Assembly (NCBI GenBank): GCA_030390025.1
Contig: CM059431.1
Span: forward strand, 126,110,001-126,174,000
Origin: Squalus acanthias
Lineage: Eukaryota
Reading direction: 5' to 3'
Length of the DNA stretch: 64,000 bases
The position numbers and the translations under genes are program-made. Within the stretch, counting starts at the first letter, position 1. Every line of letters starts with the position of its first letter. Shown piece after piece: positions 1 through 64,000 of this stretch. The notes under the pieces were generated by a model, which saw nothing but the letters and a program-made list of their open reading frames with translations, had not been told where the DNA came from and searched no databases.

Positions 1-274
1 ACAGCAGGAAGAGAAGTCGAGGCCAGAAGAGGTCCAAACAGGTAAGATTTTTAAGAACTTTTTTAAACTTTCCCTGTGGGACTAGGAGGAGCATGAGTGG
101 CACTCCAGGCCTCAAAGGAAAGCTTAGGCCTCCCCTGGACCCGCCTCCACCCTTCTCAAATGCGAGGCCTTGCTGAAACCTACTCCCCATTATTTACGAG
201 AGTGTTGGCAAACATTGCTTCGATTTGGGTGGGTATGTAACTGTGGCCAGGGATCTAAAATTACGCAGGATAAA

Positions 275-366
275 GGGAAAGGTAGCATAGTGGTTATGTT
301 ACTGGACTAATAATCCAGAGGCCTGGCCTAATGATCAGGAGACATGAGATCAAATCCCACCACGGC
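275..366 (+). promoter_or_regulatory. tRNA-like head with Pol III A box (TAGCATAGTGG 283-293) and degenerate B box (GATCAAATC 348-356)
   Basis: Matches A-box/B-box consensus with an anticodon-like stem CTGGA..TCCAG between them; the same head opens copy 3 at 43626. Confidence 0.8.
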
Positions 367-3300
367 AGTAAGGAATTTAAATGCAGTTATTTAAATAAAT
401 CTGGAATAAAAAGCTGGCATCAGTGTTACTACCGCATTGTCGTAAAAACCCATCTGGTTCACTAATGTCCTTTAGGGAAAGAAATCTGCCGTCCTTACCC
501 GGTCCAGCCTATATGTGATGACAGACCCACAGCAATGTGGTTGACTCTTAACTGCCCTCTGAAATGGCCTATCAAGCCACTCAGTCGTAACAAACCGCGA
601 CAGAAAACAATAATAAGAATAAAACCGGATCAACTTCGGACACGACGAAGGCACACCCAGCCCAGTCGAGCCTGCAAAGTCCTCCTCACTAACATCTGGG
701 GACATGTGCCAAAATTGGGAGAGCTTCCCCACAGACTAGTCACACAACAGCCTGACATAGTCATGCTCACAGAATCATACCTTTCAGCCAGTGTCCCAGA
801 CTCCTCCATCACCATCCTTGGGTATTTCCTGTCTCACCAGCAGGAAAGACCCACCAGAGGTCATGGTATATAGGTAGGAGGGAGTGGCCCTGGGAGTCTC
901 ATGGCATCAGATCAAACATGGGCAAGATTACCATCTACCGCCCTCCCTCAGCTGATGAATCAGTACTCCTCCATGTTGAACACCACTTCGAAGTAGTACT
1001 GCGGGTACAGAATGTACTCTGTGTGGGGGACTTCAATGTCCATCACCAAGAGTGGCTCAGTAGCACCACTACTGACTGAGCTGGCCTAGTCCTGAAGGAT
1101 TAAGCTGCCAGACTGGACCTGCCACAGGTGGTGAGAGAACCAACACGAGGGAAAAACCGACTTGACCTCGTCCTCACCAATTTACCTGTCACAGATGCAT
1201 CTGTCCATGACAGTATTGGTAGGAGTGACCACCGCACAGTCCTTGCAGAGATGAAGTCCCTTCTTCACACAGAGGACACCCTCCATCATGTGTGGCTCTA
1301 CCAATGTGCTAAATGGGATAGATTCAGAACAGATCTAGCAGCTTAAAACTGGGCATCCATGAGGCGCTGTGGGCCATCAGCAGCAGCAGAATTGTATTCC
1401 ACTATAATCTCATGGCCTGGCATATCCCTCACTCTACCATCACCATCAAGCCAGGGGACCAACCCTGGTTCAACAACGAGTGTAGAAGAGCATGCCGGGA
1501 GCAGCACCAGGCGTACCTAAAAATGAGGTGCCAACCTGGGTAAGCTGCAACACAGGACTACATGCATGCTGAAAAACGGAAGCAGCATGCTATAGACAGG
1601 GCTAAGCAATCCCACAATCAACGGATCAGATTAAAGCTCTGCAGTCCTGCCACATCCAGTCGTGAATGGTGGTGGACCATTAAACAACTGACGGGAGGAG
1701 GAGACTCCAAGAATGTCCCCATCCTCAATGATGGTGGAGCCCAGAATGTGAGTGCAAAAGACAAGGCTGAAGCGTTTGCAACCAACATCAGCCAGAAGTG
1801 CCGAGTGGATGATCCATATCGGCCTACTCCCGAGGTCCCCACCATCACTGAAGCCAGTCTTCATTCCACGTGATATCAAGAAATGGCTGAACACACTGAA
1901 TACAGCAAAGGCTATGGGCCCCGACAACACCCTGGCTATCGTGCTGAAGACTTTTGCTCCAGAACTAGCCACGCCTCTAGCCAAGCTGTTCCAGTACAGC
2001 TACAACACAGGCATCTATCCGACAATGTGGAAAACTGCCCAGGTATGTCCTGTCCACAAAAAGCAGGACAAATCCAACCCGGCCAATTACCGCCCCATCA
2101 GTCTACTCTCAATCATCAGCAAAGTGATGGAAGGTGTCATCGACAGTGCTATCAAGCAGCACTTACTCACCAATAACCTGCCCACTGATGCCCAGTTTGG
2201 GTTCCACCAAGACTACTCGGTTCCTGACCTCATTACAGCCTTGGTCCAAACATGGACAAAGCTGAATTCCAGAGGTGTGGTGAGAGTGACTGCCCTTGAC
2301 ATCAAGGCAGTATTTGACCGAGTCTGGCATCAAGGGGCCCGAGTAAAACTGAAGTCAATGGGAATCAGGGGAAAACGCTACACTGTCTGGAGACATACCT
2401 AGCACAAAGGAAAATGGTTGTGGTGGTTGAAGGTCAATCATCACAGCCCCAGGACATCGCTGCAGGAGTTCCTCAGGGCATTGTCCTAGGCCCAAACAAC
2501 TTTAGCTGCTTCATCAATGACCTTCCCTCCAACATAAGGTCAGAAATGGGGATGTTCGCTGATGACTACACAGTGTTTAGCGCCATTCACAACTCCACAG
2601 ATAATGAAGCAGTCCATGCCCGCATGCAACAAGACCTGGACGACGTTCAGGCTTGGGCTGATAAGTGGCAGGTAACATTCGCGCCACAGAAGTGCCAGGC
2701 AATGACTATCTCCAACAAGCGAGAGTCTCACCACCTCCCCTTGACATTCAATGGCATTACCATCACCGAATCCCCCTCTATCAACATCCTGGGGGTCACC
2801 ATTAACCAGAAATTTAACTGGACCAGCCACATAAATACTGTGGCAACAAGAGCTGGTCAGAGGCTAGGTATTCTGCGGCGAGTGTCTCACCTCCTGACTC
2901 CCCAAAGCCTTTCCACCATCTACAAGGCACAAGTAAGGAGTGTGATGGAATACTCTCCACTTGCCTGGATGAGTGCAGCTCCAACAACACTCAAGAAGCT
3001 GACACCATCCAGGACAAAGCAGCCCGCTTGATTGGCACCCCATCCACCACCTTAAACATTCACTCCCTCCACCACCAGCGTACCGTGGCTGCAGTGTGTA
3101 CCATCTACAAGATGCACTACAGCAACTCACCAAGGCTTCTTCGGCAGCACCTCCCAAACCCACGACCTCTTCCACCTAGAAGGACAAGGGCAGCAGGCGC
3201 AAGGGAACACCACCACCTCCAAGTTCCCTTCCAAGTCACACACCATCCTGACTTAGTAGTATATCGCCGATCCTTCATCGTCACTGGGTCGAAATCCTGG

Positions 3301-3460
3301 AACTCCCTACCTAACAGCACTGTGGGAGTACCATCACCACACGGACTGCAGCGGTTCAAGAAGGCGGCTCACCACCACCTTCTCAAGGGCAACTAGGGAT
3401 GGTCAATAAATGCTGGCATGGCCAGCGACGCCCAGATCCCATAAACAAATTTAAAAAAAA
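275..3460 (+). mobile_element. Full-length single-ORF non-LTR retrotransposon (APE+RT, CR1/L2/Jockey superclade) with tRNA-derived 5' head, copy 1, decayed
   Basis: APE motifs (PDIVMLTESYL at 535-873, GDFN, SDH at 1128-1346); RT motifs (NYRPISLL, ALDIKAVFDRVWH, GVPQG, FADD) in 1752-3031; C-terminal KSWNSLP; 3' UTR with AATAAA and an A-rich tail ending ~3460. Several frameshifts and stops. Confidence 0.92.
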
Positions 3461-6400
3461 TGGGAGGAGGAGGCTCCATGAACATCCCCATTCTCAATGA
3501 TGGTGGAACCCAGCACGCGAGTGCAAAAGACAAGGCTGAAGCGTTTGCAACCATCTTCAGCCAGAAGTGCCGAGTGGATGATCCATCTCGGCCTACTCCT
3601 GAGGTCCCCACCATCACAGAAGCCAGTCTTCAGCCAATTCAATTCACTCCACATGATATCAGAAACGGCTGAGCGCACTGGATACAACAAAGGCTATGAG
3701 CCCTGACAATATCCCGTCTGTTATGCTGAAGACTTGCGCTCCAGAACTGCCCAGGTCTGTCCTGTCCTCAAAAAGCGGGACAAATCCAATACAGCCAATT
3801 ACCGCCCCATCAGTCTACTCTCAATCATCAGCAAAGTGATGAAAGGTGTTATCGACAATGCTGTCAAGCGGCATTTACTCACCAATAACCTGGTCACCGA
3901 TGCTCAGTTTGGGTTCCGCCTGGACCACTCGGCTCCAGACCTCATTACAGCCTTAGTTTAAACATGGACAAAGGAACTGAATTCCAGAGGTGAGGTGAGA
4001 GTGACTGCCCTTGACATCAAGGCAGCATTTGACCGAGTGTGGCATCAAGGAGCCAGAGTAAAACTGAAGTCAATGGGACTCGGGGGGGTGAAACTTTCCA
4101 CTGACTGGAGTCATACCGAGCACAAAGGGAGATGGTTGTGGTTGTTGGATGCCAATCATCACAGCCCCAGAATATCGCTGCAGGGGTTCCTCAGGGCAGT
4201 GTCCTAGGCCCAATCATCTTCTTGCTGCTTCATCAATGACCTTCCCTCCATCATAAGGTCAGAAGTGGGGATGTTCTTTAATGATTGCACAGTTTTCAGT
4301 TCCATTCGCTACTCCTCAGAAATGAAGCAGTCCATGCCAGCATGCAGCAAGACCTGGACAACATTCAGGCTTGGGCTGATAAGTGGCAAATAACTCTCAC
4401 GCCACACACGTGCCAGGCAATGACTATCTCCAACAAGAGAGCATCTAACCACCACCCCTTGACATTCAACAGTATTAACATCGCTGAATCCCCTGACATT
4501 AACATCCTGGGGGTCACCACTGTAAGGGGTTCGGTCGTAGGTGCTTGTGCGGGGTTAGGCCTTTGTTGCCTAATACTATTGCTTGCTCTGGTCTCCGGCC
4601 AGCCTTGTTGCAATAAGCACCTGTGAGTGGTTCGACCCACTCGCCCTTACGGTTCTAACACTGGACTTAGGTGCGAGAGCAGTAATGCAGAGAAAAACTC
4701 AAATAGACCCGGTTGAATAGTACGAAATGGAAATCTTTATTGCATAACGTCCAAAATCATGAAGTACATGTCATAGGCACAAATTAATGACAGTACAAGT
4801 ATACATACATTCATAAAACTTGGTCTAGGGTAATGAGGAACGCACGGCACATCATAAAAAGGGGAACACATTATATTTATCCTTAATAAAAACCACCCTC
4901 CCCTATCAATACCTACACTAATCTAGATTTGTAGGATCGTGAAACATGCTCACCACTCGTGATACTTCGGAGAATTTTAAACTAAGGCACTCGGCTCGTT
5001 TCGCTGCAGTTCTTTCTTGTATTTTCGGGTGCGGTCGGGGTTTACTGACCGTGGCGGTACGTGGATTCTTCTCCTCTTCTTCTCGTCTCGTCTCGTCTCG
5101 TCTCTTCGGGCCTTCGGGTCCAGACACCGTTTACCGACTCTCGGGATGGTGCACCCGGTCACTGGCCTTCGTCGAGGCGACTCGTTCCGTTCGAGCTCCA
5201 CCCAACATAGTCAACAGAGTCCAGAGAAAAACAGAAGGCTGCTCGTCCAGCAGAGCGATCCCCGAGGATCAGAATAGGAGAATAAAAGTTCAGCAGTCAT
5301 CAGCGAGATAAAACAGTCAAGAGACCGATGGACATTTGTTCTCTATAGTTATAGTGCTGTGTCCCCTTATCTCCCGCTCAAATCTTGATGTTTGTCCTTT
5401 GTGTAATACTGGTGCACAAAACTCCCAGCATGGGGCGATTCTTTCCTTTAATGGGTATTGGTAGCACCTGAAACTGGCCAACTATCCGTTAATGTTTTCC
5501 CCATTGTCGAACCGGCTAGGAGTCTCCCTGACTGGTTTTGGGGCCTCCTCGAATACTGATATGTGTATTGCTGTGTCTGGATGGGCCTTCGATTGCCCAG
5601 TACAATGGTCCTTACTTGTGCATGGAAAATGATTCCAGCACTTATATCTTTGCTATTGTCACAAATGCAAACAGGTTGCATCCTGTCTTTATCAATGTTT
5701 GCCGAGTATTATCCAATCTTATACTGAAATGTTTATTCGAACGCCATCTTGTCTGCCCACTGTATTCTGGAAGCTTCTGCCACGATGCTCGGCGGCCATT
5801 TTACAGGCTTCTGTGTCCTTTATATCATGACAGCATTTCGTTGAAATAAAACTGATGAAACGAATCTGCTTTATCTCGTTATTTCGAATCGCGATAATTG
5901 CGAATTTTACACCACTGACCAGAAACTTAACTGGACCAGCCACATAAATACTGTGGCGACAAGAACAGGTCAGAGGCTGGGTATCCTTTGGCGAGTGTGT
6001 CACCTCCTGACTCCCCAAAGCCTTTCCACCATCTACAAAGGCACAAGTCAGGAGTGTGATGGAATACTCTCCACTTGCCTGGATGAGTGCAGCTCCAACA
6101 GCACTCAAGAAGCTCGACACCATCCAGGACAAAGCAGTCCGCTTGACTGGCACCCCATCCACCACCTTAAACTTTCACTCCCTCCACCACCGGCGCACTG
6201 TAGCTGCAGTGTTTACCATCTACAAGATGCACTGCAGCAACTCGCCAAGGCTTCTTTGACAGCACTTCCCAAACCCACGATCTCTACCACTTAGAAGGAC
6301 AAGCGCAGCAGGCGCATGGGAACACCATCACCTCCAAGTTTTCTTCCAAGTCACACACCATCCTGACTTAGAAGTATTTCGCCGATCCTTCAACGTCGGT

Positions 6401-6575
6401 GGGTCAAAATCCTGGAACTCCCTCCCCAACAGCACTGTGGGAGTACCTTCACCACGCAGACTGCAGCATTTCAAGAAGGCGGCTCACCACCACCTTCTCA
6501 AGGGCAATTAGGGATGGGCAATAAATGCTGGCCTTGCCTGTGACGCCCACATCCCAGGAACGAAGAAAAAAAAAA
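3461..6575 (+). mobile_element. 5'-truncated copy 2 of the same LINE, directly after the tail of copy 1, interrupted by a solo LTR at 4521-5911
   Basis: Collinear with 1693-3450; RT fragments in ORFs 3460-4626 and 5953-6294; same 3' UTR and A tail at ~6565-6575. Confidence 0.92.
4521..5911 (-). mobile_element. Solo LTR, 1391 bp, of an LTR retrotransposon or endogenous retrovirus
   Basis: TGTAA...TTACA termini; 4-bp TSD CCAC (4517-4520, 5912-5915); removal restores the host LINE. Minus orientation is inferred only from a TATA-like motif near 5350 and AATAAA near 4740. Confidence 0.8.
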
Positions 6576-7732
6576 GCTTCATGCTGCTGAAGTTAGGGGA
6601 TTTTGACGCTCATCTTGGCCCCCACCTGCCTGTATTGATTATTTAAGGCAATGAAGTGAAATCTTAGTTGCCACCTCCTTAGGATATCCTCTTACTTTTC
6701 AGTTCTGGATCTATGTCTTTGATCAGCTAGAGTTAGCCTTCTTCCACTTCAGTTTCATATATGGTATTTTTGCAGCCAACATTTATGTAGTTCCAATACA
6801 GAAGTTGGATTTTGTTGGTAGCTGTCTGTATCTACATTTGTGTCTCCAACAATAGAACAGTGGAAGCTGGGCTATAGGTATACAAATCTCCTTCTTCAAT
6901 TCATCCATGGTTGAAAATTGTATTTTTCCCTAGGTAACATTTAAATTAGATTTGTTGAAAAACTATTTATGAACAGTTTTGCTTTGAAACACAGGCAATA
7001 TATCCAATATAATCTGCACATGGAAAACTAGTAGTGGACATTTCATGATTAAGCGTTTCTCAGTTTTTAATGCTCAGTAATTCCAACATTATTTAGAATA
7101 AGTCAGTTTCTCTTCAAGGCATATATCAGGAACTCTTGTTCATCCCCAAATGCACAGGGTGTTGTTTGCATGTTGCTTGTGGACACTTCACATTCAATGG
7201 GATGTATGTGAAAGTGGTGCCATTTGAGGGATAAATTGGGCTGTGTAGCATCCATTTATTAGGTGCTATGCAGCCTCCTAAGGCTTGAAAATGGGATCCG
7301 AGATGCACGTGAAAATTTACGATGGGAAGTGTGCTGGACACCATCTTGGTAAAGAGGTTTGCAAGCACGTACTTAATGACCACTGGCAGGATGCAGAGCA
7401 GGCAGATTATGACGTCAAATCAGTGTGCAAGGCTGATTTAATGCCGGTGCTGCCATCTTCGAGCTCCACGCTCTAGTCTTAATCGCACAGAACTGAAAAC
7501 GATGTTAAACAAAATGAAGGACCCTCCACTAGCACTATTTAAGGGGATCATGAGCTACTTACAGGTTAGTTACTGGATAATTTTTTCTGGCTGTTATGCA
7601 ATTGTACGCATTTTTAGAGCGTTCCAATACTCTGATGAAGTTTGAATTGTCTACAGGGAGAGGTCTGGCTGGTGCTGAATTACTTTTTTTTATTGATTTA
7701 AAAGCTTGTGCTGAAGCAAGTTGCTTCCAGAC

Positions 7733-8872
7733 ATGGGTGGCTTGGCAGGGCTTCCTCTGGGAATGGAGCATGACTTTGAGAATGAAGAGAGACTACGCAG
7801 AGCAGGACAAGCTGTTAGAAGAGGGAAGAGGGGGAGAAGGGGTCTCAGCAGGAGAACATATCCGCCGAGTGTCTTTAGGGAGCAATTCTCTTACGCCTCA
7901 ATAAGGACCAATGCATGAGATGTCTTTGCTTCACAAAAGAGGTCATGATTGAAGTCTGGCAACTGCTGCAGCCACAACTACAACCTCAAAGTAGGGCAAG
8001 GACAGCATTACCTGTGGCTATCAAGGTAACTATGGATCTTAACTTTTATGTGTCTGTCTCCTTCCAGGCTGCTGCTTGAGATATAAGCAACAACTCACAG
8101 TTTTTAGTACACTGCTGCATAAGGGAGGTCACTGAGGCTCTCTATACAAAGAGATACGACTTCATCTCATTCTCTCTTGCCAGAGACAAGCAGGCGGAGC
8201 GAACACAAGGGTCTGCATGGATTATAGGCTTCCCCATGGTGCAGGGTGCCATTGACTGCATGCACATTGCCTTGCGTGCACCTGGTCTGAACTCGGCCAT
8301 TTTCATCAACTGATTCCACCCCCTCAATGCGCAGCAGGCATGCGACCACAGGCAGCTCATCATACTGCCTGTTATCGTGGCAGTAGTAACAATTCTTTCA
8401 ATCTGTGGCAGTCGTCTGTGCCATCTGTATTTGACACACCATGGCAAGTCAAAGGCTGGCAACTGGGCAACAAGTGTTATCCAATCATGACATGGCTCAT
8501 GCCTCTGGTCCAGAACCCACATATACGTGCACAACAGACTTACAATGAGAGCCATGCTGCCACAAGGAACATTATAGAGCACACCATCGGCATCCTCAAG
8601 CAACGCCTCCGCTGCCTGGACCGCTCTGGAGGAGCCCTGCAGTACTCAGCTGAGTGGGTATCATTATTTGTGGTAGTATGCTGCACAACCTGGTCATTAT
8701 GAGGGAACAGCCCTTGCCACCACCTATCAGGCGAGAAGCTGAGGAGCAGGAGCATGAGGAGGAAGTGCAACAGGAAGTGAAGGAACATGAAGAGGTAGGA
8801 AGGCTACAGCGTAGGCAGCCCCTTTCTGCCCGGGCTCTACATGCGCAAATAATTCATGAGCGATACAAGTAA
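7733..8872 (+). pseudogene. Harbinger DDE transposase of H1
   Basis: Motifs GWQLGNKCYP, TRNIIEHTIGILKQRLRCLDRSGGALQY, MLHNL and an acidic tail; many frameshifts and stops. Confidence 0.88.
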
Positions 8873-9016
8873 CCTCAACCACGCCTCCCCATTCACCAAC
8901 AGTTCTATGCTCCTTGCCTTTCATCTATCACTGGCCATCACATCACCCATCGCATACAAAATAAACTCATCGCTCTTATTACATTCCCTTAGTGCCAGTC
9001 ATCCATGTGCCTTTGC

Positions 9017-10285
9017 CTATCCTAGTGATCCTACGAGGTGCTTCCCCAGTGGCTGAAACATGGTGGAAGCCTGCTGAACTTTAATGCACAAGACTGCAGG
9101 TGGCCATGGAGGGTGCCTATAAGGGCTGGCTACTGACTGTACCATCCTGGCCTGGACTACAGCAGTCTGGGCTGGCTTGCTGACAGGCAAGAGCAAGGGC
9201 ACTGGCAGAGTGGCAGGGATGCCAGCAGGAATGCTATCATCCTGAGAGGGGACAGCAGGTTCCTATTATATGGAGCCACAGCCACTCTCCTGGGGCGGCG
9301 CCTCAGCAATCCTACTGATCTGTTGGAGAACAGATTGATGGACTGCTGTGACGCCCTGGAAGCCCCTTTGAACAGTGGTATCCAGAGTCTTGATGGCAGC
9401 ATTCTCAGCTTGCACGGCAGCAGTCTGACCTTTGATGGAAGCTGTTTGTGCTGCAATGGAAGTTGTGACATTGACCATCAGATGATGTATCATGGTGGGT
9501 TCCACAGGGATGGTGATGGAGGTGACCATCCTCCATGCTGGAAAGGATGGGCTCCAAGCTCTGCGCAAAGCCTGTGTTTGTACTAGCCTCCTCCATGCAC
9601 CTTGACATTGTGCGCAGTCTTTCTGGCAGGCTTTCCAGTGGAAGAAGCATTAGTTCATCTACACCCATCAGCCTCCTTCTGTAGCCTGGCCCATCGAAGT
9701 CCTCATCTGACTTCTCTGCAACAGAACTAGCGTCTGACCTTGCACTCTGCGAGCTGGCACCTGCGCTATCCTTTCCTGCCGTCCTGGCTCCTTCGCACTT
9801 GTGCCTCACCACGTGCAGGTCTCTCCTCTATCCAAGTCTCTAAAATACACGCAGTGTCAGTCTCTAAGCTGCTGGCTACCAGTGTAAGATCGAGTGATGG
9901 TGTCACTTCATCTTCAATGTCTTCTTCCCCTTCCTCCTCTGACTGGACAGGTTGCAGTTCCTTGAATTGAGCAGTGGATGAGGCTAATCGTGCAGTTGAT
10001 AGAATATGCCATTTGAAGATAAACTTACTCAGCTTGACAACTCATGTCAGATCATTAAACTTCTTCCTGCACTGTATCCATGCTCTTGGAGCAACACTCC
10101 TGGCATTGACCTCCACTACTTTTTGTTCCCACTGCCCGCCAAGCATACGTCTGGGGCACTTCCAGCCGCCCTGCGGATACAAGCATCTCTCCTCTTCCCA
10201 CCTCTTCCACCAAGACCTCCAGTGCATTGTTTAGAAACCTTGGTGCTCGCTCTCTCACATGCTCAGCCATTGACCAATGTCTCAC
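9017..10285 (-). pseudogene. Harbinger Myb/SANT DNA-binding accessory gene of H1
   Basis: RAPRFLNNALEVLVEEV...W...RAWIQCRKKFNDLT, followed by a coiled-coil/low-complexity region homologous to 29330-30196. Confidence 0.85.
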
Positions 10286-10719
10286 AGCACCGATTGTCTT
10301 TTGAAAAAACTCTCACCACTTCTTGCAGCCACAATGCATCTCCCCTTTAAGAGGTGCTGGCTGCCTTTAAATAATGCTAGCAACTCATGATATCAGGCCC
10401 CCTGCTGATGCTTGCAGCCAATGAACAGCACGGGGAGCACTGGCTGCATGCAGTAATCATTTAAAAGGGCAGGCAGCACCAATTTGCACCTAACATGCTG
10501 CCTGCAACACAATGAACAGGCATGGGTTAATGGCGTACTGTAATCCCCATGCCTCTTTTTGGGGGTTAGCCAATTTCTCTCCCATTCCTTGAAAAAATAG
10601 CCTAAATCAGTTGTGTTTGGTTAGCATATTCCAGTGAAAAGCAAAGCTAAGAGCACCACATCCACAACATAACCAGGCCAAAATGCTTCACAAAAGGGGC
10701 AGATTGACAATGAGCTGGA

Positions 10720-11420
10720 ATTGGTGAAGATTTAGAGAGGTTGAAGATGTTTTGAGTAGGATTTTTAAGGTGGGGACAAATGCAGCAAGTAGGACTGGTT
10801 TAGGAAAGGATATCCCGATTATTGGGACATGATGCCTGAAAGCCGTGCTACCAATGGTAGAGCGGGGGAGGAGGACATGACAGACTCAGAAGAACAGAGG
10901 GTATATGTGGGACGTAGGGCTGGAGTAGGTTGTAGAGGTAGGATGCAGCAAAGGTGTTGAGAGATTTGTAAACAAAGGTGTGGAATTTATGCGCTTGTAT
11001 ATTTACAAATGTTAGCCCAGGTTATGGATAATATTGCTGAGAGGCAGAACACAGATAAGGAACAGAAGGGGGCCAAGATGGAAATTTTGGGCAATGCAGT
11101 TGCAGACTGTGTGGGCAAAGGAGATGTCATTGGAGGCGATGTGCTGACCACATTTATATGGGTAGGAATTCCACCTTAAAAGGCAGTACAATGGAGGTGA
11201 ACCATAGAAAAGAGATGATAGTGAAAGGTGGAGTGGTCAACTGCACTGAAGGAGGTGGAGAGGCTGAGAAGGATGAGCAAGGATAACGCATCAGTTACTT
11301 TGCCTAGGGCACTTTTAGTGCTGTGAGCAAGACATAAACTAGACTGAACAAATTTTTACAAGTGAGTGAGGAACAGGATGATAATGATGATGATGCATTC
11401 AAAGAGGAAGGAGAGGCTAG
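10720..11420 (-). mobile_element. Ancient L2-like LINE fragment
   Basis: Minus strand resembles degenerate L2 ORF2 motifs (LLDLSAAFDTVDH-like near 11230-11285; FKxLLKT-like near 10750-10775). Confidence 0.55.
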
Positions 11421-11830
11421 ATTTTCTATGATATGAAAACAAATCAACCATTAAATAGACAACAATAAAATGAATCTCTCCCTGTAATTTTTCTAGTGCT
11501 ACAAAGTTGATCTGATTGCAAAGCTTAGCCAGAGTAAGTAGTACAGGGATCTCAGTGTCATCCTCAATTTGGCAGAATTATCACCACTATGCGTGAGATA
11601 AATTAATGGCCACACAATAATCAATTCAACACCACATCTTCAATTACACAGACAAGAGTAGCAATATAACCCAATCAAATCATACATAACACGGTGTAAT
11701 AAATAACAATTTCACTATTTATATCAATGGAAATCAGTGACCCTGATATTACACTGGAGTAAAAGAGAGTATCCTTGTGACAAACACCACAGGAAATCAG
11801 CTAGTGGTTAGAAAAGAGGATAATTTCATC

Positions 11831-11945
11831 ACGTTTCCTACATTACAACAGTGACTACACTTCAAAAGTACTTCATTGGCTGTAAAGCACTTTGGGGTGC
11901 CCAGTGGTCGTGAAAGGCGCTATATAAATGCAAGTCTTTCTTTTT
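11831..11945 (+). mobile_element. 3' tail of a Deu-domain (SacSINE1/AmnSINE1-like) SINE
   Basis: Homologous to the tail of the minus-strand SINE at 53110-53390; ends GGCGCTATATAAATGCAAGTCTTTCTTT. Confidence 0.75.
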
Positions 11946-12499
11946 ATCATCTGCACCTGTGCTGCCGTCCTGCCAAATCAGATTCTACCCAGGATATATC
12001 CAATCTTATTTACTATCTGCCCCATTAAGAATAAAGTACATCATTTACAAGAATATTAAACAATTAGGAAGTAGTGAATTTAATTATTTGTATTACATTG
12101 TTAACAAATCCATACAATTGAAAAACTTGCATAAAGTCTGCGTCATACTTTAATTTGCCCTTGGCACAAAAGATGTTATGATCTTCTGAATGGTTCCTGG
12201 GAAACTGAGCCAATTAAAAACACTTTACCATTATCCACTTACTTCACTGTCTCTCACCACAGCTCTCACAAACTTTTATCATACCCTTGGATATAATTTC
12301 CAGTCGAAATATCACAGCTTTATAAAAAATATTAAACAGTAGCTTATTACAAACACTTAGAGGAACTATTTCACATGCCGTCCAAATTGTGCTTTAGGGT
12401 ATTTCTTCCGGACATTGGTAATGAATTTGGAATTTGGGTAAAATTTAGATCCTTAGCATATTTCCACTAGTTGAAATATTTATTTTAGGAACACCAAGA

Positions 12500-13467
12500 G
12501 GACCTAGAAATTTGGTAGTCCCCGAAAACGGGCACAGGGATCGCGATGTGAAAGCAACCCGCACCTGTTCGGAGGACTGCAGGCAGCACCTAAAATTCAC
12601 GCTGCCTGCTATTTTGCATTATTGTAGCATTCAGCCGAGCGCTGAGCGCCGAGCGCTGAGCACTGAACACGCTGCTGAGTGGCTTAATGCTCAGCAGGGG
12701 GCCCAAGTTCGGGTGAGGCTTGCTCCAATTAAAGCTAGCCTGCACCTCTTAAATGGAAGCTGGCTTCTGCCTGCAACAGGTGGTGGAAATGCTTGTGGAG
12801 GCTACTGGTATAAAAAGACTGAGTAATGGCTCAACAGGCATGAGAAAGGCTCCAAGGTTCTCAGATGCAGCACTGGAGGTGTTGTTCCAGGAGGTCAACT
12901 CCAGGAGAGAAGTCCTCTTCCCAACAAGGGCCAGGAGGCCCTCCAGGCAACAGACAAGACGGCAGTGGGAGCAGATAGCCAACGTGGCCAATGCCAGTAG
13001 TATAGCCGCGAGGACCTGGACTCAGTGCAGGAAGAAGTTTAATAACTACACACGCGAGGTCAAGGTCGGTGAATTCATCTTCAAATGCCATACCCCACCA
13101 TTTGCCTCACACCTGCTCAATGCACCACACCCTCAATCACTCACCTACCAACCATTTCTACCAAATACCTCACATTTGTAGCTTCAACTCACCCGCACAC
13201 ACTTATCACTGCTGCAAGACTCACATCAACATCTCACAGCTTGAACACACTGTCAGCTATTAAACCATGACAGGCACATCACCCAAACAGATTACGCCAC
13301 ACAAACTGACACACTTCTCTTTCTCTTGCAGGAAAAGGTGGCACATAAAAGACGCCAGCAGACATTAACTGGCGGGGACAGACTTGGCTGCATCACCTCA
13401 CTCCCTTGGAGGAGATGGTGTTGGCCATTCTTGGCTGAGGCATGGCTGAGCCCGTGGCAGGGCTGAA
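12500..13467 (+). mobile_element. Harbinger H2, left part: Myb/SANT gene exon 1 and start of exon 2
   Basis: ORF 12753-13181 APRFSDAALEVL...RTWTQCRKKFNN; donor AAG|GT at 13065, acceptor CAG at 13329-13331; collinear with H3. Confidence 0.88.
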
Positions 13468-15200
13468 ACATAGAAACATAGAAGATAGGAGCAGGAGCAG
13501 GCCATTCGGCCCCTCGAGCCTGCTCCACCATTCAATGATATCATGGATGATCATCCAAATTCAGTACCCTGACCCTGCTTTCTCCCCATATCCCTTGATC
13601 CCTTTAGCCTTAAGAAATATATCTAACTCCTTCTTGAATATATTTAATGAATTGGCCTCAACTGCCTTCTGTGGTAGAGAATTCCACAGGTTCACCACTC
13701 TCTGGGTGAAGAAATTCCTCCTCATCTCAGTCCTAAATGGCTTACCCCTTATCCTTAGACTGTGACCCCTGGTTCTGGACTCCCCCGCCATCGGGAACAT
13801 CCTTCCTGCATCTAGTCTGTCTAGTCCTGTTAGAATTTTATAAGTTTCAATGAGATCCCCTCTCATTCTTCTAAACTCTAGCGAATACAAGCCCAATCGT
13901 CCCAATCTCTCTTCATACGTCATTCCTGCCATCCCAGGTATCAGTCTGGTGAATCTTCGCTGCACCCCTTCCATGGCAAGAACATCCTTCCTGAGATAAG
14001 GTGAACAAAACTGCACACAATACTCAAGGTGTGGTCGCACCAAGGCCCTGTACAACTGCAGCAAGACATCCTTGTTCCTGTACTCGAATCCTCTCGCTAT
14101 GAAGGCCAACATACCATTTGCCTTCTTAACCGCCTGCTGCACCTGCATGCTTACCTTCAGTGACTGGTGCACAAGGACACCCAGGTCTCGTTGCACTTCC
14201 CCTTTTCCCAATCTATTGCCGTTCAGATAATAATCTGCCTTCCTGCTTTTGCCACCAAAGTGGATAACCTCGCATTTATTCACATTATACTGCATCTGCC
14301 ATGCATCTGCCCAATCACCCAACTTGTCCAAATCATACTGGAGTTTCTCTGCATCTTCCTTACAACACACACGCCCACCCAGCTTTGTGTTGTCTGCAAA
14401 CTTGGAGATATTACATCTAGTTCCCTTGCCTAGATCATTAATATATATTGTGAATAACTGGGGTCCTAGCACCGATCCCTGCGGTACCCCACTAGTCACT
14501 GCCTGCCACTCGGAAAAAGACCTGTTTATTCCAACTCTTTGCTTCCTGTCTGCCAACCAGTTCTCTATCCAAGTCAGTACCTTAAACCCAATCCCATGTG
14601 CTTTAACTTTGCATGCCAATCTCTTATGCGGGACCTTATCGAAAGCCTTCTTAAAGTCCAAATACACCACATCCACTGGTTCTCCCTTATCTATTCTACA
14701 AGTTACATCCTCAAAAATTCCAGTAGATTAGTCAAGCATGATTTACCTTTTGTAAATCCATTTTGACTTTGTCCGATCCTGTCACTGTTTTCCAAGTGCT
14801 CTGCTATTACATCTTTTATAATGGACTCTAGCATTTTCCCCACTACCGATGTCAGGCTTACCGATCAATAATTCCCCATTTTCTCTCTACCACCTTTTTT
14901 AAATAGTGGGGTTACATTAGCTACCCTCCAATCCATGGGAATTGTTCCAGAGTCTATAGAATTTGGGAAGATGACCAGCAATGCATCTACTATTTCTAGG
15001 GCCACTTCCTTAAGTACCCTAGGATGTAGATTATCAGGCCCTGGGGATTTATCGGCCTTCAACCCCGTCAATTTCCCCAACACCATTTCCCTACAAATAC
15101 TGATTTCATTCAGTTCCTCCCTCTCATTAGACCCTATGTTCCCCGACATCTCTGGGAGGTTATTTGTGTCCTCCTTTGTGAAGACAGAACCAAAGTATGT
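13465..15200 (-). mobile_element. CR1 LINE A, 3' part (RT domain, 3' UTR, octamer tail)
   Basis: ORF 13561-14676 with [27 protein letters not shown]; (TTCTATGT)n tail at 13465-13483. Confidence 0.95.
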
Positions 15201-18200
15201 CAAGGATGTCTCAGAGCGGCTGCAGAACATTCTGGAAAGGGAGGGTGAAGAGCCAGCTGTCGTGGTGCATGTAGGTACCAACGATATAGGTAAAAAGCAG
15301 GAAGAGGTCCTACAAGCAGAATTTAGGGAGCTAGGAGCTAAATTGAAAAGTAGGACCTCAAAGGTAGTAATCTCTGGGTTGCTAACAGTGCCACGTGCTA
15401 ATCAGAGTAGCATGAACAGGATAGCGAGATTAAATACGTGGCTTGAGCAGTGGTGCAGGAGGGACGGATTCAAATACCTGAGGCATTGGAACCAGTTCTG
15501 GGGGAAGTGGGACCTGTACAAAAGGGACGGTCTGTACTTGGGCAGGACTGGAACCGATGTCCTCGGGGTAATATTTGCTAAGGCAGTTCGGGAGGATTTA
15601 AACTAATATGGCAGGGGAATGGGAACCTATGTAGCGAAACAGGGGGAAGTAATATGCAGTCAGAAACAAATGTTAGAAGGGTGAGAAACAATAAGGGAAA
15701 TCCGAGTAAACAAAGGCAAGAAACACAAAGGGCCATACTAAATCATAAGTCTAAAAGGACAAAGGGTGTTAATAAAACAAGCCTAAAGGCTCTGTGTCTT
15801 AATGCAAGGAGTATCCGTAATAAGGTGGATGAATTGACTGTGCAAATTGATGTTAATGGATATGATGTGATTGGGATTACAGAGACGTGGCTCCAGAACA
15901 ATCAAGGCTGGGAACTGAATATCCAGGGGTATTCAACATTCAGGAAGGATAGAATAAAAGGAAAAGGTGGTGGGGTAGCATTGCTGGTTAAAAAGGAGAT
16001 TAATGCAGTAGCTAGGAAGGACATGAGCTTGGAGGATGTGGAATCAATATGGGTTGAGCTGCAGAACACCAAAGGGCAGAAAACATTAGTGGGGGTTGTG
16101 TACAGACCTCCAAACAGTAGTAGTGAGGTGGGGGAGGGTATGAAACAGGAAATCAGAGGTGCATGCAAAAAGGGCGCAGCAGTTATCATGGGTGACTTTG
16201 ATATGCATATAGATTGGGCTACTCAAACTGGAAGCAATACGGTGGAGGAGGATTTCCTGGAGTGTTCAAGGGATGGTTTCCTAAACCAATATGTTGAGGA
16301 ACCAACTAGAGGGGAGGCCATCCTGGACTGGGTGTTGTGTAATGAGGAAGGACTAATCAGCAATCTTGTGGTGCGAGGCCCCTTGGGGAAGAGTGACCAT
16401 AGTATGGTGGAGTTCTACATTAGGATGGAGAAGGAAACAGTTAATTCAGAGACCATGGTCCAGAACTTAAATAAGGGCAACTTTGAGGGTATGCGGCGTG
16501 AATTGGCGAGGTTAGATTGGCAAGCGATATTTAAGGGGTTATCAGTGGAAGGGCAATGGCGGACATTTAGAGATCGCATGGATGAACTACAGCAATTGGA
16601 CATCCCTGTCTGGCGTAAAAATAAAAAAGGGAAGGTGGCTCAACCATGGCTAACAAGGGAAATCAGGGATAGTATTAAAAGCAAGGAAGTGGCATACAAA
16701 TTGGCCAGAAGTAGCAGCAAACCCAGGGACTGGGAGAACTTTAAAACTCAGCAGAGGAGGACGAAGGGTTTGATTAGGGCAGGGAAAATAAAATATGAAA
16801 GGAAGCTTGCAGAGAACATTAAAACGGACTGCAAAAGCTTCTATAAATATGTAAAAAGAAAGAGGTTAGTAAAAACAAACATAGGTTCCCTGCAGTCAGA
16901 AACAGGGGAAGTCATAATGGGGAACAAAGAAATGGCAGATCAATTGAACAAGTACTTTGGTTCGGTGTTTACTGTGGAGGACACAAACAACCTTCCGGAA
17001 ATAAAAGAGATTAAAGGATCTGGTAAGAGGGAGGAGCTGAGGGAAATCCTGATCAGTCGGGAAAAGGTATTGGGGAAATTGATGGGACTGAAGGCTGATA
17101 AATCCCCAGGGCCTGATGGTCTGCATCCCAGAGTACTTAAGGAGGTGGCCTTGGAAATAGTGGATGCATTGACGATCATTTTCCAACATTCCTTAGACTC
17201 TGGATCAGTTCCGAAGGAGTGGAGGGTGGCTAATGTTACCCCTCTTTTTAAAAAAGGAGGGAGGGAGAAAGCAGGGAATTATAGACCGGTCAGCCTGACA
17301 TCGGTGGTAGGTAAAATGATGGAATCAATTATTAAAGATGTCATAACAGACCATTTGGAAAGTGGCGACATGATAGATTCAAGTCAGCATGGATTTGTGA
17401 AAGGGAAATCATGCTTGACAAATCTTCTGGAATTTTTTGAGGATGTTTCTAATAGGGTGGACGGGGAGGAACCAGTAGATGTGGTGTATTTGGACTTTCA
17501 GAAGGCCTTCGACAAGGTCCCACACAAGAGATTGGTGTGCAAAGTTAAAGCACATGGGATTGGGGGTAATGTGTTGACGTGGATTGAGAACTGGTTGGCA
17601 CACAGGAAACAAAGAGTAGGAGTAAATGGGTACTTTTCAGAATGGCAGGCAGTGACCAGCGGGGTACCGCAGGGTTCGGTGCTGGGGCCCCAGCTGTTTA
17701 CATTATATATTAATGATTTGGACGAAGGGATTAATTGTAATATCTCCAAATTTGCGGATGACACTAAATTGGGAGGCAGTGTGAACAATGAGGAGGATGC
17801 TAGGAGGCTACAGAGTGACTTGGACAGGTTGGGTGAATGGGCAAATGTATGGCAGATGAAGTACAATGTGGATAAATGTGAGGTTATCCACTTTGGTGGT
17901 AAAAATAGGGAGGCAGACTATTACCTGAATGGTGGCAGATTAGGGAAAGGGGAGGTGCAACGAGACCTGGGCGTCATGGTACATCAGTCACTGAAGGTGG
18001 GAAGGCAAGTGCAGCAGGCAGTCAAGAAAGCAAATGGCATGATGGCCTTCATAGCAAGGGGATTTGAGTACAGGAGTAGGGAGGTGATGCTACAGTTGTA
18101 CAGGGCCTTGGTGAGGCCACACCTGGAGTATTGTGTGCAGTTTTGGTCTCCTAACTTGAGGAAGGACATTCTTGCTATTGAGGGAGTGCAACGAAGGTTC

Positions 18201-18691
18201 ACTAGATTGATTCCTGGGATGGCCAGACTGACATATCAAGAAAGACTGGATCAACTGAACTTGTATCCTCTGGAGTTCAGAAGAATGAGGGGGGATCTTA
18301 TAGAGACGTTTAAAATCCTGACTGGTTTAGACAAATTAGATGCGGGCAGAATGTTTCCAATGTTAGGGAAAACTAAAACCAGGGGTCACAGTCTAAGGAT
18401 AAAGGGGAAGCCATTTAAGACTGAGATGAGGAGGAACTTCTTCACCCAGAGAGTGGTGAATCTGTGGAATTCTCTACCACAGAAGGATGTTGAGGCCAGT
18501 TCGCTAAATATATTCAAAAGGGAGTTAGATATAATACTCACAACGAGGGGGATCAAGGGGTATGGTGAGAAAGCAGGAATGGGGTACTGAGGTAGCATGT
18601 TCAGCCATGAATGCATTAAATGGCAGTGCAGGCTCGAAGGACCGAATGGTCTACTCCTGCACCTATTTTCTATGTTTCTATGTTTCTATGT
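15201..18691 (+). mobile_element. CR1 LINE B, 5'-truncated within ORF1, inserted antisense into CR1 A
   Basis: 9-bp TSD AAAGTATGT (15192-15200, 18692-18700); ORF1 esterase remnant 15201-15606; (TTCTATGT)n tail. Confidence 0.96.
15654..18590 (+). CDS. CR1 ORF2 protein, AP-endonuclease + reverse transcriptase, 978 aa, uninterrupted
   Basis: [72 protein letters not shown]. Confidence 0.95.
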   Translation: MQSETNVRRVRNNKGNPSKQRQETQRAILNHKSKRTKGVNKTSLKALCLNARSIRNKVDELTVQIDVNGYDVIGITETWLQNNQGWELNIQGYSTFRKDRIKGKGGGVALLVKKEINAVARKDMSLEDVESIWVELQNTKGQKTLVGVVYRPPNSSSEVGEGMKQEIRGACKKGAAVIMGDFDMHIDWATQTGSNTVEEDFLECSRDGFLNQYVEEPTRGEAILDWVLCNEEGLISNLVVRGPLGKSDHSMVEFYIRMEKETVNSETMVQNLNKGNFEGMRRELARLDWQAIFKGLSVEGQWRTFRDRMDELQQLDIPVWRKNKKGKVAQPWLTREIRDSIKSKEVAYKLARSSSKPRDWENFKTQQRRTKGLIRAGKIKYERKLAENIKTDCKSFYKYVKRKRLVKTNIGSLQSETGEVIMGNKEMADQLNKYFGSVFTVEDTNNLPEIKEIKGSGKREELREILISREKVLGKLMGLKADKSPGPDGLHPRVLKEVALEIVDALTIIFQHSLDSGSVPKEWRVANVTPLFKKGGREKAGNYRPVSLTSVVGKMMESIIKDVITDHLESGDMIDSSQHGFVKGKSCLTNLLEFFEDVSNRVDGEEPVDVVYLDFQKAFDKVPHKRLVCKVKAHGIGGNVLTWIENWLAHRKQRVGVNGYFSEWQAVTSGVPQGSVLGPQLFTLYINDLDEGINCNISKFADDTKLGGSVNNEEDARRLQSDLDRLGEWANVWQMKYNVDKCEVIHFGGKNREADYYLNGGRLGKGEVQRDLGVMVHQSLKVGRQVQQAVKKANGMMAFIARGFEYRSREVMLQLYRALVRPHLEYCVQFWSPNLRKDILAIEGVQRRFTRLIPGMARLTYQERLDQLNLYPLEFRRMRGDLIETFKILTGLDKLDAGRMFPMLGKTKTRGHSLRIKGKPFKTEMRRNFFTQRVVNLWNSLPQKDVEASSLNIFKRELDIILTTRGIKGYGEKAGMGY

Positions 18692-21433
18692 AAAGTATGT
18701 ATTTAATTGGTCTGCCATTTCTTTGTTCCCCATTATAAATTCCCCTGATTCTGACTGCAAGGGACCTACACTTGACTTCACCAATCTTTTTCTCTTCACA
18801 TATCTGTAGAAGCTTTTATAGTCAGTTTTAATGTTCCATGCAACCTTACTCTCATACTCTACTTCCCCCCTCTTATTTAACCCCTTTGTCCTCCTTTGCT
18901 GAATCCTAAACTGCTCCCAATCCTCAGGTTTGCTGCTTTTTCTGGCCAATTTATATGTCCTCTCCTTGGATCTTATGCTATCCCTAATTTCCCTTGTTAG
19001 CCACAGTTGAGTCACCTTTTTTGTTTTATTTTTATGCCAAACAGGGATGAAAAAATTCTGTAGTTCATCTATGCGATCTTTAAATGCTTGCCATTGCCTA
19101 TCAACCGTCAACTCTTTAAGTAACGTTCCCCAATCCATCCTTGCCAATTCGCGCCTCATACCATCGTAGTTTCCTTTATTTAAATTCAGGACCCTAGTCT
19201 CTGAGTCAACTACTTCACTCTCCATCTTAATGAAGAATTCCATCATATTATGATCGCTCCTCCCCAAGGGGCCTCGCACAACAAGATTGCTAATTAATCC
19301 TTTCTCATTATATAATTCCCAGTCTAAGATGGCCTGATCTCCAGTTGGTTCCTCGACATATTGGTTCAGGAAACCATCCCGTATACACTCTAGGAATTCC
19401 TCCTCCACAGTATTGTTACTAATTTGGTTAGCCCAATCTATATGTAGATTAAAGTCACCCATGATAACTGCTGTGCCCTTATTGCACGCATCTCTAATTT
19501 CCCGTTTAATGCCATCCCCAACCTCAGCATTACTGTTTGGGGGTCTGTATACAACTCCCACTAACATTTTCTGCACCTTGGTATTTCTCAGCTCTACCCA
19601 TACAGATTGCACATCATCAGAGCTAATATCCTTCCTTACTATTGTGTTAATCTCCTCTTTAACCAGCAATGCTACCCCACCTCCTTTTCCTTTTTGCCTG
19701 TCCCTCCTGAATATTGAATACCCCTGGATGTTGAATTCCCAGCCTTAGTCACCTTGGAGCCACATCTGCGTAATCCCAATTATATCATATCCATTTACAT
19801 CTATTTGCGCAGCCAATTCATCCACCTTATTATGAATGCTCCTCGCATTAAGACACAAAGACTTCGGGCTTGTTTTTTTAAAAAACACTTTTTGACCTTT
19901 GTTATTTACTGTGGCCATGTTTGATTTACACCTTTGATTTCTCTGACTGCCATTTTTGCTTTTCTCCTTCCTGTCTTTTGCTTCTATCCTTGCTTCCCTT
20001 TCCTCTGTCTCCCTGCACAGGGTCGCAACCCCCTGCCATTTTAGTTTAAACCCTCCCCAACAGCATTAGCAAACACTCTCCCTGGGACATCAGTCCCGGT
20101 CCTGCCCAGGTGCAAACCGTCCAGTTTGTACTGGTCCCACCTCCCCCAGAACCGGTTCCAATGTCCCAGGAATTTGAATCCCTCCCCCTTGCACCATTCC
20201 TCTAGCCATGTATTCATCTGAAATATCCTCCTATTTCTACTCTGACTAGCACGTGACACCGGTAGCAGTCCTGAGATTACTACCTTTGAGGTCCTATTTT
20301 TTAATTTACCTCCCAACTCCCTATATTCAGCTTTTAGGACCTCATCCCGGTTTTTACCTATATCGTTGGTACCTATATGCACCACGACAACTGGCTGTTT
20401 ACCCTCCCTCTCCAGAATGCCCTGCAGTCGCTCCGAGACATCCTTGACCCTTGCACCAGGGAGGCAACATACCATCCTGGAGTCTCGTTTGTGGCTGCAG
20501 AAACGCCTATCTATTCCCCTTACAATAGAATCCCCTATTACTATAGCTCTCCTGCTCTTTTTCCTCCCGTCCTGTGCAGCAGAACCACCCATGGTGCCAG
20601 GAAGTTGGCTGCTGCTGCCTTCCCCCGATAAGCCATCTCCCTCAACAATATCCAAAGTGGTATATCTGTTTGAGAGGGGGATGGCCACAGGGGACCCCTA
20701 AACTACCTGCCTGCGCCTACTACTCTTCCTGGCGGTCACCCATTCCCTTCCTGCCTGTGCAGCCTTTACCTGCGGTGTGACCAACTGATTAAACGTGCTT
20801 TCCACGACGTCCTCAGCATCGCGAATGCTCCAGTATGTATCCATTCGCAGCTCCAGCGCCACAATGCGGTCTGCCAGTAGCTGCAGCTGGATACACTTCC
20901 CACACACATGGTCGTCAGGGACACAGGAAGTGTCCCTGATTTCCCACATAGTGGAGGAGGAGCATAGCACGGGGCCAAGCTGTGCTGCCATGACTTACAC
21001 TTTAATTAATTTAAATTAAATTAAATCAAAGCCACTAATTGCACTACAATTAAATGATATACTCAAGGGCCCTTGTTTACTAGTACTCCCCGCTACACAA
21101 CAGAGACCTTAGAAACTATAACCACAAAAATTAGGACCTTCTAAACTTTATAAACTATTAACCTTAACTGTCAAACTATAGAGTAGTATAAATACTCACC
21201 TGGCCATACTCCCCCAATCAGCTGCTTCCTCTTGCCCGTATCACTTTTTGAATCGTGGCGTGGCTCTGGAACGCCGCCGCCGGTTTGCGAGATTGACCAG
21301 CCTTTGAAAAAAAGCCCGCGAAAGTAAGTTTAAATACTCAGGGTGAAAAGTTAGGAAAAACAAAGGGGACGCAAGGGAGCTCCTCCTTCCACTCCTCACC
21401 CAACTAGCAGCACTCTGTTGAAAGCACACTCAG
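18692..21433 (-). mobile_element. CR1 LINE A, 5' part (5' UTR, ORF1, APE half of ORF2)
   Basis: APE ORF 18686-19669 (VYRPP, GDFN, SDH); joins 15200 exactly once CR1 B is removed. Confidence 0.95.
20041..20991 (-). pseudogene. CR1 A ORF1: zinc-finger/leucine zipper plus SGNH esterase-like domain
   Basis: Degenerate Cys motif with CGKC, heptad leucines, IGDSIVRG, CLPGA, HIGTND, DGLHL; one in-frame stop near 20698. Confidence 0.9.
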
Positions 21434-21457
21434 TGCAAAATCGCACTTCAAAGCCTG

Positions 21458-21464
21458 TTTTATA
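21458..21464 (-). promoter_or_regulatory. Candidate TATA box (TATAAAA) 30 nt upstream of the CR1 A leader
   Basis: Minus strand CCTATAAAACAGG; first T at 21464, pyrimidine-A start (GCACTG) at 21434. Confidence 0.55.
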
Positions 21465-21631
21465 GGCCCTGAAACAAAGGAGACTTGCTGAGCCCAGCTA
21501 CAGGAAAACCAGCTTAATCTAGTTTCCCTAATTAACTGCCTTCAGCTGCTCTGAATTGTAGGCCTTGGAACTCTTTTAAGCAAACATAAAACTACTATAA
21601 ATCAATAAAACTTTAAATAAAACTTAACAGC

Positions 21632-24600
21632 TTAAATTAAAATTATATTAACCAGGGAGACGATGCACTCCAGTCCCCAAGGCGCCCACCGGTCTCGGAA
21701 GGCTTCAAGTATGCCGGCGGACACCGCGTGCTCCATCTCCAGGGCCTCCCGGGCGCAAACATAGCCGCGGAAGAGAGGCAGGCAATCTGGCCGAACGACC
21801 CCCTCGACCGCCCGCTGCCTGGACCTGTTAATGGCCACTTTGGCCAGGCCCAGTCCTACGAGGAGGTCCTCTGACCAGCCCGCTCCCCTCCGCACCGGGT
21901 GACCGTAGATCAGGAGCATGTGACTGAAGTGCAACCAAATAGCGAGGAGCAGCCCCTTCAAATATTGAAAGAGGGGCTGCAACCTCTCACACTCTACATA
22001 CACGTGGAACACTGACTCCTCGAGGCCGCAAAAAAGACAGGCGGCCTGGGAGTCCGTAAACCTACTTAAGAGCTGATTGCATGGGACTGGTCCGTGCAAC
22101 ACCCTCCAGGCCAAGTCCCCAATAGAAAAGGGGAGGACTCCCGTGTAGAGAGCCCTCCATCGGGGACCTTTGCCTCTGCCGGACGGCAAGATGGCACGCC
22201 AAGGCGTGTCCGGGCGGCAGACGAAGATGGCAAAGTGGAGAGTGTGCAGGAGCAGCCCGTACAGGAAACCCCTCCGTGCAGAACTAAAAGGCACGGAGGG
22301 CATTTCCCTAAGACGGCTCAAGTTGTGAGGCACCGGTTCCCGAGAGGGGTTTCGGGGCCGCGCGCCGATGAGGAATTCCGTCTGAACGGGGGTCAGTTCG
22401 GATGGGATCGCCCCGCATGCTTGAGCCTCCTCGATACACCTAGTGGAGTCGGGGCCCAGTGCCACTTTCAGCGACCCGATGGCTTTGGCCGTGCACCAGA
22501 CGTCGACCCAGGAGAGGCGCCGCGCCAACTCCTCCGGCGCCATCCAGCCCGCTCCTCCGCCATCGAGCAGGTCCCCGACTCTAGTCACCTTGCCAGGCAC
22601 AGCCCTGCCCTCCGCAAGTCACCCGATCCGTCTGACGTGGAGGTGCAGATTCCTGAGCAGCGGCTCCCGAAGGAGAGCCGTTACTCCTGACAGGGGAGAA
22701 CTCCGCCTGGAGGCGACTTGGTTCCAGACCCATAGCAGTTCCTGGTAGAAGACAGGCAGCTCCCACAGGTAGGCACGCGTACAGCCTAATTCCACAAATA
22801 GGAGCTGCGTGTCGTAGTTGAGGGCGTGCATCTGACGGAAGAAATACGTCGCCAGCGCACACCATCTGGGAGGATTCTCGACGTAAAGGTATCTCTGCAG
22901 CGTCTGAAGACTGAAAGTCGCCGCCTGGGTGCAAAGGCACACCAGCGCCTGACCGCCCTCCCTAAGTGGGAGACACAGAACCGTGGCTTGGACCCAGTGC
23001 TTCCTTTTGTCCCAGAAGCAGTCGACGAACTTCCTCTGCATCTTGGCGACAAACGCAGGGGGAGGGATCAAAGTGACCAACCGGTACCACAACATGGCGG
23101 CCACCAGCTGGTTTATGACCAGCGCTCAACCCCTGTAGGACAACACTTGGAGCAACCCCGTCCAGCGTCCTAGGCGAGCGGTGACTTTGGCCTCCAGCTC
23201 TTGCCAGTTCGCTGGCCAGGCGTCCTCAACAGGGCCGAGGTAGACTCCCAGGTAGAGGAGGTGCGTGGTGCTCCAGGCGAAAGGCCTGAACTCCTCCGGC
23301 AGGGAGTCCATCCGGCACGGGCCCACCAGGAGTCCAGAACATTTCTCCCAGTTGATCTTGGCGGAGGATGTGTCCGAGTAAATCTGCTGGCATTCTCGCA
23401 TCACCCGCAAGTCGACGGGATCCGTGACCATGAGGAGCACGTCATCGGCGTAAGCTGAGAGGACGACCTCCACGCCCGGCCCTTGCAGAGCCAGTCCCGT
23501 CAACCTCTTCCGGAAGAGGCGCAGGAAAGGCTCCACGCAAACAGCATATAACTGACCGGACATGGGGCATCCCTGACGTACCCCCCTCCCGAAGCGAAGG
23601 GTCGCCGTCAAAGACCCGTTAGCTTTAATCAGACACTCTGCGGCAGCGTACAGAAGTTGGATCCGGGCGACGAAATGCGTCCCGAACCCGAATGTGCGCA
23701 GAGTTCCGAAAAGATACTCGTGATCCACCCTGTCGAACGCCTTCTCCTGATCCAGGGAAAGGAAGGCGACCGACAGACCAGCCCTCTGGGAAAAGTGGAT
23801 CAGGTCCCGGACCAGATGGATGTTGTCGTGGATAGACCAGCCCGGGACCGTTGTGGAAGTGCAGTTTTTGTCTCGGACAAAATGGTGTCCTTGAATTTAA
23901 ACTAATAAAATGGCCGACTCTGACTTGTGTGGAAAAGGGAAAAAATCCATTGTTATGTTCTTTTCTGAAAATAACTTTAAATTCTTAGACTATGCTGTCA
24001 GCAAAAGACTGCCTGCACAAAAGAAAACAGGCTTAATATTGAGATAACCAAGGGCTAGTAAAGTAAACAAACCAGTCGCCTTGGCCTTGGTAAGAGAAGT
24101 AAAATAGATAGACTCCATTTTATAGAGATTAGCTAGTCTCATTGTAAGGCATTTCTAATGTGTTTTTTCTAATTGTTAACTTAGCTTACCTTAAACAACA
24201 TGTCATGTGATATTATACTGTATAAGAATACTCCATTTTCTGTGATTCGGAAGTCTGTCATCATAGCTAATTGGGCTATGGTTGCAGTCTCCTTGCAAGT
24301 AAAATATAATAAAAAGCCTTCTTTGACGATATTGTTTACAAGAGTCTTTAATCAGAAGTCAAACTTCGACACCGTGTAGGATGAGTTGGGGTGGATCATG
24401 TGGGCCAGCACAGTGCCAAGGTGGGCAGACATGGCCCTGGGAAAAATTTTATAGTCCGTGCTGAGGACGGAGACCGGGCGCCAGTTTTTTTAAAAGGCGG
24501 AGATCACCCCTCTTGCGCAGCAGGATGATGACTGCCCTGCACCAAGAGAGGGGCATCTCCCCGGTCGCCAGACTTTCCCCCAGGACCCGCGCGTAGTCGT

Positions 24601-26028
24601 CCCCAAGACGTCCCAGAACGCCCTGTGGAACTCCACGGTCAGCCCGTCCAGCCCCGGGGACTTTCCCCTCGTAGCTGGCCGAGGGCGCCGGTCAGCTCCG
24701 CCAAGCTTAGCGGAGCATCCAATTTTTCGGCGCCCTCCGGGCCGACCTTCACCATATCCTCCCACAAAACTCTGCGCGCATCCTCGCTGGACGGATCCGG
24801 AGAGAACAGAGCGCCGTAATAGGCCCGGGTCTCCGCGCTGATCCCCTCCGGATCTGAGACCAGAGATCCGTCATCGGCCAGCAGCCCCAGGAGCTGCTTA
24901 CGGACCCCTCGTCTTTTTTCCAGCGAGTAGAAGAAGGGGGAGCCGCTGTCCAGGTCCCGCAGGAACTGGATCCGCGACCTCACGTACGCGCCTCGGGACC
25001 CGACCAGCTGCAGGTCCTTCAGCGCGCCCTTCTTCTCTTCGTACACCTTCCGCAGGGCCGGGTCCTCGACTCTTGACCGAGACGGGACTCCAGGTCGAGC
25101 ACCTCCCTCTCCAACCGCCCGACCCTGGCCTCCCACCTCTTGGTCGACCCCTTCGCGTACTCCTGACAGAAGACGCGGACGTGAGCCTTGCCCACGTCCC
25201 ACCATAGCCTCAAGGAGGGGAAGCCCCCCTGCTTCCTTCTCCAGTCGGCCCAGAACCGGCGAAACGAATCCCGGAACCGCACGTCCTCCAGCAGCAGGTT
25301 GTTAAAATACCAGTACGCAGACCCACCTGGCGCCCGCAACGGAGCGAGCTCCGCCCACACCAGGTGGTGGTCTGTGCACGGCTCCGGCCGCATGGAAGCC
25401 GCCAGAACGCAGGAGACGTACGCCCAGGAAATATAAACGCGGTCGATTCTGGACCTTCCTCCTCCAGACCCCACCCAAGTGAAGGCGCTGGAGTCGGGAT
25501 GGAGATTTCGCCAGACGTCCACCAAGTCGAAGGACCCGACCAGGTCCCTCAACTTCACCGTCGCTGCCAGGCTTCACGGGGGACCCGAACGGGTACAATT
25601 GAAATCCCCCCCGAGGATGACGCACTCGCCCACGTCGATGGAGCCCAGAAGAGCGGACACTTCTCCGAAGAAGCGCACTTGCTGCGCACCGGCCTGGGGG
25701 CATACACATTCACTAAATGGAGCGGCACGCCCCCCAGGCGAACAGTGACCTGGAGCAAAAGGCCCGGCACGTGCTCCTTGAGCCCAAAGATCGCCGGTTG
25801 AAAATGCGGGGCCAGCAAGATAGCCACCCCGCCGGAAATGTTGGAGAGGTGACTCATGCTGACCCCTCCTCGCCACTCCAGGAGCCACGTGGCCTCGTCT
25901 CCCGGAACGGTGTGAGTTTCTTGCAGGAAGCACACCGCATACTTCCCGTCCCGAAGGGGCGAGAAGTTATTGAATCTACGGCGTGCCTCTCTGCCGTTGA
26001 TGTTGAGGCTGGCTATGGTTATCTTCAT
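21632..26028 (-). pseudogene. Tx1 ORF2 (APE, RT, C-terminal zinc finger)
   Basis: MKITIASLNING, FLQETH, LGGDFN, TDH, KSPGLDGL, GVRQGCPMS, SAYADDV, CLFCGLEESVFHVYVEC; frameshifted. Confidence 0.92.
23852..24371 (+). mobile_element. Solo LTR, 520 bp
   Basis: TGTGGAAGT...ACTTCGACA termini (8/9 inverted match); 4-bp TSD CCGT (23848-23851, 24372-24375); TATAA near 24222, AATAAA at 24308; AT-rich island inside the Tx1 RT region. Confidence 0.88.
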
Positions 26029-26059
26029 GACAAGAGCATAGTGCTACCTTGACCTAACC

Positions 26060-28132
26060 CTAACGGGAGGAGGGAGCGCGGTTGCTAGTCGACCGCCACT
26101 CCCCTCTCAACCCAGCGGGGAACTTCCGGATCCGACGTCGCTCGGCCGGGCCCACGCCCCCGTCTGCGCCTATGGTTTTGACAGCGGCGCGGACGGAGCA
26201 AACGTGCAGCGCCAGATCCGACCATTTATCAATGGCCAGCCGGATTATATCCTGGCGACCCTGGCCCATGGCCACAAAGTCCCGGAGTTCCACAACGGGG
26301 ATGAGGGGGGACTCGGAGGGGGGCACGAGGGTATCCGCCGCCTCGCTGGCGACGGAGTCCATGTCATCCTCAGTGTCCTCCGCCGGGTCCCCGTCCTCCT
26401 CCGAGGGGGTCGCCATCAGCTGGCTCTACCTCTGCCCCGATCCCACCCCCAGGATCGGCGGCAGAGGAGTCATCCCTGGGCTCCTCCAGAGGCGCCAGGT
26501 CAGGAAGCGGCGGCAGCTCGGGGCCCCCCTCTGCCCCCGGCACTTGGGAACCGGGGAGTACATTAATCCCAGTTCCCCCAACACCCCCGGCGCCAGCGTC
26601 GGAGACGGAGTCAGCGGGCCTTCCCCTTCACCGCGACCAGCCTCCGACCCAGTGGACCGGGGACCCTGGTTGTATTCCTCAACCAGGTCGAGCAGCACCT
26701 GGGAGTAGTCCTGACCGTTTTGGGCGAGCTTGGCCTCATCGTCCTCGCCCACCCCGGTCCCCAGATCGCCCGACCTGGCGAGGAATAACGGTTCTTGAAA
26801 CAATTCTTCTTCCGCGGGTAGTTCCGCGCCCCCCCCCCCACGAGCAGGGTCTCTTCCCCTTCCCCGGGAGGCACAGGCTGGACAGACTCATCTGTCGTAC
26901 CCTCCCGAGGGACAGGCAACTCCTGCCGAATGACGGTGACAGTGGGGGGGGGGGGGGTTGGCGCAGCACCCGTGGTGAGCGACGACTCCCCTTGCGAGGA
27001 GGGACCCCGTTCCTTGCGGTCCTGCTCCTCTTCCAGGGCGTCGCGCCTCCTTTTCAGTGTGGAGGGATACGGAGGTTGGGAGACCTCCATGTTTACTGAG
27101 GCCTCCTCCTCCGCTCCCTCCTGTGGAATGGGTTTCCTGGGTCCCTCGGGCCCGGACCCGGCCGCAGGTCTCGATTTTCCCGCCTCGGCGGTTGCGGTCA
27201 CTGGCCCGGGCACAAGGCCCCTCGCACTCTCAAACTCCGCCACCACCTTCGCAAGGTACGGGGGCGTAAGTTTGGGTAAATCATCCCGCTCACCGAGGGG
27301 ACCTGCCTGAAGGTGTTTACATTTCCGCCACGCCTTCCTTCCGCTCGGACGCTCCCCCTCCCCCCCACTGGAGGCCGCGACGGCGTCGACCTCCGGCGTC
27401 GACCGCGCATCGGGTGTCGCAGACGCGCGGACAGAAACAGGGGGAGGAGCGGCGGCGGTGCCAGCCTTGGCCGCCTCAGATGCTTTGGCGGCCTTGGAGG
27501 CGGGGCAGTTCTTTCTTATGTGCCCCACCTCCTTACAGGCATGGCACCGCACACCGTCCGACGTCCAGAAGACGCGGTAGGCGGTCACCTCGTGGTGGAC
27601 GACGAAATCGCCCTCGGTGTCCTCCTCCCGCACCAGCTGGATAAACAGCTGGCGCCGGAAGGAGAAGACGTGCCGGAGGCTGGCCTCCTTGCCGCCGAGC
27701 GGGATTGGAGTGATTCCCGACCTCACCTCCCCCAGTTGACGTAGGTGGGGACGAAACATAGGGCGGGACGTTTGATATTACAATCCTCTGCGCGGTGGCC
27801 TCAAGCGGATCCATCGGCAGGAAGGTCCCGCCCACGGTGAGCCCCTTTTCGATGGCCAGGGACACCACCCGCTCCGACCCCAGGAAGAATACAGCCTTGC
27901 CATACATTTTAGAGGCTGCTACGATGGCTGAGGGGCCGACAACCCCAGCCATGGCTTTGACGCAAGCCCCTATCGTCAGGTTGGGGTGAGTGTAGCTCTT
28001 CACCCCCAGCTTTTTAGTAAGTAATCTGAAAGGTGACGGGGCAGCAGAAGCAGCGGGATTAGCTGTGGCCGTGGCTGCCACACCCGCGTACAACCTCGCT
28101 GGCCTCGCCGCCAGCGATGATGAGCTCGCCAT
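26060..28132 (-). pseudogene. Tx1 ORF1 (RRM-like region, CCHC zinc knuckle, low-complexity tail)
   Basis: IVAASKMYGKAVFFL, RIVISNVPPY, CHACKEVGHIRKNC; frameshifted. Confidence 0.88.
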
Positions 28133-29117
28133 AATGGGGTGTTCTTACTAAAGGGCTACACTCACCCCAAGTCACAGGCCGGGTGATGTTGGAGATAGGT
28201 CTTGGTAGTTGTTTTTTTTTGTCTTTTCCCTGAGCAGAGGGGGTTGTTTAAAGGTGATGGCACACCTCTCCCCTTATTGATTTGGAATTAGGAGAGGGGC
28301 CTTCTCCCCTATGCTCAATTGGGTAATTAATGTAAAAGGTTGGAGGGGCCTCGTTAGAGAAAGAGAGAGGCAGAGAGAGACAATGAGAGAGAGAGAGGGG
28401 GGGTGGTAAGGAGGAAGGCCGCAGGGGCTGGTTCGCCACTTAGGATGGTGGGCAGGTGGGTGCTTGCAGGGGGGGCACTCTCCGATGTTAACTATAGTCT
28501 TTGTGATGTTGTTCTTCTTCTGGTGGGGGGAGAAGATGTCTTCACCGGGGAAAAAACAGCTGGAGATGCCCAGGCTCAGTCCACCACCAGGTCTTAACGA
28601 TGTTGTAGATGGGTAATTAGTTGATGACTTCACCTGGGCAGCTCCAGCTGTCCCAGGTCAAACAATAGGCAAGGGGTGCTTGTTAATGGTGTGTGTGGCC
28701 TAGTTGTTAGCAAGAGCCACACACACCCCTTGCTGTTCCGGTCTTCTCCTTCTTCTTCCCTCCCCCCACCTAAAATACAAAGTCTTTTGGAGAGTGCCCT
28801 TTTAACACCCACCTGTAGATGTTTTTCTCAATGGCTCGCTCTCCCTCCTTCCAAGAAGATGTTGGTCTTGTTTCTCTTCTCCCCTCTCTCGTAATGGAGA
28901 CCAGTTGGGGAGGCAGTGATGGAATGGCTTCCTTCTTGTTTTTTCCCTGGTCTCCTCTCCTCTCTCTCTTCTGGCACCTCAGCAGCAGTAGTAGTAGTAG
29001 TAGTAGCTGCAGCAACAACAGGCGTGGTGGAGGTGGAAAGGGTCTCCACTCGGCCCTTCATGGCTCGGTCTCCTTCTCTTTCACCCAACTCGCAGCACTC
29101 TGTTGAAACTGCACTCA

Positions 29118-30995
29118 GAAGGAATACAAGATGCCGGTATCCTCATACGTTATCCTCCTTCTCACATCCCACTTCCCCCTCATCCCACAATCTCTTCTGA
29201 TTTACAATCTCCCCATGGTGTAAGCATGGAATTCTTCCTTTACCCACACCCCCTAACCTCCCCTCACCACAGCCCTACCCTTGTGCCTTTGTCATTTCAG
29301 ACACCCAAGAAATCCAGCCTGTCTAGCCAGTGGTTGAACAACAAGAGGGAAAGGAGAGGGAAGAAAAAGAAGAAACACCATCACACAATTTCACACTCCC
29401 AGCCACCAGCGCAGATACTGACACTCTGCATAATTTAGAGGACGCGTTAAACGCAGGAGCTGCACACGGTGAGACACCAGGCATGAGTGGCCTGCAGGCA
29501 GCGCAGATGGAAAAGGTAGCTCAGGTGCCAGCTTCCTGGAGGGCGAGGTCTCACACGAGTTCTGCTGCACAGGACTCAGATGAGGACATTGATGGGGCGG
29601 CTTACAGAAGAAGGCTGATGGGTATGCACAATGAAATGCTTGGTGCATTGGAAGGCCTGCCAGAAAGCCTGAATGCAATGTCAAGGAGCGTGGAGGAGTC
29701 CAGCTCCAGCCTTGCATGGGGATTTGGGCAGAGTTTGGAGCCCATCCTTTCCAGCTTCGAAGGGATGGGCAGATCCATTAACGCACTTGTGGACGCAACC
29801 ATCATGCCTCGTCTGATGGCCGAAGTCTCAGCTTTCATTGCAGCACAAGCACAAGCCACCCAATGTCTGAATGCTGCAATGGAAGCTCAGACGAAAGTCA
29901 TGCAAGCACAGACTGCTGCCATCGTGGCTGGGTTTACCAGTGTTGAAAGGGGCTTGCAGTGTGTCACAGCAGTCCAGCAGTCTGCACTCTGTCAGATTGC
30001 TGGGATTGCTGAGGCACTGCCCAGGGGGAGTGGCAATGGATCTGACCCTGCTGTCCTCTCTCAAGATGCTAGCATTCATCCTCCCACCACTGCCACTCCA
30101 CCAGTGCCCTTGTTGTTGCCAGTCTGTCAGCTAGCCCAGACTACTGTCACCCATGCTGAGGTGGTGCAGTCCAAAGCTGGGCCTATTAGGCCCTGAGCTC
30201 CTCGAGGTTGTCCTGGAAGGCCATCTGCAGTCTCCCCCACTGAAAGTCATCAGCCTTCCACCAGCCTTTGCCACTGGGGTAGACAAAGGCACACGCAAGA
30301 CAGTCACTAAGGGAATGCACAAGGGTGATTAGTTGAATTTTTGATGTAATTTTGGTATGGATATATGGATAAAGATTGATTGGAAAGTTTTCTTTGTGGT
30401 GGCTTTTATTTCAGCATTGTGGCCAAGAGGACGCTGTGATGGTCAGTAACAGAAGAAAGGTAAAGTGTGGGACTAATGTTGAATAAAGAATTGGGGTTGC
30501 GTTCACTGGTACTGCAGGCGGATGATTCGATTCTGGATATCCCAGCCAGAAATGGGCTGTCTTGGTTACCTCCTTCTTTCCGGTTCCTTCTCTTACGCCG
30601 CCTCCTCTTCCCCCTCTTTCTTTTCCTGCTCCTGAGCTGGTGGCCGTATCCCTGGTGGCAAGGGCTCTGCCCTCATGATGATCAGGTTGTGGAGGATACA
30701 GCAGATCACGATAAATCGGGACATGGTGTGTACTGTAGGGCTTTTCCAGAGCGGTCCAGGCAGTGGAAGCGTTGTTTAAGGATGCCAACGGTCTGCTCTA
30801 TGATATTTTGTGTGACAGCTTGGCTCTTTTTGTACGCATGCTTCCCATGTGTGGTTGGATTGCAAAGCGATTTCATGAGCCAGGTTGTCAAGGGATAGTC
30901 CTTGTTGCCCAGTAGCCAGCCTCTGGTTTGTCTTGGTGGCTCAAAGACTGAGGGAATAGCGGACTGGCGCAAAATAAAAGCATCATGACTGCTGT
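29118..30995. mobile_element. Harbinger H2, right part: rest of the Myb gene (+; last exon open at 29330-30196) and transposase 3' half (-; ~30505-30995); right end lost
   Basis: Resumes with GAAGGAATACAAGATGCC, matching H3 38479-38497; transposase motifs GWLLGNKDYP, IIEQTVGILKQRF. Confidence 0.9.
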
Positions 30996-31496
30996 GTCAA
31001 AATCTGCAAAATGAACCCTTTTTATTGTATGTATCTAATCACATCACTGCAATCATCAACAATATATAATTTAGGTCTATTACAATCTAAAGTAGAAAGG
31101 AAAACCTTTTTTGAAACACACTGTTATATTTTTAATATGAATTGTACAACCTTTATCCCCAGTGGAAATACAAGTAGCGTAAATCAATAATTGTTTCATA
31201 TTTTGCCGACTCGGAAATTTTATAATACAAAATCTTTGTCAATGTGAAAGGATCCTCTGTGCAAACTGTTTTGTGTGAAAATTGATGGTTATGGCAAATA
31301 ATTTGCTTATTTATGAAATGGCACAATCCAAATAAGGAATAAAAGGGAACCAGCTAGTGCAGATAATTCAGACTCTCTTCAATGTGCAGTGTCAGTTTGC
31401 ACTGACAATTTTGGGGCTTGTGTGCAATGTTCTTATTTAAATATGAATGGAAAATTGTAATTGTTAATACATTGCAATAATAAAATAATAAATTTG

Positions 31497-31586
31497 ATTG
31501 CTCTCCTTAGAGCAGAGAAGGTTAAGGGGAAATTTAATAGAGGCGTTCAAAATTATGAGGTGTTTTGATAGAGTAGATAGGAAGAA
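31497..31586 (+). mobile_element. Short CR1 ORF2 fragment
   Basis: Encodes SLEQRRLRGNLIEAFKIMRCFDRVD. Confidence 0.8.
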
Positions 31587-31587
31587 T

Positions 31588-32142
31588 GGGCTGAATCTTG
31601 ACGGGGCAGGACGCGTAGGCAAGGGGGGTGGAGTTTCAGTCAATAAACCCAGAAGTTCGGGCTTCCCTGCATGCTGTGGAGTTTTGACTCCACCGGGTAC
31701 GTAGTTTTGCTTTGACAGGTTCCCCGCGCGGAAGTCAGCCTGATTGACAGGCTTGGCTTCCAGTCGGGCATGGAGCACTCCGGAGCAGGGGTGGGGGGGG
31801 GTCTGATCCCTGACTTGGGGAGGGGTTGTACGGGGGGGGGTTGGTCTGATGGTGGGTGGGGCTTATGGGGCCTGGGGAAAGCACTTACCTTTTCCCTGAA
31901 GCTGTCATCGCCTCCTTTCAGCTGCCGCATTTCCAGAGGCCTGGGAAACCCGGCTGGCCATGGATAAACCTGCAAAGCTGTGCACCCTCTTCAGGCAGCC
32001 GGGCATGCCACCTATTCGGAGCACTGAGGCAAAATGGGGATGAACACAACCATGGCGGGAACAGGGTGGTATGTTCTTCCCTGCTATTTTTAGGTCACTA
32101 CTGCTCCATTTCTGTTGGGCGGGAGGGCTCAAAATTCAGACC
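31588..32142. mobile_element. Non-autonomous TIR element, probably Harbinger-type
   Basis: Termini GGGCTGAATCTTGA / TCAAAATTCAGACC; GC-rich non-coding interior; no clean TSD. Confidence 0.6.
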
Positions 32143-33056
32143 ATGGAACTTTAATATTGAAATAGATGAAGCTAGATTTCATTAAAATTACTTCTAAATT
32201 TTATTTTCTTCAGTAGATGCCATTTTCCTCTCTTGACTACCTATGTCAAGTGGCTTAATTGAGACAAAGTGGTTGTTTTCAGTGTTTGTATATGACTTGC
32301 GATTGTAGTGGATGATCTGGAAAAGTCGGCCTCAAAACCAGTTAAAAATCCAATTGATGAGCCATTTTATTTTAGGTATCTTGTAAATTACAATTGAGAG
32401 TGTTTGGATTGTTAAGCCCTTACTGTTATAACGGCAATTTTATTTCTGTATTTCAATGGTTATGGGGAGAGGGGGAATTGACTTCTCAAGTGTGGAGAAT
32501 CTGCAGAGTTAACTCCAGGAGCTGAATTTTTATATCTTGAACAGAATATATTTGTAATAATTAATTAAGGTCCAGCAATTATTCTGGGAGACTGCCAAGC
32601 CATGAGGTGGAATGATTGCATAACCTTATATTAAAAAAAGTGAAAGTCTGCTGCAATGAGGCAATGGGGTGGGGTGGTGGGGGAGGTGGGGGCTAGAACA
32701 CCAGCCCTTTGGGAAGTATGTACATTCAGTCCTTCTCGGGTCAAAATCTGAGTGAAACACTTCCAACATTTTTAATTATGACAACCAGACAGAAACATAA
32801 TTTATACTTGTTGGCTTGACTTGGTGAAATGAAACAATGTCCCAACGATATTAAACTTGTTAGATAAAGTAATTACAAACCTTAATCAGATTTTTGGTTT
32901 CAAGGTTTCTATTTTTAGCATTATGATTTTGCTGACTTTCAATAAAAGGTCAAAATGCATTTTTTTGACAACATCACCCTACCTAAATGACTTTCTGGGC
33001 AGCTTTGAAGCAATTCCAACAATTGTTGGTGGTAAAAGGCTATGATATACATTAAT

Positions 33057-33243
33057 TAGTGGATATTTTACTGGGTCGACACCCAGGCTCACTGGAATGG
33101 GCACAGCGCATATGGGACAATCGGGTGAGTCACGGTAAAGGAACTTACTCAATTTTCCCTCCATTTAAATTAAAATGCGTGCTTCAAACAGCCCGATTTT
33201 CTTGTATTTGCTGAGCTCTGTCGACCCAGGAGAAGCTTCTCTA
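33057..33243. mobile_element. MITE-like inverted-repeat element
   Basis: CTGGGTCGACA (33071-33081) and TGTCGACCCAG (33219-33229) form a perfect inverted pair with degenerate extension. Confidence 0.55.
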
Positions 33244-33853
33244 TTATTTTGTGATGGAATCATGTTACATATTGCATGAATAAATACTTTTGGGGTGAAA
33301 TTGGACTAGGCCCGAAAACAGGCACGGGGAGTTGCGTGCTGCCTGCTATTTTGCATGATAGCAGCGCACAGCCCAGCGCTGAATGCTCTGCTGACTGGCT
33401 GTGAGCTCAGCAGGGGGCCGAATTTGTGATGTTCGCGCGAGGCTAGTTTTACTTAAAGCTAGCCTGCGCCTCTTAAAGTCAGACTGCACCTCTTAAAGGT
33501 GAGCTGCCTTCTGGTGATCAAAATTTTTAAAACTGCTTCAGCACAAACCAAGAGCGCTCAACAGGCTAGGCAAAGGGCAACCAGGGTCTCGGAGACAGTA
33601 CTCGAGGCCTTTGTGCAGGGGGTGAACACTTGAAGAGAGGTCATTTACTCACAGGGGACCAGGAGGCCCTCCAGAAACATTGTAAGAAGGATGTGGGAAC
33701 CAGATCCCTGAGGTGGTCACTGCCAGCAGTGTTGCCCCAAGGACGTGGCTCCAGTGCCCAAAGAAGCTTAATGACCTCAGACAAGTCCAAGGTCAGTGAA
33801 TGCATCTTCAAAAGCCGTCTCCGACCAACTGCACGACTAGCCTCACACAATGC

Positions 33854-36800
33854 AGATCGGAACAGAGTGTTAAGCTGTGAGTTTGGTGAGTGAGTGAGTG
33901 AGTGAGGGGAGGGAGGTAGGTGTTCCTTTCTTTTTCCATCTTTGTCAGCTTCCAGGAGAGCAGGAGCTAAAAAGCTGCACAAGAGGGGACAGAGAACCAG
34001 CGGTGAGTATTTCTACAGTATTTCTACATTCCAGTCATTAAAGTAAAAGTAAGGTCTCCAGTTTAGAGTAAGTAGTGTTTAAAGGGAAGTAAGGTCCCTA
34101 GTGTATTTAGTATTCTTTAAGTTAAAGGGTGTAAATTAAGGGTAGGACATGGCAGGGCAGCTCAGCAGTGTGGAGTGCTCCTCCTGCGCTATGTTGGAAG
34201 TCAGGGACACTTCAGGTGTCAAGGGCAAACACATGTGCAGGAAGTGTCTCCAGCTGCAGCTACTCGAAATCCGCTTTTCGGAGCTGGAGCTGCGGCTGGA
34301 GTCACTTTGGAGCATCCGCAAAGCTGAGATCTTCATGGATAGCACGTTTAACAAGGTGGTCACACCGCAGATAAAGAGTGCACAGGCAGACAGGGAATGG
34401 GTGACCACCAGACAGAGTAAAAGAACTAGAAAGGTAGTGCAGAAGTCCCCTGGGTCCATCTCCCTCTCCGCCAGATTTGGATACTGATGGGGGAGATGGT
34501 TTCTCAGGGGAATGCAGCAAGAGCCAAGTCCGTGGCACTACGAGTGGCTCAGCTGCACAGGAGGGGAGGAAAAAGAGTGGGAGAGCAATAATGATAGGGG
34601 ATTCTATCGTAAGGGGAACAGATAGACGTTTCTGTGGCCGCAGACGTGACTCCAGGATGGTATGTTGCCTCCCTGGTGCCAGGGTCAAGGATGTCACTGA
34701 ACGGCTGCAGGGCATTCTGAAGGGGGAGGGCAAACAGTCAGAGGTCGTGGTTCACATTGGTACCAACGACATGGGTAGAAAGAGGGATGAGGTCCTGCAA
34801 CAAGAATTTAGGGAGCTAGGTAGCAGATTAAAAAGCAGGACCTCAAAGGTTGTAATCTCTGGATTACTCCCGGTGCCACGTGCTAGTGAGTATAGGAATA
34901 GGAGGATAGAGCAGATGAATCTGTGGCTAAAGAGTTGGTGCAGGAGGGAGGGCTTTAGTTTCCTGCATCACTGGGTCTGCTTCTGGGGAAGGTGGGACCT
35001 GTACAAGTCGGACGGGTTGCACCTGAACCGGAACGGGACCAACATCCTTGCGGGGAGGTTTGCTAGTGCTGTTGCGGGGGGGTAAACTAACTTAGCAGGG
35101 GGATGGGATATGGAGTGGAGCTAAAGTAGGGGGTGATGCACAGCCAAATATAGAGGAAAAAACAAGTCAGCCTGGAAGGCAGAGCAAATATGTAACGGCA
35201 CAAGGGAGTATGGCAAGACTGGATGGCATTTATTTTAATGCAAGGAGTCTTGCGAGTAAGGCAGATGAATTGAAGGTGTTGATGAACACATGGGAGTATG
35301 ATATTGTTGCTATCACGGAGACATGGTTGAGGGAGGGGCAGGACTGGCAGCTCAATATTCCGGGGTATAAAATCTTCAGGCGAGACAGAGGGGGGTGTAA
35401 AAGAGGAGGGGGTTTCGCAATATTAATCAAGGAGTCAATTACTGTTGTAAGGAGGGATGATATCTTAGCAGTTTCCTCTAATGAGGCCCTATGGGTAGAA
35501 CTTAAAAACAAAAAGGGGGCAAGCACTTTGCTGGGAGTGTATTATAGGCCCCCAAACAGTCAGGGGGAGATAGAGGAACAGATATGCAGGCAAATCTCAG
35601 AGAAGTGTAGAAATAATAGGGTAATAATAGTAGCGGATTTCAACTTCCCCAATATTAACTGGGATAGTCAGAGTGTGAAAGGCTTAGAGGGTGCGGAATT
35701 CTTAAAGTGCATCCAGGAGAGCTTTTTGAGCCAGCATGTAGAAAGTCCTACAAGAGAGGGGCCGTACTGGACCTAATTCTAGGGAATGTAGCCGGGCAAG
35801 TGGTAGAAGTGTTAGTAGGAGAGCATTTTGGTGACAGTGACCATAATTCGGTGAGATTTAAGGTAGTCATGGAAAAGGACAAAGATGGACCGGAAATAAA
35901 GGTTCTAAATTGGGGGAAGGCCGATTTTAATATGATAAGGCAGGATCTGGCCAAAGTGGACTGGGATCAGCTACTTGCAGGAAAATCCACATCAGAGCAG
36001 TGGGAGTCTTTCAGAAAGGAAATAAAGATAGTACAACGGCAACATGTTCCCGTAAAGGTCAAGGGTGGGACCAACAAGCCCAGGGAACCCTGGATGTCAA
36101 GGGATATACTAGAATGGATTAGGATAAAAAGGGAGGCTTTTGGCAGATACAAAGGACTAAAAACAGTGGAAGCCCGAGAGGAGTATAGAAAGTGCAGGGG
36201 GGTACTTAAAAAAGAAATTAGGAGAGCGAAGAGGGGGCATGAAATAACACTGGCGGGCAAAATAAAGGAAAATCCCAAGGTGTTTTAGAAGTATATTAAG
36301 GGCAAGAGGATAACCAGGGAAAGAGTAGGGCCCATTCGGCACCAAAGTGGCAATCTGTGTGCAGAGCCAGAAGATGCAGGTGGGGTTTTAAATGAATATT
36401 TTGCATCTGTGTTCACGATGGAGAAGGATGATGTAGGCATAGAAATCAGGCAGGGGGATTGTGATATACTTGAACAAATTAGTATTGAGGGAGAGGAGGT
36501 ACTAGTGGCTTTAGCGGGCTTAAAAGTGGATAAAACCCCAGGCCCAGATGAGATGTATCCCAGGCTGCTGTGTGAGGCAAGGGAGGAGATTGCACGGGCT
36601 CTGACACAAATTTTCAGAACCTCTCTGGCCACAGGGGAGGTGCCAGAGGACTGGAACAGCTAAAATGGTACCATTATTCAAGAAGGGTAGTAGGGATAAA
36701 TCAGGGAATTACAGGCCAGTGAGCATAACGTCAGTGGTAGGGAAATTATTGGAAAAAATTCTGAGGGACAGAATTAGTCTCCACTTGGAGAGGCAAGGAT

Positions 36801-38112
36801 TAATCAAGGATAGTCAGCATGGCTTTGTCAGGGGGAGATCATGTCTGACCAATTTGATTGAATTTTTCGAGGGAGTGACTAGGCGTGTGGATGAGGGTAG
36901 TGCAGTTGATGTGGTCTACATGGACTTCAGTAAGGCTTTTGACAAAGTCCCGCATGGGAGACTGGTCAAGAAGGTAAGAGCCCATGGGATCCAGAGCAAC
37001 TTGGCACATTGGATCCAAAATTGGCTTAGTGGCAGGAGGCAGAGGGTGATGGTCGAAGGTTGTTTTTGTGACTGGAAGCCTGTGTCTAGTGGTGTACCGC
37101 AGGGATCGGTGCTGGGTCCTTTGCTGTTTGTAGTGTACATTAATGATTTAGATATGAATGTAGGAAGTATGATCAGTAAGTTCGCAGATGACACGAAAAT
37201 TGGTGGAGTGGTAAATAGCGAGGAGGGAAGCCTCAGGCTTGCAGGACGATATAGATGGGTTGGTTAGATGGGCAGAACAGTGGCAAATGGAATTTAACCC
37301 TGAAAAGTGTGAGGTGATGCATTTTGGGAGGACTAACAAGGCAAGGGAATACACAATGAATGGTAGGACCCTAGGAAGGACAGAGGATCAGAGGGACCTT
37401 GGTGTGCATGTACATAGATCCCTGAAAGCAGCAGGACAGTTAGATAAGGTGGTTAAGAAGGCATATGGGTTACTTGCCTTCATTAGCCGAGGCATAGAAT
37501 ATAAGAGCAGGGAGGCTATGATGGAGCTGTACAAAATGCTAGTTAGGCCACAGCTGGAATACTGTGTGCAGTTCTGGTCGCCACACTATAGGAAGGATGT
37601 GATTGCATTGGAGAGGGTGCAGAGGAGATTCACCAGGATGTTACCTGGGCTGCAGCGCTTCAGCTATGAAGAGAGACTGGACAGGCTGGTGTTGTTTTCC
37701 TTAGAGCAGAGAAGGCTGAGGGGAGACTTGATTGAGGTGTACAAAATTATGAGGGGCATAGATAGGGTAGATAGAAAGGAACTTTTCCCCTTAGTAGAGG
37801 GGTCAATAACCAGGGGGCATAGTTTCAAGGTAAGGGGCAGGAGGTTTAGAGGGGATTTGAGGAAAAATCTTTTTCACCCAGAGGGTGGTTGGAATCTGGA
37901 ACTCACTGCCTGAAAGGGTGGTAGAGGCAGGAACCCTCACAACATTCAAGAAGCATTTAGATGAGCACTTGAAACGCCATAGCATACAAGGCTACGGACC
38001 AAGTGCTGGAAAATAAGATTAGAATAGACAGGGCTTGATGGCTGGCGCGGACACGATGGGCCGAAGAGCCTCTTTCTGTGCTGTATAACTCTATGGCTCT
38101 ATCTATGACTCT
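33854..38112 (+). mobile_element. Full-length CR1 LINE C, decayed
   Basis: 5-bp TSD AATGC (33849-33853, 38113-38117); ORF1 34149-35085 (CSSC..CRKC, GDS/GTND/DGLH); ORF2 fragments 35210-37913 with FADD; CTATGACT-type tail. Confidence 0.95.
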
Positions 38113-39926
38113 AATGCTCAATGCATGACACCCCAATCACTTACCTACCAACAATCGCTACCAAACAAGAGGCACACTTCACATTCCTAGCTTCACCTCA
38201 CCCTCACACACTTTACCACTGCTGCAAGCCTCACACCCACATCTCACAGCTTGAACACAGTAAGTTATTCAACCATGACAGACACATCACACACACACAT
38301 TGCACCACACTCACTGACACACTTCCCTATCGCTTGCAGGAAAAGGTGGGCATAACCAGTGCCAGCAGATGTTAACCAGCAGGGGGCAGGCTTGCCTTCA
38401 TGACCTCACCCCCATGAAGGAGACGGTGCTGGGCATTCTTGGCAGGGGCATGGCTGAGCCCATGGCCAGCGGTGGGGCTGAAAGAATACATGATGCCAGT
38501 ATCCTCATACGTTATCCTCCTCACATTCCACTTCCCCTCATCCCACAATATCTTCTGATTTGCAAGCTGCACATGGTGTAAGCATGCACCTCTTGATTTC
38601 CCCCCCTCCCCTCACCACAACTCTTCCCTTGTGCCTTTCTCATTTCAGACAGCCAAGATATCCAGCCTGCCCAGCCAATGGTTGAACAAGAAGAGGGAGA
38701 GGAAAGTGAAGAAGAAGAAGAAATAGCATCACTCGATTTCACATTCCCAGCCACCAGCTCAGATACTGACACACCAATTACTTTAGAGGATAGTTTAGAC
38801 ATGGGATCTGCAGGTGGTGAGAGACGGGCACGAGTGGGCTGCTGCCAGCTCCCCAGAGGGCTATGTTGCGCATGAGTTCCGTTGCGCAAGACTCAGATAA
38901 AGACTTTGATGGGGCGGCCTACAGAAGAAGGCTGATGGGTATGCACAATGAAATGCTGGGTGCATTGGAAGGCCTGCCAGAAAGCCTGAATGCAATGTCA
39001 AGGAGCATGGAGGTGTCCAGCTCCAGCATAGCACGGGGATTTGGGCAGAGCTTGGAGCCCATCCTTTCCAGTGTGGAAGGGCTGGGCAGATCCATTAACA
39101 CACTTGTGGACCCAACCATCATGCTGTGTCTGATGGCCGAAGTCTCAGCACCCATTGCAGCTCAAGCAGAAGTCACCTAACTTCTGAATGTTTCAGTGGA
39201 AGCTCAGACTGAAGTCGTGGAAGCTCAGACTGAAGTCATGCAAGCACAGACTGCTGCCATCATGGCTGGGTTTACCAGTGTTGAAAGGGGCTTGCAGAGT
39301 GTCACAGCAGTCCAGCAATCTGTACTCCAGCAGATTACTAGGATTGCTGAGGTGCTGCCCCGGGGGAGTGGCAGTGGCTCCGTGAAGGACAACCCTGCTG
39401 TCCTCTCTCAGGATGACAGCATTCGTCCTCCCACCACTGCCACTCCGCCAGTGCCCTTGCTGATGACCGTCAGCCAGCCAGCCAGTCCAGGCTGCTGCTG
39501 CCCATGCCAAAGTGGTGCAGTCGAAGCTGGACCTACTAGGCCCAGTGCTCCTCGAGGCCATCCTGCAAGGCCATCTGCAGTCTCCCCCACTGAAAGTCAG
39601 CAGCCTTCCACCAGCCATGCTACAGCCACTGGGCTAGCACTGCGTATCACAAGACAATCACTAAGGGAATGCATAAGGGTGTTATTTAATATTTTGATGT
39701 AATATTGGATGCATATATGGATAAAGTTGGATTGGAAAGTTTGCTTTTTTTTCCAACATTGTGGTCAAGAGGATGCTGTGATGGTCAGTAAAAGAGGAAA
39801 GGCAAGGTGTGGGACTAATGTTGAATGGGGAATTGGGGTTGTGTTCACTCGTACCATAGGTGAATGATTCGATCCCGGATATCCTGGCCAGAAAAGGGCT
39901 GTCTGGGTTCCCTTCTTTCTTCCGCT

Positions 39927-39970
39927 GTCTCCTCCTCCTCCTCCTCCTCTTCCATTCTTCCTCTTCTGCT

Positions 39971-40001
<31 letters not shown>

Positions 40002-40005
40002 TCTC
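39927..40005. repeat. (TCC/TTC)n tract encoding the poly-Glu tail of the H3 transposase remnant
   Basis: Directly visible; ORF 39682-40026 EEEEEEEEE. Confidence 0.85.
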
Positions 40006-42189
40006 CCTCTGGGAGCAGCTGCTCACCTTTGCTGGCTCTGCTCTATCTCCATGTCATGCTGCAGCCCATGAGGGACTGCAACTAGAGCCCCCAGGACTGG
40101 GAGAAAGTAGTGTTCTCGGAGCCCTTTCTTTAAGAGCCAAAGCCTTGCAAATGTCCAGCAGCACTTCCTGCACACTTTAACAACTTTTTAAATGTCTTAC
40201 ACCCAGCCACTACTCAAATAAACTGTACAGGAACCAGTACAAAAGTAAAAAGCAAGTTACCTCAAAGTTGCGTGGGTCCCTTTAAGTAGCGCTGGTGCGC
40301 TGGTGTGGGGTCCGTCATGCAGCTGAACACACGTTCAGCTCAGCGTGCTTTGGAAAGGGCATACAGTCGAGCGGCGATGTCCAAAATAGCAGGTCGTGTG
40401 TCAATGTTCCCACTAAGCTGTGCAGCCGAGCATTCATCTGCTAGGTCCCGCACAGGCCGCTCACCAGCTTTTATATTGTGCATGTGCAAAAACTTGAAAG
40501 GGCCGCCTATTGTGGGAGACAGGCCGCGCAGGAGGCAGTGTGGCTTATGGGGGACATGGTTGTGTGTCAATTCAGTGTTACACACTGATTGATGCCACGA
40601 TCTGCCTCATCAGCATTCTTCTGCCGAACACAGGCAACGGCCGCGCTACCAAAATGGTGACCATCGCGGCCCACGCCAGAAGTGGGCAGAAGCGAGGCGG
40701 CTGCCATTTTTCTGCCGAAACCGGTCTTACTAAGAGGGGAATTTTGCGGCCCTTGAACCTGTTTGTAGCCCCATTCAACTACAGAGCAAGGCAATGTATC
40801 TGCACAGCACATCCCCATTTTAAATATTGATCTGTTGGCTGCACAGGTTTCCAATGATAGTACCACAGGGCTCAAAGTAACCTCATTATTGTAGGGGAAT
40901 GATCAAGAGTGGAGACTGACAGGTCTTGTCAATTCCTCTTTGTGCAAAGAAAATAACAAGCCTTGCTAGTGAATCATTTGGCAGACAAGGTATACTACAG
41001 GTGGACACAAACCAACTATTAAATTACCACCTTCACGAGAAGATTTGAGAGAAGCCATCAACACAGCAAAAATGCTGTCACAGTTGTTCCTATATTAAGA
41101 AATCTGCCCAAATCAGGTATCATTAATCTTACAGGATGCTCTCCTTTCATCAGTGTGTTGTTATATATGTCCAGCTTGTGTCAGCAAGATGCTCTCCACA
41201 GTCATTGAAGAGCAACTTGCATTTTCTTACAACGTTTCTGTTTTTGAAAATATTTTTCTGTGGTGGGGGAGCCATCTGTGATATTTTATGGTCCTTCCGC
41301 CCACCATATTGGTAAAGGATATATAGGCGCCCAGGGCCTATGCCTGAAACAGGCGTTAGGGCCTTTGCATATGTAAATAGGGAGTCTAAAGCATGTTTCA
41401 GGACCCCCTCCTGATATTGGGCTGACCTGAACGCAGCCAGCGCCAGTGTACTAAGGAGTCTCTTAAAGGATGAAAGAGAGGTGTTGAGGCAGAGGGAATG
41501 GCAGAGTGTGCAGCTGAAGGTATAGGTTAACAAATTGAAATCTCCTAGCCAGAATGCAAAGATTTAAAGTTATTTTTTTTGGCAGTTTTATCATGCTCTT
41601 TTCTCTCCTTTCTTTCTTATCTCTGTCTCTATTTCTCTCTCTCTCTTTATGCTACTATTAACTATATGTGATGGTGCAAGGCAGGTCTGTTATGATTTTG
41701 TACCATAGTGTCATGTTGCAAGTAACATGTGATGTACAACATATGAAATGCAAGTGTTGCTTTGCTTAATTATGTACAAAAGTGAGCCTGATTAAATTGT
41801 CTTGATTTTATGTGCAAAGTTAAGTTTCTATCCAGCAATGTGTATTTGACTGGTCTGCAGCTGGCAGACTGGATGGTAAGTGAATGATTGACATGTCTCC
41901 CACTGCTTCCATTTCCAGTTGCACTTGTTTTCACTCAAGCATGTCTATCACTGCATCTGAACTTTTAAGCAAAAGGTGAACCTCTCCACTGAGAGATTTG
42001 CACTGTTGGGTCATTGATCCATATTTAAAGAGAACCACTGGATTTTTTTCTATTGCACAAATGGAGTGTGTTGCTATATAAAATTCTACAAGTAATTTAT
42101 ATAATAGTGAAAAGATATCAACGTAGGGTTATTGGAATTTTGAACGAAAAGTCCAATGGTTCCTAAAAAGCGCCTCTTTTTGTAGATCA

Positions 42190-42700
42190 GCCCATCTATC
42201 TGCCTTTTCATTTCCATGGACCTGTTCTTATTCCATAATATTATTATTATATTCTGTTCGAGAAACATCCATCTCAATTTTCTTCTTGTTCCTAATTTGC
42301 TAATTTTTAATTCGTGTTCCCTGGAATTTGAATCCTGCATCACAATTTAACTGGATTCATTTTGCCAATGCTCCCCATTATCTTGAATGTTTCAAACTGT
42401 CCTGTTTGCAAAGAAAATAGCTCCAAATTTCTTAACCTTTTCTCATAACTTAAATTCCTGATTCTGGAAGCATGTTTAGTGTTTGCCTTTGCATCGTCTC
42501 AAGGGCAGTCAAATCCTTCCCTTGAGTCGGTGACCAAGTAAGGTGGAATGGCATTCCAGGAGGATTCTGACTGCCTTATGCAGCAACAGGGTAATCTTCT
42601 TATGATTTCTGCTCTGTCCATTTTCTAATGCAAACCATCGACTGCAGTGCCATTTTTTACTGCGGCTAAGCAGTGTGCTGCCAGATTCAGAGGGTGCATG
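42190..42700 (-). mobile_element. Very old CR1 ORF2 3' fragment
   Basis: SREHELKI...RWMFLEQNIIIILWN resembles the CR1 C-terminus TRGHSLKL...RNFFTQRVVNLWN. Confidence 0.55.
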
Positions 42701-43625
42701 ATAGTGTCAGCAGGAAGTAATTTTGCTTTGTTCTGACACTAAAGGGGGAATTTTCCCAGCCCTGAGGAGGTGGGTTTGGAGGAGGGACTGCTGGGGAAAA
42801 TGGGAAAAATTGGGCCGGGCTCCCAACCCGCCTCCAAACCATCTTCCCGGGAGGTGGGTCCTCGACTCGCGCAGGAACCCTTCTCCTGGCGGCGGGAAGG
42901 GGATTAGAGCAAATTAGTAGTTAATAGGCAGTTAAGAGGCTTTTCACCATTTTCAGCCTGCTGATGTAGCCTTCCCGATGGCGGGAAAGGATCAGCGAGG
43001 CAAGCTGTGGGTCTGCTGGAGTGCAAGTGTGCAAATGACAGCTGCAGAGGTAGTGTGATGGGAGCAATTGTGCACAGGTAATTATGACAGGTGAGAGAAT
43101 GTAGTGAGAAATATTTTTATTCTGTTTATATGTATCTGCAGGTGGCAAGATTTGATGTTTCTGTGAAGCCTCATCTGATCGGGAGAATTGACAGATGGCT
43201 TCTGCAATCTCACATGCAGCTGCCATTTGCCTTCTCCTAAGGAGAGAGTCATTGGTGGGCCTGGGTGCAAGGGCTCACCTTTGGACAGTGATTGTCAGTG
43301 TTTGACAGCACCTCAATGCAGTCAAACACTGACAATTCATCTTTCAAAAAATTATGGGGCCTGTCCCTTTTAAGAAAACCGGCAGATGAAGCAGCATGCA
43401 CTGATGTCATCTGACACCGACTTTCCCTTAATTGGCCGGCAAGCCCACAGGGCGGGCATAACAAGGCCAATCAAAGAAAAATAGCGTCTGTTCATCAGAC
43501 GTTGCTGGGGGTGGGATTAAAACCTGAAAACCAGCAGTCCCGACTAACATTTTGTAGGTAAATCCAGAGTTACGGCATGAACTATTTCCAGAGAGGAAGA
43601 GGATGGAATATGAGTAAGTATTACT

Positions 43626-46600
43626 GGGAACGGTAGCATAGTAATTATGTTACTGGACTAGTAATCCAGAGGCCTGGACTAATGATCCAGAGACGTGAGT
43701 TCAAATACCACCATGGCAGCTGGGGAATTTAAATGTAGTTAATTAAATAAATCTGGAATAAAAAGCTACTATCAGTAATGGTAACCATGAAACTATCGGA
43801 TTGTCGTAAAAACCCATCTGGTTCACTGATGTCCTTTAGGTCTGGCCTATATGTGACCCATAGCAATGTGGTTGACTCTTAACTGCCCTCTGAAATGGCC
43901 GAGCAAGCCACTCAGTTGTAAAAAAACGCTATGAAAAACATTAAGAAAAAAAACAAACGGACCACCGGCATCGACTTCAGTACCAGCTACTGACACGATA
44001 ACGGCACACCCAGCCCTAACATCTGGGGACTTGTGCCAAAATTGGGAGAGCTGTCCCACAGACTAGTCAAGCAACAGCCTGACATAATGATACTCACAGA
44101 ATCATACCTTTCAGCCAATGTCCCAAACTCCTCCATCACCATTCCTAGCTATGTCCTGTCCTACCAGGGGAGGCAGCTCAGTGATATACAGTTGGGAGGG
44201 AGTGGCCCTGGGAGTCCTCAACATTGACTCCAGAGTCCATGAAGGTCAAGCAGGGGCAAGAAAACCTCATGCTGATAACCATCTACTGCCCCCCATCAGC
44301 TGATCAATCAGTACTCCTCCATGTTGAACACCACTTGGAAGAAGCTGTTGCAAGGGCACAGAATGTACTCTGGGTGGGGGACTTCAATGTCCATCACCAA
44401 GAGTGGCTCGGTAGCACCACTACTGACCATGCTGACCTGAAGGATATAGCTGCCAGTCTGGACCTGCGACAAATGATGAGAGAACCAACACGAGGGAAAA
44501 ACCTACTTGACATCAGCCTCACCAATCTACCTGTCACAGATGTATCTGTCTATGACAGCACTGGTAGCAGTGACCGCCGCACAGTCCTTGTGGAGACGAA
44601 GTCCCGTCTTCACACTCAGGGTACCCACCATCGTGTTGTGTGTCACTACCACCGTGCTAAATGGGATAGATTCAGAACAGATCTAGCAGTTCAAAACTGG
44701 GCATCCATGAGGCGCTGTGGGCCATCAGCAGCAGCAGAATTGTATTCCACCACAATCTGTAACCTTATGGCATGGCATATCCCTCACTCTACCATTACCA
44801 TCAAGCCAGGGGACCAATCCATCAAGCCAGAAGCAGCACCAGGAGTATCTAAAAATGAGGTGCCAACCTGGGGAAGCTGCAACACAGGACTACATGCATG
44901 CTAAAAAGCGGAAGCAGCATGCTATAGACAGAGCTAAGCGATCCCACAATCAAGGGATCAGATCAAAGCTCTGCAATCCTGGCACATCCAGTGGACCATT
45001 AAACAACTCACGGGAGGAGGAGGCTCCATGAATATCCCCATCCTCAATGATGGTGCAGCCCAGCACGTGAGTGCAAAAGACAAGGCTGAAGCATTTGCAA
45101 CCATCTTCAACCAGAAGTGCCGAGTGGATGATTCATATCGGCATTCTCCTGAGGTTCCCACCACCACAGAAGCCAGTCTTCAGCCAATTCGATTCACTTC
45201 ACGTGATATCAAGAAACGGCTGAGCGCACTGAATACAGCAAAGGCTATGGGCCCCGACAACATCCCGGCTATCGTGCTGAAGACTTGTGCTCCAGAACTA
45301 GTCGTGCCTCTAGCCAAGCTGCTCCAGTACAGCTACAACACTGGCATCTACCCGACAATGTGGAAAACTGCCCAGGCATGTCCTGTCCACAAAAAGCAGG
45401 ACAAATCCAATCCAGCCAATTATTGCCCCATCAGACTACTCTCAATCATCAGCAAAGTGATGGAAGGTGTCATCAACAGTGCTATCAAGAGGCACTTACT
45501 CACCAATAACCTGCTCACTGATGCCCAGTTTGGGTTCCGCCAAGACCACTTGGCTCAAGACCTTGTTACAGCCTTGGTCCAAACATGGGCAAAAGAGCTG
45601 AATTCCAGAGGTGAGGTGAGAGTGACTGCCCTTGACATCAAGGCAGCTTTTGACCGAGTGTGGGATCAAGGAGCCCTAGTAAAACTGAAGTCAATGGGAA
45701 TCGGGGGGGAAACTCTCCACTGGCTGGAGTCATACCTAGCACAAAGGAAGATGGTTGTGGTGGTTGGAGGTCAATCATCACAGCCCCAGGACATCGCTGC
45801 AGGAGTTCCTCAGGGTAGTGTCCTAGGCCCAACTATCTTCAGCTGCTTCATCAATTACCTTCCCTGCATCATAAGGTCAGAAGTGGAGATGTTCGCTGAT
45901 GACTGCACAGTGTTCAGTGCCATTTGCAACTCCTCAGATAATGAAGCAGTCCATGCCTGCATGCAGCAAGACCTGGATGACATTCAGGCTTGGGCTGATA
46001 AGTGGCAAGTAACATTCACGCCATACAAGTGCCAGGCAATGACTATCTCCAAAAGCACGCATCTAACCATTCAACACCATTACAAGAGCAGGTCAGAGTC
46101 TGGGTAATCTGCGGCAAATGTCTCACCTCCTGACTCCCCAAAGCCTTTCCACCATCTACAAGGCACAAGTAAGGAATGTGATGGAATTGTCTCCACTTGC
46201 AGGATGAGTGCAGCTCCAAAAACACTCAAGAAACTTGACACCATCCAAGCCAAAGCAGCCCACTTGATTGGCACTCCATCCACCACCTTAAACATCCACT
46301 CCCTCCACCATCGGCGTACCGTGGCTGCAGAGTGTACCATCTACAAGATGCACTGCAGCATTTCGAAAGGCTTCTTTGGCAGCACCTTCCAAACCTGCAA
46401 CCTCTACCACCTAGAAAGACAAGGGCAGCAGGAGCATGGAAACACCACCACCTACAAGTTCCCCTCCAAGTCAGACACCATCCTGACTTGGAAATATATC
46501 GCAGTTCCTTCATCGTCGCTGGGTCAAAATCCTGGAACTCCCTCCCTAACAGCTCTGTGGGAGTACCTTCACCGCAAGGACTGCAGCGGTTCAAGAAGGC

Positions 46601-46692
46601 AGCTCACCACCACCTTCTCAAGGGCTACTAGGGATGGAAAATAAATGCTGGCCTTGCCAGCGACGCCCACATCCCATGAATGAATAAAAATA
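43626..46692 (+). mobile_element. Copy 3 of the tRNA-headed single-ORF LINE, near full length, decayed
   Basis: Head GGGAACGGTAGCATAG, B box GTTCAAATA 43699-43707; APE ORFs 44033-44904 (VGDFNVHH), RT ORF 45028-46107 (FADD); same 3' UTR and tail. Confidence 0.93.
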
Positions 46693-46777
46693 AATTGTGC
46701 TTCCCTGGGTCAGGCGGTTGCAAATCAGCAGTCTAAAGTCAAGTCCTGGGCCCCCATTACAATCAATGGAGATACTA

Positions 46778-46933
46778 GGTAGATTTTCAACTTGCACCCA
46801 GGCGTAAAACTGATATTGAAGTTTGTTTGCCCATATAGAAATTGCTTAATATTCATTTCCATTGATGTTAGTGGATAGGTCAGCCGATCCACAACATCAA
46901 TTTTATGCCCGAGAGTCAAGTTGAATATTTACC
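46778..46933. mobile_element. MITE with ~40-bp imperfect TIRs, Harbinger/Tourist-like
   Basis: GGTAGATTTTCAACTTG... versus ...CAAGTTGAATATTTACC; flanks CTA / TTA. Confidence 0.65.
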
Positions 46934-46967
46934 TTAATGTGTCAGTAATGGGACTGAGGCGGAGGGG

Positions 46968-48462
46968 AAACATAAGGACATAAGAATTAGGAGCAGGAGT
47001 AGGCTGATCTTCGACCTCAACTCCACTTTCCCGCCTTATCTCCATATCCCTTGATTCCCCTCGAATCCAAAAATCTATCTATCTTAGCCTTGAATATACT
47101 CAACGATTCAGCATCCACAGCCCTCAGGGGCAGATAATTCCAAAGATTCACAACCCGCTGAACGAAGAAATTCCTCCTCATCTCAGTTTTAAATGGTCTA
47201 CCCCTTATCCTGAGACTATGCCCCCTAGTCCTGGACTCTCTAGCCAAAGGAAACAATCTCTCAGCATCTACCCTGTCAATCCCCCTCAGAATCTTATATG
47301 TTTCAATGAGATCACCTCTCATTCTTCTAAATTCCAGAGAGCATAGGCCCAATTTATTAAATTTTTCCTCATAGGACAACCCTCTCATGCCAGGGATCAA
47401 TCTAGTAAACCTTTGTTGCACCACCTCCAAGGTAGGTATGTTCTTCCTCAGATAAGGAGAGAAAATCTGTGCACAGTACTCCAGGTGTGTTCTCACCAAA
47501 ACCCTGTACAATTGTAATAAGACTTCCTTACACTTGTACTCCAACCCCCTTGCAATAAAGACCAACATGCCATTTGCCTTCCTAATTGCTTGCTGCATCT
47601 GCATGCTAACTTTCTGTGTTTCCTGTACGAGGACACCTAAATTTCTTTGAACACCAACATTTAATAGTTTCTCACCATTTAAAATTCATTCTGTTTTTCT
47701 ATTGTACCAAAGTGAATAACCTCACATTTCTTCACATTCTACTCCATCTGCCACCTTATTGCCCATTCACTTAACCTGTCTATATCAATTTGAAGGCTCT
47801 TTGTGTCCTCCTCACAGCTTACTTTCCCACTTAGCTTTGTATCGTCAGCAAACTTGGATACATTGCCCTCGGTCCCTTCATCTAAGTCATTAATATAGAT
47901 TGTAAATAGCTGAGGCCCAAGCACTGATCCTTGGGGCACCCCACTAGTTACAGACTGCCAACCGGAAAATGACCCATTTGTCCCTATTCTCTGTTTTATG
48001 TCCATTAACCAATCCTCTAATATATTACCCCCAACCCCATGAGCCCTTATCTTGTGTAGCAACCTTTTATGTGGCATCTTATCGAATGTCTTTTGGAAAT
48101 CCAAATATACTACATCCATTGGTTTCCCTTTATCTACCCTGCTAGTTACATCCTCAAAAAACTCTAATAAATTTGTTAAACATGATTTCCCTTTCATAAA
48201 ACCATGTTGACTCTGCCTAATCATATTATGATTTTTTTAAGTGCCCTGATACCACTTCCTTAACAATGGATTCCAGCATTTTCCTGACTACTGATGTCAG
48301 GCTAACTGGCCTGTAGTTCTTTATTTTCTCTCTCCCTCCTTTCTTGAAAAGTGTGGTTACATTTGCTACCTTCAAATCCACTGGGACCGTTCTAAAATCT
48401 AGGGAATTTTGGAAGCTCACAACTAATGCTTCCACTATCTCTGCAGCCACCTCTTTTAGAAC
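46968..48462 (-). mobile_element. 5'-truncated CR1 LINE D
   Basis: RT fragments 47017-48450 (FADDTK); octamer tail at 46968-46987. Confidence 0.93.
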
Positions 48463-48519
48463 CTCTTTTTAGAAAAGATTGGCATTGAGCATTTTAGGTT
48501 TAGAGATGTATCCAAAAGT

Positions 48520-49172
48520 GCCCAATATCAAACTATCCGGCTCGTCTCCACCTCAACCTCAGCCCATCTGCTGATGAAACCCTCAGCTATGCCTTTGTCA
48601 TCTGCAAACTCAACTATTGCCTTGCTCTCATGGTAGGTGTCCCATTCTTCACCATCCATAAACTTCAGCTCCTCCAAAACTCTGTTGCCTGTATCCTATC
48701 TTGTGCCAAGTCTTGCTAGCCAATCATACCTGTTCTTGCTGACTTACATTGGCTCCCAATGTCCCAACATCTACATTTTAAAATGTTATTCCTTGTGTTT
48801 AAATCCATTCATAGCCTCACTCATTCCTATTTCTGTAAACTCCTCCAACCCTATGACGACCACCACACACCCGCCCCCCGCGCCCCGTCCTTTCTTGGTC
48901 ATCCCTCCAACCTTTGCCCCACTAATTGTGACCATGATTTCAGATATTTAGGTTGTACACTGTGGAATTCCCTCCCAAAACTTCTCCACCTCTCCATCTC
49001 AATCTCTTCTTTTAAGACCCTCCTTAGAATCCACCTCTTTGACCAAGTTTTTAGTCACCCCTGCTAATGTATCCTTCTTTGGCTCAACATCCATTTTTTG
49101 TCTCATTATGCCACTATGAAGCGCCTTGGAATGTCTTTCTATACTAAAGGCACCAGTAGTAATAGTTGTTGT
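48520..49172 (+). mobile_element. Old L2 LINE 3' fragment
   Basis: L2 C-terminal motifs: HFKMLFLVFKSIH, LWNSLP, SFKTLLRIHLF. Confidence 0.8.
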
Positions 49173-49197
49173 ATATGATAGCATAACCCAGAGGGTT

Positions 49198-50372
49198 AAC
49201 ATAAGAACATAAGAAATAGGAGCAGGAGTAGGCCAAACGGCCCCTCGAGCCTGCTCCGCCATTCAATAAGATCATGGCTGATCTGATCCTAACCGCCAAT
49301 CTACTATCTATCACAGAACCATCTCCTGCATCTAACAGAATTGCACACACGAAATAGGAGCAGAATCAGGCTACACAGTCCCTGGGCCCGCTCCACTACC
49401 CACAGGGCCATGACCGATCCGAACCTAGACTCATGTCCAAATTCCTGCCCGCTCCCCGTAACCCTTAATGCCCTTTACTTCTAGGAAACTGTCTATTTCT
49501 GTTTTAAATTTAATTAATGTTGTAGCTTCTACAGCTTTTTGTGGCAGCATATTCCATGGACCTACCACCCTCTGAGTGAAGTAGTTCCTCCTCATCTCAG
49601 TTTTGAAAGAGCAGCCCCTTATTCTAAGACTATGTCCCCTAGTTCTCGTCTCACCCGTCATCGGGAACATCCTCCCCGCATCCACCCGATCCAACCCCTT
49701 CACAATCTTATATGTTTCAATAAGATCGCCTCTCATTCTTCTGAACTCCAATGAGTAGAGTCCCAATCTACCCAACCTCTCCTCATATGACCACCCCCTC
49801 ATCCCCGGGATTAACCGAGTGAACCTTTTTTGCACTGCCTCGAGAGCAAGGATGTCTTTCCTTAAGTAAGGACACCAAAACTGTATGCAGTATTCCAGGT
49901 GCGGTCTCACCAATACCTTGTACAACTGAAGCAATACCTCCCTATTTTTATATTCTATCCCCCTAGCAATGAAAGCCAACATTCCATTTGCCTTCTTAAT
50001 CACTTGCTGCACCTGCATACTAACCTTTTGAGTTTCGTGCACCAGGACCCCCAGATCCCTTTGCACTTCAGTACTCTCCAGTTTCTTGCCATTAAGATAA
50101 TAAATTGCTCTAGGATTTTTCCTGCCAAAGTGCATCACCTCACACTTTCCAGTGTTGTATTCCATCTGCCAAATCTCTGCCCACTTACTTAGCCTGTCTA
50201 TGTCCCCTTGCAGGTTTTTTATGTCCTCCTCACTCACTACTTTCCCTCCCATCTTTGTATCATCTGCAAATTTTGATATGTTACACTTGGTCCCTTCCTC
50301 CAAATCGTTAATATAGATTGTGAAGAGTTGGGGACCCAGCACTGACCCCTGTGGAACACCACTAGTTACTGG
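49198..50372 (-). mobile_element. 5'-truncated CR1 LINE E with duplicated 3' UTR
   Basis: Open 303-aa ORF2 C-terminus 49431-50342; TSD GGTTAACA (49194-49201, 50371-50378); (TTCTTATG)n tail. Confidence 0.94.
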
Positions 50373-52059
50373 TTAACAATAGTATCCCTTTGTGAGCTGA
50401 ACTGGATATATTTGTGTCTTTTGCATGTGTGCTTCTTGAATCTCTTCAAAGGTGGACTGAGACGATATATGTTAAGATGAGGCCAGATACAAATGATTGA
50501 ACTATTTTATTTTTCAGCGAACATACAGAGCAAGAGTTACGAACATGCTTACTTCGTTCAATCAGTACAATTTATGGAATAATACAAAATATGAACTTGC
50601 CGCACTTCCCCATGTTGGTGGATTATCTTGCTTGACTTAAACAAAATATCTCCTAACTACTCTTGTGCATTACAATCTTCTTGCATCCTTTGCTGGGCCT
50701 GATTCCTCTTGCAACTTTCTACTTTTTAAAACCGAACTGACTTTACAGTCTTGGTTGACCTCACTTTCTCTCTATTAATTTATTATTCCTCTGGCCAAAA
50801 AGAAAGGCCTGCTAGTTACGCCCTGCCAAGTGCCTAGGGCCAGAGACTTCCCAAAGCAATGTGCGTGAGGTGTTCAGCAATTATCAAGACAAGCTATTGA
50901 ATTGCTTATTATTTACAGTCTTTGGAGAAAGCAACTTCCATAAGCATATTAACTACCTATCACCTCAATGGTTTTTTTAAACTTGTGTGAAGGCACTGTG
51001 CTTTGAAACATTACATTTTAAAACTATTTTTTCCTCAATCTTTCTGTATAAAAATGGTCTAAAAATCTTGAAAAATGATTTTCTGGTGATTAATTTTAAT
51101 AACTCTAATGAAAACAATGTGCTTACACTATGACATAGTAGTTCTTTGTTAAGGTAAATAAATGTGCTAAGAATTGTGAAGCCATATATTTATCAAAGTA
51201 TGTCTTTTGAATAGACATTGGGAGAGTACAACCACTGCATTTTCCTTCTCAAGAAATTCTGAAATACTTTTCCTTATGTCCATTATTGTTGTGGATCTTG
51301 TTGCTTTACAACTTACTTCTTACTTACATTTTACAATATAATTATTAATAATAATTTAAGTTTGACTTAAAGTAAAAGTAAACACCTTATAAAATCCAAA
51401 AGTTACATTTCAATTGAATATTTTACACTTTAAATTCTATATTCTAACTTTGTAACTCGCCTGAGCACAGAAGAAATGTTAATAAATACATATCCAATTA
51501 AATTTCTGCAACTTTGTACTGCAATACACTGTATAAAAAAGATAATACACTGTATGAGTAATGGAATGCTCTTTATACAAAATAAATGTTTGGGAACCAA
51601 TTTACAAACCTAATGGGGATTGCATAAAATGCAGAAAGTTTCACATTAAGTATCTTTCTATTGTCTCCTGTGTCTTAACCCAAATAATCATGTTAGAAAC
51701 ATGTGCTCCTCAGGCACAGGTTGAACCAGAGTACTGGATGACTGTGAAAACTTTCAAAGAGTGAAGGGAGGAAATCATGTTATTTAGTTGGGAAGGATAA
51801 TCCTACACTCTAATATTTATAAACTGTAACTTCTGCTGTGCAATATTATTATAGAAACATTTAGCACATTCGTATCAAATTTCCCCACTATTTTAAGAGA
51901 GATGTTAACACATTTATTTCTTTAGTGCCTCATTAAAGTAGCAGATAGTGAAATGTAATACAAACACGATAAGTGTTTGTACAATATTGTATGGTGTAAT
52001 TTACAGGATTATAATTCCACTTACTTTCTACCTGTTGGATACACCACTGTAGAATAATT

Positions 52060-52195
52060 GAATCATAGAATCATACAGCATAAAGGAGGCCGATCGGCCC
52101 ATCATGCTTGTGCCGGCTCTTTCAAAGTGTTATCCAATTAGTCCCACTCCCCTGCTCCTTGCCCGTAGCCCTGCAAATTTTTCCTTTTTAACTAT
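52060..52195 (-). mobile_element. CR1 3' end fragment
   Basis: GAATCATAGAATCATACAGC tail and 3' UTR homologous to 58620-58757. Confidence 0.75.
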
Positions 52196-52384
52196 ATATT
52201 TACTTTTCTTTTAATTAAATTAATTAAATGAATATTCCCTTTTAATACTGTCAACTAAAAAACGCACTCAATTCCCACCTACTTTTTTGCCTTACTGAGA
52301 CCAATAATGCAGTCGCAGTGCTTTGCTGCCTTCAACATCACCCCCTAGGGGCAGCTTGCACCTAAGCACAAGTGAGTTGACCCT

Positions 52385-52615
52385 AATACGATAGCAAAAT
52401 ACTGCGGATGCTGGAAATCCAAAATAACAACAGAAAACGCTGGAAAAACTCAGCAGGCCAGGCAGCATCCGTGGAGAGAGAAACAGAGTTAATGTTTCAG
52501 GTAGAAGACCCTTCGTCTGACGAAGGGTCTTCGACCTGAAACGTAAACTCTGTTTCTCTCTCCACGGATGCTGCCTGGCCTGCTGAGTTTTTCCAGCGTT
52601 TTCTGTTTTTATTTT
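52385..52615. mobile_element. Penelope-like inverted pseudo-LTR insertion (palindrome)
   Basis: 97-bp arms 52421-52517 / 52519-52615; 14-bp TSD AGTGAGTTGACCCT (52371-52384, 52616-52629). Confidence 0.85.
52517..52551 (+). ncRNA. Minimal hammerhead ribozyme core
   Basis: CTGACGA, stem II (GGTC-TTC-GACC), GAAA, then CGTA; the 5' strand of stem I is removed by the inversion junction. Confidence 0.65.
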
Positions 52616-53109
52616 AGTGAGTTGACCCTGTCTGCTGCCGCAAGTTCAGTTCTTTTAAATAATATTCTGACTGTCCTGCTAAATAGCTCAAGAGCGAGTA
52701 TTTGGGTGGGGTGTGGGGGGTGGGGTGGTGGTGCAGCGGGAGGTAGGGGCCAGAATTTGGGTACAGACAACCAGGGAAGGATTGTTGGGTGCACATTGGA
52801 CAGTAGCACGTTTTTCCTGGGGTAGAGAGGAGATGCTGATGGAAGAGGGAGGGGAGGGTGGTGCAGGAGGCCACCAAGCAGAATTATTTCATCACCAAAT
52901 GCTGCTTAGGAGCTCCAGTCGCATAATAGTGAGGCCCTCAATTTAAATATTTTGAGGTTGAAATGAGTTTTACACACAGGCTCCCACTGCTCTATGTACT
53001 GGCCAGCCGTAGCTTGGTGCTCTGAACAACTCCAAGCCTGATAATATGGGGAACAGGCCCCCGATGGGTTTCAATGCAATTGGGATCGCACTCGCATTGC
53101 CCGCCGCAT

Positions 53110-53390
53110 AGAAAGAAAGAACTTGCTTTTGTATAGCGTCTTTCATGATCTCAGGATGTCCCAAAGTGCTTCACACCCAATTAAGTACATTGGAAGTGTA
53201 GTCACTGTTGTAATTTAGGGAAACATGGCAATCACTTTGCGCACAGCAAGGTCCCACAAATAGCAATGAGATAAATGACCAAATATTCTGTTTTTAGTGA
53301 GGTTGGTTGAGTGATAAATATTGGCCTTAACACTGAGAAAACTTGCCTGCCCATCTTCAAATAGCGCCGTGGGATCTTTTAACTTCAAGG
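53110..53390 (-). mobile_element. Deu-domain SINE (SacSINE1/AmnSINE1-like), body and tail
   Basis: Minus strand GGCCAATATTTATCACTCAACCAACCTCACTAAAAACAG...CTTGCTGTGCGCAAA; homologous to 11831-11945 and 63740-63838. Confidence 0.8.
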
Positions 53391-55136
53391 CTGACATTTT
53401 AATGATGCAATTGCTTTATCACAGCTAATTAATTTGGCCATTAGTCTGAAAGAGCAGATAATCTGAGTATTAAATGAAATCAGCCAAGTGATTCCACATC
53501 TTGGAAGAAAATATTGGATTATATTGGAAAATGTATCCTTGTCTTCATTCTTATTTACAGTCAATTAAACATTAAACAGGCAACACAATGCTCCATTGCA
53601 TTCATAAGGCTGTAGGGCAATATTGTTGACTTTTTTTTACTGTTAATGCTCTAAGAATTTTTATGCTTATTGCTACAATGTTACTTTTTACATTTTTTAA
53701 AGTGCAGAATTAACATATATACATTGTGATTAAAATCTATGAACTGACCCTGCTCAGAAAAACCTGCCTTAAGATTTTGTTAGATGATGACAGTCAAAAA
53801 TTGATACAAATGTTGCGTAGAAAATTACTCGAAGCTGTAACATTTTGAAAGTGATGTTATGAAATAATATTTGATGAAATATACATACAAATGCTATAAT
53901 TTTAACCTTACTTTGAACAGTGATAGTCAAATCATTTTCTTTATGACCAAGGGTGTTGGCCTGAATTTAATTTAATGGAGTACACAATTTCATCTGCTTA
54001 TCTTGCTTTTTTTTTCTTTCGGCTTGAATTGATAACTGATAATAATTTTATTTATTGAAATGCCATTGACGTTAGTCCTATTTTTACAGCTCAGAAAACT
54101 GAGCGATGATCTTAATTATAAATGCAGGTTTATTCAATCATTGATAAAGCAATTCTGAAGAGAGTCAGTACAGCAATAACAATGATCAGTTCTTAGTTAC
54201 CCTGGTTACGTTATTTATAGCCTAGTCAAATTTAATCCTGGTGAACTCCAAAAACAGACTATGTGATTTCAATATTTTTGGCTGGCATCAATACTGAAAC
54301 CAATCAATGACATCACTGATGGATCCGGCATTTGACTCCATCTCCGCACCATTTTTTAATAGAAATCATAAATTACATTTCAGTGACTGTCCCGTGGAGG
54401 GGGCTGGATGTCGATCTGCCCACAGTCCCCCTATGGAACTTCCTGGCCTTCTATCCACAGGGTGAAATCTCCTGCTCAGCAGCAGATATTCAGTGCACTC
54501 CACCGATCAGCTGCCCAAAAGTCAAAATTGACCCCTATAACCTTCCAGTTTCTAATGCTTCTCTTACTGCTATTGTTGTCTTAGTCTTGTTCCTTTGAAG
54601 GTTCATGAAAGAGTATATGGGCCATATTTTAAAAAGAACTGGACAACCCAGTGTTTGGCTAATATCCAGTTGTCCTCATCAGCAAGGTCTTGAAACAAAA
54701 GGAAATCAACTGATGATTGTAATTTCATAGACCTGCACCATTTCGTTTGATTTAGTGATCAATTACTGGTTTATGTTGGCTGCAGTTGAAAATTGGGTAG
54801 TACTTACTCCTGACAAGAAAATCTAGGCTATCATTCATAATAAGAAATCTATTCAAGTATATTTCAGCTTTAGTATTACATTCAAATGCTTCACTTAATC
54901 TCAAACTGGATTCAAAACCGATTTCTTCTTAGTTACAGAATTTGATCTTTGTGCCCAACAATAAAAATGCATTTAAATATATTTTATTTTGAAAAATCAA
55001 ACAAAATAACAGGAAGTTGATTCACATGGTATTGCACATGGCAACTCAGTGAATGTGATTTATCTCACCTGCTTTTATCTCTGTCTCCCTAACTCTTCTT
55101 TTCACTTCTTTGTTTCTTTTCTCTTTACTTCTTTTA

Positions 55137-58100
55137 GATGGGAAATTGAGAGCATGCGGGTTTGGGAGTGGGTCAGCAGTTATAAGCGCTGAAATTAACA
55201 GTGCGTCGGGGACCCGCCATCATCCCGCCACTTCCACCTTTCACTGGGGCGCGCTTCGAGGTGCGCCAAGCACCTGCTTGGGAGAGGCGGGCGACCTCAT
55301 TGATGTTGTTAACTGCTTGTTTGCAGACCCTTAACTGCCTTTTTAACGTCAGGTTTGAACTTTAATTTGTAGTGCACGGGATTCACGCACCTTGGGAACC
55401 TCACCAGTGAAGGGGAGGCAGAAGCTCAGTGGCTATTCTGCTACTTCATTAAGTGACAACTGGAAAAAGCACGCAAATACTCACACCTTACACCTGCTTC
55501 CTTGCCTAAGAGAAAGGCTCTTGCTGACTCCATGTTGTGCAGAGATTTAGCTTTAGGAGTTTGCTGGCGATTTCTGCAACCCTGGAAGCCACTCTCACTA
55601 CATTGCAAGTGACCCTCAGTACATTGGAGGATTGTGCTTCTGATCTCTACTTTACCTGGCATCTATCTGATCAGCATGGGTGCCGCTTATGCTGTCTCAC
55701 CTTGGATCTCAGATTCGAACCAAGATCAGCCCCAGCACCAACAACACCAGCAGCAGCAGCAACCACATCAACAGCCTTCTCCTCACTGACCTGATGCTCC
55801 ACAGGAGAGAGGTGATCAGAACAGGGGTGTACCTCGCCGGAGGCGATACCCCCAACACAGGGTATACAGGCAGAGGATGAGCTTCCTGGACATGATTGAG
55901 CAGCAGTGCTTCAGGAGGTTCAGGCTATCGTGCCAGGTCATGGCAGATATTTGTAGCTGCTGGAGCAAGACCTACTGCCCAGTGGACCTGGTGGACACTC
56001 CTTACCAGTGGCTGTCAAAGTCACCACCGCCCTCAACTTCTTCACTTCAGGCTCCTTCCAGGGATCTGCAGCAGACATCCAGGTGACCGACGCTATGTTT
56101 CGCAAGTCAGCCAATTATGCAAACTTTGCCACTGATGAAGCCAGTGTTACTGAGCGGGCGCTCAGCTTTACAGTTCTGGCTGGCTTCCCACAGGTGCAGG
56201 GCATCATTGACTGCACACATGTGGCCATCAAGTCACCCCATCATTACCCAGGAGTGTTTGTGAACCGCAAGGACTTCCACTCCCACAATGTGCAGCTCCT
56301 CTGCAACTATAAGAAGATCATGTATGTGTGTCCCAGATTCCCTGGCAGCTGTTGTGACTCTTTTGTGCTGCACCAGTCCACCCTCCCTCAGCTCTACGCT
56401 TCTCCAAACAGACTTACCGGCTGGCTGCCCGGAGACAAGAGCTAACGACTGAAGACATGGTTGAGGATAAACAATGAGACCAAAGAGCACTATAATGACA
56501 ACCACATATCCACCAGATGTGTCATAGAGCAAGCAATCGGCATGCTGAAGGTGCACTTCAGACGCCTTGACAGATTTGGAGGAGCTCTTCAGTACACACC
56601 AGCCAGGGTCTCCAGAATCATTGTTGTATGCTGCGCGCTGCATAACATAGTGCAGCAGCGAGGATTGGAGCTGCAGGAGGAGCAAGGCACAGAGCGCACA
56701 GCCTCTTCGGAGGAGAAGGAGGAAGAAGAACCTGAGGTGGAGATGGCATAAGCAGCGGCACACATTGCTGTCCAGGAGGCCTGGTGTGGCCTCATAATAG
56801 TCCAATTTACTTAACTTGCACCAGTGTATCCATCTGGCTGTGAGATGCTGTAACAATACTCCACCCCCCCATCGCCAATAACACCACAAAGTAGTCCTCA
56901 ATGACCAAGCCATTCCTGTCAACCAAACCCCATTGCTCGAGGTAAAGTAATGTCTCACCATTCACTCCAAGTGACAAATCAACTTCCGAAGTAGCAGGCG
57001 AAAATGGACAAGACCGGAAAGTAGTGCAACAAAATAAACTTATGTGCGTCATTAATAGAATTGAAACTTAACACTAACATTTTGGCAAACACTCATGTGC
57101 ATATCCTTGTGCATCTACAGTTGTGTCATTTTTCTTTTCTGAGTGCTTCTTCGAGGTGCAATTCCTATGGCTTCAGCAGAGGTCGAGGTAGACTGCTCAC
57201 ATCCCTGCTGCAACTGCTTTGACACTTTTGCCAGACGTCCTCTGGTTTTTAGACTGCTCCTCCTGCGGCTGTGCAGGGGCAGACTCGGCCATCGGGATCC
57301 GAGGAAGCATGTGGGGCTCTGACTGAGGTGGGGCAATGGGGGAGAAGTGTAACTGCTTTGAGAAGAGCCCCCACTTCCATGTCCCCTCTCACCATCATCC
57401 CTCTCATGGGCCACCTGCACTTCCCTGCTAGCAAGAAGCTGGAGAGCACCTTGCTGCACATCACTGAGGCAATAAACATCCAAGTCTATGTTGGTATCCC
57501 TCCTCGAGATGAGGTCAATGAGAGTCTACAATCTGTTGTTCACAGCAAGCATGTTCTCGTTCAACTGGTGCATTTGCTGTTCCATGCAGGTGATCATCCT
57601 TTCCATGGAACATCACATCGTCGCCATGGCCTGCAGGATGGTGGTGCTCATGTTGGAGATGGACTCCTCCATTCTCTGTACAATGGCACACATCGCGGCT
57701 GCAAAAGCTGCCAGAGCCACACGCATTTGTTGCTCCACCTCCAAGATCACCCTCTTGGTCGACGACCCCCCCGAGGTTCAGCATCTGCATCCAGCTGAGC
57801 TGAGCTTGGAGCGCCCTGCGGCGAGGACTCTCCACTGCTGTCCCTGCCTCCACCATCTGCTCTTGTGATCTGTGAGACACCAGGTGATAACACTACTCTA
57901 TGTCTCGCTGGACCCACCAAGTTGCACATATCTGCCCTGGTTCTGGGTGCGCATATGTCTGGTGAAGTTGCACCCTCAGAGACTGGAGCTTCCTCTGAGG
58001 AGTCGTCTTCCTTCTCCGGCATTGAGGGGTGAGGGGGGGGGGGTTGCAATTGATGGACCTGTGGAGGAGTAAAGACATGAATTAGAAATGCAATGATAAG

Positions 58101-59662
58101 AATGCGCAATGTTACCATTATGCACATGATGACATTTCACTGGCTGCTGACATCAAGTCACCATGAGTGACTGTTGTATGCCATGTGGCTGTGAGAGATT
58201 TAATTCTGTCACCAGGTTGCTTGGAGGTCGCCCTCTCTCCATTTCCCACCGCCAGCAGCTCTGCAACTCCAGTGATTTGCAGCGCCTCCTCCTCTGCTGG
58301 AGTCAATGCACTCTAAATTGGAGGGACACCTCCGGTTCATTACCTCTCCCGGAAGTTAGAGCAGAGAAGTTTGAAAGGAGATTTGATAGAGGTGTTCAAT
58401 ATCATGATGGGTCTAGACAGAGTAGATAGAGAGAAACTGTTCCCATTAGCAGAAGGGTAGAGAACCAGAGGACACAGATTTAAGGTAATTGGCAGAAGAA
58501 CCAAAGGCGACATGAGGAAAAACTTTTTGACGCAGGGAGTGGTTAGGATCTGGAATGCACTGCCTGAAAGGGTGGTGGAGGCAGACTCAATTGTGGCTTT
58601 CAAAAGGGAATTAGATAAGTGCCTGAAGGAAAAAAAATTGCAGGTTTACGGGGAATGGGCGGGTGAGTGGGACCAGCTGAAGTGCTCTTGCAGAGAGCCG
58701 GCACGAGCTTGACGAGCCGAATGGCCTCCGTCTGTGCTGTAATCATTCTATGTTCTAGGTTCTCTTCTCCTGCAAGGAGGGAAAGAAGAGAATTTTGAGT
58801 GAGAATGAGGAATGAGTGTAAGGAATGGATGGGCTACATGTGTAGAGGGTGACAATGGGGGAGTTGTGTAACATTGACAAATGGCCTCCTTCTGTGGCGT
58901 TACTTCCTATGATTGCATCAGGATGAGGGCGAGTGTCAGTGGTGATTAGTCAGATGGGGATGTGAGTAGGTGCAGAGAGAGTGAGGGATGGGTGCACCTT
59001 GCAAAGTAGGTTGGCGTGAGGATTGACGTGCAGGAGAAGGTAGAGTGATAGAGTTGAGGTGACTCACACATCAGGACGTAGTTGAATGTGGCATTGCACT
59101 CACCTTTCCTGACCTCATGAGATCATTAAATCTTTTACGGCACTGGATCATGGATTACCTAACTACATCCCTGCTGCTGACCTCCTCCGCGATCTCCAAC
59201 CATGCCCTCTTGGTCTCACTGGAAGGTCTCTTGCGCCCATCCCCAGGGAACAGGATGTCCCTGCATTCTCGAACTCCCTGGAGCAGGACTTCCAGGGAGG
59301 AGTCAGAGAATCTGGACGCTGCCTTCTGCCGCTGGGACTGCAGGCTCCCCTCAAGCCTCAGATGGAAATTCATTAGTTTCTGAACAAACACACCTCTGTC
59401 AAAGAGCTCTGATCCTCCTCCAACATTCTTCAAGTGTGATGTGTGGAAGGCCCCTTTAAATATCCGATCTCAAGGCGAGTCATTGATGATGTCATCAGAC
59501 TCGCTCCATTTAATTGGCCGGGAAACCCGCAGGCCTAACTCAATTGATCCAATTCAGTTAAACACAAGGTGGACAGCGCACTGCCGAGTGCTGCGTGAGG
59601 CTGACCTACTTAGCCGCCGCATCCTCCGCACCCGACTCGCCTCACAGGTAAAAATTCCAGCC
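55137..59662. mobile_element. Harbinger H4, decayed: transposase (+) 55676-56814, Myb gene (-) ~57115-59354
   Basis: [64 protein letters not shown]. Left end approximate. Confidence 0.87.
58354..58757 (+). mobile_element. 5'-truncated CR1 3' fragment inside H4
   Basis: RKNFLTQGVVRIWNALP; 3' UTR and ATTCTATGTTCT tail. Confidence 0.88.
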
Positions 59663-60026
59663 TATGTGTTTTGAGAATAGGCATAGGTTCTGTTATCATC
59701 TTTACAGATGTGTTGCGCCCATGTTGAACATGCTAACACTTTGGCCGTGATTTTGCTGGTGCTCAGAGGGCGAGTTTGGAGGCGGGTCAGAGGTTAAAGT
59801 TGTTTTGATTGACGGCGGGTTCATAAAAGCGGACCTGTAACATGGCTGACTTTCAGATGGCAGAACTTTGTTTTTTGAGGTGTTGGAACACATTTTCCAA
59901 GTCTATTGTGCTTGAAAGTGGTTAAGCCAAAATCCATATGCACTGTGACCTCCTTGGAAAACTCTCTCCCCACATTGACTGAGTGTTTATAACATCTATT
60001 CCCCAACTGACATATATACCAGCGGA

Positions 60027-61193
60027 ATGGGAACCATTTATACCCTCTCATCCTGGTCCTCAGAATCGGAGGAAGAGCAACCACGGTCGCAGCAGAACCA
60101 GGCACAACAGCAGCAGCAACAACAGGAGCGCCAACCTTCTCCTCACCCATCTGATGCTGCACAGGGCAGAGAGTGTCAGCACAGGGCTGCACCTCGCCGC
60201 AGGAGATACCCCCAACACAGGGTTTACAGACAGAGGATGAGCTTCCTCAACATGAGTGAGCAGCAGTGCCAAAGGAGGCTGAGACTTTTGCGAGAGGTCG
60301 TCGCTGACATCTGTGTAATGCTGCACCAACACCTGGAGCCAAGAGGAGCGGGTGGACACTCCTTACCAGTGGCTGTCAAAGTCACCACCACACTCAACTT
60401 CTTTGCTTCAGAGTCCTTCCAGGGATCATCAGCAGACATCCGCGGCATCTCCCACACACTTGCTTCACACAGGTTACCAATGCCCTCTTTGCAAAGGAGC
60501 ACAATTACATCCACTTCTTCATGGAAGAAGCAAGTGTAGCCGTGCTTCGTAGACTGCACACATGTGGCTATTAGGGCACCCCATCACAACCCAGCTGTAT
60601 TTGTGAACCGCAAGGGCTTCCACTCCCTTGACGTGCAGCTGGTGCGTAACCACAGGAAGAACATTTTGCATGTTTGCGCCAAGCTCCCTGGCAGTTGCCA
60701 TGACTCGTTCATCCTGTGGCAGTCTACTGTGCCTCAGCTCTTCAATCCGCCAACCCAACTTTCCGGATGGCTACTTGGAGACAAGGGCTATCCCCTAAAG
60801 ACGTAGCTAATGATGCCATTGAGGAGCCCATCAAACGAAGCTGAGGAGCGGTACTATGCGAGCCACATTTCAACCAGATCCATCATCGAGCAAACCATCG
60901 GCTTGTTCAAAATGCGATTCAGATGCCTCAACAGATCAGGTGGAGCCCTTCAGTACTCACCAGCCAGGGTCTCCAGAATCATCGTGGTCTGCTGTGCACT
61001 GCACAACATTGCACAGCAGTGTGGCTTACCGCTGCCTGAGGAACAAGTGGCTCAGCGCACAGCCTCCTCCTCCTCAGAGGAGAAGGAGGAGGAGGAAGAC
61101 CTTACGGAGGCGGATGTGCCAGTTCTACCAGCATGCGAGCACATTGCTGGCCGTGAGGCAAGGGATACACTAATCCATGCCAGATTTGCTTAA
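60027..61193 (+). pseudogene. Harbinger transposase of H5
   Basis: [54 protein letters not shown]; deletions and a stop. Confidence 0.92.
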
Positions 61194-61466
61194 GTTTACA
61201 AAGCAAACACATGTGGCTGCCACCTTCTTAACACACCATACACCATCTGTACAATAAACTGTGGGTTCCTATCACTCTCACCACCATCATGACAGATGAA
61301 AGGCACCCTGACACCTCACTGTGACACTTCCATTTCTGGGCACACATAGGCCAACTCTTTGAATGTTTGTCATCGCATTTCTTTATTACATTTGAAATGA
61401 CGATGATAATCTTCAATTTGTATTACATCAAAACACCCAAGTGACTACCCTCGTGACTATTGTGTG

Positions 61467-63300
61467 TTAACTTTCTCTTACGTGTGCTTCTACGTGGTGC
61501 TTCCCCTGTGGCTTCAGCAGATGTTGAGGCACCTTGCTCACTTTCATGCTGCTTCTGCATCGACACTTTGGTGGGTGTCCTCTGGGTTTGGGAGCCTGGG
61601 GGGGCTCGGCAATAGTCTGCTCCTCCTGCGGCTGTGCAGGGGCTGAGACGGCCATCTCAGTTGGGTGAGGAATCTGGGGCTCTGACCGAGGGCTCCGCAG
61701 TGGCATGGGAGTGTGAGCGCTTGGAGAGGAGCCCACACTTCCTTGTTGTCGACCACCAACATCCCTCTCATGGGTCGACTGCACTTTACTGTTAGCAAGT
61801 AGCTGGAGAGCACTTTGCTGCACATCAGTGGGGCCATGAGGACCCATCTCTGCACTGACAGTCCTCATAACAGGGATGTCCATGTACCTCTGGTGTCTCT
61901 CCTCAATAGCTGCCCATCTATCCTCCATAGCAGACCATCTATTTAGAAGAGTTACCTTGCTCTGTTAAGTCTGGCGACTTATGTCCTCCAAGGAGGTTGC
62001 CACCCTCTCCATGGTGGCACATTCATGTGCCATTGCCTCCACAAAGGCATTGCTTATGTTTGAGATAGAGTCCCCCATTCTCTGTACACTCGCAGTTACC
62101 GTGGATGCATCACTCTCTTTCTGGATGGCCTCAGAGGCACAGGTTCCACGTGCAGCTGAGCAGAGCTAGGAGCACCCTGCGGCCTCCGACCTGGACTCTC
62201 CGTGCTGTCCCTGTCTCCACCATCTGCTGATGCTCACTCGTGAGCTGTGATACACCAGGTGACAACACTAATCTATCGAGCGAATGACCCACCGAGGTGT
62301 GCGTCTCTGCGCTGGTGCTGGCTGAGCTCAACTCTGCTAACGCTGCTCCCTCAGAGGTTGCAGCATCCTCTGAGGAGCCTTCCAGCTCTTCTAACTGGAC
62401 AGTGGGGAGGGGGGCTCTCGATGGTCCTGTGGGGGAGAAAAGGCATGAGTTAGACATGTGATATTAACACAGCAAGCACATCGAATTGTGCAGATGTTCA
62501 GAACTCAATCTGTATGAACATCAGATGCCATATCAGTCACTCATGCAATGTAACTGAGAGGGCTGCAAATCTATTGTCACCAGCTTGTTCTACTGCGCCC
62601 GTCTCACCATCCCTCACTTCCAGATCCTCAGCACCTCTGATGATGTCCAGAGCTGCCTCCTTAGCGGTGGTCAAGTGGGCAATCTAAGGTGGCCCTCCTC
62701 CTGTCCTGCCCCTCTCCCTCTTATTGTGGGCTCTCTTTCCCTGCAATGAGGGACACAAGTGGAGTTTTAGTGAGAATGTTGGAGTGAGTGTAGGGAATCC
62801 ATAGCATAGACGCTTAGAGGGAGACAAAGATGGAGTGAGGTGCCAATACCAAGGGCCCTCCCTGTGCATTGTTAGTTGTTGTCATTGCATAACAGTGATA
62901 GCGAGTGTGAGGGGTGCATAGTAGAATGGTGAAGTGATTCTGTACATAGAGAGAGAGGGATGGTTAAGGGTGCAAGGGATGTAAGGGTAAAGTGGGATGT
63001 GCAGGAGTAGGTTGACAATGCAGAGTGCTGGTGATGAGAGGAGATGGGGAGCAGATTGAAGGCAAGTGTGATGTTATACTCACTTTTGCTGAGCGTAGCA
63101 GATCATTGAACCTTTTCCTGCACTGAACCCAGGAGCGAGCACACAAAGATCTGGAGCTCACCTCCTCAGCAATTTGCAGCCAGGCTGCCTTGGTTTGCTG
63201 AGGAAGCTTCCTTCATCCATTTGAGGGGAACAGAACCTCTTGGTGCCCTCTCACTCCCTCCACAAGAGCATGGAGGGAGTCATCTTCGAATCGTGGAGAT
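61467..63300 (-). pseudogene. Harbinger Myb/SANT gene of H5, intron-containing
   Basis: RSWVQCRKRFNDLLRSAK followed by a GTGAGT donor; downstream exons homologous to H4. Confidence 0.82.
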
Positions 63301-63599
63301 GCCTTTGATCTTGAAGCAGTCATTTTCAGATGTGCCACAGCAAGAAGCAGAATAGGAATGATCAACAACAAGGCTGCATGGGCCCCTTAAATGCAGCTGG
63401 CTGAGAGACGTCAGCAGAGGCGAGCAGCAGACCTGAACCCACTGATTGGGCCGGGTAGCGCGCAGATTAAACCGGCAGCGGTTCCGGAACCCGCCGAACA
63501 TCGAACCCGACTCCAACCTACCTCCACTCGGAAAATCGCGGCCTTTATCTCTATAATTTGTGACCGAGTCAGCAGTCTTCACTTTGAGACCCAGGGGAA

Positions 63600-63838
63600 A
63601 ACCAAGGAACTTGAACACAAAATCTAGGCTGACACTTCAGTACAGTACTGAGGGACGCTAGTATGTTGGAGGTGCTGTCTTTCTTATAAGACATTAAACC
63701 GAGGCCCCGTCTGCCTTCTCAGTGAGTGTAAAAGATCATATGGCACTATTCTGAAGAAGAGCATGGGAGGTCTCCCATGTGTCCTGGTCAATATTTATCC
63801 TTCAACTAACTTCACTAAAAACAGATTATCTGGTTATT
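63600..63838 (+). mobile_element. Deu-domain SINE fragment
   Basis: AAACCGAGGCCCCGTCTGCC...CAATATTTATCCTTCAACTAACTTCACTAAAAACAGATTATCTGG. Confidence 0.75.
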
Positions 63839-64000
63839 ACAAAAGCAAAATATTGCGGATACATAGATTAAAATCGGCCACATAGACCTACAACACAAAA
63901 GCAAAATACTGCAGATGCTGGAAATCTGAAATAAAAACAGAACATGCTGGAAATACTCAACAGGTCAGGCAGCATCTGTGGAGAGAGAAACAGAGTTAAT
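63839..64000. mobile_element. Second Penelope-like pseudo-LTR element, runs off the window
   Basis: 63897-64000 closely matches 52393-52493; a short partial duplicate lies at 63839-63860. Confidence 0.8.

Follow-up and report, generated by a model that had tools for sequence, protein, structure and literature searches.

A Single-ORF LINE of Squalus acanthias Whose Full-Length Copies Begin With a tRNA-Derived, SINE-Type Head

Introduction

LINEs are regarded as Pol II genes, and a tRNA-derived head is regarded as the defining mark of the non-autonomous SINEs. The locus studied here raises the question of whether one element can carry the marks of both. In a stretch of 64,000 nucleotides of the Squalus acanthias genome (contig CM059431.1, positions 126,110,001 to 126,174,000; hereafter the window), the sequence at positions 275-3460 starts like a SINE, with a tRNA-like head, and continues as a LINE. 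The original prediction held that the head belongs to the element, which was thought to be either a LINE that had captured a Pol III promoter or the autonomous parent of a SINE family. We describe here the anatomy of this element, its copies in the genome, its relation to a short SINE-form, and the polymerase by which it may be transcribed.

Results

Copies in the Window

The family is a real and very abundant LINE of about 3.2 kb, with a single ORF for an endonuclease and a reverse transcriptase. Two copies in the window, both on the forward strand, can be aligned end to end: copy 1 (275-3460) and copy 2 (43626-46694), which is full length, presents the same order of head, body, ORF and tail, and has deletions of its own. 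Their identity is 83% over 275-2733 and 89% over 2846-3459. The 40 bases located 5' of each copy are unrelated, and the match begins sharply at GGGAA(A/C)GGTAGCATAG; the common start predicted for the two 5'-complete copies was thus confirmed by the alignment and by the flanks. These unrelated flanks, together with the sharp onset of the match at GGGAA, rule out a segmental duplication, so that copy 2 is not a mere duplicate of copy 1, an outcome that would have undermined the prediction. A third copy, truncated in 5', lies on the same strand in two pieces separated by about 1.39 kb of other DNA: the first (3462-4519) starts at the equivalent of about position 1693 and adjoins the A-tail of copy 1, and the second (5910-6575) is equivalent to 2797-3460.

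The tRNA-Derived Head

The head of copy 1 (275-369, forward strand) consists of an A box, duplicated anticodon-like hairpins and a B box. At 283-293 it carries the A box TAGCATAGTGG and, at 348-356, the B-box-like GATCAAATC, in agreement with the A box, anticodon-like arm and B box announced for this head; the patterns applied to copy 1 were consensus motifs. The Rfam tRNA model gave 20 bits at 276-329 in copy 1 and 26-27 bits in three further copies, all under the cut-off of 29. ARAGORN found no tRNA within the window; among 41 other loci, it recognized the head as a tRNA twice (Thr-AGT and Ile-AAT, 92-93 nt). Taken together, the Rfam scores below the cut-off and the rare ARAGORN tRNAs indicate a head that is tRNA-derived and degenerate. 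A tRNA score of this kind is what is expected of a derived head.

Among the genomic copies, the A box stands at element nt 9 in 36 of 53 copies that contain the ORF (LINE-form) and in 11 of 16 short copies (SINE-form, described below), and the B box at about nt 74 in 41/53 and 15/16 copies, respectively. With nt 1 as the first base of the copies and nt 9 as the position of the A box, the arrangement is that of a type-2 Pol III promoter, for which the start is expected about 8-10 nt before the A box. The unit presents the tRNA-related head of a SINE2 element, its A and B boxes being spaced as in a tRNA, but it is not short and non-coding as SINE2 elements are, since 275-3460 spans 3.2 kb and encodes an APE and an RT; of the two forms, the internally deleted one of about 480 bp alone has this property.

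Body, Linker and ORF

Downstream of the head, a SINE-type body (370-605, forward strand), common column for column to the SINE-form and containing an ATG at 535, runs for about 240 bp and is followed in copy 1 by the endonuclease, without an intervening ORF1. By its architecture, this body is putatively Deu-like. The linker (606-687, forward strand) is found only in the LINE-form; it is rich in CpG and in Arg codons, its length varies among copies, and it presents a deletion in copy 1.

The single ORF of copy 1 (688-3396, forward strand), as traced by three-frame translation and Pfam, is decayed, with several frame breaks and stops. It comprises an endonuclease from 688 (LTNIWG) to about 1400, a reverse transcriptase at about 2055-2803, and a C-terminal part up to the stop TAG at 3394-3396. 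The endonuclease motif LLTNIWG lies at 682-702, and the N-terminal LTNIWGL aligns with the N-I/V-R-G-L of relatives. Pfam detected Exo_endo_phos_2 in copy 2 (E 1.8e-11) and RVT_1 in copies 2 and 1 (E 7.9e-32 and 8.9e-17), the apurinic-type endonuclease and reverse transcriptase domains of a LINE being thus both present. In a sister copy (L091), which is truncated in 5', a frame of 815 codons is open to the same stop as in copy 1. A total of 585 related proteins were found (top identity 45%); the relatives are single ORFs of about 935-960 aa, with a Met located 3-30 residues before N-I/V-R-G-L. Given this single-ORF plan, the absence of ORF1 is normal for the group; as predicted, none separates body and APE in copies 1 and 2, and none was seen in the genome sample. 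A protein search with the N-terminal piece 466-873 against longer proteins gave no match in a collection whose best relative of the element is 45% identical.

The ATG at 535 had been predicted to be in frame with the APE start. This is true of copy 1, in which the endonuclease frame is open from ATG 535 as far as a stop at 871, but it does not extend to the family. ATG and endonuclease are in different frames in copy 2 and in frame in 16 of 56 copies, which is the chance level, and the commonest spacings (182 nt in 7 copies and 170 nt in 6 copies) both correspond to the +2 frame; the in-frame ATG is therefore peculiar to copy 1. In the family form, a TAA in the body (about 590) closes the endonuclease frame upstream. 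The linker 606-687 is open in this frame and contains no family-level ATG, any in-frame linker ATG being present in 8 of 49 copies at scattered positions. The endonuclease frame is without a family-level AUG. A -1 frameshift from the frame of ATG 535 to that of the endonuclease would fit the modal geometry (+2 = -1), but no canonical slippery heptamer was seen when the overlap was inspected by eye, and this reading was set aside. The 12-nt gap between the 182 and 170 forms was rejected as evidence of coding constraint because it sits between short direct repeats, and the resemblance between the MWLTN start of one distant relative and the MWLTLN of the body was attributed to chance (1 of 120 proteins).

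Copies in the Genome

Searches were run on the genome of the window itself (3.7 Gb), and the best 40 of about 3400 candidates were scored for each query; more diverged subfamilies with another 5' end may thus exist. The junction query (540-800) gave 3543 first-look candidates, of which the best 40 all span the junction with 85-100% identity, and among the 29 other loci, 26 extend as far as 275-287. An unbiased query was restricted to the endonuclease (700-1000), without head or body, and recovered 29 other copies, 18 of which extend to the first bases of the head. The remaining 11 are 5' truncations at scattered points (about 375-681), the upstream DNA of which is mutually unrelated; no alternative 5' UTR or ORF1 was found in these 11 truncated copies of the 29 sampled. 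Recovered in this way by a query that does not contain it, the head proved to be part of the element, as the original prediction had it.

Head starts at GGGAAC-like bases after unrelated flanks were present in 72 of 87 independent loci (55 LINE-form, 16 SINE-form and 1 fragment). The start was exactly GGGAAC in 23 of the 47 copies of the LINE-form and in 6 of the 15 of the SINE-form, and both forms also included variants of the AGGAAC type. No pair among the 87 loci was at least 97% identical over 400 nt, which indicates independent insertions. The copies are dispersed, with a common 3' end and a varying 5' truncation, as is typical of LINEs. The divergence was equal along the unit, at 0.097 for head and body and 0.098 for the ORF. 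First-look candidates amounted to 488,416 for the RT and about 3400 for the 5' region, figures which are not copy numbers. We conclude with high confidence that the composite moves by retrotransposition as a single unit, which has entered many unrelated sites.

The SINE-Form and the 3' Tail

The SINE-form (about 480 bp) consists of the first ~330 nt and the last ~148 nt of the LINE, exactly collinear with it; in other words, it is the LINE minus about 606/612-3312, without any SINE-private sequence. Short elements sharing both ends of the LINE had been proposed as a check, and a head-only query indeed recovered 16 SINE-form copies among 29 loci, along with 12 LINE-form copies and 1 fragment. 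No column in 275-605 separates the two forms by a frequency of at least 0.5. SINE tails align from about 3313-3385 through 3460, and in contigs from four public runs, sequence at about 557-595 is connected to sequence at about 3346-3369; the junction from 565 to 3363, for example, was present in 5, 13, 2 and 4 contigs, run by run.

The 3' region common to the SINE-form (3313-3460, forward strand) contains the last ~27 codons, a stem-loop and an A-rich end. The predicted two-tier stem-loop (about 3398-3445) includes AATAAA, and the same predicted hairpin of 19 pairs was obtained for 19 LINE- and SINE-form tails, without covariation. This predicted fold agrees with the conserved 3' stem-loop that L2-clade LINEs have in common with a partner SINE, and the make-up of the SINE-form, 5' and 3' LINE parts, agrees with the bipartite-SINE model of Kojima (2018), apart from the head, which the LINE carries here as well. 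Concerning target-site duplications, no flank word of at least 7 nt was common in 11 insertions (9 SINE-form and 2 LINE-form), and mismatched flank pairs scored no lower than true pairs. Short or absent target-site duplications are usual for CR1/L2-type elements.

Descent of the Two Forms

The sampled SINE-form copies are more diverged than the LINE-form copies (0.152 vs. 0.107). The SINE architecture has been reported in sharks, chimaera and coelacanth, and the resemblance to L2-2_CM described there concerns its tail only (PMC5499810). From both observations, it can be argued that the SINE is older than the present LINE burst. The predicted autonomous parent of a SINE family fits the anatomy, but the higher divergence of the sampled SINE-form copies may speak for the opposite direction.

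In a tree of 73 head-and-body rows, none of the 70 inner branches was strongly supported; the SINE and LINE labels were clustered (7 changes vs. 14.5 when shuffled), and neither form was a clade. Co-inheritance of head and ORF was not detected by a Mantel test (r 0.13, reached in 344 of 2000 permutations), and there were no head-ORF column pairs with r2 >0.4, fewer than in shuffles. Eight LINE copies with a variant head came together in the tree (SH-aLRT 90). The four of them present in the ORF alignment had an ORF distance of 0.070 vs. 0.092, and none of 5000 random groups was as close; this closeness is not proof of co-inheritance, as a younger age alone would suffice, and no ORF column was diagnostic for these four members. 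We regard the descent of the SINE by deletion from the headed LINE as evenly balanced.

T-Runs and the Polymerase

Counted over 3186 positions, homopolymer runs of at least four bases retained by half or more of the copies numbered 16 for A, 10 for C, 8 for G and 0 for T. In the window, six fragments that belong to other families of LINEs contained 39 T-runs in 11.4 kb. A codon shuffle of the 815-codon sister ORF gave 1.74 expected TTTT vs. 0 observed (P 0.14), and dinucleotide shuffles about 2 expected per copy vs. 1 observed (P 0.37-0.62). Since the shuffles together gave an expectation of only 1.3-2 and the deficit was not significant under either, TTTT depletion was downgraded from a Pol III signature to a compatible feature. 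Judged from sequence, Pol III transcription is compatible with both promoter boxes, with the 5' end common to the SINE and with the absence of a conserved sense-strand TTTT.

Discussion

DeuSINEs of the SacSINE1/LmeSINE1 type, from sharks, chimaera and coelacanth, present a tRNA head, a Deu-domain and an L2-type tail. The SINE-form has the architecture described for them (PMC5499810, PMC4824008), in which a tRNA head with both promoter boxes precedes a long conserved body, and the tail is shared with an L2 LINE; by this architecture, it is a putative DeuSINE. Similarity to their partner L2-2_CM is reported in these papers only for the tail, unlike the LINE described here, which also bears the SINE head and body. 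Our LINE is putatively assigned to L2 through the link made between this SINE type and L2-2_CM (PMC5499810).

Like single-ORF LINEs of the L2/CR1 kind, such as L2-2_CM, eel UnaL2 and zebrafish ZfL2-2, the element has one endonuclease and RT ORF of about 935 aa and no ORF1. Its 3' stem-loop with a short end, A-rich or made of repeats, is likewise of that kind, as are the heavy truncation in 5' and target-site duplications that are small or absent. Unlike our element, L2/CR1 LINEs possess ordinary 5' untranslated regions, and none has been described with a head derived from a small RNA.

Bipartite SINEs (Bov-tA/BovB, and those with RTE- or Vingi-derived bodies) likewise take their body from the 5' part of a LINE and their tail from its 3' part, but there the tRNA head is confined to the short derivative, and the LINE has none (PMC5786205). 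The LINEs reported there to contribute are RTE and Vingi only, and Kojima (2018) stated that no LINE sequence resembling conserved SINE bodies had been found (PMC5786205). R2-like LINEs, which rely on Pol I co-transcription and a 5' ribozyme, are likewise without a Pol II promoter of their own (PMC5786205). Unlike R2, which uses the promoter of its target gene and cleaves itself, our element would have a putative promoter that is internal and moves with it. U6-L1 chimeric retrocopies are also fusions of a small Pol III RNA to the 5' side of LINE sequence (PMC5499810); these are one-off, 5'-variable and dead, whereas one junction is common here to dozens of independent insertions. Our literature search for this headed LINE returned no description.

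The full-length unit begins at nt 1 of a tRNA-derived head with intact A and B boxes, followed by a putatively Deu-like body and a short linker; the ORF comes next, and a 3' tail with a predicted stem-loop closes the unit. We propose that LINE and SINE would be the autonomous and the internally deleted forms of one element, both reverse transcribed by way of their common 3' stem-loop. The LINE would have an RNA template that starts where that of the SINE does, the simplest cause being that the internal A/B-box promoter of the head sets initiation; Pol III would then read through 3.2 kb without a conserved TTTT terminator. This combination of a composite LINE, a Pol III start and a SINE as internally deleted form is our best explanation overall, and we hold it with middling confidence. 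Initiation by Pol III at the head may occur, although we find it somewhat less likely than not. Against Pol III stands the need of a LINE to be translated, since transcripts of this polymerase carry no cap and are normally short. More tentatively still, the genomic RNA might also be the messenger, made by Pol III from the tRNA-type promoter and translated cap-independently from a non-AUG or otherwise unconventional start, with the SINE body as the 5' end of the LINE.

The composite LINE could also be transcribed by Pol II, its head and body forming a 5' UTR with an internal promoter near nt 1, and its boxes being a relic or of use to the SINE-form only. A translatable LINE mRNA is normally capped and polyadenylated, AATAAA is kept in the tail, the linker before the ORF is CpG-rich, as is frequent in LINE promoters, and composition explains the TTTT deficit. 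Also, the ends of 7 of the 11 truncated copies fall at about 595-681 and could point to another start located 3' of the SINE-like part, but these ends are spread over about 90 nt without a sharp start site. Pol II transcription is moreover at odds with first nucleotides that are common to the LINE-form and the SINE-form, and with an A box whose position at nt 9 is the distance of a tRNA-type promoter, so that only by coincidence would Pol II start at precisely this base. We consider a Pol II promoter possible, if rather unlikely.

The enrichment of truncated copies at about 595-681 would equally suit a headless LINE mRNA, to which heads are added anew by a template switch to SINE RNA at a short common stretch, without being inherited with the ORF. 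This would also agree with the lack of any column in 275-605 separating the two forms and of detected linkage between head and ORF variants, and template switching is the accepted way in which chimeric retrocopies and new SINEs arise (PMC5499810, PMC5786205). But the overlap of SINE and LINE past 595 does not exceed about 10-17 nt, which is little to guide a seamless join; the headless copies have no common 5' end or promoter; and one head variant occurs in 8 LINE-form copies that group at SH-aLRT 90. The presence of the head in 18 of 29 copies is also far above the known frequency of such switches, and we judge this reading improbable. Harder still to maintain is the presence of two elements, with a LINE site-specific for SINE copies, or a chance nesting spread by segmental duplication. 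The head and body, indistinguishable from those of the SINE, speak for it, but all flanks are unrelated, no loci are at least 97% alike over 400 nt, the LINE tail of copy 2 is not followed by another SINE tail, and what lies upstream of the truncated copies (the 11 of 29, L091 and copy 3) is unrelated DNA and not the 5' part of a SINE. We give it hardly any credence.

The line between LINEs and SINEs is blurred by a LINE whose own 5' end is a SINE head and whose copies number at least dozens and probably thousands. It provides a testable case of how SINE heads and LINE parts join, of the origin of a conserved SINE body, and of the capacity of Pol III to transcribe a retroelement that encodes proteins. 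Concerning annotation, repeat libraries may split the unit into a "SINE" and a "LINE", or mislabel it. If the composite LINE with a Pol III start is the true account, these Deu-type SINEs would be internally deleted LINEs, and not independent chimeras.

Architecture of the Copies in the Window

Copy 1 (275-3460) and copy 2 (43626-46694) align from end to end with 83-89% identity, their upstream flanks are unrelated, and similarity sets in precisely at GGGAA(A/C)GGTAGCATAG. In copy 1, a tRNA-like head (A box 283-293, B box 348-356) is directly followed by a SINE-type body of ~240 bp, a short linker, an endonuclease beginning with LLTNIWG (682-702), a reverse transcriptase, a C-terminal part with its TAG stop at 3394-3396, and, 3′ of the ORF, a structured tail ending in an A-rich stretch. 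The names "Deu" for the body and "L2" for the LINE are presumptive and follow the architecture. Copy 1 is adjoined by a 5′-truncated copy 3 (3462-4519 and 5910-6575), divided in two by ~1.39 kb of unrelated DNA (4520-5909). Comparison with reverse transcriptase proteins (tblastn, 25-43% identity) also revealed six fragments of other LINE families, at 13594-15344(-), 15675-18557(+), 18482-19990(-), 35138-37971(+), 47059-48495(-) and 49464-50423(-). Their sense strands are G-rich and C-poor (13-17% C); the headed family is C-rich (28%).

The head is tRNA-derived but degenerate. Its Rfam tRNA score is 20 bits in copy 1, rising to 26-27 in three sister copies from the same genome, for a cut-off of 29, and ARAGORN called a tRNA on the head at 2 of 41 sister loci and none within the window. 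The A box, at nt 9, is matched exactly in 36/53 LINE-form copies and in 11/16 SINE-form copies, the latter being shorter, collinear elements of ~480 bp that lack most of the ORF; for the B box, at ~nt 74, the counts are 41/53 and 15/16. The flank of one SINE copy (L066, 2171-2264) contains a long palindromic hairpin that, in either orientation, resembles several models of microRNAs and plastid UTRs, every score being under its cut-off (top: mir-3127, 53 bits against 82). This hairpin is probably an inverted repeat of another element.

The Head as Part of the Element

A query covering positions 540-800, and with them the body-ORF junction, was run against the 3.7-Gb genome to which the window belongs. 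The best 40 of 3543 first-look candidates were scored; all 40 span the junction, and 26 of 29 other loci extend to 275-287. As this query includes body sequence, the test was rerun with the endonuclease region alone (700-1000), which holds none. Eighteen of 29 other sampled copies reached the first bases of the head, 2 of them across nested insertions, and 11 ended at ~375, 396, 464, 507, 595, 595, 612, 628, 645, 660 and 681. Upstream of these 11, nothing was found in common but short linker stretches; therefore, this sample of 29 contains no alternative 5′ UTR and no ORF1. Overall, the head start is present in 72 of 87 loci, each time after an unrelated flank, and no two of the loci compared are near-identical (≥97% over 400 nt). 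The structural part of the original prediction, an element that includes its head, is confirmed and extended to the genome. Neither observation that would have contradicted it was made: heads in the sampled loci are not mostly missing or variable, and copy 2 is not a segmental duplicate of copy 1.

Seven truncated copies (L038, L041, L044, L054, L055, L056, L059) stop at ~595-681, just 3′ of the segment that LINE and SINE have in common, and the other four within the preceding 300 nt. The ~595-681 ends could mark a place where the structured head and body make the reverse transcriptase stall, or an additional site at which transcription begins. Three family copies (L038, L039, L047) lie inside 250 kb of contig C6 of genome G000 (~96.60-96.84 Mb); they have differing 5′ ends (~628, 507 and 275) and are not near-identical. 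Sequencing runs labelled as at least six different organisms contain 26-60% of the 31-letter words of a decayed window copy, which suggests either that close relatives have orthologous loci or that young subfamily sequence is shared.

Tests for joint inheritance of head and ORF variants on the sampled copies gave nothing firm. The near-equal divergence of head plus body and of the ORF (0.097 vs 0.098) and one head variant common to a group of eight LINE copies are consistent with inheritance as a unit.

Start of the Open Reading Frame

The ATG at 535 is in frame with the endonuclease in copy 1, as originally noted, but the family does not share this property. Among 56 copies, 135 to 183 nt separate the ATG from the endonuclease; 16 copies are in frame, 14 at +1 and 26 at +2, and the most frequent spacings (182 and 170 nt) are both +2. 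The frame match in copy 1 is accidental. In the family form, the endonuclease frame opens right after a TAA at ~590, and 39-43 Arg/Lys-rich codons (window 591-690) lead to the N of LTNIWG. No family-level AUG was found in this frame 5′ of LTNIWG, an in-frame ATG occurring in only 8 of 49 copies and at scattered sites. Distant relatives are single ORFs of ~935-960 aa, with a Met 3-30 residues ahead of the same motif, so that lacking ORF1 is ordinary for the group. The CpG-rich linker (606-690) falls into length classes of 182, 179, 176, 170, 167 and 164 nt counted from the ATG, which differ from one another through deletions flanked by short direct repeats (…CGGCATCGACCTCGGCACCGGC…).

Which Polymerase

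The start nucleotide is identical in LINE-form and SINE-form copies. Across 3186 positions, TTTT is nowhere conserved in 10% or more of copies; conserved runs in at least half of the copies number 16 for A, 10 for C and 8 for G. In the six other-family fragments, 39 T-runs were counted over 11.4 kb, and their frequency equals or exceeds the iid expectation. Because shuffles preserving codon or dinucleotide composition expect only 1.3-2 T-runs (P 0.14-0.62), the deficit is compatible with Pol III and not a signal of it. The common start, the position of both boxes and the lack of a conserved T-run would speak in favour of Pol III. RNA made by Pol III carries no cap and serves poorly as a messenger, which counts against this reading. 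That Pol III may drive the headed LINE is, on these sequence features, live but unproven.

Relation to the SINE

Our full-text literature search turned up no account of a LINE headed by a tRNA or SINE sequence. In the available text of a Repbase screen (Kojima, 2018; PMC5786205), LINE 5′ parts in SINE bodies are given for RTE and Vingi only, the tRNA head is placed on the short derivative only, and no LINE sequence resembling conserved SINE bodies is said to have been found. The headed LINE unit may be present, uncommented, in a repeat library.

A head-only query (275-420) retrieved 29 loci, 12 LINE-form, 16 SINE-form and one fragment. The SINE-form joins 275 to ~605/612 with ~3313-3460, with extra small deletions in single copies. 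Contigs from four public runs have the same joined form (~557-595 to ~3346-3369), and one public run has 669 loose ends at position 281 that continue into dissimilar flanks. Every SINE-form part occurs in the LINE, no SINE-private sequence being found, and no column in 275-605 splits the two forms by a frequency of 0.5 or more. The SINE version of the final body bases (…CAAAGAAGTATA…) is also present in three LINE-form copies (L046, L049, L051), and 19 tails of both forms share one two-tier hairpin in the predicted fold.

Given this perfect collinearity, the simplest reading would derive the SINE-form from the headed LINE by internal deletion; had a LINE instead captured the front of a SINE, the join would have had to hit the SINE body-tail boundary exactly. 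Descent by deletion is argued against by the pairwise divergence of head and body, 0.152 in the SINE-form (16 copies) vs 0.107 in the LINE-form (57 copies), the SINE sample having been selected by likeness to a LINE head and yet being more diverged. It is also argued against by the published occurrence of this architecture in SINEs of sharks, chimaera and coelacanth, whose L2 partner, in the available text, is alike in the tail only (PMC5499810). A tree of 73 head and body rows is unresolved. For this family, descent of the SINE from the headed LINE and the reverse stand at about even odds.

Follow-up and report, generated by a model that had tools for sequence, protein, structure and literature searches.

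Which RNA polymerase copies a LINE that begins like a SINE? By the current working rule, LINEs are transcribed by Pol II, and SINEs, which are non-coding, by Pol III (excerpts of PMC5786205 and PMC10886601). This rule is challenged by a family of elements in a 64,000-nucleotide stretch of the Squalus acanthias genome (assembly GCA_030390025.1, contig CM059431.1, positions 126,110,001 to 126,174,000; hereafter the window). The challenge rests on full-length copies whose first base is +1 of a head of Pol III type, on a body free of runs of four T (T4), and on a SINE-like short sibling. Judged by their sequence, the elements are autonomous single-ORF LINEs of ~3.2-3.3 kb that encode an endonuclease and a reverse transcriptase, and they open with a tRNA-derived head of SINE type that bears a type-2 Pol III promoter. 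They belong to the self-copying elements of a large vertebrate genome, and a tRNA-like promoter is usual only for the tiny, non-coding ones. The headed LINE also offers a concrete model for the meeting of SINE heads and LINE bodies.

Anatomy of the headed LINE and its copies

Three copies of the headed LINE, with limits set by blastn, lie on the + strand of the window. Copy 1 (275-3460, 3186 nt) is full-length but decayed, and is 94.4% identical to the majority sequence of 13 copies. It opens with the tRNA-derived head (275-368), identified by a weak Rfam tRNA match and by the majority of 50 heads, followed by a 5' leader (369-630) whose first part, to ~557-589, also occurs in the SINE-like short form. 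The coding region for an apurinic-type endonuclease (APE; 631-1409) was located by tblastn and is frameshifted; that for the reverse transcriptase (RT) occupies 1845-3001 (Pfam RVT_1, E=5.4e-13 and 6.7e-17). The 3' end (3394-3460) holds a TAG stop (3394-3396), an AATAAA hexamer (3405-3410), and an A-run (3453-3460). Copy 2 adjoins the A-tail of copy 1 and is 5'-truncated, beginning at about position 1419 of copy 1. It is split into a first part (3461-4522; blastn limit 4519) and a second part with an A-tail (5910-6575) by a 1387-nt insertion (4523-5909, no strand assigned) that is unrelated to the LINE and flanked by an 8-nt direct repeat, CACCACTG, at 4515-4522 and 5910-5917. The insertion is T-rich, and its six T4 runs are foreign to the LINE. 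Copy 3 (43626-46694, 3069 nt) is a full-length headed copy with a Pfam Exo_endo_phos_2 match (E=2.2e-11).

For the family, we used 13 colinear full-length copies of 3.07-3.27 kb, two from the window and 11 from the genome. All are individually decayed or broken, with longest open frames of 165-389 codons. Their majority sequence (3301 nt) contains a 958-codon open frame that carries APE and RT in one sense-strand frame. For the element, Pfam gave Exo_endo_phos_2 (E=2.2e-11) and RVT_1 (E=9e-32). Such a length and a protein-coding majority place the element outside the SINEs, which are short (< ~700 nt) and non-coding, and it behaves as a LINE in that its copies are scattered, share one 3' end, and are often cut short at the 5' side. 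From the head to the APE we saw no further ORF (no ORF1), and we found no convincing target-site duplications in the 13 full-length copies, and obtained generic RVT_1 clusters alone when the protein was compared with the ESM Atlas. Nine of the 13 copies lack an in-frame ATG upstream of the endonuclease domain, and unconventional initiation would fit this lack of a conserved start. Copy 1 alone has an open, in-frame ATG at 535-537, which we discarded as the family start codon.

At the 3' end, which reads ...AATAAA...GAACGAATAAAAAAA, the hexamer is kept in 12 of the 13 copies, ~40 nt before the A-tail. A T4 or T5 lies between AATAAA and the A-run in two of the 13 copies (L046 and L062) and a TTT in two more; the majority has none. 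The conserved hexamer and the gradient of 5' truncation are ordinary in Pol II-transcribed LINEs and count against Pol III.

The consensus motifs of Pol III-type heads are TRGCNNAGTGG for the A box and GWTCRANNC for the B box. The majority of 50 heads fits both, with TAGCATAGTGG at 9-19 and GTTCAAATC at 73-81, and in having these boxes at the 5' end the head majority agrees with tRNA-derived SINEs. Among the 50 decayed heads, 31 retain the A box, 37 the B box, and 22 both. Copy 1 has the A box TAGCATAGTGG at 283-293; at the B-box position (346-357) it reads GAGATCAAATCC, the family majority GAGTTCAAATCC, and its anticodon stem-loop is duplicated. The head is tRNA-like in two halves: an Rfam tRNA match at 276-329 scored 20 bits, and another, on the copy L064, scored 23.5 bits and spanned the second stem-loop and the T arm. 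Neither reaches the gathering score of 29 bits, and ARAGORN reported no tRNA in the head. An Rfam scan of window positions 200-700 (E<=1) found no HDV-like ribozyme and returned the weak tRNA as its sole match; in four other copies the scan likewise gave no ribozyme, only the tRNA match and a chance miRNA match.

We then asked where copies begin. Eleven of the 13 full copies start at GGGAA, with unrelated DNA upstream, and alignments of the head start at position 1 in 32 of 50 cases and within the first four positions in 43. In an unbiased sample of 20 copies picked by mid-region, ten reached the 5' leader, with starts at 1, 1, 1, 2, 3, 4, 16, 134, 189, and 234; the head was present in six or seven of these ten. 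Truncations lay within the leader in three of the ten, and further in for 9-10 of the 20. A headless full-length class was absent from this sample. Contigs of four public runs, none on record as RNA and all used solely for family variants and joints, showed a depth that climbs ~tenfold toward the LINE 3' end. In 4/4 runs, contigs also connect position ~557-589 to ~3355-3369, the joint of a SINE-like short form of ~400 nt with the same head, its first 280-315 nt in common with the LINE.

T-runs and TT depletion

For human Pol III, T4 is the minimal terminator, and six or more T are required for full termination (excerpt of PMC5725217). An initial annotation of the window had listed four sense-strand T4 runs in the headed LINE, and our counts matched it exactly: one in copy 1 (1952-1955), two in copy 2 (4293-4296 in its first part and 6339-6342 in its second), and one in copy 3 (45648-45651), at a T content of 0.195-0.222. 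Each run was indeed private, as had been stated. Copy 1 reads GTGTTT and GTTCCC at the two copy 2 sites and ATTTG at the copy 3 site; at position 1954, the family and the contigs of 4/4 public runs have G, not T; and no T4 column is common to more than two of the 13 copies. A4+ runs are common (16, 5, and 21 in copies 1-3), and the neighboring CR1 element carries T4-T6 runs, both in agreement with the annotation.

Across the family, the 13 full-length copies hold 0-2 T4+ runs each, a total of 11 in 41,596 nt versus ~58 expected from base composition. Their majority contains 0 T4+ runs, 7 exact TTT, 17 A4+, 11 C4+, and 9 G4+, which upholds the claim that the element has no conserved TTTT. The majority thus shares with SINEs a transcribed strand free of internal T4+, weakly beyond chance.

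Two T4s that are shared between copies were considered as subfamily markers and rejected as recurrent events. Two different changes gave rise to TCTTTT or TCCTTTT in five of 48 leaders. A 10-nt deletion allele that creates a T4 is present in L039, L051, and L062, of which L051 and L062 have only five derived states in common and so belong to different subfamilies; L040 was picked up by the deletion-allele pattern, yet its sequence differs.

The initial annotation had put the chance expectation at 4-9 runs, which proved too high. Mononucleotide shuffling gave 3.90 T4+ runs (P(0)=0.0135), and the value fell to ~1.7-1.9 when codons or dinucleotides were kept: 1.85-1.91 in the ORF by synonymous-codon shuffling (P(0)=0.10-0.11), 1.78 by codon permutation (P=0.14), and 1.66 over the whole element by a first-order Markov model that keeps dinucleotides (P=0.17). 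A second-order Markov model gave 0.47 (P=0.63). The consensus is T4-free, but so are ~10-11% of its synonymous shuffles.

Other measures departed further from expectation. The ORF of the headed LINE holds five T3+ runs versus 11.2 expected by synonymous shuffling (P=0.004), and T|T occurs at eight codon junctions versus 23.9 expected. Overall, TT has odds of 0.72 (5' leader, 0.71) and AA of 1.00; the depletion is strand-specific. The annotation's proposal that selection maintains Pol III read-through is supported in part: the depletions of TT, T|T, and T3+ point its way, but the absence of T4, although real, is not significant (P=0.10-0.17 in codon- or dinucleotide-aware nulls).

As a headless control we used a young CR1 on the + strand of the window (15240-18692; tblastn, Pfam). 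It comprises the end of ORF1 (~15240-15600), an open ORF2 of 996 codons (15600-18587), and the 3' repeat (TTTCTATG)n, and is 99% identical to 39 genome copies. Its ORF2 contains five T4+ runs versus 10.9 in its own synonymous shuffles (P=0.005), 29 T3+ runs versus 37.4, and 29 T|T junctions versus 37.2, with TT odds of 1.11. In the contrast with headless elements that the annotation had called for, CR1 has T4 runs and no shortage of TT, but is also depleted relative to its own shuffles. By observed/expected ratios (our arithmetic), T-run depletion in the headed LINE does not significantly exceed that in CR1, and the clear differences are restricted to the T|T junction ratio and the TT odds, all headless controls being of one clade (CR1) with a base composition very different from that of the headed LINE. 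When coding pieces of the headed family were pooled (116 segments, 68 kb), they held 21 T4+ runs versus 92.5 expected from composition; for the CR1 families of those loci, the observed/expected values were 6/7.3, 29/33.9, and 49/25.9. Apart from the headed family, a tblastn search of the window and the sampled genome loci found only LINE fragments of CR1 type, related to the neighboring CR1, and no same-clade headless relative.

The lack of T4 in the headed LINE is mostly explained by T-poor, TT-poor, C-ending codon usage. It is weak evidence of selection, and no proof of it, because 10-17% of codon- or dinucleotide-preserving random sequences are T4-free as well and because headless CR1 is also depleted; for Pol III read-through it adds a likelihood ratio of just about 6-14. 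The true oddity of the headed LINE is the strand-specific depletion of TT, rather than the T4 count.

Routes of transcription

We tentatively regard Pol III read-through of the whole headed LINE as the single most likely mechanism, albeit an unproven one. With TFIIIC and Pol III bound at the A and B boxes, initiation would occur at +1 of the head. With no sense-strand T4 in the master, Pol III would traverse all 3.3 kb; a T4-free master is a necessary condition for such read-through. The resulting RNA would be the reverse-transcribed template and would pass the head, from +1, to every full-length daughter. Two parts of this scheme are inferred from the sequence, namely synthesis of the full-length RNA by Pol III and selection against T-runs. 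The anatomy, namely the boxes, the +1 ends, the lack of a headless full-length class in the unbiased sample, and the short form with its shared head, favors Pol III better than the T4 count does.

An ordinary Pol II-transcribed LINE is a serious alternative, though a somewhat doubtful one. The leader would then be an internal Pol II promoter, the head a passenger acquired once, by recombination or template switching with a related SINE-like element, and the lack of T4 a by-product of codon usage. That 10-17% of codon- or dinucleotide-aware random controls are T4-free, and that CR1 shows T-run avoidance in LINE ORFs without a head, both fit this alternative, as do the AATAAA ~40 nt upstream of the A-tail, the 3'-ward rise in coverage that LINEs in general show, and the prevailing view that LINEs are transcribed by Pol II (Kojima; excerpts of PMC5786205 and PMC10886601). 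However, in thousands of daughters, Pol II initiation would need to coincide exactly with the initial base of a tRNA-like sequence. The canonical A and B boxes of the head majority, the two AATAAA hexamers in the opening 140 nt of the RNA (394-399 and 405-410 in the leader of copy 1), and a depletion of TT and T|T far stronger than in CR1 also argue against it.

The avoidance of TT is wider than avoidance of T4 needs, and may thus have another cause. The strand-specific shortage of TT and TA could reflect another pressure on the RNA or a lineage mutation bias, independent of the polymerase; avoidance of U-rich instability or nuclease sites and lineage-typical codon usage are candidates. We consider this unlikely. 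In its favor, the depletion extends to simple TT pairs, at which Pol III does not terminate, TA is low along with TT (odds of 0.66 and 0.72; TG 1.43, TC 1.17), and Phe and TTR-Leu codons are few, with 27 TT at codon positions 1-2 versus 75 in CR1. However, CR1 families of the same genome show no such pressure (TT odds 1.11-1.20), and the TT odds of the leader (0.71) equal those of the ORF. Least probable by far are headless masters whose RT switches repeatedly, in the common leader, from LINE RNA to the abundant short-form RNA and ends at +1: the common 280-315 nt, head included, would supply the homology and the short form occurs in 4/4 runs, but none of the ten leader-reaching sampled copies lies at a common headless start, six or seven are headed, the best 40 5' matches all cover the head, and switching would need to be almost obligatory.

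If Pol III read-through is indeed the route, the messenger for the headed LINE protein may be the same uncapped RNA or occasional Pol II transcripts. The first case would amount to a 'coding SINE', in which Pol III would transcribe ~3.3 kb of T-run-free coding sequence and the uncapped RNA would serve as both template and APE/RT messenger. We think this full version rather improbable; if true, it would give the first natural example of a Pol III mRNA on the kilobase scale, and the element would stand, as a living intermediate, between LINEs and their SINE parasites.

Comparison with known systems

We know of no natural vertebrate Pol III transcript that is both kilobase-long and protein-encoding, which counts against the read-through proposed here. 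Searches of the full-text literature turned up no autonomous LINE with a tRNA head; an earlier description may exist in Repbase reports or in papers under subscription. In sharks and rays, the HE1 SINE and HER1 LINE form a pair in which a tRNA-derived SINE has a LINE-type tail (excerpt of PMC3747384); we liken the headed LINE to this pair by description only. Like tRNA-derived SINEs, it carries its A and B boxes at the extreme 5' end, starts at +1 of the head, lacks an internal T4, and has a 3' end of LINE type and a ~400-nt short form. Unlike SINEs, which are short and unable to encode protein (excerpt of PMC5786205), it spans 3.2-3.3 kb and codes for an endonuclease and a reverse transcriptase.

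The headed LINE resembles the CR1/L2 group in its APE-RT ORF, which aligns with CR1 ORF2 (residues 23-945, 26% identity), and in its 5'-truncated copies without clear target-site duplications. In the strict sense, the CR1 clade has an ORF1 and an 8-nt 3' microsatellite of the ATTCTRTG type. Both are present in the neighboring CR1 and neither in the headed LINE, which has an A-rich tail and AATAAA instead of (TTTCTATG)n. It is also C-rich and T-poor and carries a tRNA head, unlike the C-poor CR1.

The 3' end invites comparison with the T+ SINEs of mammals (B2, Dip, and Ves), whose Pol III transcripts are polyadenylated via AATAAA (excerpt of PMC8466645). The AATAAA shortly before the A-rich tail of the headed LINE suggests a possible poly(A) route for a Pol III transcript; unlike T+ SINEs, which have a terminator between AATAAA and the tail, it has a T4 or T5 there in just two of 13 copies. 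For the 5' end, precedents exist of LINE RNAs that need translation although they differ from a standard capped Pol II transcript. R2 (cited in PMC5786205), which is co-transcribed with rRNA, and L1Tc (excerpt of PMC3383444) both form an RNA 5' end without capping via an HDV-like ribozyme. The route that we propose for the headed LINE differs from theirs, in that it would use an internal Pol III promoter, not co-transcription and self-cleavage.

The tRNA-headed LINE and its copies

Within this eukaryotic assembly of 3.7 Gb, a blastn search of the window with 275-3460 as the query returned three plus-strand copies of the tRNA-headed, single-ORF LINE (headed LINE): copy 1 at 275-3460, copy 2 at 3461-4519 plus 5910-6575 (5'-truncated, with a foreign insertion between its parts) and copy 3 at 43626-46694. 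Copies 1 and 2 lie in tandem, the A-tail of copy 1 abutting the truncated start of copy 2 at 3460/3461. The insertion splitting copy 2 is T-rich, spans 1387 nt (4523-5909) and lies between 8-nt direct repeats CACCACTG (4515-4522 and 5910-5917). A terminal inverted repeat was looked for in it and not found; its TAAGG start makes a non-autonomous element of hAT type a possibility. On its sense strand, the headed LINE encodes an Exo_endo_phos_2 endonuclease domain (E=2.2e-11) and an RVT_1 reverse transcriptase (E=9e-32; both Pfam).

Searching the genome with the first 426 nt yielded 7705 first-look candidates; 40 were scored, and each of them covers the head. Eleven of the 39 places fetched in full length were colinear full-length copies; the remainder were interrupted, deleted internally or cut short. 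Together with two window copies, they form a set of 13 full copies, which are 93-96% identical to their majority sequence (computed in script) and comprise at least two or three subfamilies. The majority is 3301 nt long with a single open frame of 958 codons, disrupted in every real copy (best, 165-389 codons). At the 3' end, a TAG stop is followed by a conserved AATAAA (3405-3410 in copy 1), ~40 nt and an A-run. Two more canonical AATAAA motifs lie in the leader, less than 140 nt from the 5' end (394-399, 405-410).

The tRNA-like portion comprises the first 95-100 nt. At 276-329 the Rfam tRNA model scored 20 bits, aligning an acceptor, D arm and anticodon arm, and on another copy it aligned a second anticodon-like stem-loop plus T arm (23.5 bits); both matches fall under the 29-bit cut-off, and ARAGORN called no tRNA in the head. 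Given these partial matches and the ARAGORN result, the head is a derivative of a tRNA whose anticodon arm has been duplicated, similar to a SINE head, and not a tRNA gene. Two near-identical anticodon-type stem-loops are seen within 275-368: CTGGACTA[A/G]TAATCCAG and CTGG[A/C]CTAATGATCCAG. The majority of 50 heads holds an A-box candidate, TAGCATAGTGG, at 9-19 and a B-box candidate, GTTCAAATC, at 73-81, which match the A-box and B-box consensus; their spacing of ~51 nt reflects the duplication inside the head. The stretch ahead of the endonuclease domain (element ~260-420) is length-variable among the genome loci L032-L065. Across the 13 copies, no in-frame ATG is conserved upstream of the endonuclease domain: nine lack one, copy 1 alone carries an open one at 535-537, and in three copies from a younger subfamily one occurs near position 340.

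T runs in the headed LINE

On recount, we obtained exactly the sense-strand runs of at least four T (T4+) reported in the initial annotation: 1952-1955 in copy 1, 4293-4296 and 6339-6342 in copy 2, and 45648-45651 in copy 3. A4+ runs number 16, 5 and 21, respectively. Each T4 had been described as private, and the other window copies do differ there (GTGTTT, GTTCCC, ATTTG); position 1954 is G in contigs of four public runs. The 13 full copies carry 0-2 T4+ each (11 in total), each T4 column being common to at most two copies, and three columns are shared. One, at a CCTTTA site, arises where a C became T or an extra T was inserted, and 5/48 leaders have T4 there via these two different changes. 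Another follows a 10-nt deletion near element position 1600 in loci L039, L051 and L062 that creates TTTT and a frameshift; the deletion seems to be recurrent, because L051 and L062, with only five derived states in common, come from different subfamilies. The third, shared by L046 and L062, is in their 3' tail. The consensus check put forward initially came out T4-free: the majority has no T4+, with 7 TTT, 17 A4+, 11 C4+ and 9 G4+.

Whether this absence exceeds chance depends wholly on the null model. For the whole element, a mononucleotide shuffle expects 3.90 T4+ (P(0) 0.0135), a first-order Markov model 1.66 (0.17) and a second-order one 0.47 (0.63). For the ORF, the proposed synonymous-codon shuffle expects 1.85 and 1.91 against none observed (0.11 and 0.10) and codon-order permutation expects 1.78 (0.14); a first-order model of the 360-nt leader alone expects 0.40 (0.67). 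The product of the figures for the ORF and the untranslated regions is P~0.07 for zero T4+. The original estimate of 4-9 runs therefore holds only under the crudest, mononucleotide model. The T4 observation is confirmed, and its statistical weight is modest.

The truly unusual feature is a shortage of TT, of T3+ (runs of at least three T) and of T|T codon junctions rather than the T4 absence. TT odds are 0.72 (leader, 0.71) and AA odds 1.00; the ORF has 5 T3+ versus 11.2 by synonymous shuffling (P=0.004) and 8 T|T junctions versus 23.9 expected, a ratio of 0.33, comparable to the CpG deficit at C|G (0.28). The dinucleotide bias of the whole element is strand-specific, with TT (0.72) and TA (0.66) low and TG (1.43) high on the sense strand.

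A headless CR1 as control

The neighbouring CR1 (15240-18692) has the end of an ORF1 with an esterase-like motif, an open ORF2 of 996 codons and a (TTTCTATG)n tail. With 39 other copies in the genome matching it at 99% identity, it is close to its master; on the same grounds its family looks very young and is probably still active. Its ORF2 holds 5 T4+ and 29 T3+, with TT odds of 1.11 and 29 T|T junctions versus 37.2 expected. In the headless comparison suggested at the outset, CR1 does have T4 runs, yet it is also depleted relative to its own synonymous shuffles in T4+ (10.9 expected, P=0.005) and T3+ (37.4 expected, P=0.007). When its expectations are scaled by the CR1 ratios, the headed LINE is significantly lower only in T|T (8 versus ~18.7), not in T4 (zero) or T3 (five).

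We also pooled the coding pieces from every fetched locus, taking expectation by composition. The headed LINE (116 segments, 68 kb) had 21 T4+ versus 92.5 expected and TT odds of 0.75. The control set, CR1 only and C-poor, gave 6 versus 7.3 (TT odds 1.12) at ≥85% identity (2 segments, 3.4 kb), 29 versus 33.9 (1.11) at 65-85% (18 segments, 12.3 kb) and 49 versus 25.9 (1.20) at 35-65% (24 segments, 10.2 kb). Because the controls are all CR1, with no close headless relative among the fetched loci and window, lineage-typical composition is inseparable here from head-linked selection.

Which polymerase makes the template

In 11/13 full copies, GGGAA forms the 5' start and adjoins unrelated DNA. The 5' end of the template RNA is preserved in its daughter copies; the template therefore began at the first base of a Pol III-type head and ran to the A-tail. 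Pol III initiating at an internal promoter would give RNA from head +1 through to the A-tail, and is the simplest way to account for both ends. A T4-free body would then be required, because Pol III must run through the whole element; T4 is the minimal human Pol III terminator, with full termination at T6 or more (PMC5725217). As a necessary test for Pol III, the T4-free body carries a likelihood ratio of only about 6-14. The selection for read-through proposed initially is consistent with the T4-free majority and the TT, T3+ and T|T depletion, and is tempered by P values of 0.10-0.17 on codon and first-order nulls and by the depletion in CR1.

The main rival, nearly as likely, has Pol II transcribing the element from the leader, treats the head as a passenger and attributes the T shortage to codon usage. 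Kojima's papers describe LINEs as Pol II-transcribed and SINEs as incapable of encoding protein (PMC5786205 and PMC10886601). Recurrent template switching onto a short-form RNA is not supported by a sample of 5' ends. A SINE-like short form does occur in several organisms. It comprises the head, ~200 nt of the leader and ~100 nt from the 3' end: contigs of 4/4 runs (X1, X3, X9, X16) connect ~557-589 directly to ~3355-3369. The 64-kb window has no such short form. However, when 20 copies were picked by mid-region only and their expected 5'-end sites fetched, the 10/20 that reached the leader had no common post-head start: six began at 1-4, one at 16, and three were truncated at 134, 189 and 234.

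The headed element itself is more interesting than the T4 count behind which it stands. A search of the open full-text literature, with Repbase reports and non-open papers outside its scope, found no tRNA-headed autonomous LINE; the shark pair HE1/HER1, from a table in PMC3747384, is set beside it by name. R2 and L1Tc, whose 5' ends are made by ribozymes, are the nearest precedents for the translation of an uncapped LINE RNA that full read-through would imply; an Rfam scan of the headed LINE's leader returned neither an HDV-type ribozyme nor any other Rfam family.

Follow-up and report, generated by a model that had tools for sequence, protein, structure and literature searches.

A Tx1-clade LINE family of Squalus acanthias that probably inserts at one site of a promoter repeat carried by CR1-type LINEs and by itself

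The window analysed here, a stretch of 64,000 nucleotides from Squalus acanthias (contig CM059431.1, positions 126,110,001 to 126,174,000), contains a Harbinger copy, H2, interrupted by a large block of LINE sequence. The left part of H2 stops at GGGCTGAA (13460-13467) and H2 picks up again at 29118/29119; alignment with an intact copy, H3, confirms the split at 13467/29118 described in an earlier note on this DNA, with just 2-3 bases in common at the break. The Harbinger context is backed by the Pfam domains DDE_Tnp_4 (8256-8699) and Myb_DNA-bind_5 (12753-13178), and the open frames of the right part of H2 gave no Pfam match. CR1 elements have repeatedly hit this Harbinger site; the expected 5' end (L131) of the CR1 at locus L128 matched none of the segments compared. 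The insert consists of a decayed minus-strand Tx1-clade LINE followed by CR1 A, which is split by an inverted CR1 B. The earlier note was also right that neither Harbinger DNA nor poly(A) lies between Tx1 and CR1 A, and that a direct repeat, here called the leader, heads both (29081-29118 and 21396-21433, 34/38 identical). The features are the following.

13250..13467, plus strand: left part of Harbinger H2, up to the break (alignment with H3)
13468..15197, minus strand: 3' part of CR1 A, with the 3' tail ...TTCTATGTTTCTATGT (alignment)
13564-14727, minus strand: CR1 A reverse transcriptase (RVT_1)
15198..18691, plus strand: CR1 B, a nested, inverted, 5'-truncated CR1 (alignment, domain search)
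15582-18587, plus strand: open ORF2 stretch of CR1 B, 1002 aa (open reading frame)
18692..21395, minus strand: 5' part of CR1 A with 5' UTR, ORF1 and APE (domain search, alignment)
18689-19744, minus strand: CR1 A APE (Exo_endo_phos_2)
20044-20697, minus strand: GDSL esterase of CR1 A ORF1 (Lipase_GDSL_2, E = 3.3e-13)
21396..21433, minus strand: leader of CR1 A, ending in the splice-donor-like motif GG/GTGAG, with 3 private changes
21434..21566, minus strand: P, downstream part of a promoter repeat (alignment with other copies)
21464-21458, minus strand: TATAAAA in P, 30 nt before the first base of the leader
21555..21570, minus strand: copy of the Tx1-family target site, TTCC+AAGGCCTACAAT here and TAC+AAGGCCTACAAT in other copies
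21571..29080, minus strand: body of the Tx1-clade LINE (domain matches, alignment with other copies)
21635-22618, minus strand: Tx1 zf-RVT (domain search)
23129-23896, minus strand: Tx1 reverse transcriptase (domain search)
25558-26043, minus strand: Tx1 APE fragment (domain search)
26614-27777, minus strand: Tx1 ORF1 with CCHC (domain search)
29081..29118, minus strand: leader copy at the Tx1 5' end, starting CTGAGTG, with 1 change from the family-wide majority within 38 nt
29119..29330, plus strand: right part of Harbinger H2, from the break onward (aligns with H3 from 38483 on)
38474..38490, plus strand: uninterrupted counterpart of the break site in Harbinger H3 (alignment)

Tx1 and CR1 A lie on the same strand in this order, as had been claimed, but the claim that both are full-length holds for Tx1 in extent only, with many frame breaks and some 12 open stretches, and CR1 A is divided by CR1 B. 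The upstream element belongs to the Tx1 clade as judged by its reverse transcriptase, which is 59% identical to Xenopus TX1 ORF2 (YTX2_XENLA; 95% query coverage, E = 5e-87). The matches of its endonuclease (Exo_endo_phos, E = 0.0071, 16.6 bits against a cutoff of 24.5) and of its zinc finger (zf-RVT, 26.9 bits against 27.5), both scored on broken fragments, fall below the cutoffs. The element terminates in ...AAAAGAG, without poly(A). CR1 A has the canonical CR1 layout of an esterase ORF1 and an APE-RT ORF2 (Lipase_GDSL_2, Exo_endo_phos_2, RVT_1), the esterase ORF1 being described as a CR1 trait in passages of PMC13343379. As in canonical CR1, a short tandem repeat, ...TTCTATGTTTCTATGT, forms its 3' end next to the flank, without poly(A). 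Two CR1 types are named CR1-b and CR1-c here, CR1 A being of the latter.

The boundary between Tx1 and CR1 A, placed at 21433/21434 by the earlier note, proved to be wrong: Tx1 ends at 21571, and 21570-21434 belongs to a LINE promoter repeat of ~290 nt with the structure [leader][X, about 119 nt][P, 134 nt with TATA box]. All other 3' ends of the Tx1 family that were examined adjoin (TAC)AAGGCCTACAAT, both in search matches (39/39) and in fetched loci (50/50). Every one of the 39 non-self matches to 21540-21900 crosses the Tx1/P boundary, and 20/20 fetched 3' ends run on through P. An exact 22-mer of Tx1 end plus site occurs 65 times vs 0 in the reversed control, with P downstream in 30/30 fetched examples; the corresponding unoccupied 22-mer (X end plus site) occurs 87 times. 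Truncated Tx1 copies of 131-284 nt, found at seven of the 30 fetched junction loci and at L061, are all preceded by X plus AAGGCCTAC(AAT) and followed by the full site (8/8), a duplication of 10-15 bp, with at least four different truncation points. Since all 3' ends examined adjoin one site and all eight truncated copies duplicate it, the family is site-specific. The suggestion that it targets the 5' part of CR1-type LINEs is therefore supported in general, with a junction fixed to the nucleotide genome-wide; what follows the 3' ends is P, leader and a LINE, rather than own poly(A) tails at unrelated sites.

At full-length Tx1 copies, the one in the window included, the duplication is absent, and exact-pattern searches for an upstream site copy beside the leader found no [site][leader] junction genome-wide. 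The exact pattern of X end plus site followed by a non-T base matched only L047 itself, because exact matching is strict; the truncated copies do carry the duplication. Downstream of Tx1 in 31 loci lie CR1-b (15), the 5' UTR of Tx1 itself (13) or unclear sequence (3), and Tx1 junctions recur in pairs 7.0-7.7 kb apart. Pairs of Tx1 with CR1-c occur only at L007, L023 and L120, all diverged. Rfam gave no match in three repeat-bearing loci and, on the block, only a chance-level SgrS match (E = 0.45) and no hammerhead; thus the target does not seem to be a ribozyme or small-RNA gene. It is likely that the family inserts by target-primed reverse transcription between X and P, at (TAC)AAGGCCTACAAT, duplicating 10-15 bp of the site and making no poly(A), so that a new copy would always lie just upstream of P, a leader and another LINE.

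One of the two readings offered by the earlier note took the leader itself as the target, with a long duplication, which would be of 38 bp. Leaders do flank the window Tx1, and an initial alignment seemed to stop at 21395, which suggested the leader as the Tx1 3' end; this was dropped once a more sensitive alignment continued into CR1. The site precedes the leader by 134 nt, the 87 unoccupied sites show X and P without a break, and the truncated copies sit between X and P and duplicate the site, not the leader. Moreover, another family, whose 3' end is different, adjoins the same nucleotide (L001, L010, L011, L014), and some CR1 copies have 5' ends inside P or X with no leader upstream. The variant in which Tx1 itself carries P and leader at its 3' end was rejected, being contradicted by the unoccupied sites, the truncated copies and the second family. 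Both forms of this explanation are thus very improbable.

The leader is better understood from the 5' ends of the elements. Full-length Tx1-like copies and at least two CR1-type families (CR1-b and CR1-c) open with the same 38-nt leader. The promoter repeat upstream of it is present in some copies only; both the CR1-type families and Tx1 carry it in their 5' UTRs, as 0, 1 or at least 2 units per copy (L077, L102), and the arrangement [leader][X][site][P][leader] exists at L016, L065, L066 and L093. In 20 of 28 CR1-c copies the 5' end falls within a few nt of ACTGAGTG and the flanks are unrelated; the remaining eight retain P and its TATAAAA, 30 nt before the leader. The Tx1 copies L042, L044, L047, L054, L056 and L059 also start at the leader. 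Reading it as the 5' end is thus right for the usual copy of the CR1 A family, but CR1 A extends 137 nt further upstream; of the 28 other CR1-c copies examined, just 2 reach far enough to hold the Tx1 site. Tandem 5' units with a fixed start point resemble a monomer-type LINE promoter, in which P may act as the promoter and the leader is the predicted transcription start of both LINE families.

The leader is also, as predicted from sequence motifs, a short first exon of 34 nt. A splice junction predicted from GT...CTAAC...AG occurs 252 times vs 0 in the control for CR1-b, and the ~76-nt intron is missing in 6/6 fetched examples; for CR1-c, the type of CR1 A, the spliced junction has only 1 match. 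The leader would head both Tx1 and CR1 A because they share a transcription start and first exon. Whether its four mismatches are fixed family differences had been raised as a check, and all four are private to the window locus. Leader positions 15 and 39 were discarded as diagnostic, as they vary within Tx1 and the nearest relatives, L041 and L042, match the window state. Taken together, specificity of the Tx1 family for one 15-letter site in a LINE promoter repeat, with the shared leader, the common start and first exon and target-primed insertion, is very probably the correct account.

Tx1-clade LINEs are known to target other transposons. Passages of PMC4494074 describe Tx1L of Xenopus laevis in the transposon Tx1D, Keno in U2 snRNA genes, Kibi and Koshi in microsatellites, and the crocodilian Tx1-Mar in Mariner-N4 and Tx1-8_Crp and Tx1-4_AMi in LTR elements. 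As in the Tx1L/Tx1D type, the family described here inserts at a single nucleotide of a repeat present in many copies, makes a short duplication and lacks poly(A), and the reverse transcriptase is close to that of Tx1L ORF2; it differs in targeting the 5' UTR promoter repeat of CR1-type LINEs and of itself. Our literature search did not turn up any Tx1 element described as targeting the 5' UTR of a LINE. Monomer-type promoters are described for mouse L1 (PMC9022269, PMC6454616), and 5' repeating subunits for some CR1-group elements in parts of PMC13343379. These share with the present repeat the 5' units, the fixed start point and the variable unit number. However, the TATA box of the present repeat precedes the start, which is why most copies (the 20 above) lose it, and one unit serves two LINE clades. 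The predicted spliced copies are comparable to the human L1 SpIREs, spliced integrated retrotransposed elements (described in PMC5860796), as genomic LINE copies apparently from 5' UTR-spliced RNA with an exact GT-AG intron removed, whereas here they are CR1-type and almost all of CR1-b, with a 34-nt first exon and a ~76-nt intron.

With regard to the block itself, our tentative reading, plausible though somewhat short of an even chance, is that Tx1 inserted in place into the repeat unit of CR1 A and that its front end was joined via leader homology. CR1 A would have landed first in the Harbinger hot spot with one repeat unit in front, and a full-length Tx1 would then have inserted at the site within that unit. 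The Tx1 cDNA end, complementary to the leader, may have paired with CR1 A's own upstream leader, with the loss of X and the upstream site copy, and Harbinger DNA would thus have come to adjoin the leader and Tx1 body. CR1 B would have inserted last, into CR1 A. The required target form exists at the four loci cited, and a leader-joined front end agrees with a [site][leader] junction being absent genome-wide though truncated copies retain the duplication; the leader-to-leader joining is presumed, as no junction carries a diagnostic marker. R2 and R1 elements of rDNA depend on the transcription of their target, and it has been proposed that their 5' junction is set by homology of their RNA to the upstream target. 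R2 belongs to another clade than this family, has a different endonuclease and inserts into a host gene instead of a retrotransposon.

Against in-place insertion, the window Tx1 looks no younger than CR1 A, contrary to what it requires. Tx1 diverges from its family majority by 5.1% and CR1 A by 2.7% (non-CpG, 3.9% vs 2.0%), private substitutions are 39/1426 vs 20/1339 (Fisher p = 0.025) and best pairwise identity is 93% vs 96.4% (96.7% over a 900-nt body segment), values to be read with the CpG-richness of Tx1 (96 vs 39 CpG in the compared stretches), with some of its 3' UTR variants being common to L021 and L022, and with the Tx1 ages resting on a sample of Tx1-junction loci that includes several of its closest relatives. 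P differs from its majority at 4/131 positions, compatible with either age.

A single 12.2-kb read-through RNA, made at a source locus where a CR1-c had Tx1 in the usual site before it and reaching from the Tx1 leader to the CR1-c tail, may instead have been copied by CR1 proteins into the Harbinger hot spot in one step, which is possible though doubtful. The block does start at the transcript-start position and end at the CR1 tail, with 2-3 bases shared at the break, and read-through into a downstream LINE is expected, since Tx1 has no poly(A). The CR1 machinery copies RNAs that start upstream of the usual start, as shown by the eight CR1-c copies with P and by others starting in X or P, and L009 resembles a LINE copy with its 5' end ~25 nt inside the Tx1 3' end, without X upstream. 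The missing [site][leader] junction suits this route as well. However, a cDNA 2.7 times as long as a normal CR1 would be required, none of 8 sampled truncated Tx1 copies is of composite type, and the CR1 of the source locus should be at least as old as Tx1, the opposite of the divergences. Neither a sibling nor a source copy turned up: the nearest Tx1 relative reaches 93% identity, and the window Tx1 variants are shared by no single locus. Thus the two-RT composite family suggested by the earlier note is not supported, and a one-off composite copy at this locus is possible.

The only reading that allows the Tx1 part to be older than the CR1 part is a chimera or a replacement, which we regard as rather improbable. 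A young CR1-c cDNA would have switched template onto an old Tx1 read-through RNA via P/leader homology or, primed at the regenerated hot spot, would have replaced an older resident CR1 already fronted by Tx1. Most CR1-c RNAs start at the leader and so offer 38 nt of homology, and CR1 elements hit this Harbinger site repeatedly. However, no switch point has left a direct trace: the 17-nt gap that follows the CR1 A leader, considered as a recombination scar, was rejected as a subfamily trait (L001, L002, L003 and L008 have it), and the few differences in P suit either age.

A broader reading, in our judgement unlikely though not far-fetched, is that the family is a parasite of LINE promoters. 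Landing between X and P, with leader homology setting it behind the start of the host LINE, a Tx1 without a terminator would also reach new sites as part of read-through RNAs that the CR1 machinery copies, and the block in the window would be such a copy. If so, this traffic would have produced the promoter and first exon that the two unrelated LINE clades have in common.

Site-specific LINEs have usually been described in host multicopy genes or in DNA and LTR transposons; the present family targets a promoter repeat that belongs to other LINEs and to Tx1 itself. In annotation, the 134-nt P segment should be kept separate from the Tx1 tail, and finding Tx1 next to CR1 is the normal case in this genome, not a curiosity. 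The unrelated clades Tx1 and CR1 appear to share a promoter unit, a transcription start and a spliced first exon, and provide a natural system for how LINEs gain and swap 5' UTRs, for the 5' joining of full-length LINE cDNA, given that truncated copies keep the duplication and full-length ones never show it, and for whether the machinery of one LINE carries another as a passenger.

The window (C7:126110001-126174000, in a 3.7-Gb assembly) contains a Harbinger copy, H2, which is split by LINE DNA. Its left part ends with GGGCTGAA at 13467 and its right part restarts at 29118/29119, and both flanks align to positions 38474-38490 of the uninterrupted copy H3 with 2-3 ambiguous bases at the break, confirming the break described in the earlier note. 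The 15.65-kb insert carries two main elements, both on the minus strand. The upstream one, fragmented into about 12 open stretches, is a Tx1 element with a CCHC ORF1, an APE fragment, RT and zf-RVT, and its RT is 59% identical to Xenopus TX1 ORF2 over 95% of the query. Downstream lies CR1 A, which encodes an ORF1 GDSL-esterase, APE and RT, and is interrupted at 15198-18691 by a nested CR1, inverted (plus strand) and 5'-truncated. In this nested copy, CR1 B, ORF2 is still open over 1002 aa (15582-18587); being only ~81% identical to CR1 A, the copy belongs to another, probably younger subfamily. The features needed here are:

8256-8699: DDE_Tnp_4 domain, supporting the Harbinger label
12753-13178: Myb/SANT domain, also supporting the Harbinger label
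21570-21555, minus strand: the Tx1 target site
21566-21434, minus strand: segment P, belonging with the leader to a repeat unit

A 38-nt leader heads both Tx1 (29081-29118) and CR1 A (21396-21433), and the two copies do agree at 34/38 positions; the Tx1/CR1 boundary, previously placed at this leader, has to be moved. When the upstream sequence of 60 loci was printed, three kinds of left neighbour adjoined AAGGCCTACAAT, all at one nucleotide: the 3' end of Tx1 (...AAAAGAGTAC), a segment named X that is not part of Tx1 (...GGGATATAC), and the 3' terminus of a second element distinct from Tx1 (L001, L010, L011, L014). Since all three meet AAGGCCTACAAT at the same nucleotide, Tx1 in the window ends at 21571, and the site, P and the leader follow. 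The 3' end of the second element reads ...GAATAAAAGATTTAC and adjoins the exact Tx1 site; the element probably represents a related family that is also site-specific. A first search (21380-21500) had suggested that similarity ended at 21395, but when 20 fetched loci were aligned with greater sensitivity, the match ran from ~21530-21600 unbroken to 21100, across both supposed boundaries, in 15 of them, and ended at 21359 or 21339 in the other five.

The repeat unit is laid out as leader, X (~119 nt) and P (134 nt). It precedes CR1 without any Tx1 in L016 and L093, and precedes Tx1 bodies in L044 and L054. The same Tx1 fragment of 131-136 nt (or 217 nt) lies within units ahead of Tx1 bodies (L061, L065) and of bodies of CR1-b, another CR1-type family (L069, L084), and also in L066 and L090. 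As one fragment fronts both families alike, promoter units seem to move between LINE families. In L002, L004, L008 and L050 a LINE 5' end lies at (C)TTTAAGCAGGG, directly after the acceptor-like ...TTTCCCAG of X, and such ends may represent a second start or be related to splicing.

The Tx1 junction falls at the same nucleotide genome-wide, as expected of a target-specific element. The Tx1/P boundary was crossed in 39/39 non-self matches to 21540-21900, P continued after the Tx1 3' end in all 20 fetched loci, and the exact 22-mer joining Tx1 end and site had 65 genomic matches versus none in the reversed control, with P following in 30/30 fetched examples. The unoccupied site, an exact 22-mer joining the X end and the site, had 87 matches. 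Tx1 extended for at least 1.36 kb in 23 of the 30 loci and for only 131-284 nt in seven. Together with L061, these seven make up a set of eight truncated copies, every one of which is preceded by X and AAGGCCTAC(A)(A)(T/G) and followed by the complete site, a site duplication of 10-15 bp. They share four distinct truncation points, and some may descend from one event and have spread later with the repeat unit. The proposal that Tx1 targets the leader with a 38-bp duplication is contradicted by these copies, in which 10-15 bp of the site, between X and P, are duplicated, and we regard it as very improbable. Downstream of 31 junctions lay a CR1-b type 5' UTR (15), Tx1's own 5' UTR (13, the Tx1 body itself being visible in eight) or unclear sequence (3); CR1-c, the type of CR1 A, is a rarer partner (L007, L023, L120). 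Moreover, junctions pair at spacings of 7.0-7.7 kb, which indicates head-to-tail Tx1 arrays.

Among 28 CR1-c copies reaching the leader, 20 start within a few nt of ACTGAGTG with unrelated flanks, while the other eight retain P, with TATAAAA 30 nt upstream (window 21464-21458). The same start point is found in the Tx1 copies L042, L044, L047, L054, L056, L059 and that of the window. From these copies we infer that the leader marks a TATA-directed transcription start. Its 3' end reads GG/GTGAGT, and ~76 nt past it CR1-b has CTAAC, a pyrimidine run and TGTAG/G (slashes mark the predicted breaks). The CR1-b splice junction predicted from these motifs had 252 matches at <=1 mismatch versus 0 for the control, and leader bases 1-34 were joined to the downstream exon in 6/6 fetched examples; the CR1-c counterpart had one match. 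Splicing is shown for CR1-b, from DNA copies only, and at least 252 CR1-b type copies (genome-wide; L122-L127) would derive from RNA with a 34-nt leader exon spliced over a ~76-nt intron. Six of the matches, mostly ~5.27 kb apart at G000:C21:12792584-12824945, look like a tandem array. Since two non-repeat sequences recur ahead of the leader in spliced copies (L122, L124, L125; L123, L127), other elements or upstream exons may also join at its start. In a CR1-c-like 5' UTR at L132:648-825, a ~73-nt unit occurs three times in tandem and the leader was not detected.

A canonical insertion is expected to leave leader, X and site upstream of Tx1. In the window, Harbinger DNA directly adjoins the Tx1 leader, and a site-leader junction had no match genome-wide in exact-pattern searches. 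At the 20 loci where a full-length Tx1 5' end was seen, it fits one of three arrangements: flank, leader and body in direct succession (L042, L056, L059 and the window), an intact repeat unit ahead of the 5' end, or leader-intron-spacer ahead of it. Thus, a flank directly against the leader is not special to the window locus.

The Harbinger/CR1-tail junction was found again elsewhere. Three further Harbinger copies, all diverged (L128, L129/L132, L130), have a CR1 3' end against the same TTCAGCC (window 13460-13475 and 29110-29125); one of these CR1s is of a different family, only 72% identical to CR1 A, and L129/L132 has a CR1 there without Tx1. We read this position as a putative preferred CR1 landing spot, or hot spot, since it resembles the CR1 tail repeat.

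For the block itself we lean, at somewhat less than even confidence, to an in-place Tx1 insertion. Tx1 would have entered the repeat unit of CR1 A, and the end of a full-length Tx1 cDNA would have paired with the upstream leader, with loss of X. The composite of two RTs raised in the earlier note is possible but rather unlikely; here the CR1 machinery would have copied a 12.2-kb read-through RNA that began at the Tx1 start and extended to the CR1 tail. As a recurring family the composite found no support, no sibling of the window Tx1 and CR1 being found among the closest relatives or by shared variants. The four leader mismatches, proposed to separate a composite from a decayed target-site duplication, are all private relative to the common sequence (three in the CR1 A leader, one in that of Tx1, a recurrent CpG variant), and are uninformative on the origin of the block. 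The age test counts against both the simple composite and the simple insertion: Tx1 diverges from its family majority by 5.1% and CR1 A by 2.7%, there are 39/1426 private substitutions in Tx1 (21571-23000) versus 20/1339 in CR1 A (20000-21338; p = 0.025), and the closest relatives are 93% and 96.4% identical, respectively (96.7% for CR1 A on a 900-nt body segment). Private substitutions are ~1.8 times higher in Tx1 than in the CR1 it supposedly invaded. A chimera or replacement, by template switch or replacement of one element, would account for this greater divergence of Tx1, and we consider it improbable; all other origins share the remaining probability. The age contrast must be taken as a caveat and not a verdict, because the Tx1 stretch is CpG-rich and the family has subfamily structure.

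Targeting of other transposons by the Tx1 clade is published (PMC4494074), repeating 5' subunits have been reported in some CR1-group elements (PMC13343379), and mouse L1 monomers and human SpIREs have already been described. In the literature searched, no report of a Tx1 targeting a LINE 5' UTR was found. The system formed by Tx1 and the promoter repeat is of more interest than a single chance nesting.

Follow-up and report, generated by a model that had tools for sequence, protein, structure and literature searches.

The promoters of LINEs are generally portrayed as internal and lacking a TATA box, since whatever precedes the start site does not survive copying. In the mouse L1Md elements (A, G and T types) the point at which the 5'-most monomer is truncated is taken as the start site of the parent, the promoters are maintained by monomer duplication, and the starts of the G and T types are linked to YY1 sites, the word 'TATA' being absent from the accessible text of the paper (PMC6454616). 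Within the CR1 group, arrays of one to five subunits of 100-500 bp are described near the 5' UTR of some ORF1-less elements in the available text of section 15 of PMC13343379, the main text of which contains none of the words 'TATA', 'monomer' or 'promoter'. In chicken, turtle and pufferfish the CR1 5' UTRs carry E boxes as well as repeats of 32 bp, and the word 'TATA' does not occur in the accessible part of that source (PMC2734521). With HeT-A/TAHRE and Penelope, a tandem arrangement puts a promoter upstream of the start and creates an LTR-like promoter-to-promoter unit, the Penelope promoter being described as TATA-less in the text available (PMC5537684, PMC2377424). Finally, Tx1-clade elements often insert into other transposons, for instance Tx1L into Tx1D, Tx1-Mar into Mariner-N4_AMi, Tx1-9_AMi into Harbinger, and Tx1-8_Crp and Tx1-4_AMi into LTR elements, and a family is considered target-specific when more than 20% of its copies are flanked by the same target (PMC4494074, accessible text). 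In a search of open papers, as opposed to subscription papers and Repbase reports, no title or abstract opening described TATA monomers in CR1 or a CR1-targeting Tx1.

What, then, is to be made of a CR1 leader that is preceded by a TATA box and, beyond this, by a Tx1 element? The locus in question lies in a stretch of 64,000 nt from the dogfish Squalus acanthias (GCA_030390025.1 CM059431.1:126110001-126174000), the whole of which is here called the window. The part of interest is the minus-strand segment from 21631 to 21396, referred to as the TATA segment, and the features around it are collected in Table 1.

A nest of elements in a Harbinger transposon

The sequence from 29118 to 13465 occupies one site, with the leader at its 5' end and the CR1 tail at its 3' end. 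It is a single insertion because its flanks are the halves of one Harbinger transposon and are contiguous in a second copy (38115-39973): the transposase-side flank is 80% identical to the uninterrupted copy at 38480-39973, and the Myb side (13114-13458) matches 38115-38466. Harbinger homology stops at 29118, and 88 contigs of read run X2 leave the window at 29124 into empty-site Harbinger sequence. In this one copy the 5' end of the insertion falls at the equivalent of TATA+31, one base past the predicted +1. The window contains at least four complete or partial Harbinger copies that resemble one another at 67-80% (8381-10479; 12521-13464 with 29119-30996; 33311-33853; 38115-39973), and two of these have received CR1 insertions, at 13465/29118 and at about 33850.

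The downstream element is a vertebrate CR1, with an esterase ORF1, an ORF2 containing APE and RT, and an octamer-repeat tail; its Pfam matches are Lipase_GDSL_2, Exo_endo_phos and RVT_1. At the start of ORF1 it differs from the dogfish consensus SquAca_CR1-11 at about 10 of 251 positions, which by eye is an identity of some 96%. Its ORF2 is interrupted by a nested CR1 on the opposite strand (about 15199-18690, plus strand), which is 5'-truncated, holds an open frame of 1,002 codons (15582-18590), is around 80% identical to its host and is the source of the window's long inverted repeats.

The upstream element is assigned to the Tx1 clade by its gag-like ORF1 and by an APE-RT-zinc ORF2 that is closest to Tx1L. 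A 5' UTR is followed by ORF1, from 28132, and by ORF2, which runs from 26028 to a stop that ends at 21632 on the minus strand. RVT_1 is matched in Pfam, with zf-CCHC and zf-RVT both just below cut-off, and the RT is 59% identical to the Xenopus TX1 149 kDa protein over 100% of the query, with 38% identity at the C-terminus. Neither Tx1 ORF2 nor CR1 ORF1 led to a related locus when protein-led searches were made of viral, prokaryote and metagenome collections. The 524-bp insertion within ORF2 holds a TATAAAA of its own at 24124. An annotated white shark MATE transporter model (P0002) ends in about 60 residues of the Tx1 ORF2 C-terminus, which probably represents an annotation artefact or an exonized LINE end.

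Elsewhere in the window there are pieces, 83-91% alike, of another RT-encoding LINE family (275-2733, 3462-4519, 5910-6575 and 43626-46697), and a duplicated region of about 2.4 kb (55718-58090 and 60079-62458, at a spacing of 4.36 kb) that is 70-80% alike and contains ORFs, of which the one scanned (56233-56961) has no Pfam match. A hairpin at 52421-52615, with 97-nt arms that are 96% complementary and 1 nt apart, is possibly a MITE or fold-back element, and related pieces lie at 63892-64000.

Table 1. Features of the locus, in window coordinates
Feature	Position	Strand	Basis or remark
Leader copy 1, at the 5' terminus of the entire insertion; taken to open CR1 monomer 1	29081..29118	-	begins at TATA+31 equivalent
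Tx1-clade LINE, full-length, decayed (frameshifts, stops), read as inserted in monomer 1	21632..29080	-	domain matches and similarity
Later insertion, 524 bp, AT-rich, interrupting Tx1 ORF2	23847..24370	.	skipped by contigs of X2 (2) and X16 (1)
AT-rich block	21573..21631	-	20% GC; homologous to post-leader block of catshark ScyCan_CR1-11b
Putative upstream promoter block of the monomer, conserved, 46 nt	21504..21549	-	
TATA box TATAAAA at -30	21458..21464	-	motif search of window
Initiator-like TGCACT	21432..21437	-	predicted +1 A at 21434
Leader copy 2, opening the CR1 5' UTR proper	21396..21433	-	
Rest of CR1: 5' UTR, esterase ORF1 from 20991, ORF2, (CTATGTTT)n-type tail ending 13465	13465..21395	-	
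Harbinger DNA transposon, transposase side, outer flank	29119..30996	-	DDE_Tnp_4, E 1e-8
Same Harbinger, Myb side, other outer flank	12753..13464	+	Myb_DNA-bind_5, E 1e-12
Second CR1 5' end, starting inside homologous leader	33850..33900	+	no Tx1 and no TATA upstream; matches SquAca_CR1-14 start

The leader, the TATA box and their relatives

The two copies of the leader (21433-21396 and 29118-29081) are identical at 34 of 38 positions (89%, E 1e-8 within the window). That the leader forms a CR1 5' end is seen in the second CR1 of the window, which begins inside a homologous leader, in the dogfish consensus SquAca_CR1-14, which starts with the same leader motif, and in contig joints. In these joints leader-1-type sequence is joined straight to the CR1 UTR at 21399-21405 (10 X2 and 12 X5 contigs, each side no more than 20-29 letters long, in a list of 15 out of 448 joints). 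On the ownership of the TATA box the second CR1 is silent, because it is truncated below that point. The leader pattern had 0 matches in metagenome and viral contigs. Short back-jumps in X5 and X16 contigs at 21296-21341 correspond to further short tandem units in the CR1 5' UTR of relatives.

The preliminary description had placed a TATAAAA 30 nt before the A that precedes the downstream leader, and this is so, the box starting at 21464 and the A lying at 21434. It had also taken the leader at 29118 to be the promoter-less 5' end of an RNA copy, which agrees with the Harbinger DNA, devoid of a TATA, that lies upstream of it. The resemblance to a Pol II promoter with TATA and initiator, in which the start site would define the leader, likewise holds as a prediction, as do promoter activity and the start at 21434. 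Both strands of the 64,000-nt window together contain 17 copies of TATAAAA, and TATAWAW sites number 49, with a probability of 0.0023 per given 6-nt slot. The initiator consensus is BBCABW, and when this is used to score the 49 sites only the one at 21464 has an initiator at +29 to +31; the pair is therefore unlikely to have arisen by chance. The TATA segment is a repeat, since contigs of X2, X5 and X16 cover it, and an extra T (plus strand) in the A run of the TATA box, at 21457, is carried by 13, 17 and 1 of their contigs, respectively. A scan against Rfam returned one match, at chance level (E 0.23), so that no snRNA or tRNA target is involved. A sigma-70 promoter scan, which has no bearing on Pol II, came up empty. 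When the open frame of 45 codons that spans the segment was used as a query, one search gave two weak protein matches, at 33-40% identity, and another gave none.

To which element, then, does the segment belong? The consensi compared with it, each over its first 400 nt, come from PMC13343379 (Supplementary Table 2) and include 108 cartilaginous-fish CR1 rows, many of them 5'-truncated. Homology to the monomer is found in 1 of these 108 rows over those 400 nt, one motif set of the table search having been chosen after that row was known. The row is the catshark consensus ScyCan_CR1-11b, in which a leader, an AT block, a conserved block, TATAAATA (the TATA) and again the leader follow one another with a period of about 289 nt, in a layout colinear with 21631-21396. 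It is Tx1-free, because its total of 4,190 nt cannot hold a 7.4-kb Tx1. By eye, the two share six colinear exact words of at least 7 letters, 54 nt in total; the maximum in 1,246 window chunks was 47, and 54 or more was reached in 1 of 3,000 shuffles, which over 108 rows amounts to about 0.04 (108 x 1/3,000) for this test alone. The AT block shares an exact 13-mer and an 8-mer at a spacing of 29 versus 28 nt (by eye), a combination that none of 430 AT-rich window chunks and only 2 of 20,000 simulations reproduced. Within the block at 21549-21504, 34 of 46 positions are identical by hand alignment, for a score of 41, whereas the best of 632 window chunks scored 31. The spacing from TATA to leader is 38 nt in the catshark consensus versus 30 here.

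That the segment might turn up in the CR1 5' UTR of Tx1-free copies was the outcome that the preliminary description had named as counting against it. This is what the related catshark consensus displays, the segment lying there between two leaders. For the exact dogfish subfamily, the consensi listed include no Tx1-free copy, and no dogfish consensus examined reaches that far 5', SquAca_CR1-11 starting about 300 nt downstream of leader 2. Related layouts, all judged by eye and without a control, are seen further afield: the stingray consensus HypSab_CR1-12 has two tandem units, its start recurring 27-29 nt after a TATA, and the tortoise consensus GopEvg_CR1-4 is arranged as leader, unit, TATA and leader, the two sitting in sequence unrelated to the dogfish segment. 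PriPec_CR1-4, LeuEri_CR1-1 and the gecko L2 consensi HemCap_L2-1a and HemCap_L2-3 have a similar look, and ScyCan_CR1-2 and ScyCan_CR1-12 have a TATA ahead of the leader. Short 5' tandem repeats occur in many ORF1-bearing shark CR1 consensi (CarCar-2, -4, -5, -7a and -23; ScyCan-6, -7a, -7b and -19; SquAca-7, -9 and -15b), whereas the available text of PMC13343379 ties 5' subunits to ORF1-less elements only.

The 3' junction of Tx1 lies somewhere in 21632-21572, and it is only bracketed because other Tx1 copies in X16 run on into letters that resemble the AT block. Three X16 contigs of such copies pass 21655 into letters matching the first word of the AT block at 12 of 13 positions, so Tx1 ends are possibly tied to this block across the family; the continuation could mean either that Tx1 has repeatedly inserted here or that the block is part of the Tx1 end. 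In the window Tx1 flanks the CR1 monomer at one site, the three contigs hinting at the same 3' neighbour. The surroundings of the junctions have no clear target-site duplication, the longest words in common being five of 6 nt. Of these, AAAGAG at 29081 and 21576 is a possible 6-nt duplication, and 21631-21573 would on that basis be a Tx1 3' UTR; this candidate conflicts with the homology of the AT block to the catshark CR1 monomer and was downgraded. If the AT block belongs to CR1, the Tx1 3' UTR would be at most 9 nt, which is odd.

Origin of the TATA segment

With a probability of roughly 0.75, judged from sequence comparison, the TATA segment is part of a CR1 5' UTR monomer that has been split by Tx1, and Tx1 is not the supplier of the promoter. 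It is most likely CR1's own because ScyCan_CR1-11b is homologous to it with no Tx1 present and because the same layout is found in stingray and tortoise CR1. The segment would represent the 3' part of a tandem monomer of about 240 bp in a shark CR1 5' UTR, ordered as leader, AT block, conserved block and TATA, with the TATA that closes one monomer setting the start of transcription at base one of the leader that follows. Transcription of a parent carrying at least two monomers would begin from its upstream TATA and give an RNA that starts at leader 1 and keeps one complete TATA monomer inside, and this RNA would be reverse-transcribed from the CR1 tail into the Harbinger. The daughter copy would start at a promoter-less leader yet keep a promoter, because the transcript carries the downstream TATA. 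Tx1 would have entered monomer 1 just after the leader, pushing its halves 7.4 kb apart; we infer this order of the CR1 and Tx1 insertions. The sequence of leader, body, promoter and leader was read correctly at the outset and would owe its look to a Tx1 sitting inside monomer 1, but the idea that the upstream Tx1 drives CR1 is not supported, since Tx1 appears to split the CR1 monomer. Each round would cost one monomer, and duplication may replenish the supply, by analogy to mouse L1.

The likeness to mouse L1Md, where the LINE 5' UTR has tandem repeats of about 200 bp, the first cut at the start and the series kept up by duplication (PMC6454616, PMC9022269, accessible text), extends to the leader, duplicated here around a unit of about 240 bp when Tx1 is set aside (about 289 nt in the catshark), and to an insertion that begins, in one copy and relative to a predicted start, at TATA+31. 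The mouse elements differ in belonging to the L1 clade rather than to CR1, and their activity has been measured, whereas in the shark CR1 it is predicted from sequence and the start from the TATA at -30 with its initiator. Unlike the ORF1-less elements in which 5' arrays are described in the available text of PMC13343379, the dogfish CR1 has an esterase ORF1. The likeness to HeT-A/TAHRE and Penelope is one of principle only: there, as far as the accessible text goes, the promoter comes from the 3' UTR of a second copy of the element itself, lying upstream, but here it is apparently in the 5' UTR repeat of the downstream CR1, a homologous segment being found in the 5' UTR of a Tx1-free CR1 of a related family, and the upstream Tx1 is of a different clade. 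The locus does resemble the transposon-targeting Tx1 families in that a Tx1-clade LINE is nested in another mobile element, although the available text of PMC4494074 describes no family that targets a CR1 promoter monomer.

How well do other readings account for the same letters? The preliminary description took the roughly 200 bp past the Tx1 stop as the Tx1 3' end, supplying a promoter in the manner of HeT-A or a Penelope pseudo-LTR; neither claim is sustained, given the homologous segment in the 5' UTR of the Tx1-free catshark CR1 and a leader that is the CR1 5' end. What is left of such a direction is a derived version, with the CR1 monomer captured by Tx1. In the general case a Tx1 family would carry the TATA segment, native or CR1-captured, as its 3' end, insert at CR1 leaders and drive the downstream element, the leader duplication being a long target-site duplication or an inherited copy of the target. 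This fits a segment that follows directly on the Tx1 stop, no further 3' UTR or poly(A) being present, the X16 Tx1 contigs that enter similar AT letters, and the 4 differences in 38 leader positions, which suit the age of the copies, and it has precedents in HeT-A and Penelope (PMC5537684, PMC2377424, text available). It is nevertheless distinctly unlikely, for besides the catshark segment between two leaders and the same layout in stingray and tortoise CR1, it requires a cut exactly at the CR1/Harbinger border, and the depth of the segment is far under that of the Tx1 3' end. Summed contig depth, which is not equal to copy number and is read across UTRs that diverge faster than ORFs, is 6,025 and 3,812 (X2) and 91,037 and 50,589 (X5) in the TATA segment, the bin at the end of Tx1 ORF2 being 10-40 times higher at 154,826 (X2) and 929,413 (X5). 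The drop hints weakly at something unlike the shared 3' UTR of 5'-truncated LINEs. Moreover, among the 15 of 448 joints listed there is no Tx1-to-Tx1 joint (29080 back to 21396); that the same list has no empty-site joint either counts against the split-monomer reading. It is very improbable that the TATA arose at random in the AT-rich end of a LINE and has no promoter role: the window does have 17 TATAAAA words, but this is the sole TATA and initiator pair among 49 sites, the insertion has its 5' end at +31, a TATA stands at the homologous place in ScyCan_CR1-11b, and many X2 and X5 contigs cover the segment.

A further possibility concerns the order of events and shares monomer ownership with the split-monomer reading, with which it is compatible. 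Tx1 may have entered a CR1 monomer elsewhere, where it would ride the CR1 promoter, so that a co-transcript of about 11.6 kb, comprising leader, Tx1, monomer and CR1, was retrotransposed into the Harbinger by the CR1 machinery. The single insertion site, with a 5' end at the predicted start and a 3' end at the CR1 tail, and the similar divergence of the two elements (CR1 about 4% from the dogfish consensus, Tx1 5-6% from an X16 contig) are in its favour. Sequential insertion yields the same final sequence without an 11.6-kb cDNA, however, and a second composite has not been seen; the Harbinger site is empty in 88 X2 contigs, and a CR1-only filled site appears in none of those listed. We regard this order as doubtful, if possible. 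A broader proposition, somewhat less probable again, is that vertebrate CR1-group LINEs widely store TATA and initiator as tandem 5' monomers, in U3-R-like fashion with no LTR, and also that a lineage of shark Tx1 elements takes as its target a point 40-60 nt past the start site in the monomer, is transcribed from the CR1's upstream TATA, uses the AT block as its 3' UTR, leaves a working CR1 TATA behind and can travel as composite RNA.

Consequences for shark CR1

The locus is a decayed nest, and it carries a caution, in that a nested insertion into a promoter monomer mimics a pseudo-LTR. If CR1 does use TATA-bearing tandem monomers, each round of copying would lose one promoter and copies left with the leader only would be silent. 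CR1 is the dominant shark repeat, CR1-group elements making up 22-34% of elasmobranch genomes (PMC13343379), and, if the reading is true, many strong core promoters would be scattered through shark genomes.
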